Source of the DNA: Blasia pusilla
Taxonomy: Eukaryota
Direction of reading: 5' to 3'
Length of the DNA stretch: 64,000 nucleotides
Assembly: GCA_050084515.1 (NCBI GenBank)
Contig: CM114271.1
Coordinates: 15,686,001-15,750,000 of the forward strand
Both the position numbers and the translations under genes were made by a program. The notes beneath the pieces are model-generated. The model had not been told where the DNA came from. It was given only the letters and a program-made list of their open reading frames with translations, and ran no database searches. Within the stretch, counting starts at the first letter, position 1. Each line of letters opens with the position of its first letter. Shown here in pieces: positions 1-64,000 of the stretch.

Positions 1-973
<973 letters not shown>

Positions 974-2091
974 ACTGCCGGGCCCGTTAACTCCACAATC
1001 AAGCAAATATCACAAGCCTGATCGAAAGGGGCTGCGATGAAAGAGGAAATAAATCTTGGAATTGAAATCTCGATGCCTATGCCAACATCTGCAAACGCAC
1101 ACGAGAAACTGACAGGTGGTGAGGGAACCCACAGCGCCTTATGATATGATGTTTGGGCCGCCTGCTCTTTCTTCGCTACTCGCTACGTCTTTGTACTAGG
1201 CTTACCGCTTCCGGAAGGAACGTGGCATACGTTGCGGCCTAAAATTTTATTTTATTTTATTTTAACGGCATTTGAGGGGTTTTCTTCCCTCCATCTGACC
1301 TATCCACTTGTCCCTGTCATAATTAATCCCCTCAAAGGGCCGCAAACTGGTTTTCATTGTAGTTGACCTGCCACGTGCTCGTTTTCTCACGAGCATGATT
1401 TCTGACCGTTCATTGGTACCCTCCCATGATGCCACGTCCACGTTTTGTCACGGTTCAAAGCACCCTGTATCGCGATTTCTACGGAGGAGAAAAAAATCAT
1501 ATAAAAAAATTAGATGGTTTGAAGAAAAAGAAACCCCTTCGCTAGGCGTTAAGGCGACTCGTCGTATACGTCAGTAAGCATTTCCTTAAGACTTCCTCTC
1601 AAGCACACGGAATTAAATCATAAGTTCCACTCGTGGAATTCGGTTAGGACACCTTGTTATTTGGAACAATCTATCTACGCTTGTGTTTTTTAGATGGAAA
1701 TATCTGTTTAGGGTTTTGTTTATCATGATTGCATATGAGGATCGTGCCATGGACGGATCCCAGATAAATGGAAAGCTTCCCAGGCATTTATGGGGCCATG
1801 GCCACCTTCCATTCATCTCAACTCAACATATGACCAATTCTTCTCCGGCTTTGCCAAGACAAGAATTGCTCCTATGATAACAATTAATCATGTTTTACAC
1901 AAATTTAAATCTTTTTCGTGTTGTTCGTAGAATAGGAAACATTTTTTTTCTTAGATGTCATATGTCAAACATATAAGTGTTTGCAAATCAAAAACATACT
2001 TTCCGATAATCATAAAGATGCGGCCTAGTGAAGGGCAGAAAGTGGGAAATAAGCGGTAGATGGGCGACGATATAAAATAACGGTTGGTTGT

Positions 2092-2560
2092 TGTCGTGCG
2101 CATACACATCGTTACACAACCCACATCGCTGGTCACATCTATACACCACACAACACCAATCTTCCCCAACATACGGGTAGATCCACACATAAACAAAATA
2201 TACTCACGCATTTACAAAATCAAAGAGTAATAAAAATGGCCCTCCCGGCCTAAAACTCCACTCATGAATCTACATCGGCACATCGGCATCAAACCACATC
2301 CACCCTCTGCTATGAGGGAACCCGGACGCTAGCACCCAAACTCCTACACACCCACACACGTCTATGCAAGAGAGGCGCTCCTAAGGCTCAACATGAGAAA
2401 GATGGCTTGAGGAGGAGCAAAAAAGCTCTTCCCCCAAAAATAGCCCTACCAACGATAACCTGCGTGCATAGGTTACCCGGTGACCATTAACCCCGCTCAA
2501 CGGATCACCAGACGGACTAAAACCAAAATAGGGAAATCTCCATAAAAGACGTTCCCGACA
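2092..2560 (-). mobile_element. LTR-like repeat, related to the LTR of the DNMT-Gypsy element at the window end
   Basis: Termini TGTCG...CGACA. The first ~45 bp resemble 56925-56975 and 56305-56350. 2215-2570 is repeated at 6190-6570. No clear TSD. Confidence 0.6.
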
Positions 2561-2816
2561 CAACAAACCTGTCGCTATATGAATAACGATAAAGGCAACG
2601 ATTGAGAAAATTCTCAAAAAAATGCACAATGGTGTTTTGCACTTTACATTGGTTATAAGCGATGGTGTGAAACATCATTCGCGGCAAGACCAATTGCAAG
2701 ACACAAAGGTGTGATTTAAGATGGACAATTAGGCGTCACTCATGAGATGCATGCAACTTGAGGAAAAAGCCCAAGGTAAGCTTGGTGAATCAAGATAGGG
2801 AAAAAATAACTATTGG

Positions 2817-3790
2817 AGTCGCGACCCTTATAACCAAACGAGCGCCAAATGGAACATTAGAACTCTAGTGGGCTCACGCTAGGATGGTTATACGTTGAAG
2901 AAGTCTCTTGAAGGAGACACAAGATATGAGATGTAAGCAAGGTTAAATATTTCATGCATTTATAGTCGCGACTAAGGAAACCTGAACTAAGCATGAAGCG
3001 AGACTTAAGAGGAGTCAAGTCTAGTTGAGAACCCGACTTGGAACGAGACTAGAGTTTGGGGTTTTTACTGTATTTTGGACCATAACTTTTATAAAAAGAT
3101 GTATTTGGGACAAGTAAGTTAGTGTTGAAAAGCTTATGCAAAGACGATTCCAATGCAATAAAGATCTTAGCAAAAGCACTAGTAGAGGTCAAGAAACTAC
3201 CCAAAAAATGACTGTATGGGGAGTTGGATTGAGAGCCAAAAGGAGCGGCCTGAGAGTCTTTTTCCCAAAGATTAGAGGCAGGGAGGAGAACCCCAAAAGT
3301 ACTTGTAAGGGGAAGGATCTCCAAGGGTGCTTGGAACCCAAACCCCATGGGACAAACCAAGGGCAAAAAAATGGATTAAGAGGTGGGTGTTGGGATACGA
3401 AACCCAAGCCAAATCCAACAGAGTGGATTGTGGGGGTCACTCCTGGATTCCAACCGACGATTCATTTAAGTGGGTCTTAGTTAGGGGCTCATACAAGGTC
3501 CATTGGACAATTAGGACCGCCATGCATGTAAATGTGCTTTTAGGTACCCGGACTATCTAGAAAGTTTGTCCCAAGTCTCAAATGACTTGCATGTGTTGGG
3601 AGGTAAGGAACTTGGAGGGTTGAGCTTGATGAATGACCTGAGGCGAGGACTCAGAGAGTTGAAAGGGTGATTAATCGAGACCCAACTAACGTGAGTGTGT
3701 TTGGGTGTAGATTAGCAGTGAGAGCGTGTCCTACTAAACATACACTTCCACAAGGCTAGAGATTGACGTTCAAGAGGAATAAGCACACAA
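2817..3790 (-). mobile_element. Diverged LTR copy, same family as solo LTR 6819-7820, opposite orientation
   Basis: gtcgcgaccc at ~2818 and agattgacgttcaagagg at ~3760 are reverse complements of the two ends of 6819-7820. Confidence 0.65.
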
Positions 3791-4020
3791 AAATTGGACC
3801 CATCCAAGTCATCTTGGGGTCCAATAAGCCAAACAGGTTCTCGAGAATCTTATGTAGTTTATATGTGGATTGAGGGCCAAAAGAAGTTTCCCGAGGTGGA
3901 TGCTTAATCTTGAGATGAGGGACCACAAAAATCAGAAGTTCCTTAAGGGGAATCACTTTCCCACCCTACACATCACTACACAATCCACATCGTTGGTCAC
4001 ATCTACACACCACACAACAC

Positions 4021-5369
4021 CGACCTTTGATAGAAAGATTATGCAGGCGTTTGGGGATCTTCTAGGACCCGGCTCATTAGAGTGCCCCGCGGGGGAGTTA
4101 GCTCGTAGACAGGCTTCTTGGCCAATTGCCTTTGGTGGAGTAGGGCTCATAGCGACTGAGTTAGTGGCGTCTTCAGCCTTTTTAGGGAGTTGGGTCACTG
4201 TAGCACCCCTCCTTTGCTCCCGATTTTTGGTTAGGGATAGACCGCTACTTTTACAATACGTTTCCCAGGTTGAGGATGGTCTTTTCCCACTTTAGTCTTC
4301 ACTCACAGCTTGTAGAGACTCCCTTCTTGTTGAGGCTAGAGCAATTCTTCCCGTTTTCTCTTCCCTAGTTACCTCCGGACAGTCTGGGCTCCAATCTTCT
4401 TTGATGGAATCCCACTTTGATGCATTGTTTAGAGCTACTATGTCGGACGGGAATATCCCCATGGAGGTTCGGGCCCGTATTCGCTCTTGCTCCGGAAAGG
4501 GGGCAGGCTCATGGGTGGGGGCTCGTCCCCTCATCCCGGCTTTCCGCATCGCACCACTTACCTACACTACAGCGATGAAGTTCCGACTGGGCCTGCCCGA
4601 ACCAATGGTGGTTGGTTTGACACATTGCGAGTGTCATCGGAGTCTGGATCCACTTGGTGTGCATATTGCACGATGTCCAGTTGGGGGTGAGAGGATAGCC
4701 ACTCACGATGCTATTTTGGATATTATGTTCTCTATTGCTCGGGAGAGTGGATTCCATGTACAAAGAGAGAGGCACTACTCCATGCGGGATTCCCTTATCC
4801 GTGCCAATCTCTACATGACGAGGGAGTTTGAGGTGGTGGTAGCGGATGTTGTAGTGACGGATCCTACGCGGGAGGCGGTGCGAGCCCAAGTGGTAGCACA
4901 AGGGAGATTGTTACAAGGAGCGCCGGTCAAGAAGACCCACATTTATAGTCGACTTCATGACGGACATCGATTTATCCCCCTAGCCATTGAGATGTGCGGG
5001 GCGATAGGGGAGAGGTTTGACTTGTTCCTTACGGATTGCGCCCATCATCTCCAGTCGAGAAATGGGTTGTCCTAAGCCACTACGATACTTTACTGCAGGC
5101 AACGGATCTCCATAGCTTTGCAACGCGCGCGGGAAAATGGGCTTCTGCGGCGGGCTCAGGCGGTTGGAGATGCCAATGCTAGAGGCCCACTTAGTAGTAG
5201 TCATAGTTCTCTAGGTGTTGCTAATATTGTCTCTGCTGTTGGTGATTTTGGTCGTTAGGGGGGAAAGCCCCCTTCTTTCTCCTCGGGGCCGATTCTGGCC
5301 TCTTGAGGTCTATTTTTTGGGTCTCCATGCCCCCTCTTTTGTATCGTGATAGGTTTCCCATCCTTTTTC

Positions 5370-5395
<26 letters not shown>
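4021..5395 (+). mobile_element. 5'-truncated CRE-like non-LTR retrotransposon (RT thumb, Zn-knuckle, restriction-like endonuclease), ending in a (TA)n tract
   Basis: ORFs 3870-4295 and 4401-5075 contain GGVGL..SAFLGSW, KFRLGLP, CEC..H..RC..GGERIATHD..E..ADVVVTDP..KK..Y..FIPLAIEMCG, typical RLE-clade motifs. Homologous to 35739-37040. (TA)n at 5370-5395. Confidence 0.8.
5370..5395. repeat. (TA)n microsatellite
   Basis: About 13 TA units seen directly. Confidence 0.95.
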
Positions 5396-5400
<5 letters not shown>

Positions 5401-6189
5401 TTTTATTACTCCCTGCGGCTCGTCCCTCTCCCAACCCATCTCCTTCTCCAACTCTATGCAGCTAGTCCCCCCTCTTCTCCAGTTACTGCACCCATCCCTC
5501 TTAGCTAGCCCCAAAAGCTAACCTTTCAGCTCCACTTGGGCACAGCACCCTATGCGGGTGCATCTCCTTAACTACGGGGAGGGGGGAATCTGGCCCAATG
5601 CCCTATGCAGGTCTCTCCCCTTCAGGACCTGTCTTCCACTCCAGCTCTCGCAACCCAACTCCAATAATTACTTGAACCTCCTTCAGGCACGCTGCCCTAT
5701 GCAACTACCCAGTTCCTTGTTTTCAACGTGCTCCTGTACCGGATCCTTGCCTTGCACGTGGCTCTTCCGAGTCCCTTGCCTACGCGATGCTCTTTCCCCA
5801 TATTGCTTCCACCTGACCCGCATAGCTACCTCCATGAAAACCGTGACGTAATCCTGACCTAGGCAGCTACGATCTAGCCCTCCTCCCGGCGGTTGCAACT
5901 CTCAAAGTTGCTCTTCTCTCTCTCTTTCTCGATACTCTTGCCATTTCCAAACAACGCTCACTCGCATGTACTCGCCGCCCCACTATACGTTACCCTCTAC
6001 TACTATCCCTCCTCAACCCGCACCAACGAGATCTGAGAAAACCAGACAGCCCTTCCGCGCACAACCTTCCGAACAGAAAACAACATACAAAACGCCACAC
6101 ACACGTCTCTAGGGGCTCCCCACCAAGGCAACTCGCTTGCCTACCTGCAAACAACGAATTCCCACTTGCCCCCTGACATCTTTCTCATA

Positions 6190-6570
6190 TAAAATCAAAG
6201 AGTAGTAAAAATGGCTCTCCTGGCCTAAAACTCCACTCATGAATCTACAATGGCATATCGAACCACATCCACCCTCTGCTATGAGGAAATCCGGATGCTA
6301 GCACCCTAACTCCTACACATCCACACACGTCTATGCAAGAGAGGCGCTCCTAAGGCTCAACATGAGAAAGATGGCTTGAGGAAGCCATCTCTCTCACTCT
6401 TATACCCTCGGGAAGAGCCAAAAAGCTCTTCCCCAAAAATAGCCCTACCAACGGTAACTTGCGTGCACAGGTTACCGGGTGACCGTTGACCCGCTCAACG
6501 GGTCACCTAACGGACTAAAACCAAAATAGGGAAATTTCCATAAATAAAATTCCCGACACAACGGACCTGT
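6190..6570 (-). mobile_element. Second copy of the 2092-2560 LTR-like repeat (partial); the missing end appears at 3968-4020
   Basis: Near-colinear match to 2215-2575 (aaaatcaaagagta...ttcccgacacaac..acctgtcgc). Confidence 0.7.
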
Positions 6571-6818
6571 CGCCAACCTCATCCGACATCTTGAGACAAA
6601 GTTGCACCTGAACAGCCCGCTGACTCTCTATGTCGTCGATGCGATAGAACTCTACCTATGTTGAAATAAGATGTGACACTATGGTAGCATGAACAAAGAT
6701 TAGTTGAAGAAGTTCCTCGATAACAAAAGCTCTTTCAAAATAAAAAAATTCCTTCAAAATTGATTATAGATGGCATTAGGCTGGTTTTAGATTTTTAATA
6801 AGTTTAGTAGGCAAGAAG

Positions 6819-7820
6819 TGTCGCGCCCCTACTCTCCTTGAACGTCAATCTTTAGTGTTGCGGAAGCGTACGTTTAGTAGGTCACGAACTCATCGCTGAT
6901 CTGCACCCAAACACGCACTCTCGTTAGTCGGGTCTGAGCCAATCAGCGTTCCAACCCACGGAGTCCTCAACTCGGCGTCTCATCAAGCTCAACCTTCCTT
7001 AGTTCCTAGTTTCCAAAACATGGCAAGTCCTTCAAGACTTGGAACAGACTTCCTGGTTAGTCTAGGATCTGAAATGGCCCTTGCGCGCCTAGCGATCCCA
7101 AGTGTTCAACGGTCCTCGGGTGAGTTCCGAACCGAGACCCAAGTAATTGAGTCGCGGGGTGGAATCCAAGAGGGATGTCTAAAATCGCCTCAATGGACTT
7201 GGTGCAGGTTTTCCAACCCAACCCCCAAACTCGCGTTCCGTTCCATGCCCTTGAGCCGACCCGCGGCGCCCAAAGTGGGGTTTGGGTTCCAAGCACTCTC
7301 GGAGACCTTCCCCCTTACTAGTACTTCTGGGGTTCTCCAATAACCCCTCCCCTTTGGGAAAAGAGGGTCGGGCCCTTCATTGTGGCCCTCAACCCGACTC
7401 CACTTACAGTCATTTTTGGGTTGTATCTCAGCCACTGCTAATGCGTTTACAGCGATCTTTGATGCGTTTGGACTGGCTCTCCATAAGCTTTCCAACGCAC
7501 CCTTATTTGCTCCAAACGCATCTTGGCGCTAAAAGTTATGGCCATAAATATAGTCAGAAACTCTCAAACGCTAGTGGCGTTTCAAATCAGGATCTTTCCT
7601 TTGGCAACCCACTTCCTAGACTCGACTTCTTTCAAGTCTCATTCCGCGTTTGGTCCAGGTTTCTCAGTCACGACCATAACACCTGAAACGCGACTCCTCG
7701 CTCGCGTCTCGTCTCTTGTCTCCTCTTTGAGACAACTCCAACGCGCAAACCATCTTAGCGTGAGCCCGCTAATGTTCCGATGTTCCGCTTGGCACTTGTT
7801 TGGTCATGAGGGTCGCGACA
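6819..7820 (+). mobile_element. Solo LTR (1002 bp) with 5-bp TSD
   Basis: TGTCGCG...CGCGACA termini; TSD AGAAG at 6814-6818 and 7821-7825. Confidence 0.9.
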
Positions 7821-7825
7821 AGAAG

Positions 7826-9060
7826 TGTGTCTCAAATTGTTCTTAATGTAGGAATGGAAAGAAAACTTTGTTAGTGAAGACCCTTTGTGAATTTTCTGCA
7901 TGTACATCTGGCCAAAATGTGTAAACGCGTACTGAAACGTGATGAGTGAGAACCTGAGAACAAACTTACAATAGGAATTATGGATGAGTTGTGATACTAG
8001 TGTAGGCGGCTTGGCAAAATTTTTAACATAACATGAAATAGCGTCAGTATATAATTTGTAGGAGGTGTAAAAGCGCAACGTGTTCTTGGTGAGGAACAAC
8101 GAAACATAAGTAGAATTGATCCAAGAGAGCCTAGTGGCTGGATAAGCGGTGGTAAAGTGGTGCCGGAAAATATTCTTGGGACCGGCGAAGTAGCCTGTGA
8201 GATCTACACCACATAATACATAACCGTCTGAAAATATTTTCCTAGATTGGTGTAACATGATGTGGAAAATGATGAACACATGGATAGTTGTCAAGTTGGG
8301 AAGACCCATATGGGATTACATAGTGAATGAGTTTAGCCTCGGCACTGCTATGCTAATCAACATCGGGTACACTAGATAGAGTGTCATCTTCTCGGGCATC
8401 TTTTAGTCAAACCAACAAGTGAGTGACCTTCGTAGATGATAGATCTACAAACGAGAAGCTCAAGAGGAAGCTTCATAATTAACCTAAGCTTTGGGAACAG
8501 GTCAAGCTTTAAATTTATGCCGCCTATGAGTCAAGAAAAATGGGCCGTAGTCTTTTAGTGTGTCAGTTTCATTGAAGACGATGCCCCTAAAAACCATCAC
8601 TTCATTCTAAATACATGATCATACATGGACAACAATTACTTGTTGGATATCAAACATAAAAGAAGTAGTAGATATAGTGGCACTTGTATATAAGAAAAAA
8701 ATGTGCAAGAAATGCACAGGTACTTGTAGCAAGGGGTTGTTTCTTCAACTCCCTCAATGAAGAAGCCCACAACTTGCATTGATCAATTAAGCGACTCATA
8801 TGTCGGCTCAAGATATCAACCCCCAGTAGGATTGGTCAAGACCTAAGTTGTTTGCATACTTAAGCTAGGCATCTGTTGGTGGAACAACTTGAGGTGGATT
8901 TTCGTGGGGGAGGTCGGGCATATCATTCAGGATCATCTTGGTGAAATTTACATATGATCTTGGTACCTAAAAGATATGTGTTAGTGAATGGCCACATGTA
9001 TACACTGGTTAATTATGGACAAAGGTGTGTTGTATACCAACCTAGTTAGTGTTTTGCATA
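7826..9060 (+). mobile_element. Highly degenerate Ty3/Gypsy pol remnant (also 6600-6813), interrupted by the solo LTR
   Basis: Scattered residual RT, RNase H and integrase-like words in the expected order (DYR..NK, DP....AV.KW, WWNNL). No open frame. Confidence 0.4.
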
Positions 9061-9559
9061 TTTTGGTCGGGTTGGCGCTAAAAGGTAGCCGACATAGGTA
9101 TAGTAGCTCGTTGATCATTAGAGTTGTTGTCACTCAATAGAATTGTCCCCGCATGCTGGGCGGCTAGTGGCGATGAAGATTTTTCCCAAGGCATGGAACG
9201 GGGCGGATGGTGTAGGGGACCTCCTCCCATGGCCTTCCACACAACTGTCGCTGGTTGCCATACTATCGAGATGTAATTAATCACGTAGAAATGAAGTAAT
9301 TAGGCACAACAAGTGGGTTATTGACCAAACACAAGTAGATCAAAAGGTGAAATGGAACCAAGAATTCAAATATTTGCCCTGATCTTAACACAATTGAGCA
9401 TCACATATGCAATCTCAAGAGCAAAGGCTACTTTTATAACCAGCAAGCATTTCTTTTGAATACTCATGCCTTGACTCTTATGGCCTACCATAGCATAACC
9501 CAAAATCATAGGGAATGTATTTTTTTTATACCTGTGGTTGGGCCCATAACGTAGAGTGG

Positions 9560-10400
9560 AGAAATTTAAACCAAGACTTGAGATGAGTTGAGTCTTGGAA
9601 GGTTAATTGCTAAAGAGGTGAGAGAACCAGTTTGGAACACGACTAGCGTTTGGGGAATTGGAATGTGTTTTGGACCATAAAGTTTAGCTCCAAGATGCAT
9701 TTTGGACAAATAAGGACGCGTTGGAAAACTTATTTTGAGACGCTTCCAACGCACTAAAGATCTTAGCAAACGCATAAGTACAAGATGATATATTGGCCAA
9801 AAATGATTGTGAGAGCAATCGGGTTGTGGGCCAATTTGAGGGGCCCGGCTATCTTTTCCTAAATTTAGGGGGACCTCAAAGATCCCTAGAAGTACTAGTG
9901 AGGGGGAGTCTCTCCAAGATGTCTTGGAACACGAACCCACTTTGAGCACCAAACGGCGTCTCAAGGGCATAGGATGGAACGGGAGTTTGGCGTTGGAACT
10001 CAAAACCCAAACCTGATCCAAGGAAGTGGACTTTGTATGCCACACTTGGATTCTGACCCGTGATTCATTTCGTGTGAGTCTTGGTTAGGGAATCATTGGA
10101 TGTCCATTGGAAAGTTGGAACCGCCAAGCGCGAAATGCCGTTTGACGTTCCTGAACTGACTAGAAAATCTATCCCAAGTCTTTTGATGCCTTGCCTGTGT
10201 TGCAAACCACAAAACTAGGAAGGTTGAGCTTGATGAGAGACCGAGACGAGAACTCAAAAAGTTAGCCCGCTGATTGATCCAGATCAGAGTAACCAGAGTG
10301 CGTGTTTGGATGCAGGCAGATCAACGTTGAGAGTGTGACCTACTGAACGCACCCTTCCACAACAACAAAGATTAACATTCAAAGAGAGTAGGCGCACGAA
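9560..10400 (-). mobile_element. Diverged LTR copy of the 6819-7820 family
   Basis: Ends in gagtaggcgcacg (reverse complement of the 6819 start). ORF 9566-10045 resembles the spurious ORFs of the 7020-7686 copy. Confidence 0.7.
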
Positions 10401-10449
10401 AGTACGTGAATAATTCTTTCGTTATTGTAGCTTCACAATAATTTTTTTC

Positions 10450-13090
10450 ATTCAATGATCTACATAAACACGCTCTAGTATATTTGCAAATGCACTATTG
10501 ATCGCTTGATTTGCAATATCAATATTGCACGTGAGTAACACCTTGTAGTTAATTGCAAGAAACTAAATTTGAGGGAAAGTAGTATTGTGAATCCAGTGAT
10601 CAAACTGTGGCTCGGAAAGCGCATATGTCGTAATGTGGATAGGGATATGTCCGCATAACCATAAAACGTGTGAGGGGCAACAACATTAAGAAGTTGGACA
10701 TTGAATTGATGTGAATAGTCTAATTGTGTGTCTTCATCGAGAAAATCAATTGCGATATTCTCATCAATGAAAGAGTTGGACAGATGCCTATCTATGTCAT
10801 TGTGGGTTGGTTGAGCAACCTTCATACGAGGAAAAATGTTGAGGAATGGTAGATCGAGGTTGTGCTTAATTCCCGCAAAGAGCTGGAATTTCAACATATG
10901 TGTGTAAAATGGGGAGGATGATATGTGGCAAAGCAAGCATAGCGCAGAAAACTTATGGCAACATACAAGAGGCAGTTGGTAGAGATCACCAATAAGTATG
11001 AGGAGTCGTACAGAATAGACTTCAGGTGGTCAAATAAGTCTAGTTTTTTTTCATTGAGCATGCGGGTAGGGAGGGTTTCAAATTCCCCTAGATTTTGAGG
11101 TCTGTTGAATCTACCTCGATCAGTGGATGACATAGATCTATTCAAAACCAGGCCAAATATCAATCTCAGGCTTACTTCATCGAGGCCATCAAGGCCAAGG
11201 TACTTAGCACACTCACTAGTGATGTTTACAAAACCTTGGGGTTTAGATTTGAGGTCATATTTAAGGAGTTAGAATGACCATTGCATGTTTGTAACATGCT
11301 AAAGGTTCATATGTGTCCTCCATAATAACAGAAAAACACAATGATATGGTATGACATCGCGGTGTTGGCTGCTAGGTCTCTAGTATACCCACTTTAGGTT
11401 GGATGGGTCCATTGCTGGATTTATTTGATAACTAGGTGGAGGGGGGAAACCTATCTTACAGTTGGGTGGGTGGTATGCTGTCCTATTCACAATGCCTAGT
11501 ACACCTTGTTTATGGGTATTGATTTGCTTGGTCTTGACGTAATGATGCAACTTAAATGTTGTAAGAGCACAACTTTGCGATACACGAACCAAATCTTGTG
11601 GAAAAGGAATGTAGCAAAAAAATATTGTGGGTGATCTAATCAACATCATTGGCATCTATCCACAAAATAATATGAGAGTGCAGACTGCCCCTATTTTGCA
11701 ACTCATACCTGACAAGGTAGTTTATCACACGACCAAGGATTTGGGGGCCATTGAGTACACAATCACGAAATAACAGCTTAAGGTGTGTATGGAATAGCAT
11801 TAATGCGCACTCGACCGAGGCATCCCTCCACAAGAACCTAAGATTCACTCTCCGTAGGAACTGCTCAATATCGTTGATATCTTGCCACCTACTGTGTGAA
11901 ACCTCATATGAGATAAGGATGAAGAAAAAGTTGGGCAAACCCCACTTGTTCACCATTGCTTTAAAGTCGCGCAGGTGGCGTCGGTGCCACGATGGGTTGC
12001 CATGGAGTTGGGCACTAAAACGATATTTAGGTACATGAGAATACAATTCCCCATCAAGGAGGTCTGGCTACCTCCTTCTTAATTGCTCAAGCTTGTGGTT
12101 GAGTTTACATGTGCGGGTAGAGGACGCAATAGCAATAGATTACCTTAGCTGATGCGTAACAAGTAGGGATGGCTTATAAAGAGTAAACACACTAAATAAT
12201 TGCTTGACGTGGCATGGAATGTAATCAATTGTTTTTGTGGTACCACAGAAATGTCCCCCTCAGGTGAAAATATCCCCTCAAGTAGGGGACCCGGATCAGA
12301 AATGGAAATTTACATGTTTCAATACTCAACGTAGCATCAAGAGATATACCATTGCTATCATTAAGAAACAGATCTCTACAATGCGCGCTCTCTCTGAGAA
12401 AAATTCTTCCACTATGGAAGATATCATAGGATGGCCTCCTTTTTAGTAGCAAGGAGTGTTGTACATCTTGCAAAACATTAAGCTCTGCACTATACGGATT
12501 TGCTGCCATTCTATGGGTTAACTGACCTCTTTGTTGGGATGCGCCAATACTACCATCAACAAATGAAGGGGATATGTAGCGCGACAAGGCCGCAAGCAAG
12601 AGCGTGCAACTTGATAAGGGACTTGTATTGTGAATAAAACTCATTCACATGTAAGTTAAGCAAAAAAAAAGCTTTCCTTACTTGCCGACACATGCATCCT
12701 TAGCAATGGGATGCCGAGTGCCCCATCCAAGCAGGGGCAATCAATAAGGGAGTTAATCTAAAAAAAGCCCCGATGGAAGCCGTTGTATTTTGTTTAGATT
12801 CCCAACCTTCAATCAACAAGTAAAAGCAAGTGTAGGTAAAGTGGGTTTGCTTCCAAAATATCATAGGCGGGTCTCATGTATACATTATAAGTTGTATTAC
12901 CACCACTGGCTGAGCAGTATTAGCAAACATACTAAGGGTATACATCATATATATAATCTAGCAAGTATGCATTACATAAGCCATAGAGAGTGTACACATG
13001 TGTGGTAGTTGTACATTGTCATCCGTAGTTGCCCATTGTTGTAGGGTACTGCCCCACAAAACCCACAACATCTCAACTCGTGTACAAGTA
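10450..13090 (-). mobile_element. Degenerate, internally deleted Helitron (Rep plus partial PIF1 helicase)
   Basis: ORF 11636-12046 has the HUH Rep motif RYELQNRGSLHSHIILW and WGLPNFF. ORFs 12225-12644, 11380-11655 and 10475-11163 are homologous to the + strand copy at 50260-55547. Confidence 0.85.
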
Positions 13091-13573
13091 AGGAGCATTG
13101 CCTTTCCCACCTACCTAGAAGTGTGGAAATATTTCTTCGCTAATAAGCTTAAGTAGAATTTTATTAGTAGAAACAGTGAGAATATATGTGCACAATATTT
13201 GTGATCTTGAATTTATTTGGCTTCTTGTATCTTAATTGTTAAATTTTTGTTGTTGTTGGTTTTCCCATATTTTTACTCATGGTTTGTCCATCGTAGGGAA
13301 GGCCAACCTCAATCTATAATACTAGTTTACATGTCAAGGAAGTCTGTCCCAAATCTTAAATGACTTTAATGTGTTGGAAAGAGGGGTTACCCATCTGGAT
13401 CTCTCGAGTTTAAGGGGTGACCCAAGATCCAAACTTAGGATACGCAAGGTTAGTTGAACCAAACTATGGCTTATGTGAGCGTGTTTGGATGTAGATAAGA
13501 AAGAAGACCATGATCTATTGAACCTAAGCTTCTCGATCCAGAACACCGGCTTTCAAGGGAGTAGGTGCATGAA

Positions 13574-13927
13574 TGTAACTCTCCAGCTCACGGAACCACT
13601 CTAGAGTTGCTCAAAGGTAGAATACCCCTCGAGGCCTCTCCTCTTCCTTTATATACTTAGAGAGAGGTACAATGAAGACAAATTAGCTCTACCTATCCTT
13701 ATGCCACGTGTCATAGTCTCATAGCATGAGAGGATCTCCTTTGGAGTCTAATGTCCCAACCTCATCTTCCTCAACCTCATCCTTATCTTCGTTTTCACCA
13801 ACCTATGGTCCCACTCTCATCTTTATCTCATGTGTCTTGTCTTTTCTCTTTTTGGTTGATTCTTTCCCACTTATGCGCTTTATGTCATAGATTCTAACTT
13901 AACTATGACTAACAAAGGATGGTTACA
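13574..13927 (-). mobile_element. Short solo LTR (354 bp) with 5-bp TSD, inserted at the end of another LTR fragment (13330-13570)
   Basis: TGTAAC...GTTACA termini; TSD ATGAA at 13569-13573 and 13928-13932; TATATAAAGG on the minus strand. Confidence 0.8.
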
Positions 13928-15591
13928 ATGAAGTGTGACGATTTGCCACAACCGATTTTGAGATTTACTAATTGATTGCATAAAGGTTCAAAGTCACTTG
14001 AGCATTTGGTATTTGGTTTAGCTTGACTTTCGGGAGAGGCTAGCTAAGTCGAATCTTGCCAATGAGTTGAGGTTGGAATGACCACCTAAAGCCCCATATG
14101 TTTTCGAGTTTCCTCCCTAGTTGAGAAAGTTGCAACATTCTCGTGCCTCTTATACTAATAAAGAAAAATCATTTTCATCTTGAATTAAAATATATAAATG
14201 GCAACTTGTTATAAAATGATCAAAGAAGAGAGAGAAACATATAGTTTAAGAGGAGGGTAGTTCATTCTCATGCGGATTTATTGTTTTTCTAATCAAAAGA
14301 CAATAAATCAACATGGGAAAGAGGTTATGGTGCATGGCCTAACCATAGCCCCATTATTACGGCACTAGTTGGTGCCCGTGCTCAACACAAGTGAAAGAAG
14401 AGCCCTCCAAAGAGAGATCCCCGATCTCCATCTTCCATGCTTTAAGAGAGGACATGTGTCATAAACAAATGCCACCTAAAAGGACAAGTGTCAAGCATAG
14501 AAATTTTGTTGTTGAAACCATGTCACCAATAATATTATAGATGAAAGAGGGAAAATTTGTTGTAGAATGAAAGGGAGTACCCTCTTTCCTTTGTAACAAT
14601 TTTATAGTTGAAAAATGAAAAAAGATTAAGGAAAATTCTGAATTAAAAATCTTGAGCATGAGGGGGGAATTGAGCCATCCTCGTAGAATAACTAACCCTT
14701 TCAGATTAGCCTCTAAGTGTTGAGAAAGACTCCAGGACTTCACGGTTTTTGTAGATAGGAAAGACCCCGTACTATCCTCCTATCCCAAACACAGTATCAA
14801 CACCGAAACACATATGGAGCTTTGCAGATCTTCAACACTAACAACATATGAAAAAGTGTCTGCGTTTAGTCGATAGTCAACCATTATAGGTCTAGAGGAT
14901 CCCTAGCAAGACCTAAGAGTTGGAGAACTGGCCACCTTGAACATGTCGATGCAGTCGCATATATAGAATTTATATTATTATGGGAAAGTGCTTTTTTAAT
15001 TTGCAAACACCTCTTTGCTTGACATGTGGCAATCGAACAAAAAAAAATTTTCCCGTCTCTAAAATAAAAGGCAGAAAAAAAGAATTTTATGTGCAACAAG
15101 ATTAGTCTCTTCACTTCTAATGCTCATGGGTTGTAAAAATGATGGATAATTTGAAACAAAGGGGTAATACGATTTCTATTGGTCGAAAACGACAGGGATG
15201 AGGCTGGAGAGAGAGAGAGGCATTATGAGGCTAGAGGAAAACAACTTTAAATAATGGTGTAGATGTCAGATCTTTCGGAAAGTGCCGGTTTGCCCGGCGG
15301 GCAGGGGACTTGGTGTGTACTGCGACACGTAAGTATCATGGCGAATCCAACCTCACAATTTTCTTCACAATGCGACTATCCGGGAGCCTCTGAAGCAGAT
15401 TACTCTTGAAGAGATACCCTTGCCTTACATGAATACGGCACTTCATCGATCGAAGCTTCTAGGGAAGCTTCTAGTCGTGTGAGTCGGCAGCAACAGTAGT
15501 GCTGTGTTCGCAGACGAGGTACGAGTCCATACCATTGGAGCTGTGAATGTTGCGACTCTCTAAGGATGGAAGACGGTAGGAGGACACCAAG

Positions 15592-16803
15592 TTAAGCCAT
15601 GGCGCTTAATCTCGGCTCAAAGGCAATCCCATGAATTAACCGCTCCTGAGCCAAAGAGCACGGAGGCAATCTTCGCCACAACTTCTTGGCCAAATCATAC
15701 AGCACCGCAAGCCGAATCCGGCGGTACCTGACGACGTACAAAAGTACTAGGTCGCTGTATCCTACGCAACGGAAATCGCTCCCATACCGAAGGAATTGCT
15801 CGCATAATAGCCTCGGCATGCGATCTACCTTCACCCACTCCATGTTCCCCCACTGGAACTCCAGCACGTAGATCCCTTTCGTCACGTTGTCTTTGTTTAG
15901 GCCTCCGACCATGAAGAGCTGTCCATCACATTCTACGAGCCTGTGCCCTTCAAAGAACCTGGGCATACGAGCATAAATTTGTGTCCAGCAAGCCGATGCG
16001 ACATCGTAAGCCACTAGTGCATCGGAAACATAGCACCACGAGTACAGAATTCCATTGCAAGGGACTGCGAGGGAGTGGTAAGATCCAGGAGGCATTCCAC
16101 CGGTGGTCTTCCAGTGATCACATGTAGAAGTGAAAACCTCAGTAGTAGGTCTTAAGCGACAGGTTTCTCTCGGATTTCTACCACTTGGAGGTATCCTGCG
16201 GAGACCTGAGACCACCACATGGTAGACGCTTCTTTCGTTTTCGAGAAGAATTCCCACTGCGTAGAGTGGCAAGATCTCTACCATGGGTGGCAGCTCCCGC
16301 CACGAATTCGTGAGAGGATTACAGACGACGAGTGTCATTGTTCCCAGAGCATTAAACCTGGATATGAAGCAGACCAAACCTTTGGCTGCAGCACAAGGAT
16401 ACATCGATTCATAAGGAGGCAGATATGAGAAGAGAGGGATGCGATGCCACTTGTTCGTGGTGTGATCATGGGTTATGCCGTTCCTGTAGTCGCCTCGGGT
16501 GAATAACAGGAACCAGGGACCAACATTGGGAGCTTCAGAACAGGCTCTGAGAAATCCCTGATTGCTCAAAAGATTGTTCCATCGCCTGCACACCGCCCGC
16601 AGGCGGAAAAGGTCGGAAATCGGCAGCCGAGAAATGATCTTTTCGACGATGGAATCAGGCAACTCGCTCCACACAGATGCATCCAATTCTAGTTGAGGTG
16701 TTACGTAAGATTGTCTAGGGAGTAGACAAGCATCACCGCTCACACTAAGCCCTGCAAATTCGTTCGAAAGTTGTCCGAGGTTCAGGCCCGTCGTATTCGC
16801 CAT
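15592..16803 (-). CDS. F-box/kelch-repeat-like protein (intronless, ~403 aa from the first ATG)
   Basis: F-box WSELPDSIVEKIISRLPISDLFRLRAVCRRWN, then beta-propeller motifs (GLVCF, VCNPLTNSWRELPPM, RLVECDGQLFMVGG) and C-terminal AFEPRL, typical of plant F-box/kelch proteins. First ATG at 16801-16803. Confidence 0.92.
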   Translation of the reverse strand: MANTTGLNLGQLSNEFAGLSVSGDACLLPRQSYVTPQLELDASVWSELPDSIVEKIISRLPISDLFRLRAVCRRWNNLLSNQGFLRACSEAPNVGPWFLLFTRGDYRNGITHDHTTNKWHRIPLFSYLPPYESMYPCAAAKGLVCFISRFNALGTMTLVVCNPLTNSWRELPPMVEILPLYAVGILLENERSVYHVVVSGLRRIPPSGRNPRETCRLRPTTEVFTSTCDHWKTTGGMPPGSYHSLAVPCNGILYSWCYVSDALVAYDVASACWTQIYARMPRFFEGHRLVECDGQLFMVGGLNKDNVTKGIYVLEFQWGNMEWVKVDRMPRLLCEQFLRYGSDFRCVGYSDLVLLYVVRYRRIRLAVLYDLAKKLWRRLPPCSLAQERLIHGIAFEPRLSAMA

Positions 16804-17858
16804 TTCGGTAATGCGTGTCTCTTGACCGTACACCGCAGTTCTGAATTTTCCCTCTGCAGTTTACGGAGGGATTCCTCCCCAACCCTAACAGTCGACCACG
16901 ATAACCTTCTCAACTGATAAGTATTGATGTCAGATTCGTCGCATACGGGAGGCAACGGAAACGTTACGACTGCGCAATGCGAATGCGTTCTCCCTCGCTG
17001 TCATTCCACATCTATTCTAGATCCAGTTTCTTGCTTTAACAGGTGACGTTCAAATGCGTATGATGAAGTTCGTGGCTTACAACAGGTCTACCATGTCTGT
17101 CCGTGGATAAGCTGGTTACCATTGGAAATTTTCGACATACGGAAGGTTCCATTTCTCTGGGAACGAGGCGGTGAGTAGTTGTTGTGCAAGTCTTAAGAGC
17201 AAGTCTTCCGCAAAGTGGAAACCCTCTCAACCGAACTTCATCATACGAAATTGCAAATTGAGTTGGAACCCAAGCGAAGTGCAAAATGTACCGGCCGATC
17301 CAGATTTTGTCCCCATGAAACTCTGCGAAACTGGGATTACGATCGGCCGTTGATAAACCGAGATTGTTTCGTTTAGAGCGTTTATCACGAGCTTAATCTC
17401 TCCCTTTCCTACAACAGAAAGATTGGAAACTCCTACACTTGAACTCCCGGTAAAATTCCACCATAATCTGGCAACTGGGACCAAATCTGCGGCTTTCTTG
17501 GAACCACATGCGGCATTCTTCTTCAGCACCGAGTAACGATCATTAATTACATTTGGGCCCACCTTTTTGGACCGGATTAGGAGTCACGGGACCACGCCGC
17601 ATCAACCGTTCGCTTTCCCGTTGCATCTGCAGTGGCGGCTTGCTTAATTGCAAATATCTCCACCCGCCTTTGCTTCGCCTGCTCATCTGACGCGTTGGAA
17701 TTCTTCGATTGCGAGCAGACAATAATTTTTTTAAACTCTCCTACCCTCCATTGGCATATTTAGGGAGACAGGTTCATGTCCAGAAGTTTCAACGGTAAGG
17801 GAACAGAAAGAGACCCACCCTCGTCATGGCGACGAAAAGCTCGCTGGTTGCAGGAATC

Positions 17859-17951
17859 GCCACGTGGCTAAAATATAGATACTCTGGAAGAGACGTGTCA
17901 AGTGTAGATACTCTGGAAGAGACGTGTCTGGAAGGGACTCTGGCACGTGGC
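17859..17951. promoter_or_regulatory. Cluster of G-box/ABRE-like motifs with a 22-bp direct repeat
   Basis: GCCACGTGGC at 17859, GATACTCTGGAAGAGACGTGTC twice (29-bp period), GCACGTGGC at ~17943. Lies between the divergent F-box and transporter genes. Confidence 0.4.
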
Positions 17952-18989
17952 TCTTTTCCATGGCTCCGAGTTTCAAGGACCTTCGATGCGATGATAGGTC
18001 GCTTGGAAGTCAAATATCGGTGTCGATCTTCCGCGGTTTGCGGTACTCTACTTACCAACAACAACAGCGCACAAACTGTACAGCCTATCTGAACTTTTGA
18101 AGACACGTTGCTAACTCCAGTTGATGGAAAACATGTCCGAGAGCAGTAAACACCGTGACAGCCATGCCATAACATTAGCAAGTACCTTCAAACTTTCAAA
18201 GTGTCCAATACAGTGCACTATCCATCTCGGGTGCAATGCCACGTGCAGGAAATGCAAGCGTCTCCGAAGAAAATAATATTTGAAGCAGGGAAGAGGTAAG
18301 GAGAAACAGAAACTGTGGAATCGTCATTGCAGTTGCGCGGAGGAATCATCTCGTATGGCATTAGCTCGAGGGTATCAGCTTCTCGCATCTGGAGTTGGGC
18401 GAGAGAGAGTGGTTGATCACAGATGGAGCTCGTCTTGTTCGTATGAAATTCGTGTTCGCAATGGCAACAGTGGGGCATTTCCGCCACTGGGCAGACGTTT
18501 GTCAATTCCTGGCAAGCGTGGAACATGGGGATTTGGTGGTGACAGAAACGGTCTGCTTCCGCGAAAGGTCCAATCGCAAGAAGAATCGGAGTCTTCCGAC
18601 ACGGGTACGATTTCTTCTTGACATTTCAGCTGCTTCCGTTTTATCTGTTACTTGTCAAACAGAAAGCATTTCGTGATGAGAGTTTTCTGTGTCACTGCTC
18701 CCATTCATGACGAATCGGATGTTCATTTCCCTGGGAGGAATTGTGTCACCTTGAAGATAAAGAGAGAGATATTTGACTTCTTTTTAATCCACACGGAAAC
18801 CTACAGGCCCGTGGGGATCCATTAATGGGATCGCATCTTTTGAGCACCTTCACATTTCAAGCGTCTAGGCTTTACGAAGGAGATTTTATTTCATTTATTC
18901 TCATCCTTTTTCTTTCTAGATATTTTCTGGATTTCAACTTCAATCCGAAGCATGGGGAAAGTTGGCACTAATGCTGGGCCTAATGTTTC

Positions 18990-20050
18990 AATAACATTGA
19001 TTAGAAGATCGCCTTGGGAGAATCATATGGGGTTGTGTGATAGACATTCTGATACAAAACTAACTACTTACCACAATCTTCACAGTAAACCCAAAGCTCT
19101 TCAAGTTAAAAATTCAATGAAAGTGTCTAATGCAAGGAGATTCCCCCCCAGATTACCAATGCACACCTTACTGTCCCCTACATCTTGGAAGTCCTCAATT
19201 CACCATTTTTCGATCACTCTCTTAATTTTCTGGTCGGGAAGGGTACTTGAGCTTCTACTGTAACTTTGTCAAGACCAAGGAATGACCAGATCTTCCAATA
19301 TTTGTGGCAGTAGGAATTCCCCCTCCGCCTTTTGGAGGCGAATTTGTGGAAGTAGATTTGTTGAAGATTAGGTTTAAGAACTTGTGTGATTGAGACCTCG
19401 GAAACAAGGCTTGTGAGTGGATGTGCTTCACCCAATCAAGTAGTTCACCACTGATGGTGAGGTTTCTGTTCTGGATTCAGAATATCCAATAGATTTATGT
19501 TGACCCGAGTCTTCAATAATGAAATGCCATTGCTGATTGCCAGACAATGGGTTGAGCAGAGTTTGAGCAGTCTGTCTCCTCTATCAATCTTCTCTGAATC
19601 CTGTGATCTACGTTGGAGGTGTGGGTGGAATTCCTCCATGGGAGACCAATCCAAGGTTTATCTTGCGTGTCATGGGGCCTCCATAGCGTGGTTGACTGGT
19701 TGCTAACCACTCTCCCATTGAAATCTTCCACCAAGAGGACGTCTCTTCTGGAGGAAGTTTTCTCAACAGGATTAAACGGTCTCGTAAGGGGAAGCTTCCT
19801 CGAGTACAATAGGGCTGCAATAGCAAATTTTTATGCACACATCTTTTGGTAATCCCGCCTATTTTCGCATCTTGATTCGGAAGAAATTTGTGTCTTTTGT
19901 CGATATCAGCCATGGAGGCAAAGTGATGTAACCTTGGTCCCACCAGGCACGCTAAACCCTTATTCGTTTTGTTGTTGTTATTCTCACTCCTCGGCATTGG
20001 AATGTTGGATACCTGTAGGTATCGTGTCCATAAAATCAGGCCTAGATTTT
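18990..20050 (-). mobile_element. Degenerate LINE fragment (APE endonuclease region)
   Basis: Frameshifted ORFs read KGLACLV..., VLLVEDFNGRV (GDFN motif) and RRSQD..DRGDRLLKLC..LAISNG. Confidence 0.6.
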
Positions 20051-20416
20051 TGCCCCAGTATTTTATGCCATTTCCTCCTTTAATTCATTACGAACAACCA
20101 CAATCATGGAAAACTGTGGGAATGGACAGGCTAGTACCTTGGTCCTTTCCATCCACAATTCCGAACGGAAATGTCTTATGGGAGGAGCTCATCATCTCCT
20201 GACGGTTCCTGATGTGAGTAGTTAAGCCTAAGGTGAATCAGTAGTTTCCCCTCACTGATTTGCTTGCATGATTTGGTACTTGGTCCGGGGAATCGCTTTG
20301 AGTTTCTTGGTTACACTTCGGAGCATCCATTCTAGGTGAAGGTATGGTAGTTCTCCACTAATTGAGTTTTCACTTACGGGTTCATCCGCATGCTTGGGTA
20401 CTTTGTGGGTTGGGGC

Positions 20417-23400
20417 ATGGCGTGTAGTTTTTTGGTTACTCTCTCCAGCATCTTTCATAGATTGCAGCAGTCCCTTCACAAGAAATCCTCTCGACAAGCA
20501 GGACAGACTTTTTTCCACTTTGCTGGAAGTTATGTCCGTTGCCTGAGAGCCCAGTTTAGAATGCGGATGGGTGATCCTTTCAGAGCATCTGTGCTCAAGG
20601 ATTGCTAGCCTTGCCTCCTGGGCTGCAGTTAGAGGTCTCAAATTATACATTGGACCGCCTACCCTTTCTTGCCTTGCTAGACTGCGAGAGAGTGCAGTGG
20701 GCGTTGATCTGAGTTGGAAATCACATGCGTTGAGAGCAAATGTGGCGTTCTGGTTGTGAACAGAAAAATCGCTGATTTCAAAGACCGACGTGAACCAACC
20801 AACTGAGGCAGCGGGTACTGAAGATGACCTGGATTTTTCATGGCTACCTGCGTTTCCACATGTCGTCACCGCCGCTATGGCCAATTTCATGTTTGGATAT
20901 CACATTGGGTCTGGTTTTCCTTCCTTCCGCAATCCTCGCATAGTTCATGGAGTTGTCTCTGTCCCTTCCCACACTGAACTTCTTGCTTGGTGAGAGGTGT
21001 TTCACAGGGAGGATCCTCTTCTAACACATCTTAAAGTAGAGGGATGATAGTGGACTGGTTGCATCTGGTGTATCCATCTCATCTCTGAAAGGTTTTTCCT
21101 GCGTACAGAATTATAAACGGACCTCTAGATTCAATTGCGAGGGAGTTGAACTTTGAAGGCGATACCATACTGGAGGGATTGGTCGTCAGCATCTTCATCG
21201 TAGGGGCTTTTGTGGGTAGCATTAGTGGCGGTGTGCTATCTGATGCAGTTGGTCGGAGGCGGACATTCCAAATCTGTGCCATTCCTCTTGTTGTGGGGGC
21301 CGCGTTAAGGTGCTCAGTGATAACTGTTCTCCCATTTTTGTGTCTAATTCGAGAAGCAGAACCATCTATCGAGACTTCAGAGATTGTGGTCGATTCGATA
21401 GTTAGCGTCCTACATGTGGAGTCTCTACTCTCCCTTCCATTGATGTTTCGTATGACACTTGTCGGAGTATGGTAGAAATACTAGGTAGCTAGATAAGTTT
21501 CCTGACATGTTACGATTACTGTGCATTCTTCAGTGCTTCTGCCGAGTCCCTTGACGCAATGATTCTTGGACGTTTTTGGGTGGGAATTGGCATCGGTGTG
21601 AACACTGCTCTAGTTCCTCTTTACATATCTGAGGTGGTCCCTCTCTTTTCTGTGTTCAATTGGCTCTCTTGGATGCAGTTATACTCTCTTTTGCTCTCAT
21701 TTTGATTATACTGATTAGACTCTTGCAGAAGCCTCGAAATTCCATGGGGATTCGCTCACAAACAGTATCAAAGTCTGACGTTACAGAAAATGGGTTGGGG
21801 CTATCTGGAAATGACGGAACAGATCGTCTAAAGCTTCTATTCCTTCTCTGAATATATCCTTGTACCGACAAAAAAATCGTACAGGTGGCACCCACAAAGT
21901 ATAGAGGAGCGTTGGGAAGTATTTGTCAGATTGGCACATGCACGGGGATCATAGCAGCTTTGATTTTTGGCATTCCAGCTGAGACAGATCCGCACTGGTA
22001 CGATTCGGAACCCCACTTCATAATGTCAGATTTGGGAGTTTGGGAGGGACACCTCAAATAGATTGACCAACTGGAGACTGAGAAAATCGAAGTCTCGAAG
22101 TGATGACACTTCATGCCCGTCTCCCAACCTCCGTTGAACTGGAGTCATTTCCATTCCTGCTTGATGACCAGAAAATTAGACGGTGCCTGAAATCAAAGAT
22201 TATGCTGAGAAACATCTGTTATTAAAGCAGGATGGGACTGGAATCTGTGGACCTTGTCGTGTTTGAGATGCATATGATCTATCGAATACCAAAGTCCGAG
22301 CTGAAACCAAACCCCAGGGTCCCAAGTGAAGAAATTAACACTGCGAGTCAACAATCGAGCACCAATGTAGAATGGATTGCTCTAGGCCCTTGTTTTTGAA
22401 ATCATTCTCAAATTAGACTTCAGTACCAAGGATTGCTAATGTGCATAAGTCTTTTCACATGTACGTGTGTCTAATATACGTATGTCTTTGCCCATTTCAT
22501 TTCCAGGTGGCGCACTATGTTCTGGGTGGCAACTATCCCCGGGCTTCTGCTTATTGGTGGGATGCAGTTTGCAGTTGAGAGCCCACGTTGGCTAGGCAAA
22601 GTGAGCGGAGCAAATGTTCAACCGTGGATGGTGCAATAAAGTGGATGTTGCACCTGTCCCATGTCATCTTTTGTTTGTAGGTCTTCTGCAACATGTATTT
22701 AAACACTGTCGTGGTTGTTTGTGGCCTGGGTAGGCGGGGAAATGGGATGAGGCGAGCTCCACCATTGAGAAGCTGTGGGGAAAGGAAAATGTTGAACTGG
22801 CAATGGGGGAGCTGAGAGATGTCAATAGTCTTCAAGAAGAAGAAGCTTCATGGTCTGAGCTACTTACTAAGCGCTACTCGAAAGGTCTGATGGATCACTC
22901 TTTTTGTGCATCCGTAGGAATATTGTCAACACAACTGGAGGTTGATGCTGAAAACAGGCCCATTCTACTCAAGTGATGGACTCGAAAGATGAGAAACGCA
23001 TGTACCCAGTCAGATGTAAACTTGATATTAGAGTTGTATGCATCCTAAAAAATAACAGACACTCTATGCAGCCAAGGTAAGGCTAAGATTTTACGTGTGA
23101 TTGCTGACTACCCTAGCCAGAAAAGATCTCACAATTTGTGTGTCTAGCCACTCTAATTTTTTCAAAGACTTAATATTTCAGTGAAACTGAGACTTTGTCC
23201 TCACTCTATGGTTTTTAACCTGTTGTGTATGTGAAGTTGCTGGGATAGGAAGTGCACTGTTTGCACTACAACAATTTGCAGGAATTAATGGCGTCCTCTA
23301 CTTTTCTTCATCGAGCTTCCAGGATGCAGGAATCACAAACGGCATAGCCGCTAGTGCAGCTGTGGGTTTTGCGAATCTTATAGGTAATTTAGATAGTATT

Positions 23401-26400
23401 TCTGCTTAATTTTCAAGTGATGTTGGTAAATGTATTGTGGTTGTAGCTTCTGGGCTTCCTCGTCCAATACATGTGCTGTACCAAACTTTTTTCTTTTAGA
23501 AAGATTTTATTATCAAAGCTTCGATAATAAAATGTTTCCGAGAAGATATCGCCCCCACCCGCCCCTGAGCTATTTCAGGAATTCAAAGGCATGTACGTTT
23601 GGGAAACCGAAGTATGTGATCAGCCTCGAATTCGGTCAGTCATAAAATCCGAGATTTGGACGGTAAAGCTCTGCGGTCCGCATGCTGGGGATGAACTTTC
23701 ATACGAATCCTCCTTAGGACAACCTGATTTAAATAGCTGATCCTTACATTGGGCAAGGGTCCTGGCCTAAGGGAACTAGCGATGGGTACAAGATTGTTCT
23801 GCCTACTATGCCCGAAGTTTGGCTAATATTTGGAATAATCTAAGGCCTTCCTCTTAAAAGAATCTGCTTGATGGAGAATCCAAGCCTAAACGTTTGAAAT
23901 CTGGTCCGCGAAAGGTTCGTTGAAGTGAATGATGGCAAGAGACACAAATGGAAGGGGCCCAAGTGCTTCCTGTAGACTAGATCCTGAAATAAAATGTCCT
24001 TGAAATTTAAACGACTCAACAGTATCTCATAGATTTGTTGTCTATGCAGGGGCCCTTGTTGCTTCATCTCTTATGGATACTCAGGGGAGACGCAGACTAC
24101 TTATGGGAAGCTATACTGGCATGGTAAGTTTAAACATTTCCTAATGATTTAACGTTCGACTAATATGTTACATGCTTAAAATCTATTGGAAATAAATCAA
24201 TAAAGCCAGCTCCTGAATTAGCACTTGTAATTCTCGAGTCTCGAGCTGTGATATAGGATAGGCTGGCAATGAGGGCTGAACTGCTGTAATTAATGGGTGA
24301 CAGATATTGTGTAATAAATGAATAGACTAAGCTGTGAATCGGACAAGACTAAGAAAGAAGAATAACTAGCAACTGTAGCGAATATTGTCTGCAGCGTTGA
24401 ACTCATCAGATAAGATACTTGATTTATTTGGAAATTACAGATTGTAAATTAAACAGACTGTACTCATTAAGTAGTGCCTGTTGTAGCCTTGCGACCATAG
24501 ATCCCGCGCCCTGGTTGGACGGTGCTTGAGACTGGGATGGGTGTAGAGAGAAGAACTGAAGAAAGTACCATATGAGAGGAGGGAGACACTCTCATATAGT
24601 GTGAGTGCTGACCAAACAAGGTGTTTGTGCGGAGCTTCCAAGTGTCAACCAAGAAACTCTTCACCACACCATCTAGTTTACCTGATTGGCATTCCCAATA
24701 GACATTACTTACCAGTGCAGCAGCTTTGGGCAATGAATAATTTAAACAGAGATGTGTTTTTACTAAACAGAATGCAACTCTTGTCCGTCTATACTATTAA
24801 AACACCACGGATCTTCCTGCAGGAGGAAAGAACTTCCTTTCCTCTCTTCCGTTCCCCTTATAAAATTGATGACGATTCACGTCTTTTTTGTCCTTTTTGG
24901 GACACTTTATCAATCTATTAAGATTATTGGGTGGAAGTTTACCTGTGCATCGCACTGTTATGCATCTACTAGTACAGCCAGACCTCATTACCAATCATAC
25001 CTTTTACTTTTCGCATACAATGAACCAGCAGTCAACCACTAGTGTCCTGTATATCTATCTCTCATGTGTCAATAAAGGTAGTTCATTGGTTTGTAGCATG
25101 GCTGTATTGATTTCTTACAATCCCACTCAGTGACTACCTCCATTTACAGTAGCCCTGTGAATATTTTATCTTCTCTGGAGTCAATCCCCTTGTAAAAAAC
25201 ATGCCACCATTTTATTTGTTTTAGTACGTTGTGACACAAATGAAAAAGGAGTCTAATGTTGGCTATGGTTTATAAAAGAAAAACAGGAGTAAACAAATAC
25301 TGACTTTGATTACAGAGCTAATTTGTTTCTCCAAGCTCCAAGAAGTTACAGCAGATTACAGATACATGGAATAGCTTCACAGACGTCAAATAGGAAAGGA
25401 AACTCTGTACTTACAAAAACATGAGAGAGATCTGATTGATCTACTACTCATAAACTTCCTCCCTATAGGAAGAAGAGAATCTCTACACTATTGATGCCTT
25501 TTCAAGCAGCACACTATCTCCTCCAGCAGCAGGTCCTCCAAAACATCAACTCCTTCTATCACAATAGGTCAGCCACCCAAGCTGAGGGGCAGCAATACTG
25601 AAGTTCGCAGGTCCAGGAGCTGGGAATAGTAGAGAAGAGAATAAGAGTGCTCTGGTAAGCCTCTTGCTCTTATAGGATAGCCCCTGGCTATCTTAAACCC
25701 TAAAAGTCTTTAACTAAGGCTAAAGGAGGCTATTATGAAACCCTAAAGGTTTTTAACTAAGACTGAAAAAGCTATTGCGAAAACCTATAGGTAATAAACC
25801 TAAAAATAGAATTTTACCTATAGATAGAAAAAGCAACTTTTCATAGTAAAAAACAGATTTTTTTGCTCCTGATCTTACAGTTGCAATTTCAACACTCCCA
25901 CTCAACGTGAGCTCAGGTGTATTCCAATTAACTCCATGCACCTTAGGTGTTTAACCTTGGTGAGAGATTTTGTGAACACGTCAGCTGCCATGTCCTCTGT
26001 TGCACAGTGTTCTAATTCAATTTCCACTCCAACCTTTTCCCGTATAAAGTGATGTTGTATATCAATGTGCTTTGTCCTCGCATGGTGTATCGGATTCTTG
26101 GTTAGATCAATACTGCCCCGATTATCAGCATACACTTTTGTAGGTCTTGCTTGATGGCATCCAAAACCATCAAGGAGGCGTCTAAGCCATATTGCCTCCT
26201 TGGCAGCATGTGTTAGGGCCATGTATTCTGCTTCACATGTGGAAAGTGCTACGGTGGATTGTCTCTTGCTGCTCCAACTAATAGCTCCTCCACACAGCAA
26301 GTAGCAATATGCAGAAGTAGATTGTCTATTGTCTAGATCTCCTGCCCAATCGGCGTCACTGTAACCAATTAGATCTACTTCTGCCTCTTTGATATATGTG

Positions 26401-29400
26401 AGGCAAAAGTCGTGAGTGCCTTTTGTTGAAATTTGTTAATATCTAGTTTAGTCATGCTCTAAAAATAGTTAGTCAGATACTAACTTAGTTGGATACTAAT
26501 TTAGTTAGCTAGAGATAACTTAGTGTTCCTCTATCTTTTAGGGTAACCTTGAATTAGGGCAATTCTCGAGTTAGGGTTAGCCACCATCTGTTATTTAGGG
26601 TATGGATCTGTTCAAGAAGATCTAAGGGCCAGAAGTGCTCACCCTGATGTATATAATGTCTCTGTTTAGAGAGCAGAAGCCAATTCTACAGCATGCACAG
26701 TTTTGGTGAGGACTCCTGAGGCTCTTGGTCCTGCTGCAGAGTGATCAGAGAGTAGGAAGAGGAGATTGAGACTAATTGCTGTGCTTGCTAGAGCCTCACT
26801 GGAAGGCAGGTTGTTTTGTCTAGTATGCTGATGGAGATTGTTTGTGCTCAATGGTGAGCCATGTCTGATCTCTGAGCTGGTGACATGTGAGGACCTGTAG
26901 TGTGAGTGCAAGGTGTGGCTGAGTAGAATCCTTCTTAGTATCTCTTAGATAGTAAGAAGAGTCACATCATGGTAGGGCTCTGATTTGGCAATAGAGATAG
27001 GAACTGATTTGCTGATTGTGTACAAGCTGAAATCATGGATGGTCTAGCTGATGCTAGCTCTGACTTTGTACAAGGAGATACTTCTGCTGGTCAATCATAT
27101 TCTCAGGTTATGGGCCCACAACTTTCATCAGATGTGTATTCAGTAGTCATCACTCCAGCAACCTTTGCCTTATCCTTCTCCCTGTAGGAGGTCCTTTGCT
27201 TCTCCATCAACTTCTCTTGATTCTTGACTGCAGATCCACTCCTTTTAACTTTCTCTCCCCTTTTCAACTTCTTTGGACAATTGCGAGCAAGATGTCCCTT
27301 CTCTGCACAAATGTAACAAGTTCTGGTCTCTTTCCACTTCCTATCCCTGTTGAGCATGACTGTTTCTTCCACAATCACCTTTCAGGTATCTCATCACACG
27401 CTTGACAGCTTGCCAATGTTGCAAGCCAGGGTTGTGCATGAACCTGCTCAAAACTCCCACTGTGTATGCAAGGTCTGGCCTTGTGGCAACCATTGCATAC
27501 ATAATGCAGCCCACTGCATTCTGATATGGTATGTTAGCCATATCATTCATCTCCAATTCAGTTTGAGGACACATTTCCTTGGTAAGCTTGATTCCTACCT
27601 CCATGGGTGTCCCTACTGGATTACAATCACCCATAGAAAAACGATTGATGACATTCTTCACATATTTGGTTTGGCTCATCTTGATCCAACCAACATCTCT
27701 ATTTCTAGTGATTTGTATTCCGAGTAAATAATTTACTTCTCCTAGATCAACCATTTCAAAAGCTTCACTCAGTCCACGCTTCAGCCTGTGCATAGTTTTC
27801 AGGTCTTCACAGAGGAGTAACAAATCATCTACATACAGTGCTATGTGAACCACAATATTCAACATGTGATAAACACTAGGATCTGCCCTATTCTTGTGAA
27901 AACCCAACTTCTGAAAATAACCGTCAATTTTCTCATACCAGAGTCTTGACGCTTGCTTGAGTCCATATAAAGCTTTCTTCAGCAACCATACCTTGTCTCC
28001 ATCCTTGAAACCTTCTGGTTGTTGCATGTAAATCTCCTCATGCAATTCTCCATGGAGGAAGGCGGTTTTTACATCCATTTGATGTATCTCCCAATTATGC
28101 TTTGCGGCTAATGCTAGCAAGCTTCTTATGGAAGTAAATTTTGCTACAGGAGCAAAAGTCTCTGCATAGTCAAGTCCTTCAATCTGACTGTAGCCTTTAG
28201 CAACTAGTCGAGCTTTATACTTGACCACCTCATTCTTAGGTCCTCTTTTCACTTTGAAGACCCACTTGGAACCGATTGCCTTCCTCATGGGGGGCAAATT
28301 CACCAACTCAAAAGTCTGATTGCTTTGGAGAGATCCCATCTCTTCATGTACCGCTTGCTCCCACTGGATGGCATCATCTCTAGTGAGAGCTTCTTCAAGA
28401 CTTAGCGGTTCATCAGCCTCTAACATTCCTGATGTACAACCTGCATTATCAAGGGCTTGGTAACACACTTCAGCCAGATGCGATTCCTCTGTGAATCTTT
28501 CTTCTTGCTGGTCAGTCTCACCTTTTCCAAGACTTATCCCAAGTCGAATTGGAATTTTGGATGTCCTTGTTGATTTTCGAACTGGAGGTTGTTGCTCTGT
28601 GCCTGTAAGATAACTATCGGTACTCTCTAATGGTACTTCTGATGTTTCTACATCAGGCTTTCTCCTTACGTAAAATCTGGTTGGAGATAATCTCCTTGGA
28701 GATTTATCAACCTCATCATCATTTTCTTCAACCTTGACATCTTTAAAGAATGTCAACTCCTTTTCAAAACTGACTTCTGCAGTGCTAGTAATGCTGCTAC
28801 CAAGATCTTTCTCATTGAAATAGACATCCCTACTTCTGATTGAAGAGTCTGTACCCTTAACATCCAGGTTCATACCCTAAGAATATGCATTTCTCCGATT
28901 TGGAGTCTAGCTTTGTTCTTTTCTCCTTTGGAATCAAAGCATAAGCACAACACCCGAAAACTTTCAGGTGAGAGAGATCTGGTTTCTTACCACTCCATGC
29001 TTCCTCTGGTGTCAAGTTGTCCAATGCTGTTGAAGGACTCAAATTCTTCAAGTAGTTGGCAGTAGTTAGGGCTTCTCCCCAAAATTCTCGACCAAGGTTT
29101 GCTGTGGAGAGCATGGACCTGGTTCTTTCAACCAATGTCCTATTCAGTCTTTCAGCTGCTCCATTCTGCTCTGGACTGCTCCTTGCAGTAACTTGACTCT
29201 TGATTCCCTTTTGAGATAAGAAATCTTTGAACTGTTTGTTGATGTATCTCCACCTCCATCAGTTCTAAGCACTTTCACTTTCAGGCCAAGCTCATTCTCA
29301 ACCTCATTGACAAAATGCTGAAATCTGTCCAAGACTTCATCCTTTGTCTTCATCAAGTAGACAAACGTCCTTCTTGACTTGTCATCAGTGAAAGAAACAA

Positions 29401-32400
29401 AGTATTTTGCACCTCCGTGAGATGCTACTTTCATCGGTCCACACACATCAGAGTGGATGAGCTCAAGCTTTTCTCCTACTCTAGTTTTGGACTTCTTAGG
29501 TATAGAAGTTCTACTCTGTTTCCCTTCTATACAACCTTCACAAAAGAATTCTGAACTATCAGGTTGTAAATGGAATCCAACAACCATCTTCTGGATGCTA
29601 CTTTCATCGGTCCACACACATCAGAGTGGATGAGCTCAAGCTTTTCTCCTACTCTAGTTTTGGACTTCTTAGGTATAGAAGTTCTACTCTGTTTCCCTTC
29701 TATACAACCTTCACAAAAGAATTCTGAACTATCAGGTTGTAAATGGAATCCAACAACCATCTTCTGGAGTTTCCTCATATTCTGAATTCCCAGATGTGCT
29801 AGTCGCCTATGCCAAATGTCTAAAGAATTTTTGTTCAGATCCAATGTTGGCTGATTCTTCATCAACATGTGTTGTATGAAGTTTATAAAGCTGATTGTTC
29901 ACAATCAAAGCTTTTCCGATTTCAGTTGTATCATGATCAAAAATAATGCAATGATCATCTGTAAACAACACTTTGAAACCCTCACTTGCTGAGACTTTCA
30001 CAGAGATCAGATTTTTTCCTATCTCAGGAATATAAAGGACATTTTTGAGAAGTAATTCTCTACAACCTTTCAGATTTAGATGAACTTCACCTTTGGAAGA
30101 AGTTTCCAAAAGTGCTCTGGTAAGCCTCTTGCTCTTATAGGATAGCCCCTGGCTATCTTAAACCCTAAAAGTCTTTAACTAAGGCTAAAGGAGGCTATTA
30201 TGAAACCCTAAAGGTTTTTAACTAAGACTGAAAAAGCTATTGCGAAAACCTATAGGTAATAAACCTAAAAATAGAATTTTACCTATAGATAGAAAAAGCA
30301 ACTTTTCATAGTAAAAAACAGATTTTTTTGCTCCTGATCTTACAGTTGCAATTTCAACAGTTTATATACCAAGCCTATTGATTTACTGTAAGAGACATGC
30401 TCCTTACAGGAAATACTGAACGTGAAGTCCTGACTTCCGGAGACTAAGCAGTGGATCATGGTGGTTCCCAACTATCACAACTCTTGTATGAGAGCTGCAT
30501 CTCCCATTCTCTGATTAGACACGTCATTCACATCACAGGATTGCTGCATTTTCTAACCGTGGCACTGCGATCCTCCCCCCACAATGTACCAACCACCAGC
30601 AGACCTAGATCCATCTAGTTAAGAGTGAGGTGCTCCCATAATGCATCCTAGGGAAACCTCTTGGTCTCTTCCTACAACCTACGGATGGCTGAGAGTAGTT
30701 TCTTTACCAGTTACCTGGTCTTTAACAAAATGATGATTTGCTCCGGCATGTTTCATCCTATCATGACACCTATTAGCACTCTGATTATCACATTAAATTA
30801 CAGATATTCTTGAGCAAAACTGAGATCTCTCTGCAGCTTCCTCAACCACACAGCTTCAGCTGCTGCCTTTGAAATTGCAACATACTCAACGTCAGTACTG
30901 TGTTATTTTGAATTCCAGCTGATTCAGCTTTAGGGAGTTTGATTCCAAATTTCCTGGAATCGAACGCCATAAAGTTCAGTGAATCTCCTGGAATCAAAGT
31001 CTCCAGCCCAGTTCATTGACATTGATTGTAAACCTGCTAATGCTCGCATGGAAGCTGGACAGGCGTCTACTTCAGATAAATGCCCAGAGTTTTGAGAAGA
31101 CAAAGCAGATAGTGCTTCAAGTGTCATATCAGCATAATGTGGGCTATTTGCACTTGCCCTGACCCGGCTTTTGCAGTAAGCAGTACAGGTCGTTTTATGC
31201 CCAATCCAGGGAGGATTCGTTGGAAAGCAGAGAAGAGAGTGATGAGATACCCAAAAAGACTGCTGAAATTGGAATAAGTACAAGATTCCTGAGATGTATC
31301 TCCTTTGACTCAAGTTAATCTATCCCTCTCTGTTTCTCGAAATTTGCATGCCAAGCCACTGGGTAATTTCACCCAGATCTGACATTTGGAATTCTTAACT
31401 GAGTAGATGCTTTACTATGTAATGTGACTCTTTCTGATTGCTATTTAGGATAGTATCATCCACGTAGAAAGCTAGCATAACAAATGTGCTTCATTATCCA
31501 CAAAGATGAAAATTCTGGTCTTCATCAGTAGCCTCAAACCGCAAAGTTTGAGTGAGATATGAGACAATCTTTTGAGAGCATTGTCTGAAATCTTGTTTTG
31601 AGGCCATACAAAGCCTTGTTGAAGGTACAGACTTTTCCAATGATTTCACCACCTTCAAGCCCTTATGGAAGTTCTAAAAAACTCCCGTAAGAAAATTTTT
31701 TTAACGTCCATTCGCTCTACCTCCAGGTCAAATTGGCTGGGAAGAGTCGGAATGGTTTTGAGGCAAGCTATTCTCATCACAGGTGAGAAGGTGTCTAGAT
31801 AATCAATGCTGAAAATAGTATCCCTTGTCTACTTGTCTGGCTTTGTATCTTGCAATTCATCCAACAGAGTTATCCTTGGTCAAAAAAAGCCATTTATATT
31901 TGACAGCATTCTTTCCTTCTGGTTATTTTGTCGCTGTTCATGTTTCATTCTTCTTAGGAGAAGCGAGTTCAGCTTGGAAAGCTTCCACTAAATGTTCTGC
32001 GCCAGGTGTGCTCGAAGCTCCTGATAGTGAGAGTCATTCCCCCTTGAGAGGAAAATATAGCTGTATGTTTGGTGCTATCGGTGTTCCTGATACTTGCTCT
32101 TGGATCAGGAAAATCGAAGATAAGGGGTTTTTGATGAGACATCAACTATTCTTCTACCTTTCTTATGATAGGTTTCAGAGGTTTGGTCTACTGTGGTAGA
32201 CTCACAGTCTCAGTTCCTCCCACTCTGCTATCGCTGACTCCAGCAGAAATTTGAGGGACTAATTTCACTTGGACAATTACTCCAGGTTGAACCTGATGTT
32301 GACGAATCATCACAGGCTGAACTACAAGTTCTGGAATATGGAGGGAGATTGGAACCAGAGAAGCTGGAATATTTAGCGGAAATAATCCCCTTTTTATGAT

Positions 32401-34967
32401 TGGAATTGTCATAGGTTCCATCTCGGAATCACAATCAGATTGTACAACTGCTTGGATTAAAGAGGATTGGAGAGTTCTTGGAAGATTACATTCCTCTCTA
32501 CTATAATCATCTCATCTCATCTTATCTCCTATAAAATCCATTAGTTCCCTCTACATAATTTAGGAGAAGATATCTCAAGTCTTGAGGTCTAGCTTACTTC
32601 TCTTAGACTAATGAATTCTGATATAAACCTTTGAAAGTGAGTAAGGTCTGGTTTTCTACGTGTCCATAACTCATATGTTGTCTTTAACTCCTCGATAGCT
32701 TTGGTAGGGGTTCTATTTAGTAGATACTCTAGTATTCAAGGCTTCTGCCCAAAAGGACTTCAAGTTCAGACTCATGCAACATCAATACAATTCCCTCTTT
32801 ATGAGTTCAGTTTCTCTCGTCACAAATACTGTTTGGCGAAGGGATATGAGGCTCAGTATGTAGCTCTTGAACATTTCCTTTTCCAACAAATTTTTGGTGA
32901 CTCCTATCATCGTTGAACACAAGTGATCCACGTAATCTATTTCTTGGGTCAATAGGAAAAAAACGACAACATATTATATGAATGGGGATAGCTCCATAGA
33001 AGAGAAATGAGAAGAAAAATCGTACTTATAAAGCAAGGAAAGATTGACTTGATCTAGCTCTCATAGACTTCCTCGTAGGAAGACGAGACTCTCGACATTG
33101 CTCATGCAGCATAGATCTTCCACAGCATGAACTCCTGTCTCCCCAGTAGGCTAGCCACCCAAGCTGAGGGCATCAATCATTAATTTTCATGGGGAAAGTA
33201 GGGAAGGAAATGGGATAGCGCTGGTAGGTCTCTTCGTCTTATGTCGCTTGTTCCTACTGAAATGTTCAAAGGTTTTAATGAAGACTGGAAAGAGGTTATT
33301 AGGCAAACCTGAAGGGTGAGAAAACCCTGGCTTAAGATCAGAATTTCTACTCAAATTAAATCCAGAACAAAGTCCTTCACTAAAAACGAGTTTTTTTTTG
33401 TCGTGGGGCATGAAGAACATCGGAGACGACTCTCTGTAATTGGCTTAAGAGTCTGATGCAAACAGAATAAGTTCTGTAAATTGGCTTAGTTCTATCCTGC
33501 ATCTATCTACACCACCTTCTGCTGTGGAGGTAGATCGATGTCTTTCATTAGGTTCAAATATGATGAAAGTGTCGCAGTGGCGAGCCAGATGCTGGGGAGC
33601 CACCCAGAAGGTGATTATCCAACCAGAATGTGACTGTCCCAACCAGATGTTAGGAAACCTAAACTAACACATGATGTGGAAGATATCTGAGGACTTGAGT
33701 AAGCTATTAATCAAACGAGACTACCGAAATAGAACAACTTGCATTTGTAAGGAATGTCGTTTACAACCTTCAGCTCGTCCGACCAGCCATTTTATATGGC
33801 TGTTTAATGTTGTTGCTAAACAGAGTTGTGCACACATTGAACAGAATGTGATTGTCCAACATCCAACCTAACGTAGTCACTCATTAGTGACACTCATTAC
33901 TGGTTACATGCAATGAATCATCAGTAACCCTGTCTATGTATCTCTGTGCTATGTTTCAATTGAGGTAGATTATTTGCTTTCAGCATAGCTACATGGTGGT
34001 TTCTTATATATTTCGACACACAGGCAATTTCTACAGCGTTGATGGTGTCAGCACTTACTATTCCGATGGATGGGAGACTTTCTCATACTCTTTCGATAGT
34101 TGGCAACTTGTCGTAAGTTCCAGGCCCATTTCTGGTTCAGAAGGTGCAAAAATGGGCTTTTGATGCAATTATATTATTCAACTTTGAAAATCTTTGCATA
34201 CACCTTTAATATGGAAATGTGGTATGGAAAATCAATGAGTTCTGGATTTCATTAGGACAAATCATCAGCGGAATATACATCTTATTGTTTTGACCCATCT
34301 TATTTTTCAAATGCAGGTATGTGTTTACTTTTGCATTAGGTGCAGGTCCAGTAACAGCTCTTATTATCCCAGAACTGTGCAGTACAAGAATACGGGCAAA
34401 GGCATTGGCGGTTAGCCTTTGTGTGCATTGGGTATAATGTCGTTCCTCAAAGTTTCAATCCTAATTTTTCAAGTTTTATTCCGCAACGTAGATTTGTTTT
34501 AAGCTCTAGAACATTCAGACATAACCCTAAAGTAGTCGTAGGTTGAATAGTTGAATTAAGTCAAACAGAAAGACACAAGGTGATAACGCACTGCGCTCTT
34601 TATCTGAGGTTGGTTTCTCTCATAATCTGTGTCAAAAATTAAGCAACAGATGATTGGTTTGGGTAAATTCGAATTGCGATTACCCAATACATTGAAGCAT
34701 AAAGTGAAGAATAATTGCGATTAGGAAGAATTTCAATCCAGTGAAAAGTGACTACTTTTGTATGGCAATGTGCAGATATGCAACTTCGGTGTCAGTTTCC
34801 TATTCTTGGAGGCAGTGCAAATGTTTGGTCTTTCAGCAGTATACTCAAGTTGGGGTGTCGTCTCACTTCTTTCGGTCTTATTCACATACAATTACATCGT
34901 AGAAACGAAAGGACGATCACTAGAAGAAATCGAGCTTCTTATGAGCTCAGAACCCAAAATGAGATAG
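20417..34967 (+). CDS. Plastidic glucose transporter-like MFS sugar porter (At1g05030-like), 12 exons, ~524 aa
   Basis: Exons 20417-20570 (least certain, transit-peptide-like), 20764-20908, 21109-21309, 21534-21633, 21885-21997, 22507-22600, 22734-22884, 23237-23383, 24050-24123, 34024-34112, 34317-34431, 34776-34967. All introns are GT-AG with consistent phases, total 1575 nt. Motifs: WLPAFPHV..FGYHIG, GRRRT, YISEVAPTKYRG, ESPRWL, QQFAGINGVLY, GAGPV, VETKGRSLEEIE. Confidence 0.92.
24226..25267 (-). mobile_element. 3' end of an older Copia: 3' LTR (24226-25118), polypurine tract (PPT) and RNase H tail
   Basis: TGTAA...TTACA termini. On the minus strand, PPT GAGTGGGAT abuts the LTR, preceded by an FTRGL..-like RNase H end. 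Confidence 0.65.
26424..27377 (+). mobile_element. Nested insert: Copia LTR (26424-27105) + PBS + inverted gag fragment, with 5-bp TSD
   Basis: TGTTG start and CA end. TSD CCTTT at 26419-26423 and 27378-27382 splits the host RYLKG/THD codons. PBS GGTTATGGGCCCA at 27106. Minus-strand zinc knuckle CYICAEKGHLARNC. Confidence 0.88.
29421..29766. repeat. Apparently perfect 173-bp tandem duplication inside the Copia integrase
   Basis: 29421-29593 equals 29594-29766; duplicated peptide in ORFs 29144-29617 and 29527-29868. Confidence 0.92.
30640..33420 (-). mobile_element. Old degenerate Copia (INT-RT-RH) with an LTR-like segment at ~32910-33420
   Basis: Residual motifs on the minus strand: DYLDTFSPV, FYVDD, WAGDFDSRR, HDRMKH..HHFVKD. 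33050-33175 resembles the LTR at 25440-25595 (agccacccaagctgaggggca). Confidence 0.7.
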
Positions 34968-35509
34968 CGACTCATTCTCCCTTGTTCCAAGTCTGGTATA
35001 AAAATTGAAGTTTTATTTCATTCATCTCCCAGTATCGTGTTCTCCCAGATCTGTTTCAATCTAGCAATTCTGTGTTGTCCCGGTCCCCCAAATGAGCCTA
35101 AAACGGATATCAGTTCACACTATTCCTTCTTCTTTCAACGACCAATTTTTTAAAACTGGCATCTTTCGAGGAAGGAGAAAAAATTGGCTGCGCTATTCTA
35201 ACATGAGCTTTCTCTTCAAATATATTACTATGTCCCTTTGAAGATACCCGTGCCTTCACAAGATAATTGGCCATGATAATATACTATTGTCCTCCTTAAA
35301 GCCATATGAAAGCTGTAGAGGCCACAACCAGAAAGGAGGACTTCGGTATCTGAACTTGAAGAATCGCAAATCACTTATCTCATGAGGACTTCGAGATGAT
35401 AAACTGGGAAAGTCTCGAATCTCTACCCTACATCTCTTACACTGAACCCTCCACGAAAGAACCTGGTATATGTGCTTGAAATAAGTACTTGGGAGATTAT
35501 CCACTATAT

Positions 35510-38500
35510 CATAAAATAAACCTCAAAAGAAGACAAAAAAAGGTAATAACATCTCAAAAGAAAAGTAAAAAAATGCTTAAAAGAATGTAAAAAAAAAATG
35601 GCAACAAGTCAACGCTAACACCGACTCAACAAGTTACACGATTGATAGTTTGAAACAAATATGACAAGAACACGAGTGGTTGGTCAGACGTGAATGGACG
35701 ATGAGGCGAGCGATCCCCCACCACCTCCGCACAACGTATCAATGCCAAGCTTGTGCACGTTGTAAGGCCACTGAGATGCATTTCCAAAAATAAGTAGTAA
35801 CTACCGAGAGAGAAGGACCACGGGAAGGGGTAAGGTGATGATTCTCGAGGGAGTGGTGAGCACATGTTTTCAGGAAAGTATCAAAAGACACATGTAAATG
35901 ACCGAATACTTCCACTGCGAAAGGAATAAATCCATCAGTCGCATGTCTCACAACATAACTTAACTCCTTGATTCTTGCGGCAGCTTCGGTTGCAAAACCT
36001 TTGGTATGTGTGGCTCGACACACCAAGTCAGAACGTGTTGGATCAGCAACCACCACATCACCAAGTGTCTGGAATCCACCTCGAGACATAACAAGATCCA
36101 CTCTCCGGCTACAGGTTGCTTGTGTGGTTGAAGGTAGGACATGGAGTTGCTCTTGCCCAACGGTGTATCTTGCAGTACGAGCCACCGATGCTATCGCCTC
36201 TTTGATGACATCATGTGTGGCCGTTCGTTCTCCACCATGTGCACATCGGAGAATATGGATACCCTTGGCATCAATGGGATCCCCGCATACACAATTCGGC
36301 ACACCGAATAGAGAAGGATGGGGAAGTCCAAGACGTAACCGCAAAGCTGTCGAGAATATACTTTGAGGAAGACAAAATGGAAGAATAAGAGGATTTGCTG
36401 TAAGCCACGCCCCCGCTCCTATACCCGCACATGAACGCAAACGAGCTCGATGAGCGTCACAGGATGCCTCGGAGAGAATGCTGGAAAAGTTTATTTGATG
36501 CAGATTCTCGAAGATATGCTCTTGAAGTCGATCAAGCCCTTCTGTAATCAGTTGACTCAAAGGGGGTAGAATTGCTTGTGTAGCAAGAGGAAGAAGAGCT
36601 CGTGGAGATCTCAGTTGTTATTGAAATAACAAGTCCCTCTCCTCTACATGGGCGATATGATCCATCAAGATAGGTGTATCTCCTTGGAGAAACCTTGAAG
36701 CCATAATCGGTGCTACCAATGCCCAACTCCCCAAAAAGGCTGTGGGAGCAGATGCGACTGTGGAGGACAGTCCCACCCCTCCAAAAGAAATAGGCAAGAT
36801 AGCTTGTTGTGAAGCAAAGACACCATCCTCTCCGTCAAAGGTATTCGGGCCAAGAAGTTGACCAAAAGTTGCCAAGATAGAAAAGTCAAAAGAGGCCAAC
36901 CGATGTAAGAACCTTGTAGTGGGAGAACAAGAGCGAAGAAGGTAGGAAGGACGTCGTAGAAAAAATTGGGAGAGAATCGTATAAGCCACTTGGGGATCCC
37001 CTAGATGAGGTAACAAATGAAGCCATTCCACGTCTTTCAAAAGGGCCTAATCCAAGAACTTTGAGACATAGTCGATGAAGCCAATTGGGACCCCAAGAAC
37101 TCTAACCCCTTCAATATAGATGGGAAAATCATGAGTAGGTGGGATGAATGTTGAGGGAAGGCATGAAGGAGACCATATTCCACATTTACTAGGTTGGACT
37201 TTAAGGTTTAAGAAAGAAAGCTGCTCCACGAAATGGGTATAAGCAAGAACCACTTGCGAAGGAGGACCTATAATGTGAGTGTCATCAGCAATAGAAGGGA
37301 AAAGACGAGATGGAAACGCTTGCGCTGATGCTCGAAGGGCACAAAAATGGGCAATGGCAAAGAGTGGGCCACCCATGGGATCTCCTTGACATGTGCCACA
37401 AGCCGATTGTAGAATATTATATTCCCCGGAAGTAGCAGGATGGGAATAGATAATGGGCATATCATAGATATAGAAGGAGTGAACAAATGGAATGAGGCTC
37501 GCAAGTTGTCCATCTGCATAACGTAACTCCTCAAAGATGGCCGCACGAGAAACTGAATTGAATGCATTAGCCACATCGACTTGAATTGCTACCCAATCTG
37601 GATGAATATCAAGAGTGGAGCAAATCCCATGCACTACAACCTCACAACCTCTAGGAGTTGCCACTCCAAATTGATGAGGAAATAAGTGGGGACACTAAAG
37701 TGAGGACAAAATTGCAGGCATAGGGGTCGACTAATCAATCGGTATAAAACCTCTCCAATAGCCAAAGGGCGCACACCTGAAGGAGGCTTATCCATAGCCA
37801 AAAGATGACAAGCCCCTGAGAGCCTAGAGATAGAGAATGGGAGAAGACTTGCCACCATATGTGCACACACCTTATATAGAGAGACAAAGCCACTTGCTGA
37901 ATCTACTGGGATAAAGCAATCGCAGAGATGCTTAAAAACCATTCCTGATAGCCCGCTTGCTGATAGGCGAGGAGTATGAAGAAAAACCCTCGTGAAAACC
38001 TCCAAGTCAAGTTCCAAGTCAAGGTCCGTTATATAGTCTTCCACAAAAGGTGGAGCATCGCCACTTGAAGGATGATGAAGAGCTTCTAAGAGGACTTGGA
38101 AACGTGAAAACTCACCAACCTACCCCAAAAGTAGACTTGGGGTAAGGCATTGTTGTATTGAAGGCCTCCCATGATTGGCATGTTGAGTGGGATTAGCTGC
38201 AGCTAAGGCCTCTGCTCGAGGTACATGCTCATTCTGAAGATTCTCCCAATCCCCAGACATAAAGCGTTGAATATATGTGGAGGTTTCACTATGACTCGTC
38301 GTACCACTCCTTGGAGGGAGGACTAAAACCCATTGTGGGAAGAGTAATAGGAGATACCAAGCATTGATATCTGTGGGGTCAAGTGCTAACCTTTCTAATG
38401 GGAAAAGCAAAGCTTGCTAGGTGATGGGGCGAAGAACACGCTAGAATGGTCGCAATGCCCTGCACCTAGTGATCTTGCTTGTGTCAGACCAACATGGGTC

Positions 38501-38520
38501 AAATATGGGTAGCTAAGGGT
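35510..38520 (-). mobile_element. Near-full-length degenerate CRE-like non-LTR retrotransposon (RT + Zn-knuckle + RLE)
   Basis: RT motifs VRPLAIGE, DVANAFNSVSR, QGDPMGGPLF, IADD, VLGVPIG, followed by CVC..H..RC.HGGERTATHD..RRVD..DVVVADP..KE..Y..FIPFAVEVFG. Multiple stops and frameshifts. Confidence 0.88.
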
Positions 38521-38943
38521 TGTAGTAGAGACACGAACATGTCTGTTTCTGTGCAACCTTGGGCAGGGATGTGAAGGAAGAGTACGAGTGGGTCTTAGGG
38601 ATTGATCGTGTGGCTGTTGGGATTATGCAAGATGTGGGATCTTGGGAAGTAAAGGGAGTGACACCGAATGCGATCCAAGGTGTGGGATTCTCGCTTGAGG
38701 ATTGAATATGAGAATTTTTTCCCCTAAGATAGACAATATCGGACATAAACTTTTTCGCATGCAATCTAGTTCTTTTTTGAATCATCAAACTAGATTTTTC
38801 TTCTAGTGTTATGGTAATGATACTTACTGAAGGTGACAAGGTTGCACAAATACAAATTATGTGTCCGCGGACATATCCATGTTCGCGAACTTATGGTGAA
38901 TTTCGTATAGTAAAATCATCCACTATATAAACTCCTCTCTTAT

Positions 38944-39241
38944 TAATCGCGCTTAACTGACAAACCAAGATTAAGCTTCCCTACTTCGTATGAATACCAA
39001 ATATAGCACTTCAGGTGCCTCATGAGCTTGACTGTAACTCAATCTTCAATAGCAACAAGGGAGACTCAAGAAATGAAGTAGAAGGTCAAGGCTTCATCAC
39101 CTTCTACTTCATTTCTTGAGTCTCCCTTGTTGCTATTGAAGATTGAGTTACAGTCAAGCTCATGAGACACCTGAACTGTTATATTTGGTACTCACACGAA
39201 GTAGGGAAGCTTAATCTTGGTTAGTCAATTAAGCGCGATTA
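38944..39241. repeat. Long inverted repeat (143-bp arms, 12-nt loop) spanning the Copia 5' junction
   Basis: Arms 38944-39086 and 39099-39241. Inner ~68 bp perfect; 7 mismatches counted in the outer part. Confidence 0.95.
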
Positions 39242-42200
39242 TCTTAACTAGGGTTAGTTAATCATAATTAGTCTAACTCTAGACTAAGGTTAGGGTTAGG
39301 GTTGCTTGTACATATCCTATATAATTGAGAAGGGGACCACCTCCATTCATTATTTCATCGAAAATTTTGTTCTCCATAGTGGTGTGTGTGTGCGAGAGCC
39401 GTTTTCCACATAGTATCAGAGTTATAGGAGAAAATCATTTGAAATTGTTGGTGTTTCAGGAGAGAAGAGAGGCAAGAGAAGGCACAAGTTCAATTGGGGA
39501 TAAGGAAGTTTTATTCAGAGCTGAGTGGATGAAGATTTTAGGTGGAGCTTTGATGGTGATAAAACTTTGGAGGCGTTTTTAAAGGCATTCCCGATCGACT
39601 TAGCCATTTGGGTCCGCAGCAGCTAGAACACTGCCAAAGAAAAGTTCTAGCCATCTTATAGAGCTTGTCAAGAGATTTCCAATGCACCCAAAATCGTTCA
39701 ATTCTGACATTCTGAGCTCCTACAATAGCAATTTCGGTGTAGGAAAGTGCAATTAGTGAAGAAAAGTTGGGCCGTTTGCTTATAGGCCAATTTCGACTAG
39801 TTTTTCATACAGTTGATCAATGTTGGAAAATTTCAGATTGATTCATGTGTAGGAGTGGTCTATGTTTCAATTGGAGGAGTAGAAAGTCTGAAATTATATT
39901 TTTGTGAGTGAAATCGTTCGTCATAGAATATTCCTCAACAACAATCACAAACAAGAAGCTAGATAAGTTGAATTATAATGTCTAGAAGTTTCGCATGAAA
40001 CAATTTCTCATGGGTCAAGAACTATGGGAGCTTCTCACAGGTGATGAGGCCAAGCCACAAGGTGACTCAATAGACTTGAGTGTTCGCGCTTGGAACAAAC
40101 GCGCAAGGCAAGTAATCCATTACATTTCAATAACGATCAGTTCGCCAATGATCGATCACATTCAAGATGTTGATACTCCAAAGCCTTGGAATGCATTGGA
40201 AAATCGATCATTCACACATCTACAAAGGCCAGAAAGCTTCAATTGAAACATCAATTGAACGAAGTGAGGAAAGGATTGTAGAGCATCAATGATTATATTT
40301 TGAGTGTGAGATATATTGTTGATGAGTTGAATAGCATTGGAGTGACAGTAGAAGATGATGATCTAATTTTGTTCACTCTTCAAGGCCTTCCAAAGGATTA
40401 CAAGTCCTTTCAGACCTCTATCTCTATGAGAGAGAAATATCCAACCTTTCAAGAGTTAATTCCTCTATTAATCACTGAAGAGATGAGCCTAGTAGGCAGC
40501 GATAGCTCATCTAGTCTGCAAGAGAGTGCTCTATTTGCAGATTATGGATCAAACAGAGGCAAGGGTTATGGTAGAAACTTCCGTGGTCGTGGTGGATATC
40601 AAGCATATGGAGGAAGAGGCACTCAATATAACGTCGCACAATCAACTACGAACTAGTATCACACACAATCATAAGGTGGTAATGGTGGAAATTGTTGGGA
40701 TGGAGGTCAGTAGCATAGGGTCCTTGGATCTTGCAATTACTATGAGATAAAGGATCACTATGCAAAGTTTTGCTTCAAGAAGAAGGTAGATATGAGAACA
40801 AGAACCTTACAACAACAAAACTATGTGGAGCAACAATACCAAGAGTAGTACCAAGAACAACCACATTCACAATCAGAGCATCTCTTGGTCATGACTCATC
40901 ATATGGGAGCAATGGTCAAGAAAAACTTGACATCAGATTGATACATTGACTCTGGTGCATCAAATCACATGACCTCACAAGCTAAATGGTTCAATAGTTT
41001 GGAACCGGTGAAAGATCCTACGATTGTGCTCATAGGAGATGACACTCAATATCATATCCCGCATATTGGTAAAGTTCCAATAGTATCAGATGGTCTTTGT
41101 GCTCTTGGAAATGTTCTCTATGTTCCTACCATTGAAAGAAATCTGATCTCTGTAGGACAGATAGTAGAATAGGGTTATCAAGTGAAGTTTAACGGAGATG
41201 GTTATTTCATTGAAACAATGGATGACCAAACTACGATAGCCACAGGAACTAGATCTGGCAGAATATTCAAATTAGATGTTTCTATGTGAGAGATTCAAAC
41301 AGTAATGTGTGATCAAAGTGGCCAACAAGTCACAGATCTAAATGTGTGGCATAAAAGAATTGGACATAAGAATCTTCAAGGATTACAGAGTTTTTCATCA
41401 TCTAATATAGTAATAGGACTCTCTAAATGAGTGAGTCCTGCTACGTTAGAGGTATGTCCTGCTTGCCAATTTGGAAAACAAGGTAGATTTCCTTTACCAA
41501 AGCAAGGTAGAAGAGCATCCAAGATATTGGAGTTGATCTACAGTGATGTGTGGACAACATCACAACATAGCCTTAGTGATTTCCAGTATTTTGTTTCATT
41601 TATTGATGACTTCTCTAGGTATATATGGGTATACTTTCTGAAAGCCAAGTCAGAGGTATTCTCAACGTTCCAAATATTCAGAGTTCTAGTAGAGAAGTAG
41701 ACGGGAGAACATCTTCTGAAATTGCGTTGTGATGGAGGAGGAGAGTATCTTTCAACAAAGTTTGATGACTATTAACGTCAGAATGGCATTCAACGTTAAG
41801 TGACTTACCATTAGATTCCACAACAAAATAGAGTGGTTGAGAGGAAGAATTGACATATTGCTGAAGGGGCACGAGCTATGCTGAATGAGAAGAACATGCC
41901 TAAGGTCTATTGGGCAGAGGCTGTAGCATGTGCAGTCTTCTTAATCAACTAAACTCCAACAATAGAAGTTCATGATAAAACTCCATTCGAAGTCTTTACA
42001 AGAAGTAAACCTGATTTTTCCTTCTAGAAAGTATTTGGCTGTATTTGTTATGTTCATGTTCTTCTTGAGAGACGTCTGAAATTAGATCCTAAATTTGACA
42101 GATGTATCTTCATTGGCTATGGTGATGGAACTAAGGGATATAAGTGCTACATTCCATCCTTTAGGCAGCTTATTATTAGTCGAGATATTGTCTTTGATGA

Positions 42201-44367
42201 GCTTAAGTCATGATATGCTCCATTGGAGCCTATACCACCTCTAAACTCGTCTGTTGAGGGGGAGAATATGACTGTAAACCAATAGACATTGTCTTCAACT
42301 TTCCCAAGTACTAGTTCAGGATTAGGAGAAGTCCTAGATTCATCAATTAAATCTGTGAGTTCATGGATGGGAAGAGTACGTATTCATTATATTGACACTA
42401 GTCAGAGCTCGAGTCAAGTGTCGGAGGCATCTACCTTTGAACAACAACTTCGTAGATCAAGTAGAGTTACACATGCAGTTCAAAGATTCATAAATGAAGG
42501 CTTCCTTGCAACACATCATGCATATATGATGACTACCCTTTAAGAACAGGAGCCGAGTTGTTTTGAAGAAGCTGCAAGGAAAGTCGAATGGATTGAAGCT
42601 ATGGAGGAAGAGCTTGCTATATTAAGACATCAACAGACATGAGAGTTGGTTGATATACCTTCCGATAAGGAAGCTATTGGCTGCAAATGGGTTTACAAAA
42701 TCAAGCGTAATCAAGATCGTACAATTAACAGAGACAAAGCGAGATTGGTGGCTAAGGGCTATGCACAACAATATGGTATCGATTATGAGGAAATATTTAG
42801 CCCTGTTGCAAAGATGACGATTACGAGTACAGTGGTTGTAGTTGCAGTAAGTAAAAAGTGAAGATTATATGACATGGACGTCAAGAATGCCTTCTTGAAT
42901 GGAGATCTATACGAGCAGATATTTATGACTCAACCACTTGGATACAAGCATCCCAAGTTTCCATTTCGCGTATGCAGATTGAAGAAAGCTCTCTATTGGC
43001 TCAAACAAGCTCCAAGAGCTTGGTATGGTAAGATTACATACCTCCTACAAGAGTTAGGTTTTAGGGTATGTGATTCTGACTCCTTGTTATATGTCTTGAG
43101 AGGACAAGATCATACAGTTCTCATTATGTTGTATGTTGATGATCTCCTGATTATTGGGAATACTGAAGAACTGGTACAACAAGTCAAGCTTAAGTTACAA
43201 GCAAAATTTGATATGAAGGACTTGGGAGAACTCAAGTATTTCCTTGGTATTGAGTTTATCAAGGTTGGAGAGAGTATATGGTTACTACAACAACAATATG
43301 CTCTTCATATGCTTTCAAAATATGGTATGACGGCTTGTAAGCCAATCTCTACACCGTTGGACCAAAGTGTGAAGCTAAGAGTGGATGAAGGAGAGTTGCT
43401 TGCAGATTCTAATATGTACACGCGAATGGTTGGAAGTTTGATATATCTAACTGTAACTAGACCAGATTTGGGTTATGGTGTTGGCCTAGTGAGCCAGTTT
43501 ATGCAAGCATCTCGAAAACCTCACCTTGATTTTATGAGAAGGATTATGCGGTATGTGAAATTCTCTATTGAATTCGGGCTTCAATTTGAATTTTCTCCAA
43601 GTTTTTAATTACATGGATTCATAGATGCTGATTCATGGAAGGGTGTCAGATCAACACTCCACATCTGGTTATTCATTTACTTAGGGAAGCGCAACTATAA
43701 GTTGGGCTTCAAAGAAGCAACCTGCAGTTGCTTTATCTTCAATAGAGGGTGAGTACAGAGGAGCAACCAATGTAGCATGTGAGGCGGTGTGGCTTCATCG
43801 ATTACTTGTTGAGATTCGTGTTAGTAACTTAGGACCTAGTGTAATATATGCAGAAAATATTAGTAGCATCAAGCTTCATAATAATCCTATGTTTCATGCT
43901 CATATAAAGCATGTTGAGGTGCACTATCATTTTATCAAAAAAAAGTACTTGCAGGAGAAATAGATCTTCTGGATATAGGTACAGATCAGAAAATTGTTGA
44001 CATCTTTACAAAGGCATTGTTGAGAGATAAATTTGAGATGTTTAGAAATGATTAAGGCGTTAGAGATATCGATACGAGTTTGAGGAGGAGTATTGAAGAT
44101 TGAGTTACAATCAAGCTCATGAGACACTGAACTGCTATATTTGGTACTCACACGAAGTAGGGAAGCTTAATCTTGGTTAGTCAATTAAGCGTGATTATCT
44201 TAACTAGGGTTAGTAAATCATAATTAGTCTAACTCGAGACTAAGGTTAGGGTTAGGGTTGCTTGTACATATCCTATATAATTGAGAAGGGGACCAGCCTC
44301 CACTCATTCTCTCATTATAAATTTTGTTCTCCATGGTGGTGTGTGTGTGAGAGAGCCGTTTTCCACA
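39134..44367 (+). mobile_element. Full-length degenerate Ty1/Copia element
   Basis: 277-bp LTRs at 39134-39410 and 44091-44367. PBS TAGTATCAGAG (tRNA-iMet type) and PPT GAGGAGGAG. gag, PR (IDSGASNHM), INT, RT (YVDDL) and RH are present with many stops. Confidence 0.95.
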
Positions 44368-47300
44368 AGTTATGCTTGTTTAGTAGTTTTCCACACTTTC
44401 TCTTGAGTGGATGGAATTGGCCTGCTTGCTCTTCCAATGAGAGTGGATTATGCCTCTTGGGAGAATGACTTAGTTGAGTTCTATTCTTTGAGAGTTTCAA
44501 GAGTCTGATATGAGATGGTTATTTGGAGAGACTTATCGTCTTAGGGGAGTTTTGTCATACTAGGGATAGTGGATGGTTTTGGCTTGTTATTTTCTTTATG
44601 GGAGTGGATTACCCTTCTTGGGAGAGCAATTCTACCAAAACCCATTCTTGAGGAGAGTAGAGAATGTCTGTTAATTATGGATATGAGTGGAGCATGAGTC
44701 GTACCCAATTTTCCTTTCCTTAATCCATACCACCTCAAGGTTCTCTTCATAGATAGGCACTGGTTTACTTGCTATCTAGTTTATCACTTTGGGGAGGCAA
44801 ATATCAATCAGGTAATGCAATCTCCAACTCTGCTGATTCTTCCTATTGTCACGTACGGAAGGACACGAGATTATACTTTGTATGTTTTTATATAGTGATC
44901 CATGGATGTTAATGGGCTTGCTCAAGTAGGTTTTAACACTAGTTGTGCTATTTTTCTTACGTACAAGCGTAAAGTAGTTTACAGAGACTTTATAGTTAAG
45001 AATTTTGAGGTTTGATATTATGGAAAAGTGATCGCCTTGACACTACCATTCGTGATTCTCATCGTGAGAGAATGGAAAGTGTATATAATAATTTTTTTAT
45101 TGAAAAAAGAGAACTTCTTAGAGAGTTAACCTTGCATCAACCACGTCTGCTGCAGCTAGAAGGTCCACCCTTACTCGAAGAAAAGTTCTCGACAAGGCAT
45201 CGTCCCTAGGACAGACATGTTTGTGTGGACAGAGGTACCCATGGCCCGTCCGTTCTCGCAACGTATATCCAGACTTGGTCAATATTTCCGTGCAAGCATA
45301 TGCTTGCTTGTAGAATAAGATGAAAAATTTCTAAGAGAGACTTCTATATTGATACCAAAAAAATTTATTTTAATGAAATTCAAGGTTGCATGTGGACAAA
45401 GTCCATATCTATGGATTCATGTCGGTCCTATGGAAGGACTTGCATGTTGACTCCATCTGTCCTCCTTTCTCATCCCCCCCTGCCTTGCCTAAATGTTCCT
45501 TCCCCCATCTCCATTCCCTGCCCTCTTATTGCCCCGCCCGCCTGTGCCTTGCCTTCCACCACGAGCTATAAACTATGGGTCCCACCTCTTGCAATCCATA
45601 TCCTAGGACATCTCTACACTTGTCCATCCATGTATATCTAGGAACGGACTTGTCTACTTTTTGCAACTAGTATGTGACACTGGTTTTGGATTTTAGGGTG
45701 AAGTTCCAGGTGCCATAATAGCCCTCGTGGTGTCTTGCTCCAATCTATCTCCCTCTGTGGGATTTGTGGTCACTATGGTGTGTTCAATCGGGGAACTTGG
45801 GAAGCTCACAAGATTGAGACCTCTTGTACATGTTAGCTGCCAAGCTGGACTTTCATGACGAGTGGAAAAAATAAAAATGTCATTATTAAGTGGCTCACAT
45901 CTCCATTTATATCAGATTCTACGGTTTAGAAGTTGTCACATAATAAACTTGCATTGTGGAGCCTCTTTATTGCAAATCCACTTAGCACTAATATGCCACC
46001 TGGAAAAAGCATACGTGGCAAGAGGAGAGAGATAATTGATTTATATGGCTAAGTAGTAGGGGTTCTAACCATGATGAAATTGAAGTGGTCATGTTCTATT
46101 CTATAGACAATGATATACTATTACTTCTTTCTTGTTATCCTTTCTAGTTTTATACTACCAATTCTACATCAATTTTGATATCAATTATTTGTAACTTATC
46201 TATTCCATGTTTCATGCTTAAGCATACCTATCTAGGTGATTAAAGTGGGAGTGGATCATATATATCCAAAGTAGGAGTGGATCCTATATATCCCAACTAT
46301 GCTTACCATCTTGACTCCCTCCACAAAAATTTTAATTCAATATTGAACTTGGTGCCCATGAGTTTCCTAAACATAAACGGACCAAGGTTCAACATCTAAC
46401 TAATAACTATTAATAATGTCAAAATCATGTATATTTACCATCTTATTCCCGCTCTTACATGTAGTCTTACTATGGTATATCATCTAGAGTAAAGCTACAT
46501 ATATTTTCCATGAGAGAACTCATAAGATTCATAAGAAGGTAAAAAGATATGAATCTGATACATCTATGCCCACTTTATCTATGATGGTTTCATATAATTG
46601 AAATCCTACCAAAAACATGTGTAGAGGTGGAATGTGTATATGTAAAAAACTTGCCTTCAACAAATAAATTTTTACATACCCCTCTCAAGCCAAAAAGTTT
46701 GTCTACTATCAAATTAATCTTCTTTTACTAGTAACTTTTGATAATAGGCCCTCTTCGAGAACACGTACTCGAGTTTGCAAGGTGTACATACAAATTCCTA
46801 CTATTTTGATCGATGATTTATGATGTGACTCTGCTCATTTAACAATCACCGTGACACAAATTTTATGATGCGGAAGACTTGATCAGACATCTGCGAATTC
46901 CCGCATACTTGCCCTTTGCACTATGCTCAAGATCCAGAGAGCCGTATTCAATACACAATTTGATGGCGCCTACTGACTCCCACTTACCGTGAGAAATTTC
47001 ATGCACTCAATTTGATTCTTCTACTTCTATTCTTAGTGTATGCTAACCGATCACCACTTACAGTTCTAGGGCCTTCTTGCACAATGGTAATTACTACACA
47101 TGGGGTCGGATTCTTGTACATTAGTGGCGACGACACTGTCATTTATCCACTACTTCATCTAGGCTGAATTTGTAGGCCCCCGCTCATTGCACGACACTCC
47201 TCATTTCTCTTGCTGGTTAGGGTCGACTAACCTAAATCGTTGTTTCTTTCTCATGCAAGGGCAAACAACAAGCAATGACTGAAACTGGATACCTATGTTA

Positions 47301-50259
47301 TCGGCCGATATTGAGGCCTGCACAAGGTGCAAAATTCCGTTTCTTCATTCATAACTATCCGCCTCCAATATAAGCCACTCAGCAATATGGGCACTTATTA
47401 TGTGCAAGAGACGCACACAAAAATAAGTATTCCTTTCCTATCTCTATTACTTATAAGTACTAGGTGCCAACTGTTGTGCGTTGTCAGAAATTTTGTTAGC
47501 TTCTCTTGAAAGGTGGTTGTGTTTGCTCACTACTTAGCGTCGCCGGGTTAGATTTGCTAGGTTGCTTCATCAACCCTTGCCAACTACATCGTGCACTCGA
47601 AGGAAACTAACTACGAACTCATCAAAGGTGGGTTGGCTGCTGCTGATGTTCTTCGTGTAGTTGTTGTCTTCATAACCTACCAATATGTAGAACTTACACT
47701 AAAGAAAACATACCCGCATCTGACGGGAATTCCACTTCGAACATGAGGTAGTGTTGGCAATTGCTGCCAAGAATTGTCTAGGTGGTGGAAGAGAGAAATG
47801 GAAAATTGCAACCACAATGAAACCACAACAGTTGTGGTATCATGGTCCATAGTTTTGATGTAGAGATTGTTGAGAGAAGGTTCTCTAGATTTTGAAACTG
47901 GGGCTCTATGGATCAAAGCCACGAGAGGTTTTAGTGGAGTTGGTTGAAAGTCGAGCATCGTAGACTTTCCGATGGTAAATCGTTGACGGATTGGAACACA
48001 TAAAGAGTCTTCAAGGGCACCTTCTATCGATGATTAACTCGTTAGAGATTCTTGGAATGAGGCTATGATTTCAACTCCTCTCCCTTGTTCAAAATGCCTT
48101 CGTTTGTTGGTTGCACTGTTGCCGTTGCAGCTTGTGCTTAGCACCACACTTATCATCTCAGATCATTTTTATGAGCTTCCATCTCAGACCATTCACAAAC
48201 AAGTGCCACTTTATTTGGTCCTCGTTTCATTGAACTACTGATGTCAATCCACAAGCTTTCCTTGCGTCTTAGATCCTCACCTTGGGTGTTAGCGTAGATA
48301 AACGGGTGTGCAGCTGACCATGTTTGATAGCTTCACCAATATCTTTAACAGCTAACTAACATTCCTTGAAAGTGTATGTCCGCATTCATAAGGTGCTATA
48401 GTGGGTCACATACATACATCTTCACGCGCCTTTACCGAGCACTGCGCTTCAAACTTAAAAAATGTTGAAATGACGATGCGCCTAAGCTTTCTTAGATAGC
48501 AAGTCTAATATATTTTTTTGTCTCTGTACTGGCTGCCTACATATTGGACATGTCCCACACCTTTATGACCGAAAGAAAAAATTCTCAACATAATTTTATG
48601 TAGGTGACCTAATATCTGCCCTGCTGTATGTAGCCGAGGCTAGCAGAGTAGTAAACTAGTCAACCGAGAATTCAGGTACGCCATTTCTTCTCTTTAAGGT
48701 GCTTATGTTTCATGTTCTTTTAGTTACCTTACCATTTACAAATTGCTTGTCTGTCTATGAAGCTTTGCTGTTCTATGTTCATTTCTCATGTATCTGTTTC
48801 AATTGCAAAAGCCTTGTCGACTTTGAAACTCTGACAGATATACTATGTGAGTAGTCAACAACAATATCCACCTTCATGTTTCTACATCCTTGATTTATTG
48901 TGACCCCATTTGTTATGAAATTGGTTGGTGATTTTTGATGCCCCAAATTTCATGATTTTTTCCCATATATCCCACTTCATCTACGTACATAGTCGGATGC
49001 TCTCAATCATCGTGCTTTGTGTTCCATGAGACAATTCAGCCACTACATATAAGTTCACTCCACTAAACTCATACACCATAGCAGCTTTTAAGCGAGGAAG
49101 TAAGCTATTACTTACGTGTTTTCTTATAGTGGCTCACCTGAACAATGTCTACATAGCTGATTTCTCTATAATTTATTGTACTTCTTCCTACTTGAGAGAA
49201 TTCAAATATTTGGCTATCAGGTGTTCTATTCTGCTACAGACCACTCGATTCATCTCGAGTAAGTAGTTGTCTCCTCTCAACTCATTTGTTGATGTCCAAC
49301 TATGCTACACACATTGCAAATGTGACATAGTAATCATACAGTACCTGCACATGATCTAATATATTGCATTCATCAGACCTTTTATTTTAATTTAGAATTG
49401 AAAAAACATTACTACTTCCTCAACAACTCATGCTACAAACATTAGGGTATCCGGCCAGCTTAAGGTGGTGATGCAGTAGTATAACTATAGAGTATGATGA
49501 ATGGTTCTCTACTCATCGCTCAAGAATGCCTATCCACACTCACACTAATCCCATTACTTACTTGGATAGTGGATAATTGCATTGTGGAAGGAAGATTTTA
49601 GGTTCAAATGGAACATTCTAAAGCAGCACCGCACCCATACCTTTGTTGTTTCTTTTAAGACACAAAGATAGCAAACTTGCAATACCACTTAGTCCCTAGT
49701 TTCTTTCATCTATTAGCATAGTGCCTTTTGGCATAACCAGCCTCCCCCTGAGAACTTTTGCATGTGTCATACAAAAGTATACAAACCAGAACTTTTGCAA
49801 CCAACTGAATCTATTTATACAAAAATACACCAAATTTCATGGTTGTTGAACCTACCATGTAAAGATGGTGTTTGACAATAGACTACACAAAATGACAACT
49901 CTGTGGGAACTCCTACTTCATGAACTCGCTGCTTTAAACACTACTCCTAGTAGCTACTTTACCTATTACTGGGCATATCCCTGCATGCATCTTACTTTCA
50001 TACTCTAAGCGTTAATTAAGAACATGTCTCTTACCATTCAAATTAATCTAGAAGGTGGACAACTTTGTGTAACATTCACACCCTATCAATTAAGTAATCT
50101 ATATCACAGCGACAGATCATTTCCTTGACTCAACGCTCACCAGAGTTATATCACTCATTCATCTCAATTACAAGATATTAACCTATTATGAGAATGGTAT
50201 AGCCTACTACTGCTAGGATAGTTAGGCATACAAATGCACAACGTCAACAAAAATTACGT

Positions 50260-53200
50260 GTGCGCGGGAATCATGCACGACTAAAGCAAGCCAATGCTAG
50301 GACACTAGTGGAGAAGTCAACCTGCAAGGCTTGGGTAGATATAGATATTTTATTAGCTCGATGGCAGAAAGAGTGCTCCGTGTTCACTAATAAAATGACA
50401 TGTTGTGGCTATTGTGGGTTCGTGTCTTATTGCTCTCAACATTCGTCGATGGCGCTTGTAACATGAGACATATATCCTCCTTATGTACTATGCAATGGGT
50501 ATATGCTTAGGAATATTATTCCAAACCCTAGGTCATTCTATGTTTGCTGTGGCTATGCCAAAAATGGCAGAAATACTGCTACCAATGTCTACATGACTCC
50601 AGCGTATATCCGAGACGTATCGGAAGTCAATCCGCTACACCTTCAGCTCCTCGCTCTTATTGATTGTAGGATAGGTATAGAGGCTAAGTACAACGGTTTT
50701 GAAAAGGGTTTCTTTCAGGTTGACTCCCTAATTGATTGTCCTCTGGTTTCATGGAATATATGGAGTGTAGCTCTTATAAATCCTGAATTCACATTCAGAC
50801 AAGTGAGGAAGGTCCTACTAGTTAATCTCCTGGTAAACGAATTGTATCTACAATACATGCCATTGATTGAACTACCTGACCCAAAATGTGGGCTAGTAAT
50901 CCTACCATCCTCGTATGTTGATGTATTCTAAAGGCATTGCCAGAAAAGGGCCAGCTTACGCATAGCATGGCGGAAAATCCATACAGTGCTGAACTTAATT
51001 GTTCTGCAAGATGTGCATTACTCATTGCTAGTCAAGAAACGTAAATCATATGATATTTTCCACAATGGTATTGTATTTTTTAGAGACGCCGCTCAAACTA
51101 GAGATTTGTTTCTAAGTGACCAAAATGGGATTCCGGTTGACACAAAGCTGACTATTGAGACATGTATTTTTCCTTTTCTGTTTCCTTATATGAGGGGATA
51201 TTTTGGGGTCACTCATCCTTTATCGATTATATGTGCGACAGAACTAGACACTTATTTAGTGTTTTTACACTTTATAAGCCATATCTGCTTGTCATGCACC
51301 AGTTGCGACAATCTATAGCTCTTACATCTTCAAATCAAACATGCATTCTTAACAAGGAACTTGAGCCGTTAAAAAGTAGGAATCATGACCTTAGTGACGA
51401 GGACATCTACTCTCAATTTTCAAAGTATAGCTGCAGTGCTCAGATACCAAGCAACCCGTCCTGGCACCGACGACACTTAAGAGACCTAAAGGCCATGGTA
51501 GCCAAATGGGGGATGCCCGATTTGTATCTAAGTCTCACCTCACATGAGGTATCGAAAAATCAATGGCAAGAAGTATGTGATATTGAACAAGTGATTCAAA
51601 GACTAAACCCAAAATTTTCATGGAGGGATGCCCCAATTGAATGCGCGGTCCTATTTCATACAAGATTGAAAACATTTTTCAACAACTATATACTAGGAGG
51701 CCCACAGATTCTTAGGGATGTCAACAACTACTTAATCCGGTATTAATTGCAGGGTAGAGGTAGTCTTCACTCACACATAATTTTTTGGATCAATAAACAA
51801 GACCTCGATCAGGTAACTTCTGAAATATGTTGCTACATTCCTTAGGTTGGCACCTTTGTACCCCTTACTAACTCTCGTAGTAGTTGTGTTGATAAGCTTC
51901 ACCATTATGTCACTACCAAGCATATACACACATGCAAAAAGGGAGTTTGCACCATTAAGGAAATGAGTTCACACCCACCCTACTGCCAAATGGGATTCCC
52001 TCTACCTTCGAGCTTCTCTTTAGAAGCATCCATAGATGGCAGGATGTTGAAATGGGTCTATTGTCGACCTGGGGAGTGTCATCGCAATGTTATACCGTAC
52101 CATCCAGCTATCCTCTTATTGTGGGGGCTATACATGAATTTACAAAGAGTCACTAATGTCCAATGGTCCTTCTATTTGCTTAAGTACGCCCTAAAGTGCG
52201 AATCACAAGATGCGCTCAATATCACCACAGAGTGTGCTTACTGCCTCGGATTGGAAGGCCTTGATGAAGTTAGACTGAAATTAATATCTGTCCTTGTACT
52301 AAATAGGTCTGTCTCCTCCACTTAAGATACATATTATCTTCAGATCACAATCTGTTTAGTATATTGACTCCAACCCTCCATCCAAAAGGACTCACCTATA
52401 TAAAAATGCCACAGTCCTTTGTATACACCCAACTATTACATATTCACACCGACCAGATTGTCTATCTTCACTAACTTTTTTCCAGTTTTGGTCTTCATAT
52501 GAGATTCGTTAAGCCCACCCTAAGGATACCACATCATTTGTTGCAAGTGACTTGCTTAGGAACTTAGTTTATAAAACATATCGCCTAGTCCGGTTCACTG
52601 AATTTCATCCTCTTCACAACATTATTAGCTTCAGATCTAAGACAGAATTAGTCACTGTCTTGCCTCCACAGTGGTCGTATCTTCATGAATGCATATTTTG
52701 GAGGGCATTCTCAGATGAATGCTCCATTTTCGATGAGTTCAAAAGACATGCTATCTCCAATATGTGGAGTGAAATGCATGTTTGAGAGATTATTTCTAAG
52801 GTTATTGATCTATTGCGCCCTCATCTGCATTTTGATATTTCTCCTTAGTTACATATTCATGCTCAACTTAACAATCACATCGATACTTCACACTCCTTAC
52901 CTGCACCTACTGCCATATCCACTAGTTTACTCAATGTTGAGCAGCTGAATCTATTTCATGAGATAAAGGACCTTATATCTGGCCTTGTAATGTTGTCTGG
53001 CCCACCTGGGTGTGGCAAAACCTTCTTCATACACTTCATGCAACAATATTGGACATCCGTTTCTGTCTCTCCATTGTTGACCGCAACAACAGGGATTGCT
53101 GTTGTATGACTCCACACCATTGCTATTACAGTCCACTCTGCATTTTCCATTCCAATAAAGGGAGACTTGCCGTCAATGCACACTGTTTCAGACCAGTATA

Positions 53201-55547
53201 TGCGACTTAAAGAAGCATGAGTTATTGTCATAGATGAGTCTTCTATGCTTACCCCGCGTTTACTCCAGATTGTGTTGGATTCTCAACATCCACTTCTCTG
53301 AGCACCATTAATCTGATCGGCCCTCTTTGTATGAGGAGAAGCCTAGATTGATGGATCCGATTATACGTCGGAGGAGTCATAGTAATATGACGTAGGTAGT
53401 CTACAGAGTAGCGTTACTAAGATTATCTAACCCTATATTGCATCAGGGTGCGGGACACCCTAATGCAATATAGGGTTATATAGGGTGCAATATAGGGCAT
53501 CTGATGCAAAATTTTTCTATTAATAGAAACAAAGAAAAATAGGTAAAAACCCTAGCTCCCCGAGTAATGAAAAAGTCGGGAGCGGAAGCGGTAGTGCATT
53601 CTCATATGTCGAGTTATCTCCATGTTCAGGTTCCATCGAAGCTCTTTTGTGATCGCACGGACGGACTAGACCACTTTGTATCTCTAAGTTTTATAAAGAT
53701 TTCAGTGATTTTGTCACTTTCTGTTTTCTCACATGGTATCAGAGTGGTAGGTTTTCCAGTATTTTGTATCTGGCAATCTAGTGTGTTTGCACAAAATCTT
53801 GAGAGATGGCTACTTCTTCGTTAGTTCGTGCTTGCCTCCTCCTCTGGATGAAGGGAAGTTAGATGGGTGTAACTATACGTTGTGGAAGTTCAAAATGAGA
53901 ATTGTCTTCAAATCATTTGAGATCTGGGAGACGGCCACAGGGGTCGATTCGAATCCACAAGCTACTTTGAGTTTTGCATGTTCATCTTCATCTAGGGATA
54001 TTGATCCTGTTGTATTGTACTGAAATGGAAACGCAGAAATGCTGATGCTCTACATGCGAGAATCTGAATCTCGTGCCCAATCCGAGTCACAAAAACCTAT
54101 CATTTCCGTCCCTAGTCCATAGGTGATGCCGTACTCGATAGTGCCTTTGATGTACTTCAACACACGCATCCCTGCCTTCCAATGGTTCTCACGAGGCTTA
54201 GTTGAGAACCTACTCAACACTCCCACAGCGAAGCTAATGTCTGGTCTAGTGTTACACAAAAATATCAAACTGCCTACAAGCTTTTCAGACAACTTTTCAT
54301 CTACCAATGGTGAAACATCCTCCATCGAGAGTTTCAACTCTACCTCCATTGGCGAGACCACTGCCTTACACTCGGTCATCCCGAATGCCTTCAAGATTTC
54401 TCTAGCATACTTTTGTTGAGAGAGAAAAATAGAATCTGACTATTGCCAAATCTCTAGCCCTATAAAGTAGTGCAAAAGACCTAAATCTGACATTTCAAAC
54501 TCGGATTTCAACACTTCCTTCATTTCCTCTATTTTCTTACTGTGGTCTCCTGTGATGATAAGATCATCCACATACAGGACTATCAACATATACATCCCAT
54601 CTACGAATTTTCTATGCTTACCTCGTGTTTACTGCAGATTGTTGCAATAAGGTTGCATCAAGTATCATCGCGACCAAACCTTGATCCATTCTCAGAGAAA
54701 CTCTTATTATTGGTAGGTGACCTCTCTCACCTCCCTCTAGTTTGTCGACATAAATCATCTCACCTATGCCTAGTATGTCACATTTCATCATCGCCCTTTT
54801 CATCTCTCCATTGCCATCTGCCATTCTGGTGATACATCTTTCTTGAGTTTCCTATCTAGTGTAAGACACTCTAAACCGACAAGAGATCAAATAGACTCCC
54901 ATTTGCAACAATGCTTTGTTGATGAGAACCATGCTCTTGACTTTATTGATGGAAATACACAAATTATATGTTCTCATTGCTCTGATGTTCAACTATTTAA
55001 CTTGGTTGCACAACAAAGGCTGTATGGACATGCTGAAAATTTTCCTATCCATGTATCTAGTGACGCGCCTAACAATCCACAGTTTCATTAGTGGATTGCT
55101 GATTCCAACTTCCATCAACTACAATTTCTTGCTATCGACTGCAAGGTGATATTAACTTCAAACATTGACATAAGTAATCAGGTAGTCAATAGTGATTCTG
55201 GTACTGTTATTGAATGTCTCCATGATACCCACCATGTCACTGTAATTGTTATCAAGCTGCACTCTAATAGTTGAATTATTCATGTGACAAGAACAAACTT
55301 CTCTATGTTACAATACGGACCAAACCTCAAATACCATAAGAAGACATTTCCTATTGTTCTTGGGTATGCAATCACTGGTCATAAGAGTCAAGGCTTCACT
55401 ATGAATGGAAAATGTTTGCTAGTCATCAAGTCATCTTTTGTACCAGGCCTTGTGTATGTTTTGCTCTCCAGTGTGAAGAGTACATCCAATCTGCGCATCC
55501 TTGGGTCCTTGTCCCCATCAAATTTTGATATATTCACTGAGACATGA
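50260..55547 (+). mobile_element. Degenerate Helitron Rep/PIF1-helicase coding region
   Basis: FPFLFP, WGMPDLYLSLT, RY*LQGRGSLHSHIIFW (HUH), YLLKYALKCE. Helicase motifs: SGPPGCGKT (~52997), IVIDESSML, LLLVGDL..LP, FPIVLGYAITGHKSQG, GLVYVLLS. Confidence 0.9.
53273..54609. mobile_element. Rearranged Copia fragment inside the Helitron helicase: LTR+PBS+gag start (+) fused to inverted RT (-)
   Basis: LTR TGTTGG...CTCACA at 53273-53733; PBS TGGTATCAGAG at 53734; gag KLDGCNYTLWKFKM. Minus-strand RT (YVDDLII, TRPDISFAVG, FCDSDWA) at 54050-54609. Confidence 0.85.
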
Positions 55548-55602
55548 CTCTTATTCAGTTTACTCCAACTACTATTCGTCTCAACGCATATACTTCTTTA
55601 GA

Positions 55603-56304
55603 ATGGCGAACAACGATGGATCTGCAAGGTGTGGAAGAAAGTCCATCGCATCAGCATCACCAATTCCAGCTGCAAAGAAGTTTGCATTGCCCGTGCAACT
55701 TCTCCATCATTCAACAATGTTTTTAAGCGATAGAAGTTCACTCGACCGACGGCATTTTCTGCATGCACCTGAGGACATACAAGCTTGAAATGAAGAACCA
55801 GACCACCAAGCTACTTAAGTTTGCGCTAAATGCTATTTGCTTTTACATCTCGTACAGTGTGTTTCCAGCTGCTAACTATGTTATTCTCAGGTACCAAAGT
55901 CTTACGTAGACTTTTCCAAGATGATATTAAATGATATGCCCAAGCTACCTTACGATAGCCATCCTCAGATAATACCTCCGACTGATGCACAGTTGAAATA
56001 TGCTAACAACCTAGGATTAGATCAGTCTCACTATGGTGGCGAAATTTCCAACCGACAAATGAGCCAACTTATTGATCAGAGGAAGTCTTGAGCAGCGTCA
56101 TTCAGGGAGCTCAAAAAATAGCTACGAGCAACAGGTACTATTCATTTGCACTACTCTATTTATGCGTATTATGTGAAGTAGTTTTTTGGCTCTTATGTTG
56201 ATTACTCCTATTTGGTTTTTGTCCATATGTACTCAGGTATACAGAAAGAAGCGATGGTGCATAAAGGAATCCATTTCAATGAGTTGGAACTAACACGGCA
56301 ACTC
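55603..56304 (+). pseudogene. Decayed spliced ORF of unknown function downstream of the Helitron helicase
   Basis: Exon-like 55891-56134 and 56237-56304 joined by a phase-1 GT-AG intron. In-frame stops. Truncated by the LTR at 56305. Confidence 0.35.
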
Positions 56305-56900
56305 TCGTGCGGATACACATCGCTACACAACATACATCGCTGTCACCAAACACGCACGATCCCATGCTAACTTATGGCATCCAAACAATGAGATAAAAAT
56401 GTACCAAAATATCTCTAATAAAATAAGATCCAATCTCTCTCACAACACTATAGTTCTCACATGTCTCTCTCAACGTCAAACCAAACCCACTCTCCTAATG
56501 AGAGGCTTGGGTTACACACACAAGGCAAACAAGACCATAGCTCCGCCGTCTCTTGCCAAGAAGTTCAACAAAGAGAGAATGAGCTCTCAAGCTCTCTCTC
56601 CTTGAGATATACCCCTCCCCTCTCCCAATCTCTCTCCATGGTAACCTTTGCTCCCAAGTCACCTCCTTGGCTCTTGACCCGATGTAGGAGGTCAAGGGCC
56701 ACTTACCAAAAATAGAAAGTTGATCATATACTCAAAATGATACTTACCTAAAATAGTAAGTTCCTCAATATGGCTCTAAATGAGTTGAAACGAAAGGGAA
56801 ACCCTGCTCTCTCAAGTTTCCCAGGGCCTCAACAGGTCATCCTCAACCTACTCTCAGCCTGTCCTCACTACTAATGAAGGTGCTCTACTAGATCTCACCG
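56305..56900 (-). mobile_element. LTR of the DNMT-Gypsy family (longer copy, directly adjacent to the element)
   Basis: 56305-56415 matches 56927-57048; the sequence then continues with U3/R-like sequence. The right boundary is approximate. Confidence 0.65.
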
Positions 56901-57232
56901 ATCTATCCTAAAAGATGTGATAGTTGTCGTGTGCGTACACATTGCTACACAACATACATCACTGTCACTAAACACACACACAAACACGCAAGATCCCATG
57001 CTAACTCATGGCATCCAAAAAATGAGACAGGAAGTACCAAAATATCTCCAATCGCCCCCCTAGCTGGTGGTTACGTCCCTCTAACTCTAGATAGCCATCT
57101 ACCCCAAGTTACCATGACATACATCTCTCGGACGCTAAGATCAAGAAGGCCGGGTTCTCATGTGGCCCCATTGCTAGTCGCCTTCTTGTCATCCATGTCA
57201 CAGACACAAGTCAAAATGTAGAACTACCTACT

Positions 57233-57373
57233 TTATGTACATTTGGGACACATCCATCGTCCTGGAGGAACCCTAGTGAGAGGTGGCATCAAACATGCCA
57301 TATGCCATCCTCTCGAACATCCATCACATACTAGCATAGTGGTTGCACCATGGGCAGAACCACACAACATACA
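57233..57373 (-). other. PHD finger (C4HC3) at the C-terminus of the Gypsy integrase
   Basis: CMLCGSAHGATTMLVCDGCSRGWHMACLMPPLTRVPPGRWMCPKCT*; all eight Zn ligands present. Confidence 0.92.
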
Positions 57374-58016
57374 CTGTAAACCTACAAGAACTATTTCTAA
57401 GCTTCGGATCAAGTGTATCCATGATGATAGTAGGTCGATAACCACCTCAATGTTATCGATGTTGGGGAAGATGACATGGCATCAGGTCATTCAACACCTT
57501 CACATGGCCCTTCCAAACCATACAAGCGCGTCCTTCCAATAAGAGAACACGGGATGGCAAAACCTCACGTACTCTCAAGATGATACGCCCTATATTCACA
57601 TCCAATGTCATGGATGTCATCTATTATAAGAAGACATAGTCTCCATGATGATAGTAGGTCGATAACCACCTCCCCGAATAGTTGCATACCTCAACGTATC
57701 CCGATGTTGTGCAATCATCAAGTTCTCAAACGCCATGGGCATCACTCTAAACAAATCCCGAGAATCTCAAGAAGATCAAAGAGAACATGTTCACATCCAT
57801 ACATCTTTGGGTCATCAACTTTCAACACCTCACCAACATCTCGGTCCTCCTTGAATGGCCACTAGAAGCAATAGGTAAATCTGACTTTCGCCATAAAGCA
57901 ACAAGCATAATATAGTATTAGTTAGTTACGGTGAGAAAGACACTAAGGATGCAATGGATATGTGATGTAGAAGCTCTTAATTGTCAAGTGGAGAGGAGAG
58001 TGTGATCGCTCTTGAT

Positions 58017-58020
<4 letters not shown>

Positions 58021-58073
<53 letters not shown>
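58021..58073. repeat. (CT)n microsatellite interrupting the integrase
   Basis: About 26 CT units seen directly. Confidence 0.95.
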
Positions 58074-58076
<3 letters not shown>

Positions 58077-60869
58077 ATCCCATCGCCAACCATGGCAATT
58101 CTTTGAAGGTCCCAATATCCTAGGTGACCTCTTTGCAAGCCATACTTGCGTAGTCCTCTCTTCATTGTCTGCACAACTCGCTCCGCTAGTCCATCCGCCT
58201 CAGGATGATCTCACGAAGTAGTGCGGTGGTCGATCAATATCTGATCACTCAAGGCCAGAAACTCCCCTCGGAACTCTCTACCCTGGTATGTCAATACCTC
58301 AGCTGATGCGCCGTATTGACTCAACACTCGTTCTAGGAAGGCATACACTGCTCCCTCACTTGCTTTGTCAAGCAATGCAACCAACTCTATCCACTTTGAG
58401 AAGTACTCAACCATCACCAACACATATCGACTATGGCACTCCGTCAAAGGCAAAGGTCGTGCAAAATCCAAACTCCATCTATAACCTAAACCCATGATTG
58501 GAAGTGGATGCAACTCTGGAGTCAGAGCATTGAACAATGCTCAGACTCAATCACACACCATGCATCTGGCAACAAACTGCTACACGTCAGTCTGCATGCC
58601 TTGCCACCAATACTGAATTTGGAGCAAGTTGTACGTCCGCTTCACTCCAAAATGACCCAACTCCTCGTGGGCATGATGCACCAAATGTGCTCTCTGCAAA
58701 GGATGAGGCACTACATGCACTCTACCATCCTCCCACACTGGCAATACATGTGTGCCCTTCCACCGGAACTGTCTGGCTCGTTGTAGGATCCAATCCCGCT
58801 CTCTAGCATCCATTGTGCTTGCGACGGTGCCAATGCACAGGTACTCCAAGACCACTCCATCGTCGTGAATGTCTCGGCCACCTGTCGTCTCCTCGCCGGC
58901 CTCTGGATCTAAGGACTCTCCATCAGACCTCGCCATGCATCGAACTCTCAGCAATCTGGCCCTCAATAGCCAACAAGCCCAAATAGACTAATACATGCCA
59001 TCCTGGCACCAACTCCTCATCACTCTCACCATGCCAACGAGCTTCAGGCGTATCTCGCTGACTCGAGCATGGGTTACGGCTCAAACCATCTGCATCTTGG
59101 TTGAGCGTCCCAGGTCTATGCACCACCTGCAAGTCATACTCCGGCAACAAAAGAGTCCACCTCGCAAGCTTCTCTGTAAGCTTGTCGGACTCCATAAACC
59201 AGTTAAGTGGTTGATGATCACTAATGATGGTAAAGGGATTGCCAAATAGATAACATCTAAAATGTGCGACAACCCACACTACAGCCAAGCACTCATCCTC
59301 ATATGAGCTATACTTTGCCTCTGCAATGTTGTTCGAGCAACTTGCGTAAGCCACCACGAACTCTCTACCATCATTGTCATGCTGGGTGAGCAGGGCTCCA
59401 AGCCCCAACCTGCTCCAATTGATATGCAATTGGAAAAGACGCCCCCTGATCGGTCTCCTCAATATGGGCGCGGACGTCAATATGTCCTTGAGTATCTGAA
59501 ATGCTCTCTCTTGCTCATCACCCCAGTGCCACTCTGATCCACCTTGGTCATCAAGGTTAGGGGCTTCGCAATTGAACTAAAACCCTTGACGTATTGTTGA
59601 TAGAAGTTCGCCAATCCCATGAATGCACGAACTCGACTCACATGTGTAGGGCGTGGAATATGTGAAATAGCCTCTACCTTTGTCTATTGCACACCAAGGC
59701 CCTCTAGGTATATCGTATGAGCCAAGTACTCAATCTGGCCATAGAAGAACTTGCACTTGCCCGGATGTAGCTTCAGCCCATGTAACTGCAATCGTCGAAA
59801 TACCTCCTCTAGATGTCGCTCATGCTTCTCAACCGTGGCGCTAAAGACTACAATGTCATTAATATAACACCTAGCAAAATCCAGACTTGCCAAGATCCTA
59901 TCCATGACCCTGTGAAACTTAGTTGGGGCGTTCTGGTCTGTAGGACCCTGACTCCTCCCAGTAATCTAGGGAAAACCCCATCGGATATAACCCCGATTGG
60001 CAAGAACCGCCACTGGTACAAACAATCCTTCCCTTGAAGATCGATGCCCCAAAATGCCATCTTCTGCCTGTCCTCCAATCTGATAGGCAAATGATGGTAT
60101 CGGGCCCGCAAATCCAATGAACTGAAGACCTTTGCATGCCCAATCACATCAAAGATCTCCTCAGGGGTGGGCATGGCATACCTATCGGACTGCGTCTACC
60201 AATTGATAGGTCGGTAATCTCCACACATCCTCCTATCCGTCTAGTTGCAATGCACATCCTTCTTGGCGGGCATAACAATGGCAGATGCATACTCTCCAGG
60301 TGACATCTCCACTAGTCTTGCTCCAACCAAGTCCTGGCTCCTACTCTAAATCAAAGCCCTCTCCATGTCACTATACCTATAGGATCGTCGGAAGATCGAC
60401 GTGTCACTCGACAACTCAATACGGATCCTTGGACCCTTCTGCGTATCCAAATCATGCATACTAAATGCAAAATAGCTCCTATAACTCCTAAGGAACTGGT
60501 GTATCCCGCGCCGCTCTCCTCTTGTCAACTTAGGGCCCATATCTGGCTCCCAAGTCTCCATCGTGACTACGATAAGACTCTCCGGTGCGGGTGTCGGTGG
60601 TTGCTATGGTGCAACCCCATCTCGGACAATAGAACTCTCATCTCCACGTGTAGTACTCGAAACCACACTCAATGATGTGGCTATCATCTCTTGGCGTACC
60701 TGAAAAACATCCCAAGAAGTCCAAGGGTGTCTCTTCAGATCACCCTTGATGTGTCGATCTCCTCGGGTCTCACCCCTAGCCGTAGCCGCAATCGCCTCGG
60801 TAGGCATAGGGCTCACCAACGCAATAGCTGTGATCTATGCATCCTCAAACGATCGCTGCTCAACTACTC

Positions 60870-61825
60870 TTAAGCTGAAAATCCATGTCAAGTAGTTTAG
60901 GTCCATCGCTTGACCCAAGACATAACGTCGTCATGCCTCTAATAGTGACGATACTGCCGTCACTCCTGTGGGAAATCCCATTGCTCACTCTCGCTCATTA
61001 AAGTTGGGCTCCACCAACCTCTGTACTTGGTCATCCCAAACCAAGCCAGGTGCGGCCTCCTTGAATGCATAGGAAGCATGAATACTCACCAATGTGAGAA
61101 AGGCTTCCTGTGGCGTGCCAATCCTGTTGACCACAATCAAGGGCGATTGATCATCTAACCTCACTGCCTGTGATCGACGGCCCAGATCCAATATAGAATC
61201 CACTAACAAATCGTAGGGGCACTCCACTCTCGCATATGCCCTCCGTAACACCTTGTGTGGTACCAAGTTGGTCCACCAAAGACGCGGGCAATGTGCTCGT
61301 GAACCCACACTCACCGCATCTAAGAACACTGCGGGGCCGATCCATGCGCGCACCTGATGTGCACTCGTCACCACGTGGGACCTCGAATCGCCCAAAATTG
61401 GCACATTCTCCAAAATGTATGTTGAAGAACGAGGCTGATGCTCTTGTAAATATCGCAAGATCCGCATCATCTCCCAAAACAACATGGACCGAGTGTCAGC
61501 TAACCCACTACCCCGTCCAACACTTGATTGGCGCTGATATGACCACCCAACAATGACCAAGTCTATGGTCCCTACCCGCTCCAAGTCTTGCGCCCCCAAC
61601 AATGAAATGTCCCTCGGTAGGAAACTTTGGTAACCCTGAATGGCAAACGCAGACAACAAGTCGGGGAAATGGAGGCATAACAACGCCACATGGTGAAGTG
61701 AAGCGCGCCTTGCAACATCATCAATCTCCACATATAGGTACTACTGCACGTGCACTCCAACATGTAAAACAGCAGCTAACCCAGTGTTGATCTCTCCAAA
61801 GAGATCCAACACCCAAATACCCTTC
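60870..61825 (-). pseudogene. Retrotransposon-encoded C5 cytosine DNA methyltransferase domain (DNMT3-like), decayed
   Basis: One reading frame with stops. Motif I VLDLFGEI, II YVEID, III RDI, IV IDLVIVGWSYQ (from GWPCQ), LFWE, VI YILENV, VIII AHCPRLWWTNL, IX ERE*AMGFPTG.T, X VLGQAMDLN. Confidence 0.9.
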
Positions 61826-64000
61826 TCTCGGATGCACCACACAATCGGGGTGGTGTCCAAAGGGGTCATAGAAGCACTCCTACGTACTTGGGGTTCCTCT
61901 TACCTTTCACACTCTGGTGCAAACGTCTTGTTCCACGCGGTTTGCAGATGTTTAGTGGCTAAGCGTCGGAGCTCCTCAGTCGAGCCCCAAAGCGGCACCT
62001 CTCCTCCACGCACTGATGCGGCTACTATGACACTCCTCTGCATAGAAATGTCAGGAACGGGAGTATCCTAAGCATAGACTATGCCAAGGACCTCCTGTCG
62101 GGTGATATATCTCAATCAAATCACTAGGCCAAGTGATGGCACTGCTAAATGCTGCTAAGGTCAGCATCTCTCCTAGCCTTTGCTCGATCACTCCACCAGT
62201 GAATCGAACGGGTAATGAGCTAAGGCGCCCATCAAGACTCTACATCAGTCACTATTGCCTTGGCTCGCACTACGGACTCATCTGTAGGATGTCCCGGGCG
62301 AATCCTTGCCACGACCTCCTGTCGGGTGATATACTATGTGGTACTTGCTCCACCCAAGATGTCTATATCCGGAATGGACAATGCTCCATATCGGCTCTCG
62401 ACAAGCCCAATCCTCTGAATGACGCTTTCCCCAACATCAAGGGTTTTGCTCCTGAATCCAACAAGATGCGATGCGGACTAAAAGCTCTACCTCCGGGACT
62501 CACCAACTAGAAGACCTCTCCCTGGTTATCCAGCAACACAACACTAGGAGAAACCATGGCACGCCCTATCGCGGGTCCAGCCATCCTAGCAACCTAGCGT
62601 TGCCATGAATCTGACGTGGATGGCCCGAGCATCCGCTCCAAGGGCAGGTCCATCACCTCCTCTGCAATCACCTCTGAACGTGATGCAGGAACTCCAACTC
62701 CACGCTCACATAGCATAGCGGCCAACCGAAAAACCTCGGCGGGTGTACCTCCCAACGTCATAACATTGGAAGCAAAAAATAAAGAAGTGCGATACACAAC
62801 GGTGGCCACGCCAACAACATCCTCGACACATGCCCCTCGTAAGCACCAACAATAGAAGTCGTCACACTCGCTTCTCCCATCGCCCTCCGCGCCTGCACAC
62901 CAACAACATCACAAACTCTACAGGAACTCTCATCAAGACCCATCGATGGGGTCCTCATCGCTTCGGACAACGTGAAAGACTGAGGAAGCCTAGTCTATTT
63001 CTTGGCTTCCCCTCACTGTGGATCCAACTTTGCGGCTGCTCCACGCGTCACAATTGCGGCGGCCTCCATCTAGGCAACTCCGCATATCCAACCAGGATCC
63101 TCCATATCTCTGGCTGCTCCATATGATGTTGATGCCACGGATCCGGCATCGGGTAACCTCAATGCCATAGCGGCAATCTGCTCCAGTAGTTGCTGTATCT
63201 GAGCAGCCATCCCAGCCTCATGTTTGGCGTCTCCCTCGATGCGTCTAGGTGGTGGGACTCTACCTCCTCCATGGGAAGCTCCACCACTCTGTCGGGCAAC
63301 TCCAGCTCCTCGTCCCCCAACGAGACCACCTGGTGCACGATCTCTAGCCCACCCCGACCGGCTACTCGCTCTGGTGCCATCTTTGGCCCTCGGTCCGGAC
63401 GTAGCTCAGGGTGTAAGCTGAAACACCTGAGACGTGTATGACCATACCTCTAACAATAGTCAAATTGATAACCTCCTGTTCCAGCACTATCTCCTCCTTC
63501 ATGTTGAGGCACACGTCCATGACCTTGATGAATGCAATCGCGCTCATGATGGGCTCCACCACATGACCAACAAGTAATCGTAGGCAGCTGCTGTTGAGCC
63601 GCATATGAAGGTGCAAGTCTCTGTGGCATGGCCTCGTGGTATGCTCCTTGAGCTTCAGGTGCCACAGTCGACCTATCTTGGAGTCCACGTTGCTACATTG
63701 GTGATGCAGAAAATCGTGATTGCTCTCGCCCAGAACCCATGGTGGCTTCACTCTCCTCCGCCATGTTCCGCTCAATGTTCTCGGCGGTCCTTAAAACATC
63801 TCTCAACATAGAGGTGTTCATAAGGAGCACCCCCTCCCGCACCCGTGTCCGCAGGGTCCGATCCAGCATCGCGTACCATGACTGGATAGCCTGAGCCACT
63901 ATCACCCCCTGAGTGACATTGATCAACCGCCGCAAGCCAGTGTAAGCCTTATGCAAACTCTCACCCGGGCGCCTGTGGAAGTCGTGGATGCTCCGCAACT

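Follow-up and report, generated by a model that had tools for sequence, protein, structure and literature searches.

A PHD finger closes the pol region of a Ty3/gypsy element family with a DNMT3-like domain: a decayed copy in Blasia pusilla and its relatives

The window, that is the whole 64,000-nt stretch of Blasia pusilla DNA analyzed here, carries on its minus strand a retrotransposon with the domain order gag-PR-DNMT3-like-RT-RNaseH-IN-PHD. The element extends past the window end, leaving its 5' end and the A1 repeat outside the 64,000 nt, and no second copy was found within the window. Its features, from the 3' end upward in window coordinates, are as follows.

56305-56419, minus strand: terminal repeat B2, 80% identical to B1; the element's 3' end lies near 56305
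56420-56926, minus strand: terminal repeat A2, assigned by analogy with loci whose A2 matches the 5' A1 at 77-92%
56927-57052, minus strand: terminal repeat B1, 80% identical to 56305-56419
57055-57060, minus strand: six-G run, putative polypurine tract, within AGCTAGGGGGGCG (57053-57065), closing the internal region
57233-57235, minus strand: pol stop codon, one residue past the last Cys-x2-Cys (ORF reading; relatives stop 1-10 residues past the PHD)
57239-57373, minus strand: PHD finger (C4HC3), last pol domain (Pfam PF00628; closest solved relative KDM5B PHD1, E 2.6e-14)
57374-57481, minus strand: decayed linker in the same frame as the PHD, with an ectopic 34-bp duplication
57465-57805, minus strand: integrase C-terminal region in two frames, with 5 in-frame stops (windowed tblastn against P0008)
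58021-58073, no strand assigned: (CT)n microsatellite within the integrase coding region; about 40 codons of the relatives have no match here
58103-58540, minus strand: integrase catalytic core (rve), interrupted at 58211-58213 by an in-frame stop (Pfam PF00665, E 7.2e-8)
58583-58696, minus strand: integrase HHCC zinc-binding domain, with three in-frame stops just downstream (Pfam PF17921, E 2.9e-11)
58962-59576, minus strand: RNase H (Pfam PF17917, E 6.4e-31)
59534-60576, minus strand: reverse transcriptase, interrupted by a foreign 59-bp piece at 59933-59991 (Pfam PF00078, E 4.7e-14)
60871-61830, minus strand: DNMT3-like C5 cytosine methyltransferase domain with 3 stops (Pfam PF00145, E 3.7e-5; best solved match DNMT3C)
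62357-62818, minus strand: aspartic protease region (LLDSGA), 41% identical to the PR region of the Marchantia protein P0019; no Pfam match in this copy
63362-64000, minus strand: gag region with a CCHC-like knuckle at 63534-63572 (ORF reading); no Pfam match

The ends of the element are DIRS-like split direct repeats, of which the window shows B1-A2-B2. The same layout is found in four related loci (L068, L021, L035, and L070), where the full A1...B1-A2-B2 arrangement is present, and in all seven related loci examined the G-run directly precedes B1 at the same boundary. Sequencing reads were taken from one WGS run and three RNA runs, the species label being that of the DNA run best matching the window. 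At the 3' edge, 942 loose read ends accumulate at 56305, and coverage by DNA reads drops below 56267 from values in the hundreds to about 0; depth over A2 is that of repeated DNA. The integrase C-terminal region, which we take to be GPY/F-like, matches by tblastn the relatives' ...RGGGYRP...GDYVYLQ...ILRVREVLPSRVLLLEG...CHLP. Several rearrangements mark this copy. The 34-bp duplication at 57415-57448 is a copy of 57639-57672, reads from other copies skip 57953-58106, an interval that takes in the microsatellite, and the 59-bp piece sits near 62235 in other copies according to read joints whose shorter side is 59 letters. A DNMT-less variant, considered for joints skipping 2244 and going back 2302, was rejected because both shorter sides are exactly 59 letters, which identifies the displaced piece at 59933-59991 and not a loss of the DNMT.

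The initial annotation described an intact C4HC3 PHD at the end of pol and proposed a search with PF00628. Our search matched the complete profile (positions 1-47 of 47, E 4.4e-12, 46.3 bits against a curated cut-off of 24) at residues 37-81 of an 82-aa ORF (57233-57481, minus strand) whose C-terminal end reads CMLCGSAHGATTMLVCDGCSRGWHMACLMPPLTRVPPGRWMCPKC-T-stop; together with the stop at 57233-57235, this bears the description out. All eight zinc ligands are present, spaced C-x2-C-x11-C-x2-C-x4-H-x2-C-x14-C-x2-C. The Cys/His motif first given was thus correct overall, except that four residues and not three separate the fourth Cys from the His, and the distance to the polypurine tract, given as about 170 bp, measures 173 bp from the stop to the six-G run. 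An AF2 model of the finger (pLDDT 80.2) superposes with solved PHD fingers at an rmsd of 0.6-1.3 Å. Foldseek returned 61 PDB matches at E ≤ 1e-3, and all entries listed are a PHD finger or a PHD-carrying protein, mostly in histone H3 complexes (TM 0.78 to the DPF3b and ATXR5 PHDs, TMq up to 0.80). Profile and model together identify a true PHD finger, with predicted zinc binding, as the last domain of a Ty3/gypsy pol.

The copy that carries it is decayed. The roughly 770 codons from RNase H to the PHD hold five frame changes (frame path 0,1,2,1,0,1) and no fewer than 9 in-frame stops, and the interval 57374-57600 holds the decayed linker and integrase C-terminal region, with frames differing from that of the PHD. 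In the DNMT domain, motif IV has changed from GWPCQG to GWSYQR, with loss of the catalytic Cys (alignment with X at stops). With these stops and frame changes, the lost motif IV, and B1 and B2 only 80% alike, the element does not qualify as autonomous. The window copy is a pseudogene, unable to make any protein, and its PHD is a relic; the copy is old and dead, and was probably methylated and deaminated. At the stop density of this copy, 82 open codons in a row are nothing unusual, so the intactness of the PHD is no sign of selection on the window copy.

Such a setting could suggest that the finger is foreign to the element (a host exon, a fragment of a neighboring gene, or a chance Cys/His pattern) or was domesticated here, since it is the only long stop-free stretch in the decayed region and its frame differs from that of the adjoining upstream sequence. 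Against this, a stretch of that length is expected by chance, the Pfam E-value is that of a true finger (4.4e-12), the upstream linker aligns with the relatives' CHLPNIDG...AGL.C, and the finger has neither a start codon nor an open frame of its own upstream. The relatives are decisive. Our protein set comprised the 28 closest proteins and P0041, of which 17 end upstream of the finger's place and 12 extend past the integrase C-terminal region; all 12 carry an in-frame PHD 1-10 residues before the stop, with the eight zinc ligands invariant. For the genomic view, metagenome contigs gave 533 relatives, which were ranked by how closely they resemble a DNMT+PHD protein; 80 loci were kept, and 54 of them were informative for the PHD, their sequence continuing for 260 bp or more past the preceding domain. 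The PHD was detected by tblastn in 52 of the 54, and the other two hold decayed remnants recognizable by eye, giving 54/54; in six loci the frame runs uninterrupted from the integrase core to the PHD. A foreign or domesticated PHD is effectively refuted by the in-frame PHD of the relatives and its constant position at the metagenome loci, and we regard it as extremely improbable. A finger out of frame with the integrase, or absent from other copies, had been named at the outset as grounds for abandoning the proposal; it is instead in frame in 12/12 proteins and present at 54/54 loci.

From these sequences, the PHD appears to be a C-terminal integrase module and a constant trait of a large green-lineage element family. 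The finger can be dispensed with, as the tails of two DNMT-bearing proteins, P0126 and P0166, lack it despite exceeding 400 aa; P0126 has a weak Tudor-like match (E 1.7e-4), below cut-off. Codon comparison indicates that the PHD evolves under purifying selection across the family: over 45 PHD codons, NG86 dN/dS between subfamilies has a median of 0.28 (from the 113 pairs of 171 that were usable, with dS close to saturation) and is 0.61 within one decayed subfamily. The set is restricted to the 24 copies whose C4HC3 pattern is intact, a choice that biases toward conservation.

The initial annotation had also presented the PHD as a replacement for the chromodomain of chromoviruses. The position is indeed the same, whereas descent from a chromodomain-bearing ancestor finds no support. 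No chromodomain (PF00385) was detected in 15 window ORFs or in the 11 PHD-clade proteins among 14 scanned. In an RT-RH-IN tree built without the PHD columns, the 14 PHD-bearing proteins form one clade (SH-aLRT 100, quick search), and its sister group (P0032 and P0035) has neither PHD nor chromodomain. That tree, made up without named reference elements, holds only two chromodomain rows, both on long branches outside the PHD clade. Hosts of the clade are Scenedesmus, Closterium, and liverworts, besides many metagenome contigs.

We then considered which ligand the finger may recognize. Its best PDB sequence matches are KDM5B PHD1 (2.6e-14), KDM5A PHD1, CHD4, PHF12, Lid, and KAT6A, with ATXR5, DPF3, BAZ2B, PHF21A/BHC80, AIRE, and UHRF1 among the further ones, and the titles of the top Foldseek entries refer to complexes in which the partner is unmodified H3 or its tail. 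Both the sequence and the structure lists are headed by fingers that read the H3 tail in its unmodified form (KDM5A/B PHD1, ATXR5, BAZ2A/B, DPF3, BHC80, AIRE, and UHRF1). No cage-type reader appears among the 60 listed of 87 sequence matches, nor among the structural matches listed. The likeness to CHD4/AIRE/BHC80-type fingers recorded initially is therefore upheld by sequence and Foldseek alike and extends to the KDM5 type, not to the aromatic-cage type. Fingers of the family were divided into type A, the window's lineage (n=37), and type B, its deeper relatives (n=43). Cage-type H3K4me3 readers have a Trp two residues before the His; the window finger has a Gly there, as do 37/37 type A and 38/43 type B fingers, and the family has an aromatic residue at His-1. 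Solved complexes show A1 and R2 of H3 held by the P-x-G-x-W loop and by the Asp that follows the third Cys. Both are retained in the family, the Asp in 35/37 type A and 40/43 type B fingers.

The residues around the first Cys give a different picture. Solved K4me0 readers contact the free amine of H3K4 through acids close to the first Cys and within the C2-C3 segment. An acid at -3/-4 before the first Cys occurs in 31/43 type B but only 11/37 type A fingers, an acid after it in 24/43 against 0/37, and the net charge of the C2-C3 segment is -1.65 in type B and +0.6 in type A, where 28/37 fingers have a basic residue at -1. The window finger itself has VGLQ before the first Cys (Gln at -1, no acid), Met after it, and a C2-C3 net charge of 0, and so lacks the acidic residues that mark H3K4me0-type readers. 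The H3K4me0 specificity first suggested is doubtful for the window's lineage, in which the acidic positions flanking the first Cys are neutral or basic. Histone binding by the window-type finger, like its specificity, is a prediction.

The reversed charge of the presumed K4 pocket argues for a changed specificity in the window's lineage. The finger might accordingly bind methylated H3K4, another histone or mark, or a non-histone host protein, and the target preference would then be different or absent. UHRF1-type matches are described as insensitive to the K4 state, an entry with an H3K4me3 peptide is among those listed, and cnidarian retrotransposons carry PYGO-related PHD fingers that the text of a preprint says recognize H3K4me (bioRxiv 10.1101/2021.11.30.470311). 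The missing cage-type readers among the matches listed, the Gly at His-2 invariant in type A, and the conserved Asp and P-x-G-x-W loop speak against such a ligand, which we consider improbable. An unmodified H3 tail is still the ligand that we favor.

The second chromatin-related domain of the element is DNMT3-like; in the intact relative P0029, its best solved matches are DNMT3B, DNMT3C, and DNMT3A. The statement that the element encodes a methylation writer holds for the family, with a DNMT3-like domain in the same pol, while the window copy has lost the catalytic Cys. In the metagenome set the DNMT lies upstream of the RT in 50 of 52 informative loci, and DNMT and PHD occur together in 27 of 30 loci informative for both, counts biased upward by the ranking of loci on likeness to a DNMT+PHD protein. 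The best 150 DNMT-profile matches comprise TE-type DNMTs only; 50 reach the integrase C-terminal region, 45 of these with a PHD. The co-occurrence across family members that was to be checked is thereby confirmed, and it spans a deep clade (liverworts, Closterium, and Scenedesmus) with two DNMT positions. In the window's lineage the DNMT lies between PR and RT, and RT, RNase H, and IN separate it from the PHD. The order RT-RH-DNMT-IN-PHD, found in 78 of 85 classifiable proteins among those top 150, belongs to the larger and more diverse branch. The PHD tree and the DNMT tree each part type A from type B by one branch, which indicates that the two domains travelled together.

This linkage bears on whether the PHD serves the DNMT and not integration. 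The ADD domain of animal DNMT3 reads the H3K4-unmethylated state, and the finger class found here reads the same H3 state. The PHD could then act as an ADD-like guide or gate on H3K4-unmethylated nucleosomes, within an unprocessed polyprotein or a DNMT-IN-PHD cleavage product. Where the order is RT-RH-DNMT-IN-PHD, a single mature protein could hold both domains, and their shared type A/type B split agrees with a common role. In the window's lineage, by contrast, three domains stand between them, two PHD-bearing loci (L003 and L046) have no DNMT, and a PHD-bearing transcript (P0016) begins at the RT. We judge a service to the DNMT unlikely, if somewhat less so than a different ligand. The self-contained module of the initial annotation likewise loses ground: with the reader on the integrase and the writer between PR and RT, we found no support for a physical unit.

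Although the window copy is dead, its family is alive and still transcribed in the host species. Family depth is 65-1400 per direction in the WGS and RNA runs, against 0.43 in the unique flank. RNA reads number 1721-2187 per run, cover the PHD end, and show a strong bias to one direction, as sense transcripts would. In the DNMT bins, DNA depth is lower (65-112 against 200-600), which could reflect DNMT-less copies or higher divergence.

The reading we favor, at a probability of about 0.6, is that the PHD is an integrase C-terminal reader of the H3 tail that biases integration, the DNMT being a second module and the window copy a relic. In working relatives, the PHD is translated in frame after the integrase C-terminal domain, and the finger would most likely bind the unmodified N-terminal tail of histone H3. 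Such binding would tether the integrase-cDNA complex to nucleosomes and bias the landing sites of new copies, as chromodomains do in chromoviruses; an effect of the PHD on integration is put forward by this analogy. The DNMT is, on this reading, a separately placed chromatin-acting module of the same element.

A broader scenario is offered tentatively, and we hold it to be less probable than its opposite. This clade of Gypsy elements with split direct repeats may have kept a linked PHD reader and DNMT3-like writer throughout its diversification. In the older layout the DNMT would directly precede IN-PHD, giving a possible single DNMT-IN-PHD protein that mimics the ADD-methyltransferase logic of animal DNMT3; on the window's branch the DNMT would have moved before the RT and the K4 pocket turned from acidic to basic, so that reader and writer were uncoupled and retargeted. 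If a linked reader-writer clade exists, its elements select their own chromatin and also set marks on DNA. How genomic parasites come to terms with host silencing can be seen in retrotransposons that both read and write chromatin marks, and this family gives a concrete handle on the question: the charge switch in the finger and the DNMT lying at two alternative positions are natural experiments on reader-writer cooperation. Chromatin maps and transformation are available for some bryophytes, and with bryophyte hosts one can test directly what the DNMT does and which H3K4, H3K9, or H3K27 marks the insertions prefer. The window copy by itself is ordinary, one further decayed copy.

Among known systems, the closest solved fingers (KDM5A/KDM5B PHD1, ATXR5, BAZ2A/B, DPF3b, BHC80, and AIRE PHD1) share with the window finger the pattern LxCDxC...[WYF]H..CL.PPL..[VI]P.G.W.CP.C. 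The acids that KDM5B PHD1 and the type B relatives have close to the first Cys and within the C2-C3 segment are missing from the window finger, which, unlike the solved H3 readers, is fused to an integrase and not to a chromatin enzyme. Chlamydomonas offers a nearer parallel in the green lineage: REM1 is reportedly a Gypsy element with a PHD finger. In Gypsy-7a_cRei, also from Chlamydomonas, a figure legend places a PHD before INT (PMC9940879). These elements resemble ours in having a green-lineage Ty3/gypsy pol that encodes a PHD finger, and differ in having no reported DNMT. Chromoviruses also place a small histone-reader domain after the integrase C-terminal domain at the pol end, as a proposed tether to a chromatin state. 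Their reader is a chromodomain and not a PHD, and its targeting is experimental (Gao et al., 2008, MAGGY and Tf1 swaps, as cited in the texts of PMC6673714 and bioRxiv 10.1101/2021.11.30.470311), whereas targeting by the PHD is proposed here.

The streptophyte Gypsy-DNMT3, or KnitGypsy-Dnmt3, is described in its main text as a Gypsy pol with an intron-less DNMT3-like domain and the same repeat structure as the DIRS retrotransposon (de Mendoza et al., 2018, PMC5890265). The window element agrees with that description in two respects: its Gypsy-type pol encloses a DNMT3-like domain, matched by PF00145 here and in relatives, and its terminal repeats are split direct repeats (B1-A2-B2). The likeness to KnitGypsy-Dnmt3 is to this published description and not to its sequence, and the closest hosts here are liverworts, not Klebsormidium. 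The main text of PMC5890265, apart from its figures and supplements, has no mention of a PHD, nor has the text of Neumann 2019 or Novikova 2012, again apart from figures and supplements; within the same limits, the literature text searched gave no description of an integrase that ends in a PHD in Gypsy-DNMT3 or bryophyte elements. The reader-plus-writer idea is not new in kind, as Gypsy-DNMT3, TE-borne PHD fingers, and EpiLTRs are already in print. The EpiLTRs of Euglena and Collodictyon carry DAM, a Chromo domain, and a DNMT of the DNMT4-like type (bioRxiv 10.64898/2026.05.21.726589), and CopiaMBD retrotransposons carry an MBD (PMC6673714). Like the present family, they bring methylation writers and/or readers of chromatin or methylated DNA into one retrotransposon, but neither is described with the pairing of a PHD and a DNMT3.

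The PHD finger is the final coding feature of a minus-strand retroelement that extends beyond the window at 64000. All 8 C4HC3 ligands are present, and in the PF00628 search that the initial annotation had proposed, residues 37-81 of an 82-codon open frame matched the whole length of the profile (E 4.4e-12, 46.3 bits, against a Pfam cut-off of 24 bits for PHD). The element encodes, in order, gag with a CCHC-like knuckle, an LLDSGA protease, a C5 DNA methyltransferase (DNMT), reverse transcriptase (RT), RNase H, the integrase HHCC and core, the integrase C-terminal region and the PHD.

Features of the PHD-bearing element
56305-56419: B2, second copy of the B repeat
between B1 and B2: A2, about 500 bp
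56927-57052: B1, 126-bp repeat, downstream of the finger
57233-57481, minus strand: PHD-bearing open frame, 82 codons, C-terminus GLQCMLCGSAHGATTMLVCDGCSRGWHMACLMPPLTRVPPGRWMCPKCT-stop
57239-57373, minus strand: PHD finger (Pfam PF00628)
58021-58073: (CT)n microsatellite, where about 40 codons of P0008, an intact relative, have no match
60871-61830, minus strand: C5 DNA methyltransferase domain (PF00145)

The stop codon lies 173 bp ahead of a G-run, AGCTAGGGGGGCG, with six G at 57055-57060. This run stands immediately before the terminal repeats and recurs at that boundary in each of the 7 related loci inspected. An intact C4HC3 PHD that ends pol about 170 bp before the PPT, as the initial annotation had described it, was thus confirmed; the residue pattern it gave was correct with a spacing off by one residue, and its interpretation is partly supported by the results below.

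The window's copy is dead. When P0008 was walked along the window in 30-residue steps, the frame shifted in the order 0,1,2,1,0,1 between RNase H and the PHD, and 9 or more in-frame stops were met. The linker ahead of the finger holds a duplicate of 34 bp from the integrase C-terminal region. RT is broken by a 59-bp piece (59933-59991) that sits near 62235 in other copies, the scar of a small internal transposition or gene conversion. Most family copies have 10 letters at this RT site; hundreds of reads link 62234 to 59933 and 59991 to 62236, the shorter side being 59. In DNMT motif IV, GWPCQG has become GWSYQR, with loss of the catalytic Cys, and B1 and B2 are only 80% alike. We compared 56000-64000 with one WGS run (X13) sharing its species label with the window's best DNA match. 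Among 665 places in total, the window has A against G in the reads at 170 and T against C at 201, with 49 and 51 reverse cases; that is, A/T stands where the family majority is G/C at 371 of the 665, and the reverse holds at 100. This excess is consistent with the C-to-T decay signature expected of a methylated, silent copy. Because an 82-codon open stretch is unsurprising at this copy's stop density, nothing suggests that its own PHD was kept by selection.

The RNase H piece used as a query retrieved 54 proteins, the closest named relatives being the liverworts Riccia sorocarpa, Calypogeia fissa and Marchantia polymorpha (60-73% identity). Among the 28 closest plus P0041, 12 proteins continue past the integrase C-terminal region and the other 17 of the 29 are truncated upstream; all 12 end in the finger, 1-10 residues from the stop, with the 8 zinc ligands invariant. 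A scan of metagenome contigs gave 533 relatives, of which the best 80 loci were kept. PHD was detected by tblastn in 52 of the 54 loci with at least 260 bp past the preceding domain, and the two misses (L044 and L054) carry decayed PHD remnants by eye. A single open frame runs from integrase core through finger in 6 loci; most of the rest show decay comparable to that of the window's copy. The finger was therefore neither out of frame in intact relatives nor absent from informative copies; by the initial annotation, either outcome would have counted against it. In a backbone tree of RT, RNase H and integrase (35 rows, 994 columns, PHD columns left out, quick search), all 14 proteins with the PHD group together in a single clade (SH-aLRT 100), and both PHD and chromodomain are absent from its sister group, P0032 (named as Closterium) and P0035. 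Over the 45 codons of the finger, median dN/dS was 0.28 between subfamilies (113 of 171 pairs usable, dS near saturation) and 0.61 inside one subfamily of decayed copies, values biased toward conservation by an input of 24 copies with intact ligand pattern only. Our results demonstrate that the PHD is an integral, conserved and selected integrase end, family-wide.

We then considered its pairing with the methyltransferase, whose domain is DNMT3-like. The top solved match of the window's DNMT piece is DNMT3C; the intact relative P0029 matches DNMT3B, 3C and 3A best (E ~1e-6), with an ...AHR.R.[FW]W.NL motif in common. In 50 of 52 loci with sufficient upstream sequence, the DNMT precedes RT. By tblastn, both domains were found in 27 of the 30 loci informative for both; in two others the PHD is reduced to remnants, and one has a PHD without DNMT nearby. 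Because similarity to a protein with DNMT and PHD had served to rank the loci, these counts are biased upward. A DNMT-only profile search against 1.84 billion representatives, a less biased view, returned 14,491 proteins at E<=1e-3 (399 at E<=1e-30). Among the best 150 of these, the PHD directly follows the integrase C-terminal region in 45 of the 50 proteins reaching that region. Of the remaining 5, 3 stop within 60 residues, and P0126 and P0166 have long tails with no PHD. P0126 may have swapped one reader domain for another. Residues 1013-1035 of its tail give a weak Tudor-like match (PF21743, E 1.7e-4, below cut-off).

An unexpected result was that the DNMT lies between RNase H and integrase (RT-RH-DNMT-IN-PHD, hereafter type B; for example P0056-P0058, P0060 and P0102) in 78 of 85 classifiable proteins among the best 150 DNMT matches; these usually have an extra tail of 100-500 residues. 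The order seen in the window at 60871-61830, with DNMT between protease and RT (DNMT-RT-RH-IN-PHD, type A), was found in only 7. An unrooted DNMT tree of 91 rows has a single branch with 9 rows of type A on one side and 82 of type B on the other (SH-aLRT 99), in agreement with the backbone tree. Among named members, type B includes the 'pol' of Scenedesmus sp. PABB004, and type A includes a protein of Closterium sp. NIES-65. These two trees and the green-lineage members argue that the PHD-DNMT pair is old and spread over green algae and bryophytes, and that the DNMT moved once.

Regarding the class of the finger, its best solved sequence relatives are KDM5B PHD1 (E 2.6e-14), KDM5A PHD1, CHD4, PHF12, Lid, KAT6A, ATXR5, DPF3, BAZ2B, PHF21A/BHC80, AIRE and UHRF1. 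An AlphaFold model (22 family sequences, pLDDT 80) lies nearest DPF3b, ATXR5-H3, BAZ2A/B, MOZ, UHRF1, KDM5B and BHC80, and several of the nearest structure entries bear titles as complexes with unmodified H3. Relatives and model alike place the finger in the H3-tail-binding structural class. The family keeps an Asp after the third Cys, a Gly at His-2, an aromatic at His-1 and the P-x-G-x-W loop. The Asp and the loop serve to hold H3 residues A1 and R2, and in cage-type H3K4me3 readers the Gly position is occupied by Trp; read by these rules, the kept residues indicate a finger of the type that grips the unmodified H3 N-terminus. Type B, the deeper branch, and type A, the window's branch, differ around the first Cys and in the C2-C3 segment.

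Charge of the finger in types B and A
acid at -3/-4 before the first Cys: type B 31/43, type A 11/37
acid directly after the first Cys: type B 24/43, type A 0/37
basic residue at -1: type B 2/43, type A 28/37
net charge of the C2-C3 segment: type B -1.65, type A +0.6

The window's finger has Gln at -1. The positions acidic in type B are presumably those meeting the free K4 amine, and the shift to neutral or basic in type A possibly reflects a change of histone-tail specificity. Because the acidic positions differ by branch, the H3K4me0 reader of the initial annotation stands, for the window's lineage, as a resemblance to that class rather than as an established member.

We propose that the PHD would tether the integrase-cDNA complex to H3 tails, so that insertion would be biased away from chromatin carrying modified R2, T3 or K4 on its H3 tails. 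Alternatively, the finger could serve the DNMT, as the ADD does in animal DNMT3; this is plausible for type B, in which the DNMT is next to IN-PHD, and less plausible for type A, the type of the window's copy. Of the reader-plus-writer module suggested initially, the pairing held, in that one element family encodes an H3-tail-class finger and a DNMT3-like enzyme.

In a sample of about 1% of WGS run X13, 42,601 reads fall on 56000-64000 at 90% likeness or more, 39,579 of which match at just 90-95%. Depth ranges over 65-1400 per direction, compared with 0.43 for the unique flank, which implies a family of roughly hundreds to thousands of diverged copies. Over the DNMT bins (60806-62140) depth is 3-6x below that of PR, RT and IN; either many host copies lack the DNMT or this region is more diverged. 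Three RNA runs of the same species label gave 1807, 2187 and 1721 reads that reach the PHD end of pol, the first mate almost always on the plus strand, which with usual stranded libraries means minus-strand RNA, the element's sense strand. As most are 90-95% alike to the window, this RNA comes from other copies.

Other features of the window
15595-16860, minus strand: 422-codon open frame with F-box and Kelch repeats
25643-30359: Ty1/copia element, long open frames on the minus strand (RVT_2 E 2.9e-77, and rve)
37050-37694: RT fragment (RVT_1)
38944-39241: inverted repeat, 143 bp
39171-44295: second Copia-type element between 169-bp repeats, 98% identical (RVT_2 at 42862-43605)
50467-52325: Helitron-like fragment (Helitron_like_N E 7.5e-11 at 51159-51743, plus strand)

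The F-box/Kelch frame is the sole evident host gene seen. The Ty1/copia LTRs (252 bp, 25643-25894 and 30108-30359) are 100% identical, and this element is probably a very recent insertion.

Read depth drops from hundreds to ~0 below 56267, which sets the 3' end of the PHD-bearing element near 56305. Loci L068, L021, L035 and L070 also show B1-A2-B2, their A2 being 77-92% identical to A1 at the 5' end (in L068, repeats at 4861-5149 and 14303-14952). The element ends are split direct repeats, laid out as in DIRS/PAT-type elements, and not plain LTRs, despite the DDE integrase.

The window's own copy is an ordinary one, decayed and of an element kind already known. Of moderate interest, and testable, is the picture at family level, in which the PHD is constant, the DNMT has changed position a single time and the finger has switched charge. 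In the available text of the sources, DNMT3 is described within streptophyte Gypsy elements (PMC5890265; again in PMC12344493 and bioRxiv 10.64898/2026.05.21.726589), retrotransposon PHD fingers are termed widespread (PMC6673714, PMC8557442, bioRxiv 10.1101/2021.11.30.470311), and elements pairing writers with a Chromo reader are called 'EpiLTRs' (bioRxiv 10.64898/2026.05.21.726589). Our literature search found no text on a PHD at the Gypsy-DNMT3 integrase end, on such elements in bryophytes or on two DNMT positions; 'PHD' has no mention in the available text of PMC5890265, PMC6317226 and PMC3350952, whose figures or supplements may show one. The tethering proposed here would parallel chromodomain-directed integration (Gao et al. 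2008, as cited in the available text of PMC6673714 and bioRxiv 10.1101/2021.11.30.470311). In de Mendoza et al. 2018 (PMC5890265), the Fig. 4 legend describes KnitGypsy-Dnmt3 as combining DIRS-like repeats with Gypsy-like domains, and the split repeats and Gypsy-type domains of the window's element fit this description.

What the first reader, a model, noticed from the sequence alone, without database searches (positions are those of the whole stretch)
60870..61825. Gypsy retrotransposon carrying its own DNMT3-like cytosine methyltransferase inside pol
Seen: a complete ordered set of C5-MTase motifs (I, II, IV, VI, VIII, IX, X) lies on the same strand between the aspartic protease (~62450) and RT (~60450), with no introns. 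It therefore looks like an integral polyprotein domain rather than a later insertion. Known: the R.R..W.NL motif and ERE..GFP..YT-type C-terminus are DNMT3/DRM-family features, and the non-permuted motif order fits DNMT3 rather than DRM. Retrotransposon-borne DNMTs have been reported from dinoflagellates and the charophyte Klebsormidium, but are not a standard feature of land-plant Gypsy lineages. Inference: the enzyme could be packaged in the particle and methylate new cDNA or the insertion site. This copy is dead: catalytic PC reads SY (TCA TAT, two transitions from CCA TGT), FGG reads FGE, and there are in-frame stops.
Basis: partly seen in the sequence, partly recalled or inferred. Interest (0 to 1): 0.93.

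Follow-up and report, generated by a model that had tools for sequence, protein, structure and literature searches.

The report
Dead retrotransposon carrying DNMT3-like methyltransferase
This is a decayed copy of a jumping gene that carries its own DNA-methylating enzyme, a kind so far described in print only from algae, yet close relatives turn up in liverworts and mosses and the family is abundant and transcribed in this genome.

Summary
On the minus strand, window ~64000-56305 is one decayed Ty3/Gypsy-type element: gag, protease, C5 cytosine methyltransferase, RT, RNase H, integrase, PHD finger. The methyltransferase stretch passes Pfam PF00145 narrowly (23.7 bits, cut-off 22). It has 100 relatives (best E 7e-128) in Marchantia, Calypogeia, Sphagnum and metagenomes. 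A profile and a fold model of intact relatives both match DNMT3A/B/C first. Relatives keep PCQ/ENV, and intact copies show dN/dS of about 0.1 in the domain.

One correction: the domain is not inside pol. It ends a gag-protease-DNMT reading frame, which a conserved in-frame UAG-CAR stop (32 of 37 related loci, and the window) separates from RT-RNase H-integrase-PHD. The repeats follow the A-coding-B-A-B layout reported for KnitGypsy-Dnmt3 of Klebsormidium.

In this genome, 0.19% of sampled WGS reads hit the 1.5-kb DNMT stretch, and sense-strand RNA reads are present.

Verdict: a new member of a known kind (Gypsy-DNMT3), here extended to land plants. Enzyme activity and self-methylation remain inferred.

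The parts
63400..63998 (-). gag, 5' part cut by the window end. About 156 residues of gag and the 5' repeat lie beyond 64000. The CCHC zinc knuckle CWSCGGAHHERDC lies at about 63572-63534.
   Evidence: tblastn of Marchantia P0104 residues 157-354 and Sphagnum P0122 residues 103-283 onto 63998-63402; translation.
62111..62818 (-). Aspartic protease region (LLDSGAKPLMLGK near 62460), with frameshifts.
   Evidence: tblastn of P0104 residues 517-789 and P0107 residues 30-184. Relatives P0114, P0118, P0119 and L039 ORF1 hit Asp_protease_2 / gag-asp_proteas at the homologous place, at E 5e-5 to 2e-4 and below Pfam's cut-offs.
60706..62067 (-). DNMT3-like C5 cytosine methyltransferase region. The core runs 61830-60870 and the Pfam-matched stretch 61611-61378. 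It is dead here: FGE for FGG (61800-61792), SY for PC (61542-61537), and stops at 61743-61741, 60987-60985 and 60933-60931.
   Evidence: PF00145 at 23.7 bits against a cut-off of 22; one tblastn segment, 52.7% identity to P0104 residues 796-1243; alignment A1; motif table.
60595..60603 (-). Conserved in-frame stop between the DNMT frame and the RT frame: UAG CAA CCA, which fits the UAG CAR YYA context. Candidate leaky stop.
   Evidence: the same place carries a stop plus CAA/CAG in 32 of 37 related loci. Proteins P0104, P0101, P0004, P0018 and P0020 end there. The CAR YYA consensus is taken from a passage of PMC2754532.
59680..60576 (-). Reverse transcriptase, with stops and frameshifts.
   Evidence: Pfam RVT_1 E 7e-12 at 59935-59711; tblastn of P0107 residues 688-975.
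58923..59576 (-). RNase H (open 217-aa frame).
   Evidence: Pfam RT_RNaseH E 2e-29 and RT_RNaseH_2 E 2e-27.
58127..58800 (-). Integrase: H2C2 zinc domain (58696-58550) and the rve core (58483-58208).
   Evidence: Pfam Integrase_H2C2 E 1e-14; rve E 3e-6, 27.7 bits, below its cut-off of 32.6; tblastn of P0122 residues 1114-1240 at 71.7% identity.
58017..58073 (.). (TC)29 microsatellite between the integrase core and the PHD finger.
   Evidence: TRF.
57233..57481 (-). PHD finger (C4HC3; core 57373-57239) at the C-terminal end of the integrase frame.
   Evidence: Pfam PHD E 1e-9, 38.6 bits against a cut-off of 24. The same finger lies downstream of integrase in at least 13 related loci and at residues 990-1034 of the 1047-residue intact L039 ORF2. 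The best solved matches are KDM5B and KDM5A PHD1 (E 3e-14), then CHD4, PHF12 and ATXR5.
56305..57052 (-). 3' terminal repeats in the layout B1 (about 57052-56927), A2 (about 56926-56420), B2 (about 56419-56305). The element ends near 56305. A1 lies outside the window.
   Evidence: Direct repeats at 87-94% identity. The B copies match the B repeats of loci L048 and L036.

Best explanation
Window ~64000-56305 (minus strand) is one decayed, non-autonomous copy of a Ty3/Gypsy-type retrotransposon of the Gypsy-DNMT3 kind.

SHOWN from natural relatives: intact members have two frames in the same phase.
- ORF1 encodes gag (CCHC), an aspartic protease and a DNMT3-like C5 cytosine methyltransferase domain with all catalytic motifs.
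- ORF2 encodes RT, RNase H, integrase and a C-terminal PHD finger.
- A single conserved UAG followed by CAR separates the two frames.
- The termini are split direct repeats in the layout A1-coding-B1-A2-B2.

INFERRED mechanism:
- ORF2 is made by occasional read-through of the UAG. The methyltransferase would then be made with Gag-protease, in excess over RT and integrase.
- It is released by the protease and travels with the particle.
- It methylates the element's own new DNA, either the cDNA or the fresh insertion.
- The integrase-borne PHD finger, which resembles readers of unmethylated H3K4, steers integration towards silent chromatin.

The copy in the window cannot do any of this. It has lost the catalytic Cys, carries three stops in the domain, and has many frameshifts elsewhere. 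Its substitutions are dominated by C-to-T and G-to-A, the decay expected of methylated DNA.
For: Identity of the domain:
- PF00145 hit on the window.
- 100 and 24 homologues.
- A profile of 12 intact relatives hits DNMT3A/B/C at E 2.4e-19 to 1e-15, DRM at 1e-9 and M.HhaI at 2e-5.
- An AlphaFold model (mean pLDDT 67, core above 80) has DNMT3A/B/C as all listed matches down to rank 49 (E about 1e-15, TM 0.72-0.79 by target length for catalytic-domain chains).

Architecture:
- The window is collinear with the Marchantia and Sphagnum polyproteins from gag to integrase.
- P0107 has DNMT, then RVT_1, then RNase H. P0114, P0118 and P0119 have PR, then DNMT.
- Intact L039: ORF1 has PR and DNMT; ORF2 has RVT_1, RNase H, H2C2, rve and PHD.

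Stop:
- 32 of 37 loci plus the window have TAG or TAA followed by CAA/CAG at the same place, in phase on both sides.
- The window reads UAG CAA CCA. The CAR YYA rule comes from PMC2754532.

Selection:
- Intact copies L038, L039 and L041 give DNMT dN/dS of 0.10-0.14 over 331 codons. The linker gives 0.36-0.60; RT-RH gives 0.037 (L038-L039) and 0.354 (L039-L041, 220 codons); INT-PHD gives 0.046.
- Cys of motif IV is kept in at least 244 of 259 relatives with that column filled.

Repeats:
- The A1...B1-A2-B2 layout is seen in L048, L052 and L036, with no B upstream of A1. B1-A2-B2 is seen in the window.

This genome:
- 23401 of 12.43 million sampled WGS reads (0.19%) lie on 60600-62100 at 80% likeness or more.
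- The three RNA runs give 588-854 reads, strongly biased to the direction expected of sense transcripts.
- Other-letter places number A>G 58 and T>C 63, against C>T 26 and G>A 28.
- Two of this copy's three stops are absent from most genomic reads: 60932 in 1784 of 1848 reads, and 61743 in 977 of 1403.
Against: - No activity has been shown for any Gypsy-DNMT3. In de Mendoza 2018 the KnitGypsy-Dnmt3 domain gave no methylation in yeast, which the authors called inconclusive (passages read).
- Read-through is inferred from sequence context only. In the largest group of loci the third codon is CCC, not YYA.
- All 24 metagenome loci examined (those with a single near-full-length match, of 58) carry 1-7 stops in the domain. 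dN/dS among those decayed copies is only 0.54 (247 of 276 pairs usable), against 0.36 for RT-RH (26 of 45 pairs usable).
- The L039-L041 RT-RH value is 0.354, higher than that pair's DNMT value (0.137), over 220 codons of a partial alignment.
- The reads at the SY/PC codons were not among the 40 of 455 rows printed. So an intact Cys in this genome's own copies is not shown.
- The PHD reading preference is recalled knowledge about the matched proteins, not a test.
- I could not align a Klebsormidium element or host DNMT3/DRM genes. Membership of that lineage rests on shared architecture.
Confidence: 0.85

Rival explanations
1. The methyltransferase is a retained but non-catalytic module in the family, such as a DNA-binding or chromatin-tethering pseudo-enzyme, or it acts on RNA instead of DNA.
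For: KnitGypsy-Dnmt3 showed no DNA methylation in yeast. In 89 of 259 relatives motif IV reads ECQ instead of PCQ.
Against: In the window's own clade, FGG, PCQ, ENV and the motif IX/X residues are kept. dN/dS is about 0.1 over the whole domain in intact copies. The closest solved folds are DNA enzymes (DNMT3A/B/C); the tRNA enzyme DNMT2 scores far lower (E 4.6e-4 against 2.4e-19).
Confidence: 0.12
2. The methyltransferase is a one-off capture: a host DNMT3 fragment or a nested insertion in this copy only, or a chance motif match.
For: The Pfam score on the window alone is only 1.7 bits above the cut-off, and only profile positions 49-119 are matched.
Against: The same domain lies at the same place, in phase, in named proteins of three bryophyte genera and in 58 metagenome loci. 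There are 441 representative clusters at E<=1e-30. 0.19% of this genome's sampled WGS reads lie on the stretch.
Confidence: 0.01
3. The in-frame stop is a plain gag-pol-like boundary served by another mechanism, such as a spliced or subgenomic RNA or re-initiation, and not by read-through.
For: No experiment bears on it. The moss-type loci have ATG two codons after the stop (CAA CCC ATG).
Against: Both frames are in the same phase in every intact copy (L038, L039, L041). Coding conservation starts directly after the stop, and Gln is always the next codon. The window and the L038/L039-type copies have no Met nearby.
Confidence: 0.2

Closest known systems
KnitGypsy-Dnmt3 of Klebsormidium nitens (de Mendoza et al. 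2018, PMC5890265; passages read)
   Same: A Gypsy-type domain set with an intronless, non-permuted Dnmt3-like domain in the coding region. The repeats follow the DIRS-like A-coding-B-A-B layout. The domain is under purifying selection (their Ka/Ks is below 0.2; here about 0.1 in intact copies). The host is a streptophyte.
   Different: The host range here is land plants: named relatives come from Marchantia, Calypogeia and Sphagnum, plus Closterium in the same DNMT-before-RT half of the tree. The paper's main text, searched by term, has no occurrence of Marchantia, Sphagnum, Physcomitrella or PHD, and I saw no mention of an in-frame stop in the passages read. Its figure and supplements were not visible to me, so these features may be shared. 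No Klebsormidium sequence was available for a direct alignment.
SymbioDIRS-Dnmt3 of Symbiodinium (same paper)
   Same: A retrotransposon-borne Dnmt3-type domain with A-coding-B-A-B repeats. It showed CG methylation in yeast.
   Different: That element uses a tyrosine recombinase and is a DIRS element. Here there is a DDE integrase (rve) and the Gypsy domain order.
Cellular DNMT3A/3B/3C catalytic domains (solved structures)
   Same: Best sequence-profile and fold matches. The motif order I-IV-VI-VIII-IX-X is collinear.
   Different: Identity is only about 20-23%. Pfam finds no PWWP or ADD domain in ORF1. The region between motifs VIII and IX is longer (profile positions 228-314, against about 63 residues in DNMT3A) and was modelled with low confidence.
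Plant DRM methyltransferases
   Same: The same superfamily. Part of the profile matches them (E 1.2e-9).
   Different: DRM is circularly permuted, and only profile positions 39-164 align, to the C-terminal part of DRM. Here the motif order is not permuted.
Chromoviruses (Gypsy elements with a chromodomain on integrase)
   Same: A histone-reader module at the C-terminal end of integrase. The 2026 preprint 10.64898/2026.05.21.726589 (passage read) describes the chromodomain's role in directing insertion.
Leaky UAG of tobacco mosaic virus replicase (UAG CAR YYA; PMC2754532, passage read)
   Same: The window reads UAG CAA CCA. L038 and L056 read UAG CAA UCA. L039 and L041 read UAG CAG UUA.
   Different: That case is an RNA virus replicase, not a retroelement. 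Read-through is untested here. The moss-type copies read CCC at the third codon.
EpiLTRs (Cymbomonas, Euglena; preprint 10.64898/2026.05.21.726589, passages read)
   Same: LTR elements that combine a cytosine methyltransferase with a chromatin reader.
   Different: Those carry a DNMT4-related domain plus an adenine methyltransferase and a chromodomain. The preprint states that this is a separate acquisition from the streptophyte Gypsy-DNMT3.

Membership tests
C5 cytosine DNA methyltransferase (Pfam PF00145) | Profile score above the curated cut-off | tested here: met
   The window scores 23.7 bits against a cut-off of 22. Relatives score 35-51 bits.
C5 cytosine DNA methyltransferase (Pfam PF00145) | Catalytic Pro-Cys of motif IV | tested here: not met
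   The window reads SY, so this copy is not an enzyme. Relatives read PCQ (143) or ECQ (89) among 259 with the column filled.
C5 cytosine DNA methyltransferase (Pfam PF00145) | Motif I (FxGxG, SAM binding) and motif VI (ENV) | tested here: inconclusive
   ENV is kept. Motif I reads FGE in the window, against FGG in relatives.
DNMT3 type, as opposed to DRM, DNMT1, DNMT2 or bacterial enzymes | Closest to DNMT3 catalytic domains, with a non-permuted motif order | tested here: met
   By profile: DNMT3A/B/C E 2.4e-19, DRM 1.2e-9 (partial match only), M.HhaI 1.7e-5, DNMT2 4.6e-4, and no DNMT1 at E<=0.01. By fold: all listed matches down to rank 49 are DNMT3A/B/C.
DNMT3 type, as opposed to DRM, DNMT1, DNMT2 or bacterial enzymes | Groups with DNMT3 in a phylogeny that includes host DNMT3 and DRM genes | not tested
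   No host DNMT3 or DRM sequences could be fetched.
Canonical cellular DNMT3 gene | N-terminal PWWP and/or ADD reader domains; a multi-exon host gene | tested here: not met
   Pfam finds neither domain in ORF1 of the relatives. The domain is intronless and flanked by PR and RT.
Ty3/Gypsy (Metaviridae-type) LTR retrotransposon | Domain order gag-PR-RT-RNase H-INT, with the RVT_1 / RT_RNaseH / Integrase_H2C2 / rve families | tested here: met
   window; intact L039.
Ty3/Gypsy (Metaviridae-type) LTR retrotransposon | Two plain long terminal repeats | tested here: inconclusive
   The window's 5' end is off the window. Related complete loci have A1...B1-A2-B2, not two identical LTRs.
Gypsy-DNMT3 lineage (KnitGypsy-Dnmt3) | Dnmt3-like domain in the coding frame of a Gypsy-type element; intronless; conserved key residues | tested here: met
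Gypsy-DNMT3 lineage (KnitGypsy-Dnmt3) | DIRS-like repeat layout A-coding-B-A-B | tested here: met
   Seen in L048, L052 and L036. B1-A2-B2 is seen in the window. A1 could not be seen in the window.
Gypsy-DNMT3 lineage (KnitGypsy-Dnmt3) | Sequence kinship with the Klebsormidium elements | not testable with these tools
   No Klebsormidium protein appeared by name. The paper's supplements are closed.
Programmed stop-codon read-through (UAG CAR YYA type) | UAG followed by CAR YYA, with the downstream frame in phase and coding | tested here: met
   The window reads UAG CAA CCA. 32 of 37 loci have a stop plus CAR. YYA is seen in the window, L025, L038, L039, L041 and L056; the moss-type loci read CCC.
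Programmed stop-codon read-through (UAG CAR YYA type) | A read-through product is demonstrated | not testable with these tools
   This needs a reporter assay or a proteomic test.
PHD finger (PF00628) | Profile score above the cut-off and the C4HC3 pattern | tested here: met
   38.6 bits against a cut-off of 24. The C-x2-C...C-x2-C-x4-H-x2-C...C-x2-C pattern is read from the translation. KDM5B PHD1 matches at E 2.6e-14.

The most novel reading that the evidence does not exclude
An ancient and still active streptophyte lineage of Gypsy elements runs from zygnematophyte algae (Closterium) to liverworts and mosses. It makes a working DNMT3-type enzyme as the tail of Gag-protease, in excess over RT and integrase through a leaky UAG. 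It pairs the enzyme with an integrase PHD finger that reads unmethylated H3K4. In this way it writes cytosine methylation on its own new copies in silent chromatin. With about 0.2% of genomic reads on the DNMT stretch alone, and with sense transcripts present, such elements would be a real, unrecognised source of de novo methyltransferase activity in bryophyte genomes. Naturally intact copies in the model plant Marchantia polymorpha would make the idea testable.
Probability: 0.25. Interest if true: 0.85.

Novelty: new member of a known kind. Interest (0 to 1): 0.62.

Why it matters
Cytosine methylation is the host's main tool for silencing transposons, so a transposon that carries the writer itself is a paradox. 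The only published cases I found are from dinoflagellates, Klebsormidium, Cymbomonas and Euglena. One paper states that methylase-bearing transposons are absent from land plants "such as tracheophytes" (PMC6338049, passage read).

The data here show the Gypsy-DNMT3 kind in liverworts and mosses, including annotated and apparently intact ORF1 genes of Marchantia polymorpha. The family is large and transcribed in the window's genome. That moves the open question, whether such enzymes methylate the element's own DNA, into a genetically tractable land plant.

The work also adds three features that shape any mechanism:
- the enzyme belongs to the Gag-protease frame;
- a conserved UAG-CAR stop precedes RT;
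- integrase ends in a PHD finger.

It also warns annotators. Many "DNA (cytosine-5-)-methyltransferase" and "CCHC-type" gene models in bryophyte genomes are transposon ORF1s, and one is filed under a bacterial MAG.

Tried and rejected
- Whole genome: none is held for this window. Copies in the same genome could only be seen through reads.
- Earlier notes of this scan: nothing for this genome or for this sequence. One diatom note turned up by words.
- Indexed runs: no RNA holder is listed. The raw RNA runs were laid instead.
- Reads at the SY/PC codons (61542, 61538) and at the stop at 60987: not among the 40 of 455 rows printed. The cap on read laying is 1, so this stays untested.
- Organism: the name is coded, and I did not try to resolve it. 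The closest named relative by identity and by tree path is Calypogeia fissa P0101 (63%).
- Cluster look-ups gave no names for 10 of 10 proteins. In one search only Closterium and Hariotina were named.
- The Atlas search gave only a lead: a 57-member methylase cluster, mostly Streptophyta.
- Klebsormidium did not appear by name in any protein search.
- A phylogeny against host DNMT3 and DRM could not be built.
- dN/dS among the decayed metagenome copies is a poor test, because decay after insertion inflates it. I replaced it with intact copies. There, two of the three pairs have dS of about 1.4-1.5, near saturation, so only L039-L041 (dS 0.25) is clean.
- Literature: nine searches and passages of 11 papers. 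None describes these elements in bryophytes. Subscription journals and supplements were not searchable.
- A chance match and a one-off insertion were considered and rejected (see the rival explanations).
Full report
**What is there**

The last 7.7 kb of the window (about 64000 down to 56305, minus strand) is a single decayed retroelement.

- Pfam on stop-bridged translations of the three minus frames finds RVT_1, RT_RNaseH and RT_RNaseH_2, Integrase_H2C2, rve, PHD and PF00145 DNA_methylase.
- tblastn of related polyproteins shows the whole stretch is collinear with them: gag 63998-63400, protease 62818-62111, methyltransferase 62067-60706, RT 60576-59950, RNase H 59519-59013, integrase 58507-58127.
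- The frame changes repeatedly along the element, and it holds many stops.
- About 156 residues of gag and the 5' repeat lie beyond the window end.
- Only one copy is present in the window.

**The observation**

- The open frame 60985-61740 scores 23.7 bits on PF00145 against a cut-off of 22. Its best solved-structure match is DNMT3C at E 0.024. Alone this is marginal.
- A protein search with the stop-bridged 343-residue translation gives 100 hits. The best has E 7.3e-128 and 60% identity over 99% of the query. Named hits come from Calypogeia fissa, Sphagnum troendelagicum, S. tenellum, Marchantia polymorpha and M. paleacea.
- The search among longer proteins gives 24 hits. They include a dozen Marchantia proteins of 960-1330 residues and one from Sphagnum fallax.
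- In alignment A1 the relatives read FGGISTGLA, GWPCQGH, ENV, RPRLWWTN, ERERAMGF and LGQAMD, in that order. The window reads FGE, GWSYQ, ENV, CPRLWWTN, ERE*AMGF and LGQAMD.

**Which methyltransferase**

- A profile of 12 intact relatives (A2) hits solved DNMT3A, 3B and 3C at E 2.4e-19 to about 1e-15. It hits the permuted plant DRMs only partly (E 1.2e-9), M.HhaI at 1.7e-5 and DNMT2 at 4.6e-4. No DNMT1 appears at E<=0.01.
- The alignment to DNMT3A is collinear from motif I to motif X, so the order is not permuted.
- An AlphaFold model of P0001 with A2 has mean pLDDT 67 and pTM 0.73. The core is confident; the stretch between motifs VIII and IX is poor.
- All listed fold matches down to rank 49 are DNMT3A/B/C, at E about 1e-15. 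TM-scores by target length are 0.72-0.79 for catalytic-domain chains and lower for longer chains.
- No PWWP or ADD domain is found in the relatives' ORF1.
- So this is a DNMT3-like catalytic domain, not a canonical DNMT3 gene.

**It is a family feature**

- P0107 (Marchantia) has DNMT, then RVT_1, then RNase H in one protein. P0114, P0118 and P0119 have protease, then DNMT.
- A scan of metagenome contigs returned 58 loci. In these, gag, protease, DNMT, RT, RNase H and integrase follow in the same order.
- The window's PHD finger finds its counterpart downstream of integrase in at least 13 loci. The middle's output was cut, so the true number may be higher.
- In the intact locus L039, ORF1 (1369 residues) carries protease and DNMT. 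ORF2 (1047 residues) carries RVT_1, RNase H, H2C2, rve and a PHD finger at residues 990-1034.

**The correction: a conserved stop**

The DNMT frame and the RT frame are in the same phase, separated by one stop.

- In L038, L039 and L041 the two long frames are separated by one codon.
- Reading across the junction, the window and the loci all show ...*Q... at the homologous place. The annotated proteins P0104 (Marchantia), P0101 (Calypogeia), P0004, P0018 and P0020 end exactly there.
- Of the 37 loci (of 58) in which the RT-leader motif could be found, 32 have TAG (24) or TAA (8) followed by CAA or CAG.
- The five exceptions are L027 and L028 (a different stop 28 codons upstream), L035 (TAG TAG CCA), L052 (TAA TAA CCC) and L046 (GAG, a sense codon).
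- The window reads UAG CAA CCA. L038 and L056 read UAG CAA UCA. L039 and L041 read UAG CAG UUA. The moss-type loci read UAG CAA CCC.
- The six bases CAR YYA after UAG are the consensus reported as essential for read-through of the tobacco mosaic virus replicase stop in plants (PMC2754532, passage read).
- I infer that ORF2 is made by read-through. The methyltransferase therefore belongs to the abundant Gag-protease product, not to pol. This is inference from context, not a demonstration.

**Termini**

- Three complete loci (L048, L052, L036) have a repeat of about 340 bp upstream of gag (A1) and again after the PHD finger (A2). A 115-bp repeat lies on both sides of A2 only (B1, B2). No B copy is found upstream of A1, even at a relaxed threshold.
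- The window has B1 (about 57052-56927), A2 and B2 (about 56419-56305). Its B copies match those of L048 and L036.
- A-coding-B-A-B is the layout that de Mendoza et al. describe for DIRS elements. Their Fig. 4c legend says the Klebsormidium Gypsy-Dnmt3 elements share it (PMC5890265, passages read).
- How an element with a DDE integrase uses such termini is unexplained.

**Selection and motifs**

- One search examined the 24 metagenome loci (of 58) with a single near-full-length match. All 24 carry 1-7 stops in the domain.
- Pairwise dN/dS among them is 0.54 (median; 247 of 276 pairs usable). For RT-RNase H it is 0.36 (26 of 45 pairs usable). On the same six loci the values are 0.545 and 0.367. 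These values are inflated by decay after insertion.
- Among the intact copies the DNMT domain gives 0.120 (L038-L039), 0.101 (L038-L041) and 0.137 (L039-L041; dN 0.035, dS 0.254; 331 codons).
- Other segments in the intact copies:
  - linker before the stop: 0.36-0.60
  - protease-to-DNMT stretch: 0.185
  - RT-RNase H: 0.037 (L038-L039) and 0.354 (L039-L041, 220 codons of a partial alignment)
  - integrase-PHD: 0.046
- Two of the three DNMT pairs have dS near saturation.
- Across 326 sequences with the domain, motif IV is PCQ in 143, ECQ in 89 and a gap in 67. At least 244 of the 259 filled positions keep the Cys. The window's SYQ is not among the eight commonest forms.

**How wide the family is**

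- An exhaustive profile search of 1.84 billion representatives finds 7760 proteins at E<=0.001, 1776 at E<=1e-10 and 441 at E<=1e-30. The best 150 are all below 1e-60, and many are 1000-3456 residues long.
In 18 the DNMT lies before RT, as in the window. In 76 it lies after RNase H, giving RT-RH-DNMT-INT-PHD, as in P0141 and P0147.
- A FastTree tree was built from 169 DNMT domains. These were 194 near-full domains minus 25 rows at least 80% identical to a kept row. The tree has one branch, with SH-like support 99 on both sides, that puts all 8 DNMT-before-RT rows among 47 rows and all 64 RT-before-DNMT rows among 122 rows.
- That tree has no outgroup, a midpoint root and no bootstrap.
- Named members of the first side are Marchantia, Calypogeia and Closterium (a zygnematophyte). 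Chromochloris lies on the second side in the tree. Haematococcus and Hariotina are further named chlorophyte relatives that were not in the tree.
- The window sits in a 12-row clade (support 99) with the liverwort sequences and unnamed metagenome sequences, as sister to the rest. Its end branch is long (0.51), as expected of a decayed copy. Its nearest row is Calypogeia P0101, at 63% identity.

**This genome**

The organism is coded in the run list, and I did not try to resolve it. Raw reads were laid on 60600-62100 at 80% likeness or more.

- 23401 of 12.43 million sampled WGS reads lie on it (0.19%). The depth is about 1000 in each direction. Only 17 reads are 99% alike or better. So there are on the order of a thousand copy-equivalents; this is a rough figure, since the genome size is unknown.
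- Three RNA-seq runs give 668, 588 and 854 reads, mostly under 90% alike, so they come from other copies.
- The first mate lies on the + strand about ten times more often than on the minus strand (for example 57.6 against 3.3). In most stranded libraries that means RNA of the minus strand, which is the element's sense strand.
- Places where at least 20% of WGS reads differ from the window number 256. Of these, 58 are A>G and 63 are T>C, against 26 C>T and 28 G>A. So this copy has A or T where the family mostly has G or C, the pattern expected from deamination of methylated cytosines.
- At 60932, 1784 of 1848 reads turn the third stop into TCA. At 61743, 977 of 1403 reads remove the first stop. 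At 61533 and 61550 most reads restore the family's G and A of VIAGWPCQG.
- The rows for the SY codons were not printed, so whether this genome's other copies keep the Cys is not shown.

**The PHD finger**

- Its best solved relatives are KDM5B and KDM5A PHD1 (E about 3e-14), CHD4, PHF12, KAT6A, ATXR5, DPF3, PHF21A, AIRE and UHRF1.
- From recalled knowledge, not from a call, most of these read the unmodified H3 tail (K4me0 or R2).
- PHD fingers are said to be a common accessory domain of Chlamydomonas transposons (PMC8557442, passage read).

**Literature**

- de Mendoza et al. 2018 report Dnmt3 in a Gypsy element of Klebsormidium nitens, with Ka/Ks below 0.2. A term search of the main text finds no occurrence of Marchantia, Sphagnum, Physcomitrella or PHD.
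- In their yeast assay the KnitGypsy-Dnmt3 domain gave no methylation, which they call inconclusive.
- Morozov et al. 2019 state that methylase-encoding transposons are not present in land plants "such as tracheophytes".
- A 2026 preprint speaks of "streptophytes (Gypsy-DNMT3)" and describes separate DNMT4-type EpiLTRs.
- Passages of Marchantia and bryophyte chromatin papers and of Yaari 2019 mention no transposon-borne DNMT3.
- Nine searches found no description of these elements in bryophytes. Subscription journals and supplements were out of reach.

**Verdict**

- The finding is real and correctly read.
- It is a dead member of the Gypsy-DNMT3 kind, which is known from one charophyte. It is shown here to be widespread in liverworts and mosses, and abundant and transcribed in the window's genome.
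- The features new to me are the placement of the enzyme in the Gag-protease frame before a conserved UAG-CAR stop, the integrase PHD finger, and the two architecture-defined halves of a very large family.
- Enzyme activity, read-through, packaging and self-methylation are inferred, not shown.

Noticed in passing
window 51159-55547 (+): A Helitron-like element lies next to the retroelement's 3' end. Pfam Helitron_like_N hits at 51159-51746 (E 7.5e-11). A PIF1-helicase-like frame lies at 55275-55547; that reading comes from the translation only, as Pfam gave no hit.
   Followed up: partly
window 15592-16860 (-): An intronless 422-residue frame carries an F-box (E 4e-12), Kelch motifs and the KIB1-4 beta-propeller. 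It is a plant-type F-box/Kelch gene and the only clear host gene I saw in the window.
   Followed up: partly
window 27341-28876 (-), 42862-43608 (+), 37047-37694 (-): Other retroelement fragments: two Copia-type RVT_2 frames (E 3e-77 and 2e-46) and one RVT_1 frame (E 1e-7).
   Followed up: partly
proteins P0141 and P0147, and 76 of the 94 held sequences that have both domains: A second architecture exists, RT-RNase H-DNMT-integrase-PHD. It forms the other half of the DNMT tree and includes the chlorophyte Chromochloris. The position of the domain is a clade-defining trait.
   Followed up: partly
motif IV in 89 of 259 relatives: Motif IV reads ECQ instead of PCQ: the catalytic Cys is kept but the preceding Pro is replaced by Glu. 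Closterium P0181 is among these. The consequence for catalysis is unknown.
   Followed up: no
protein P0018; locus L041: A record labelled 'MAG TPA: DNA cytosine methyltransferase [Candidatus Obscuribacterales bacterium]', on a 2410-bp contig, ends with the same residues as the ORF1 end of the eukaryotic element L041. It is probably a eukaryotic transposon fragment binned into a bacterial MAG.
   Followed up: partly
Marchantia, Sphagnum and Calypogeia gene models: Many annotated 'DNA (cytosine-5-)-methyltransferase', 'CCHC-type domain-containing' and 'hypothetical' proteins of bryophyte genomes are ORF1 or fragments of this element family, not host genes.
   Followed up: partly
L036 about 100-4700 (minus) and 17500-18800: Further, more distant DNMT-bearing Gypsy fragments flank the main element on the same 22.6-kb contig, one of them inverted. 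This points to a nest of such elements.
   Followed up: no
window 58017-58073: A (TC)29 microsatellite lies inside the element between the integrase core and the PHD finger. I did not check whether relatives have it.
   Followed up: no
window 60838-60853: Most genomic reads differ from the window by a 1-base insertion after 60838 (381 of 655) and a 1-base deletion at 60853 (436 of 612). So this copy has a short out-of-phase stretch just after the DNMT domain.
   Followed up: no
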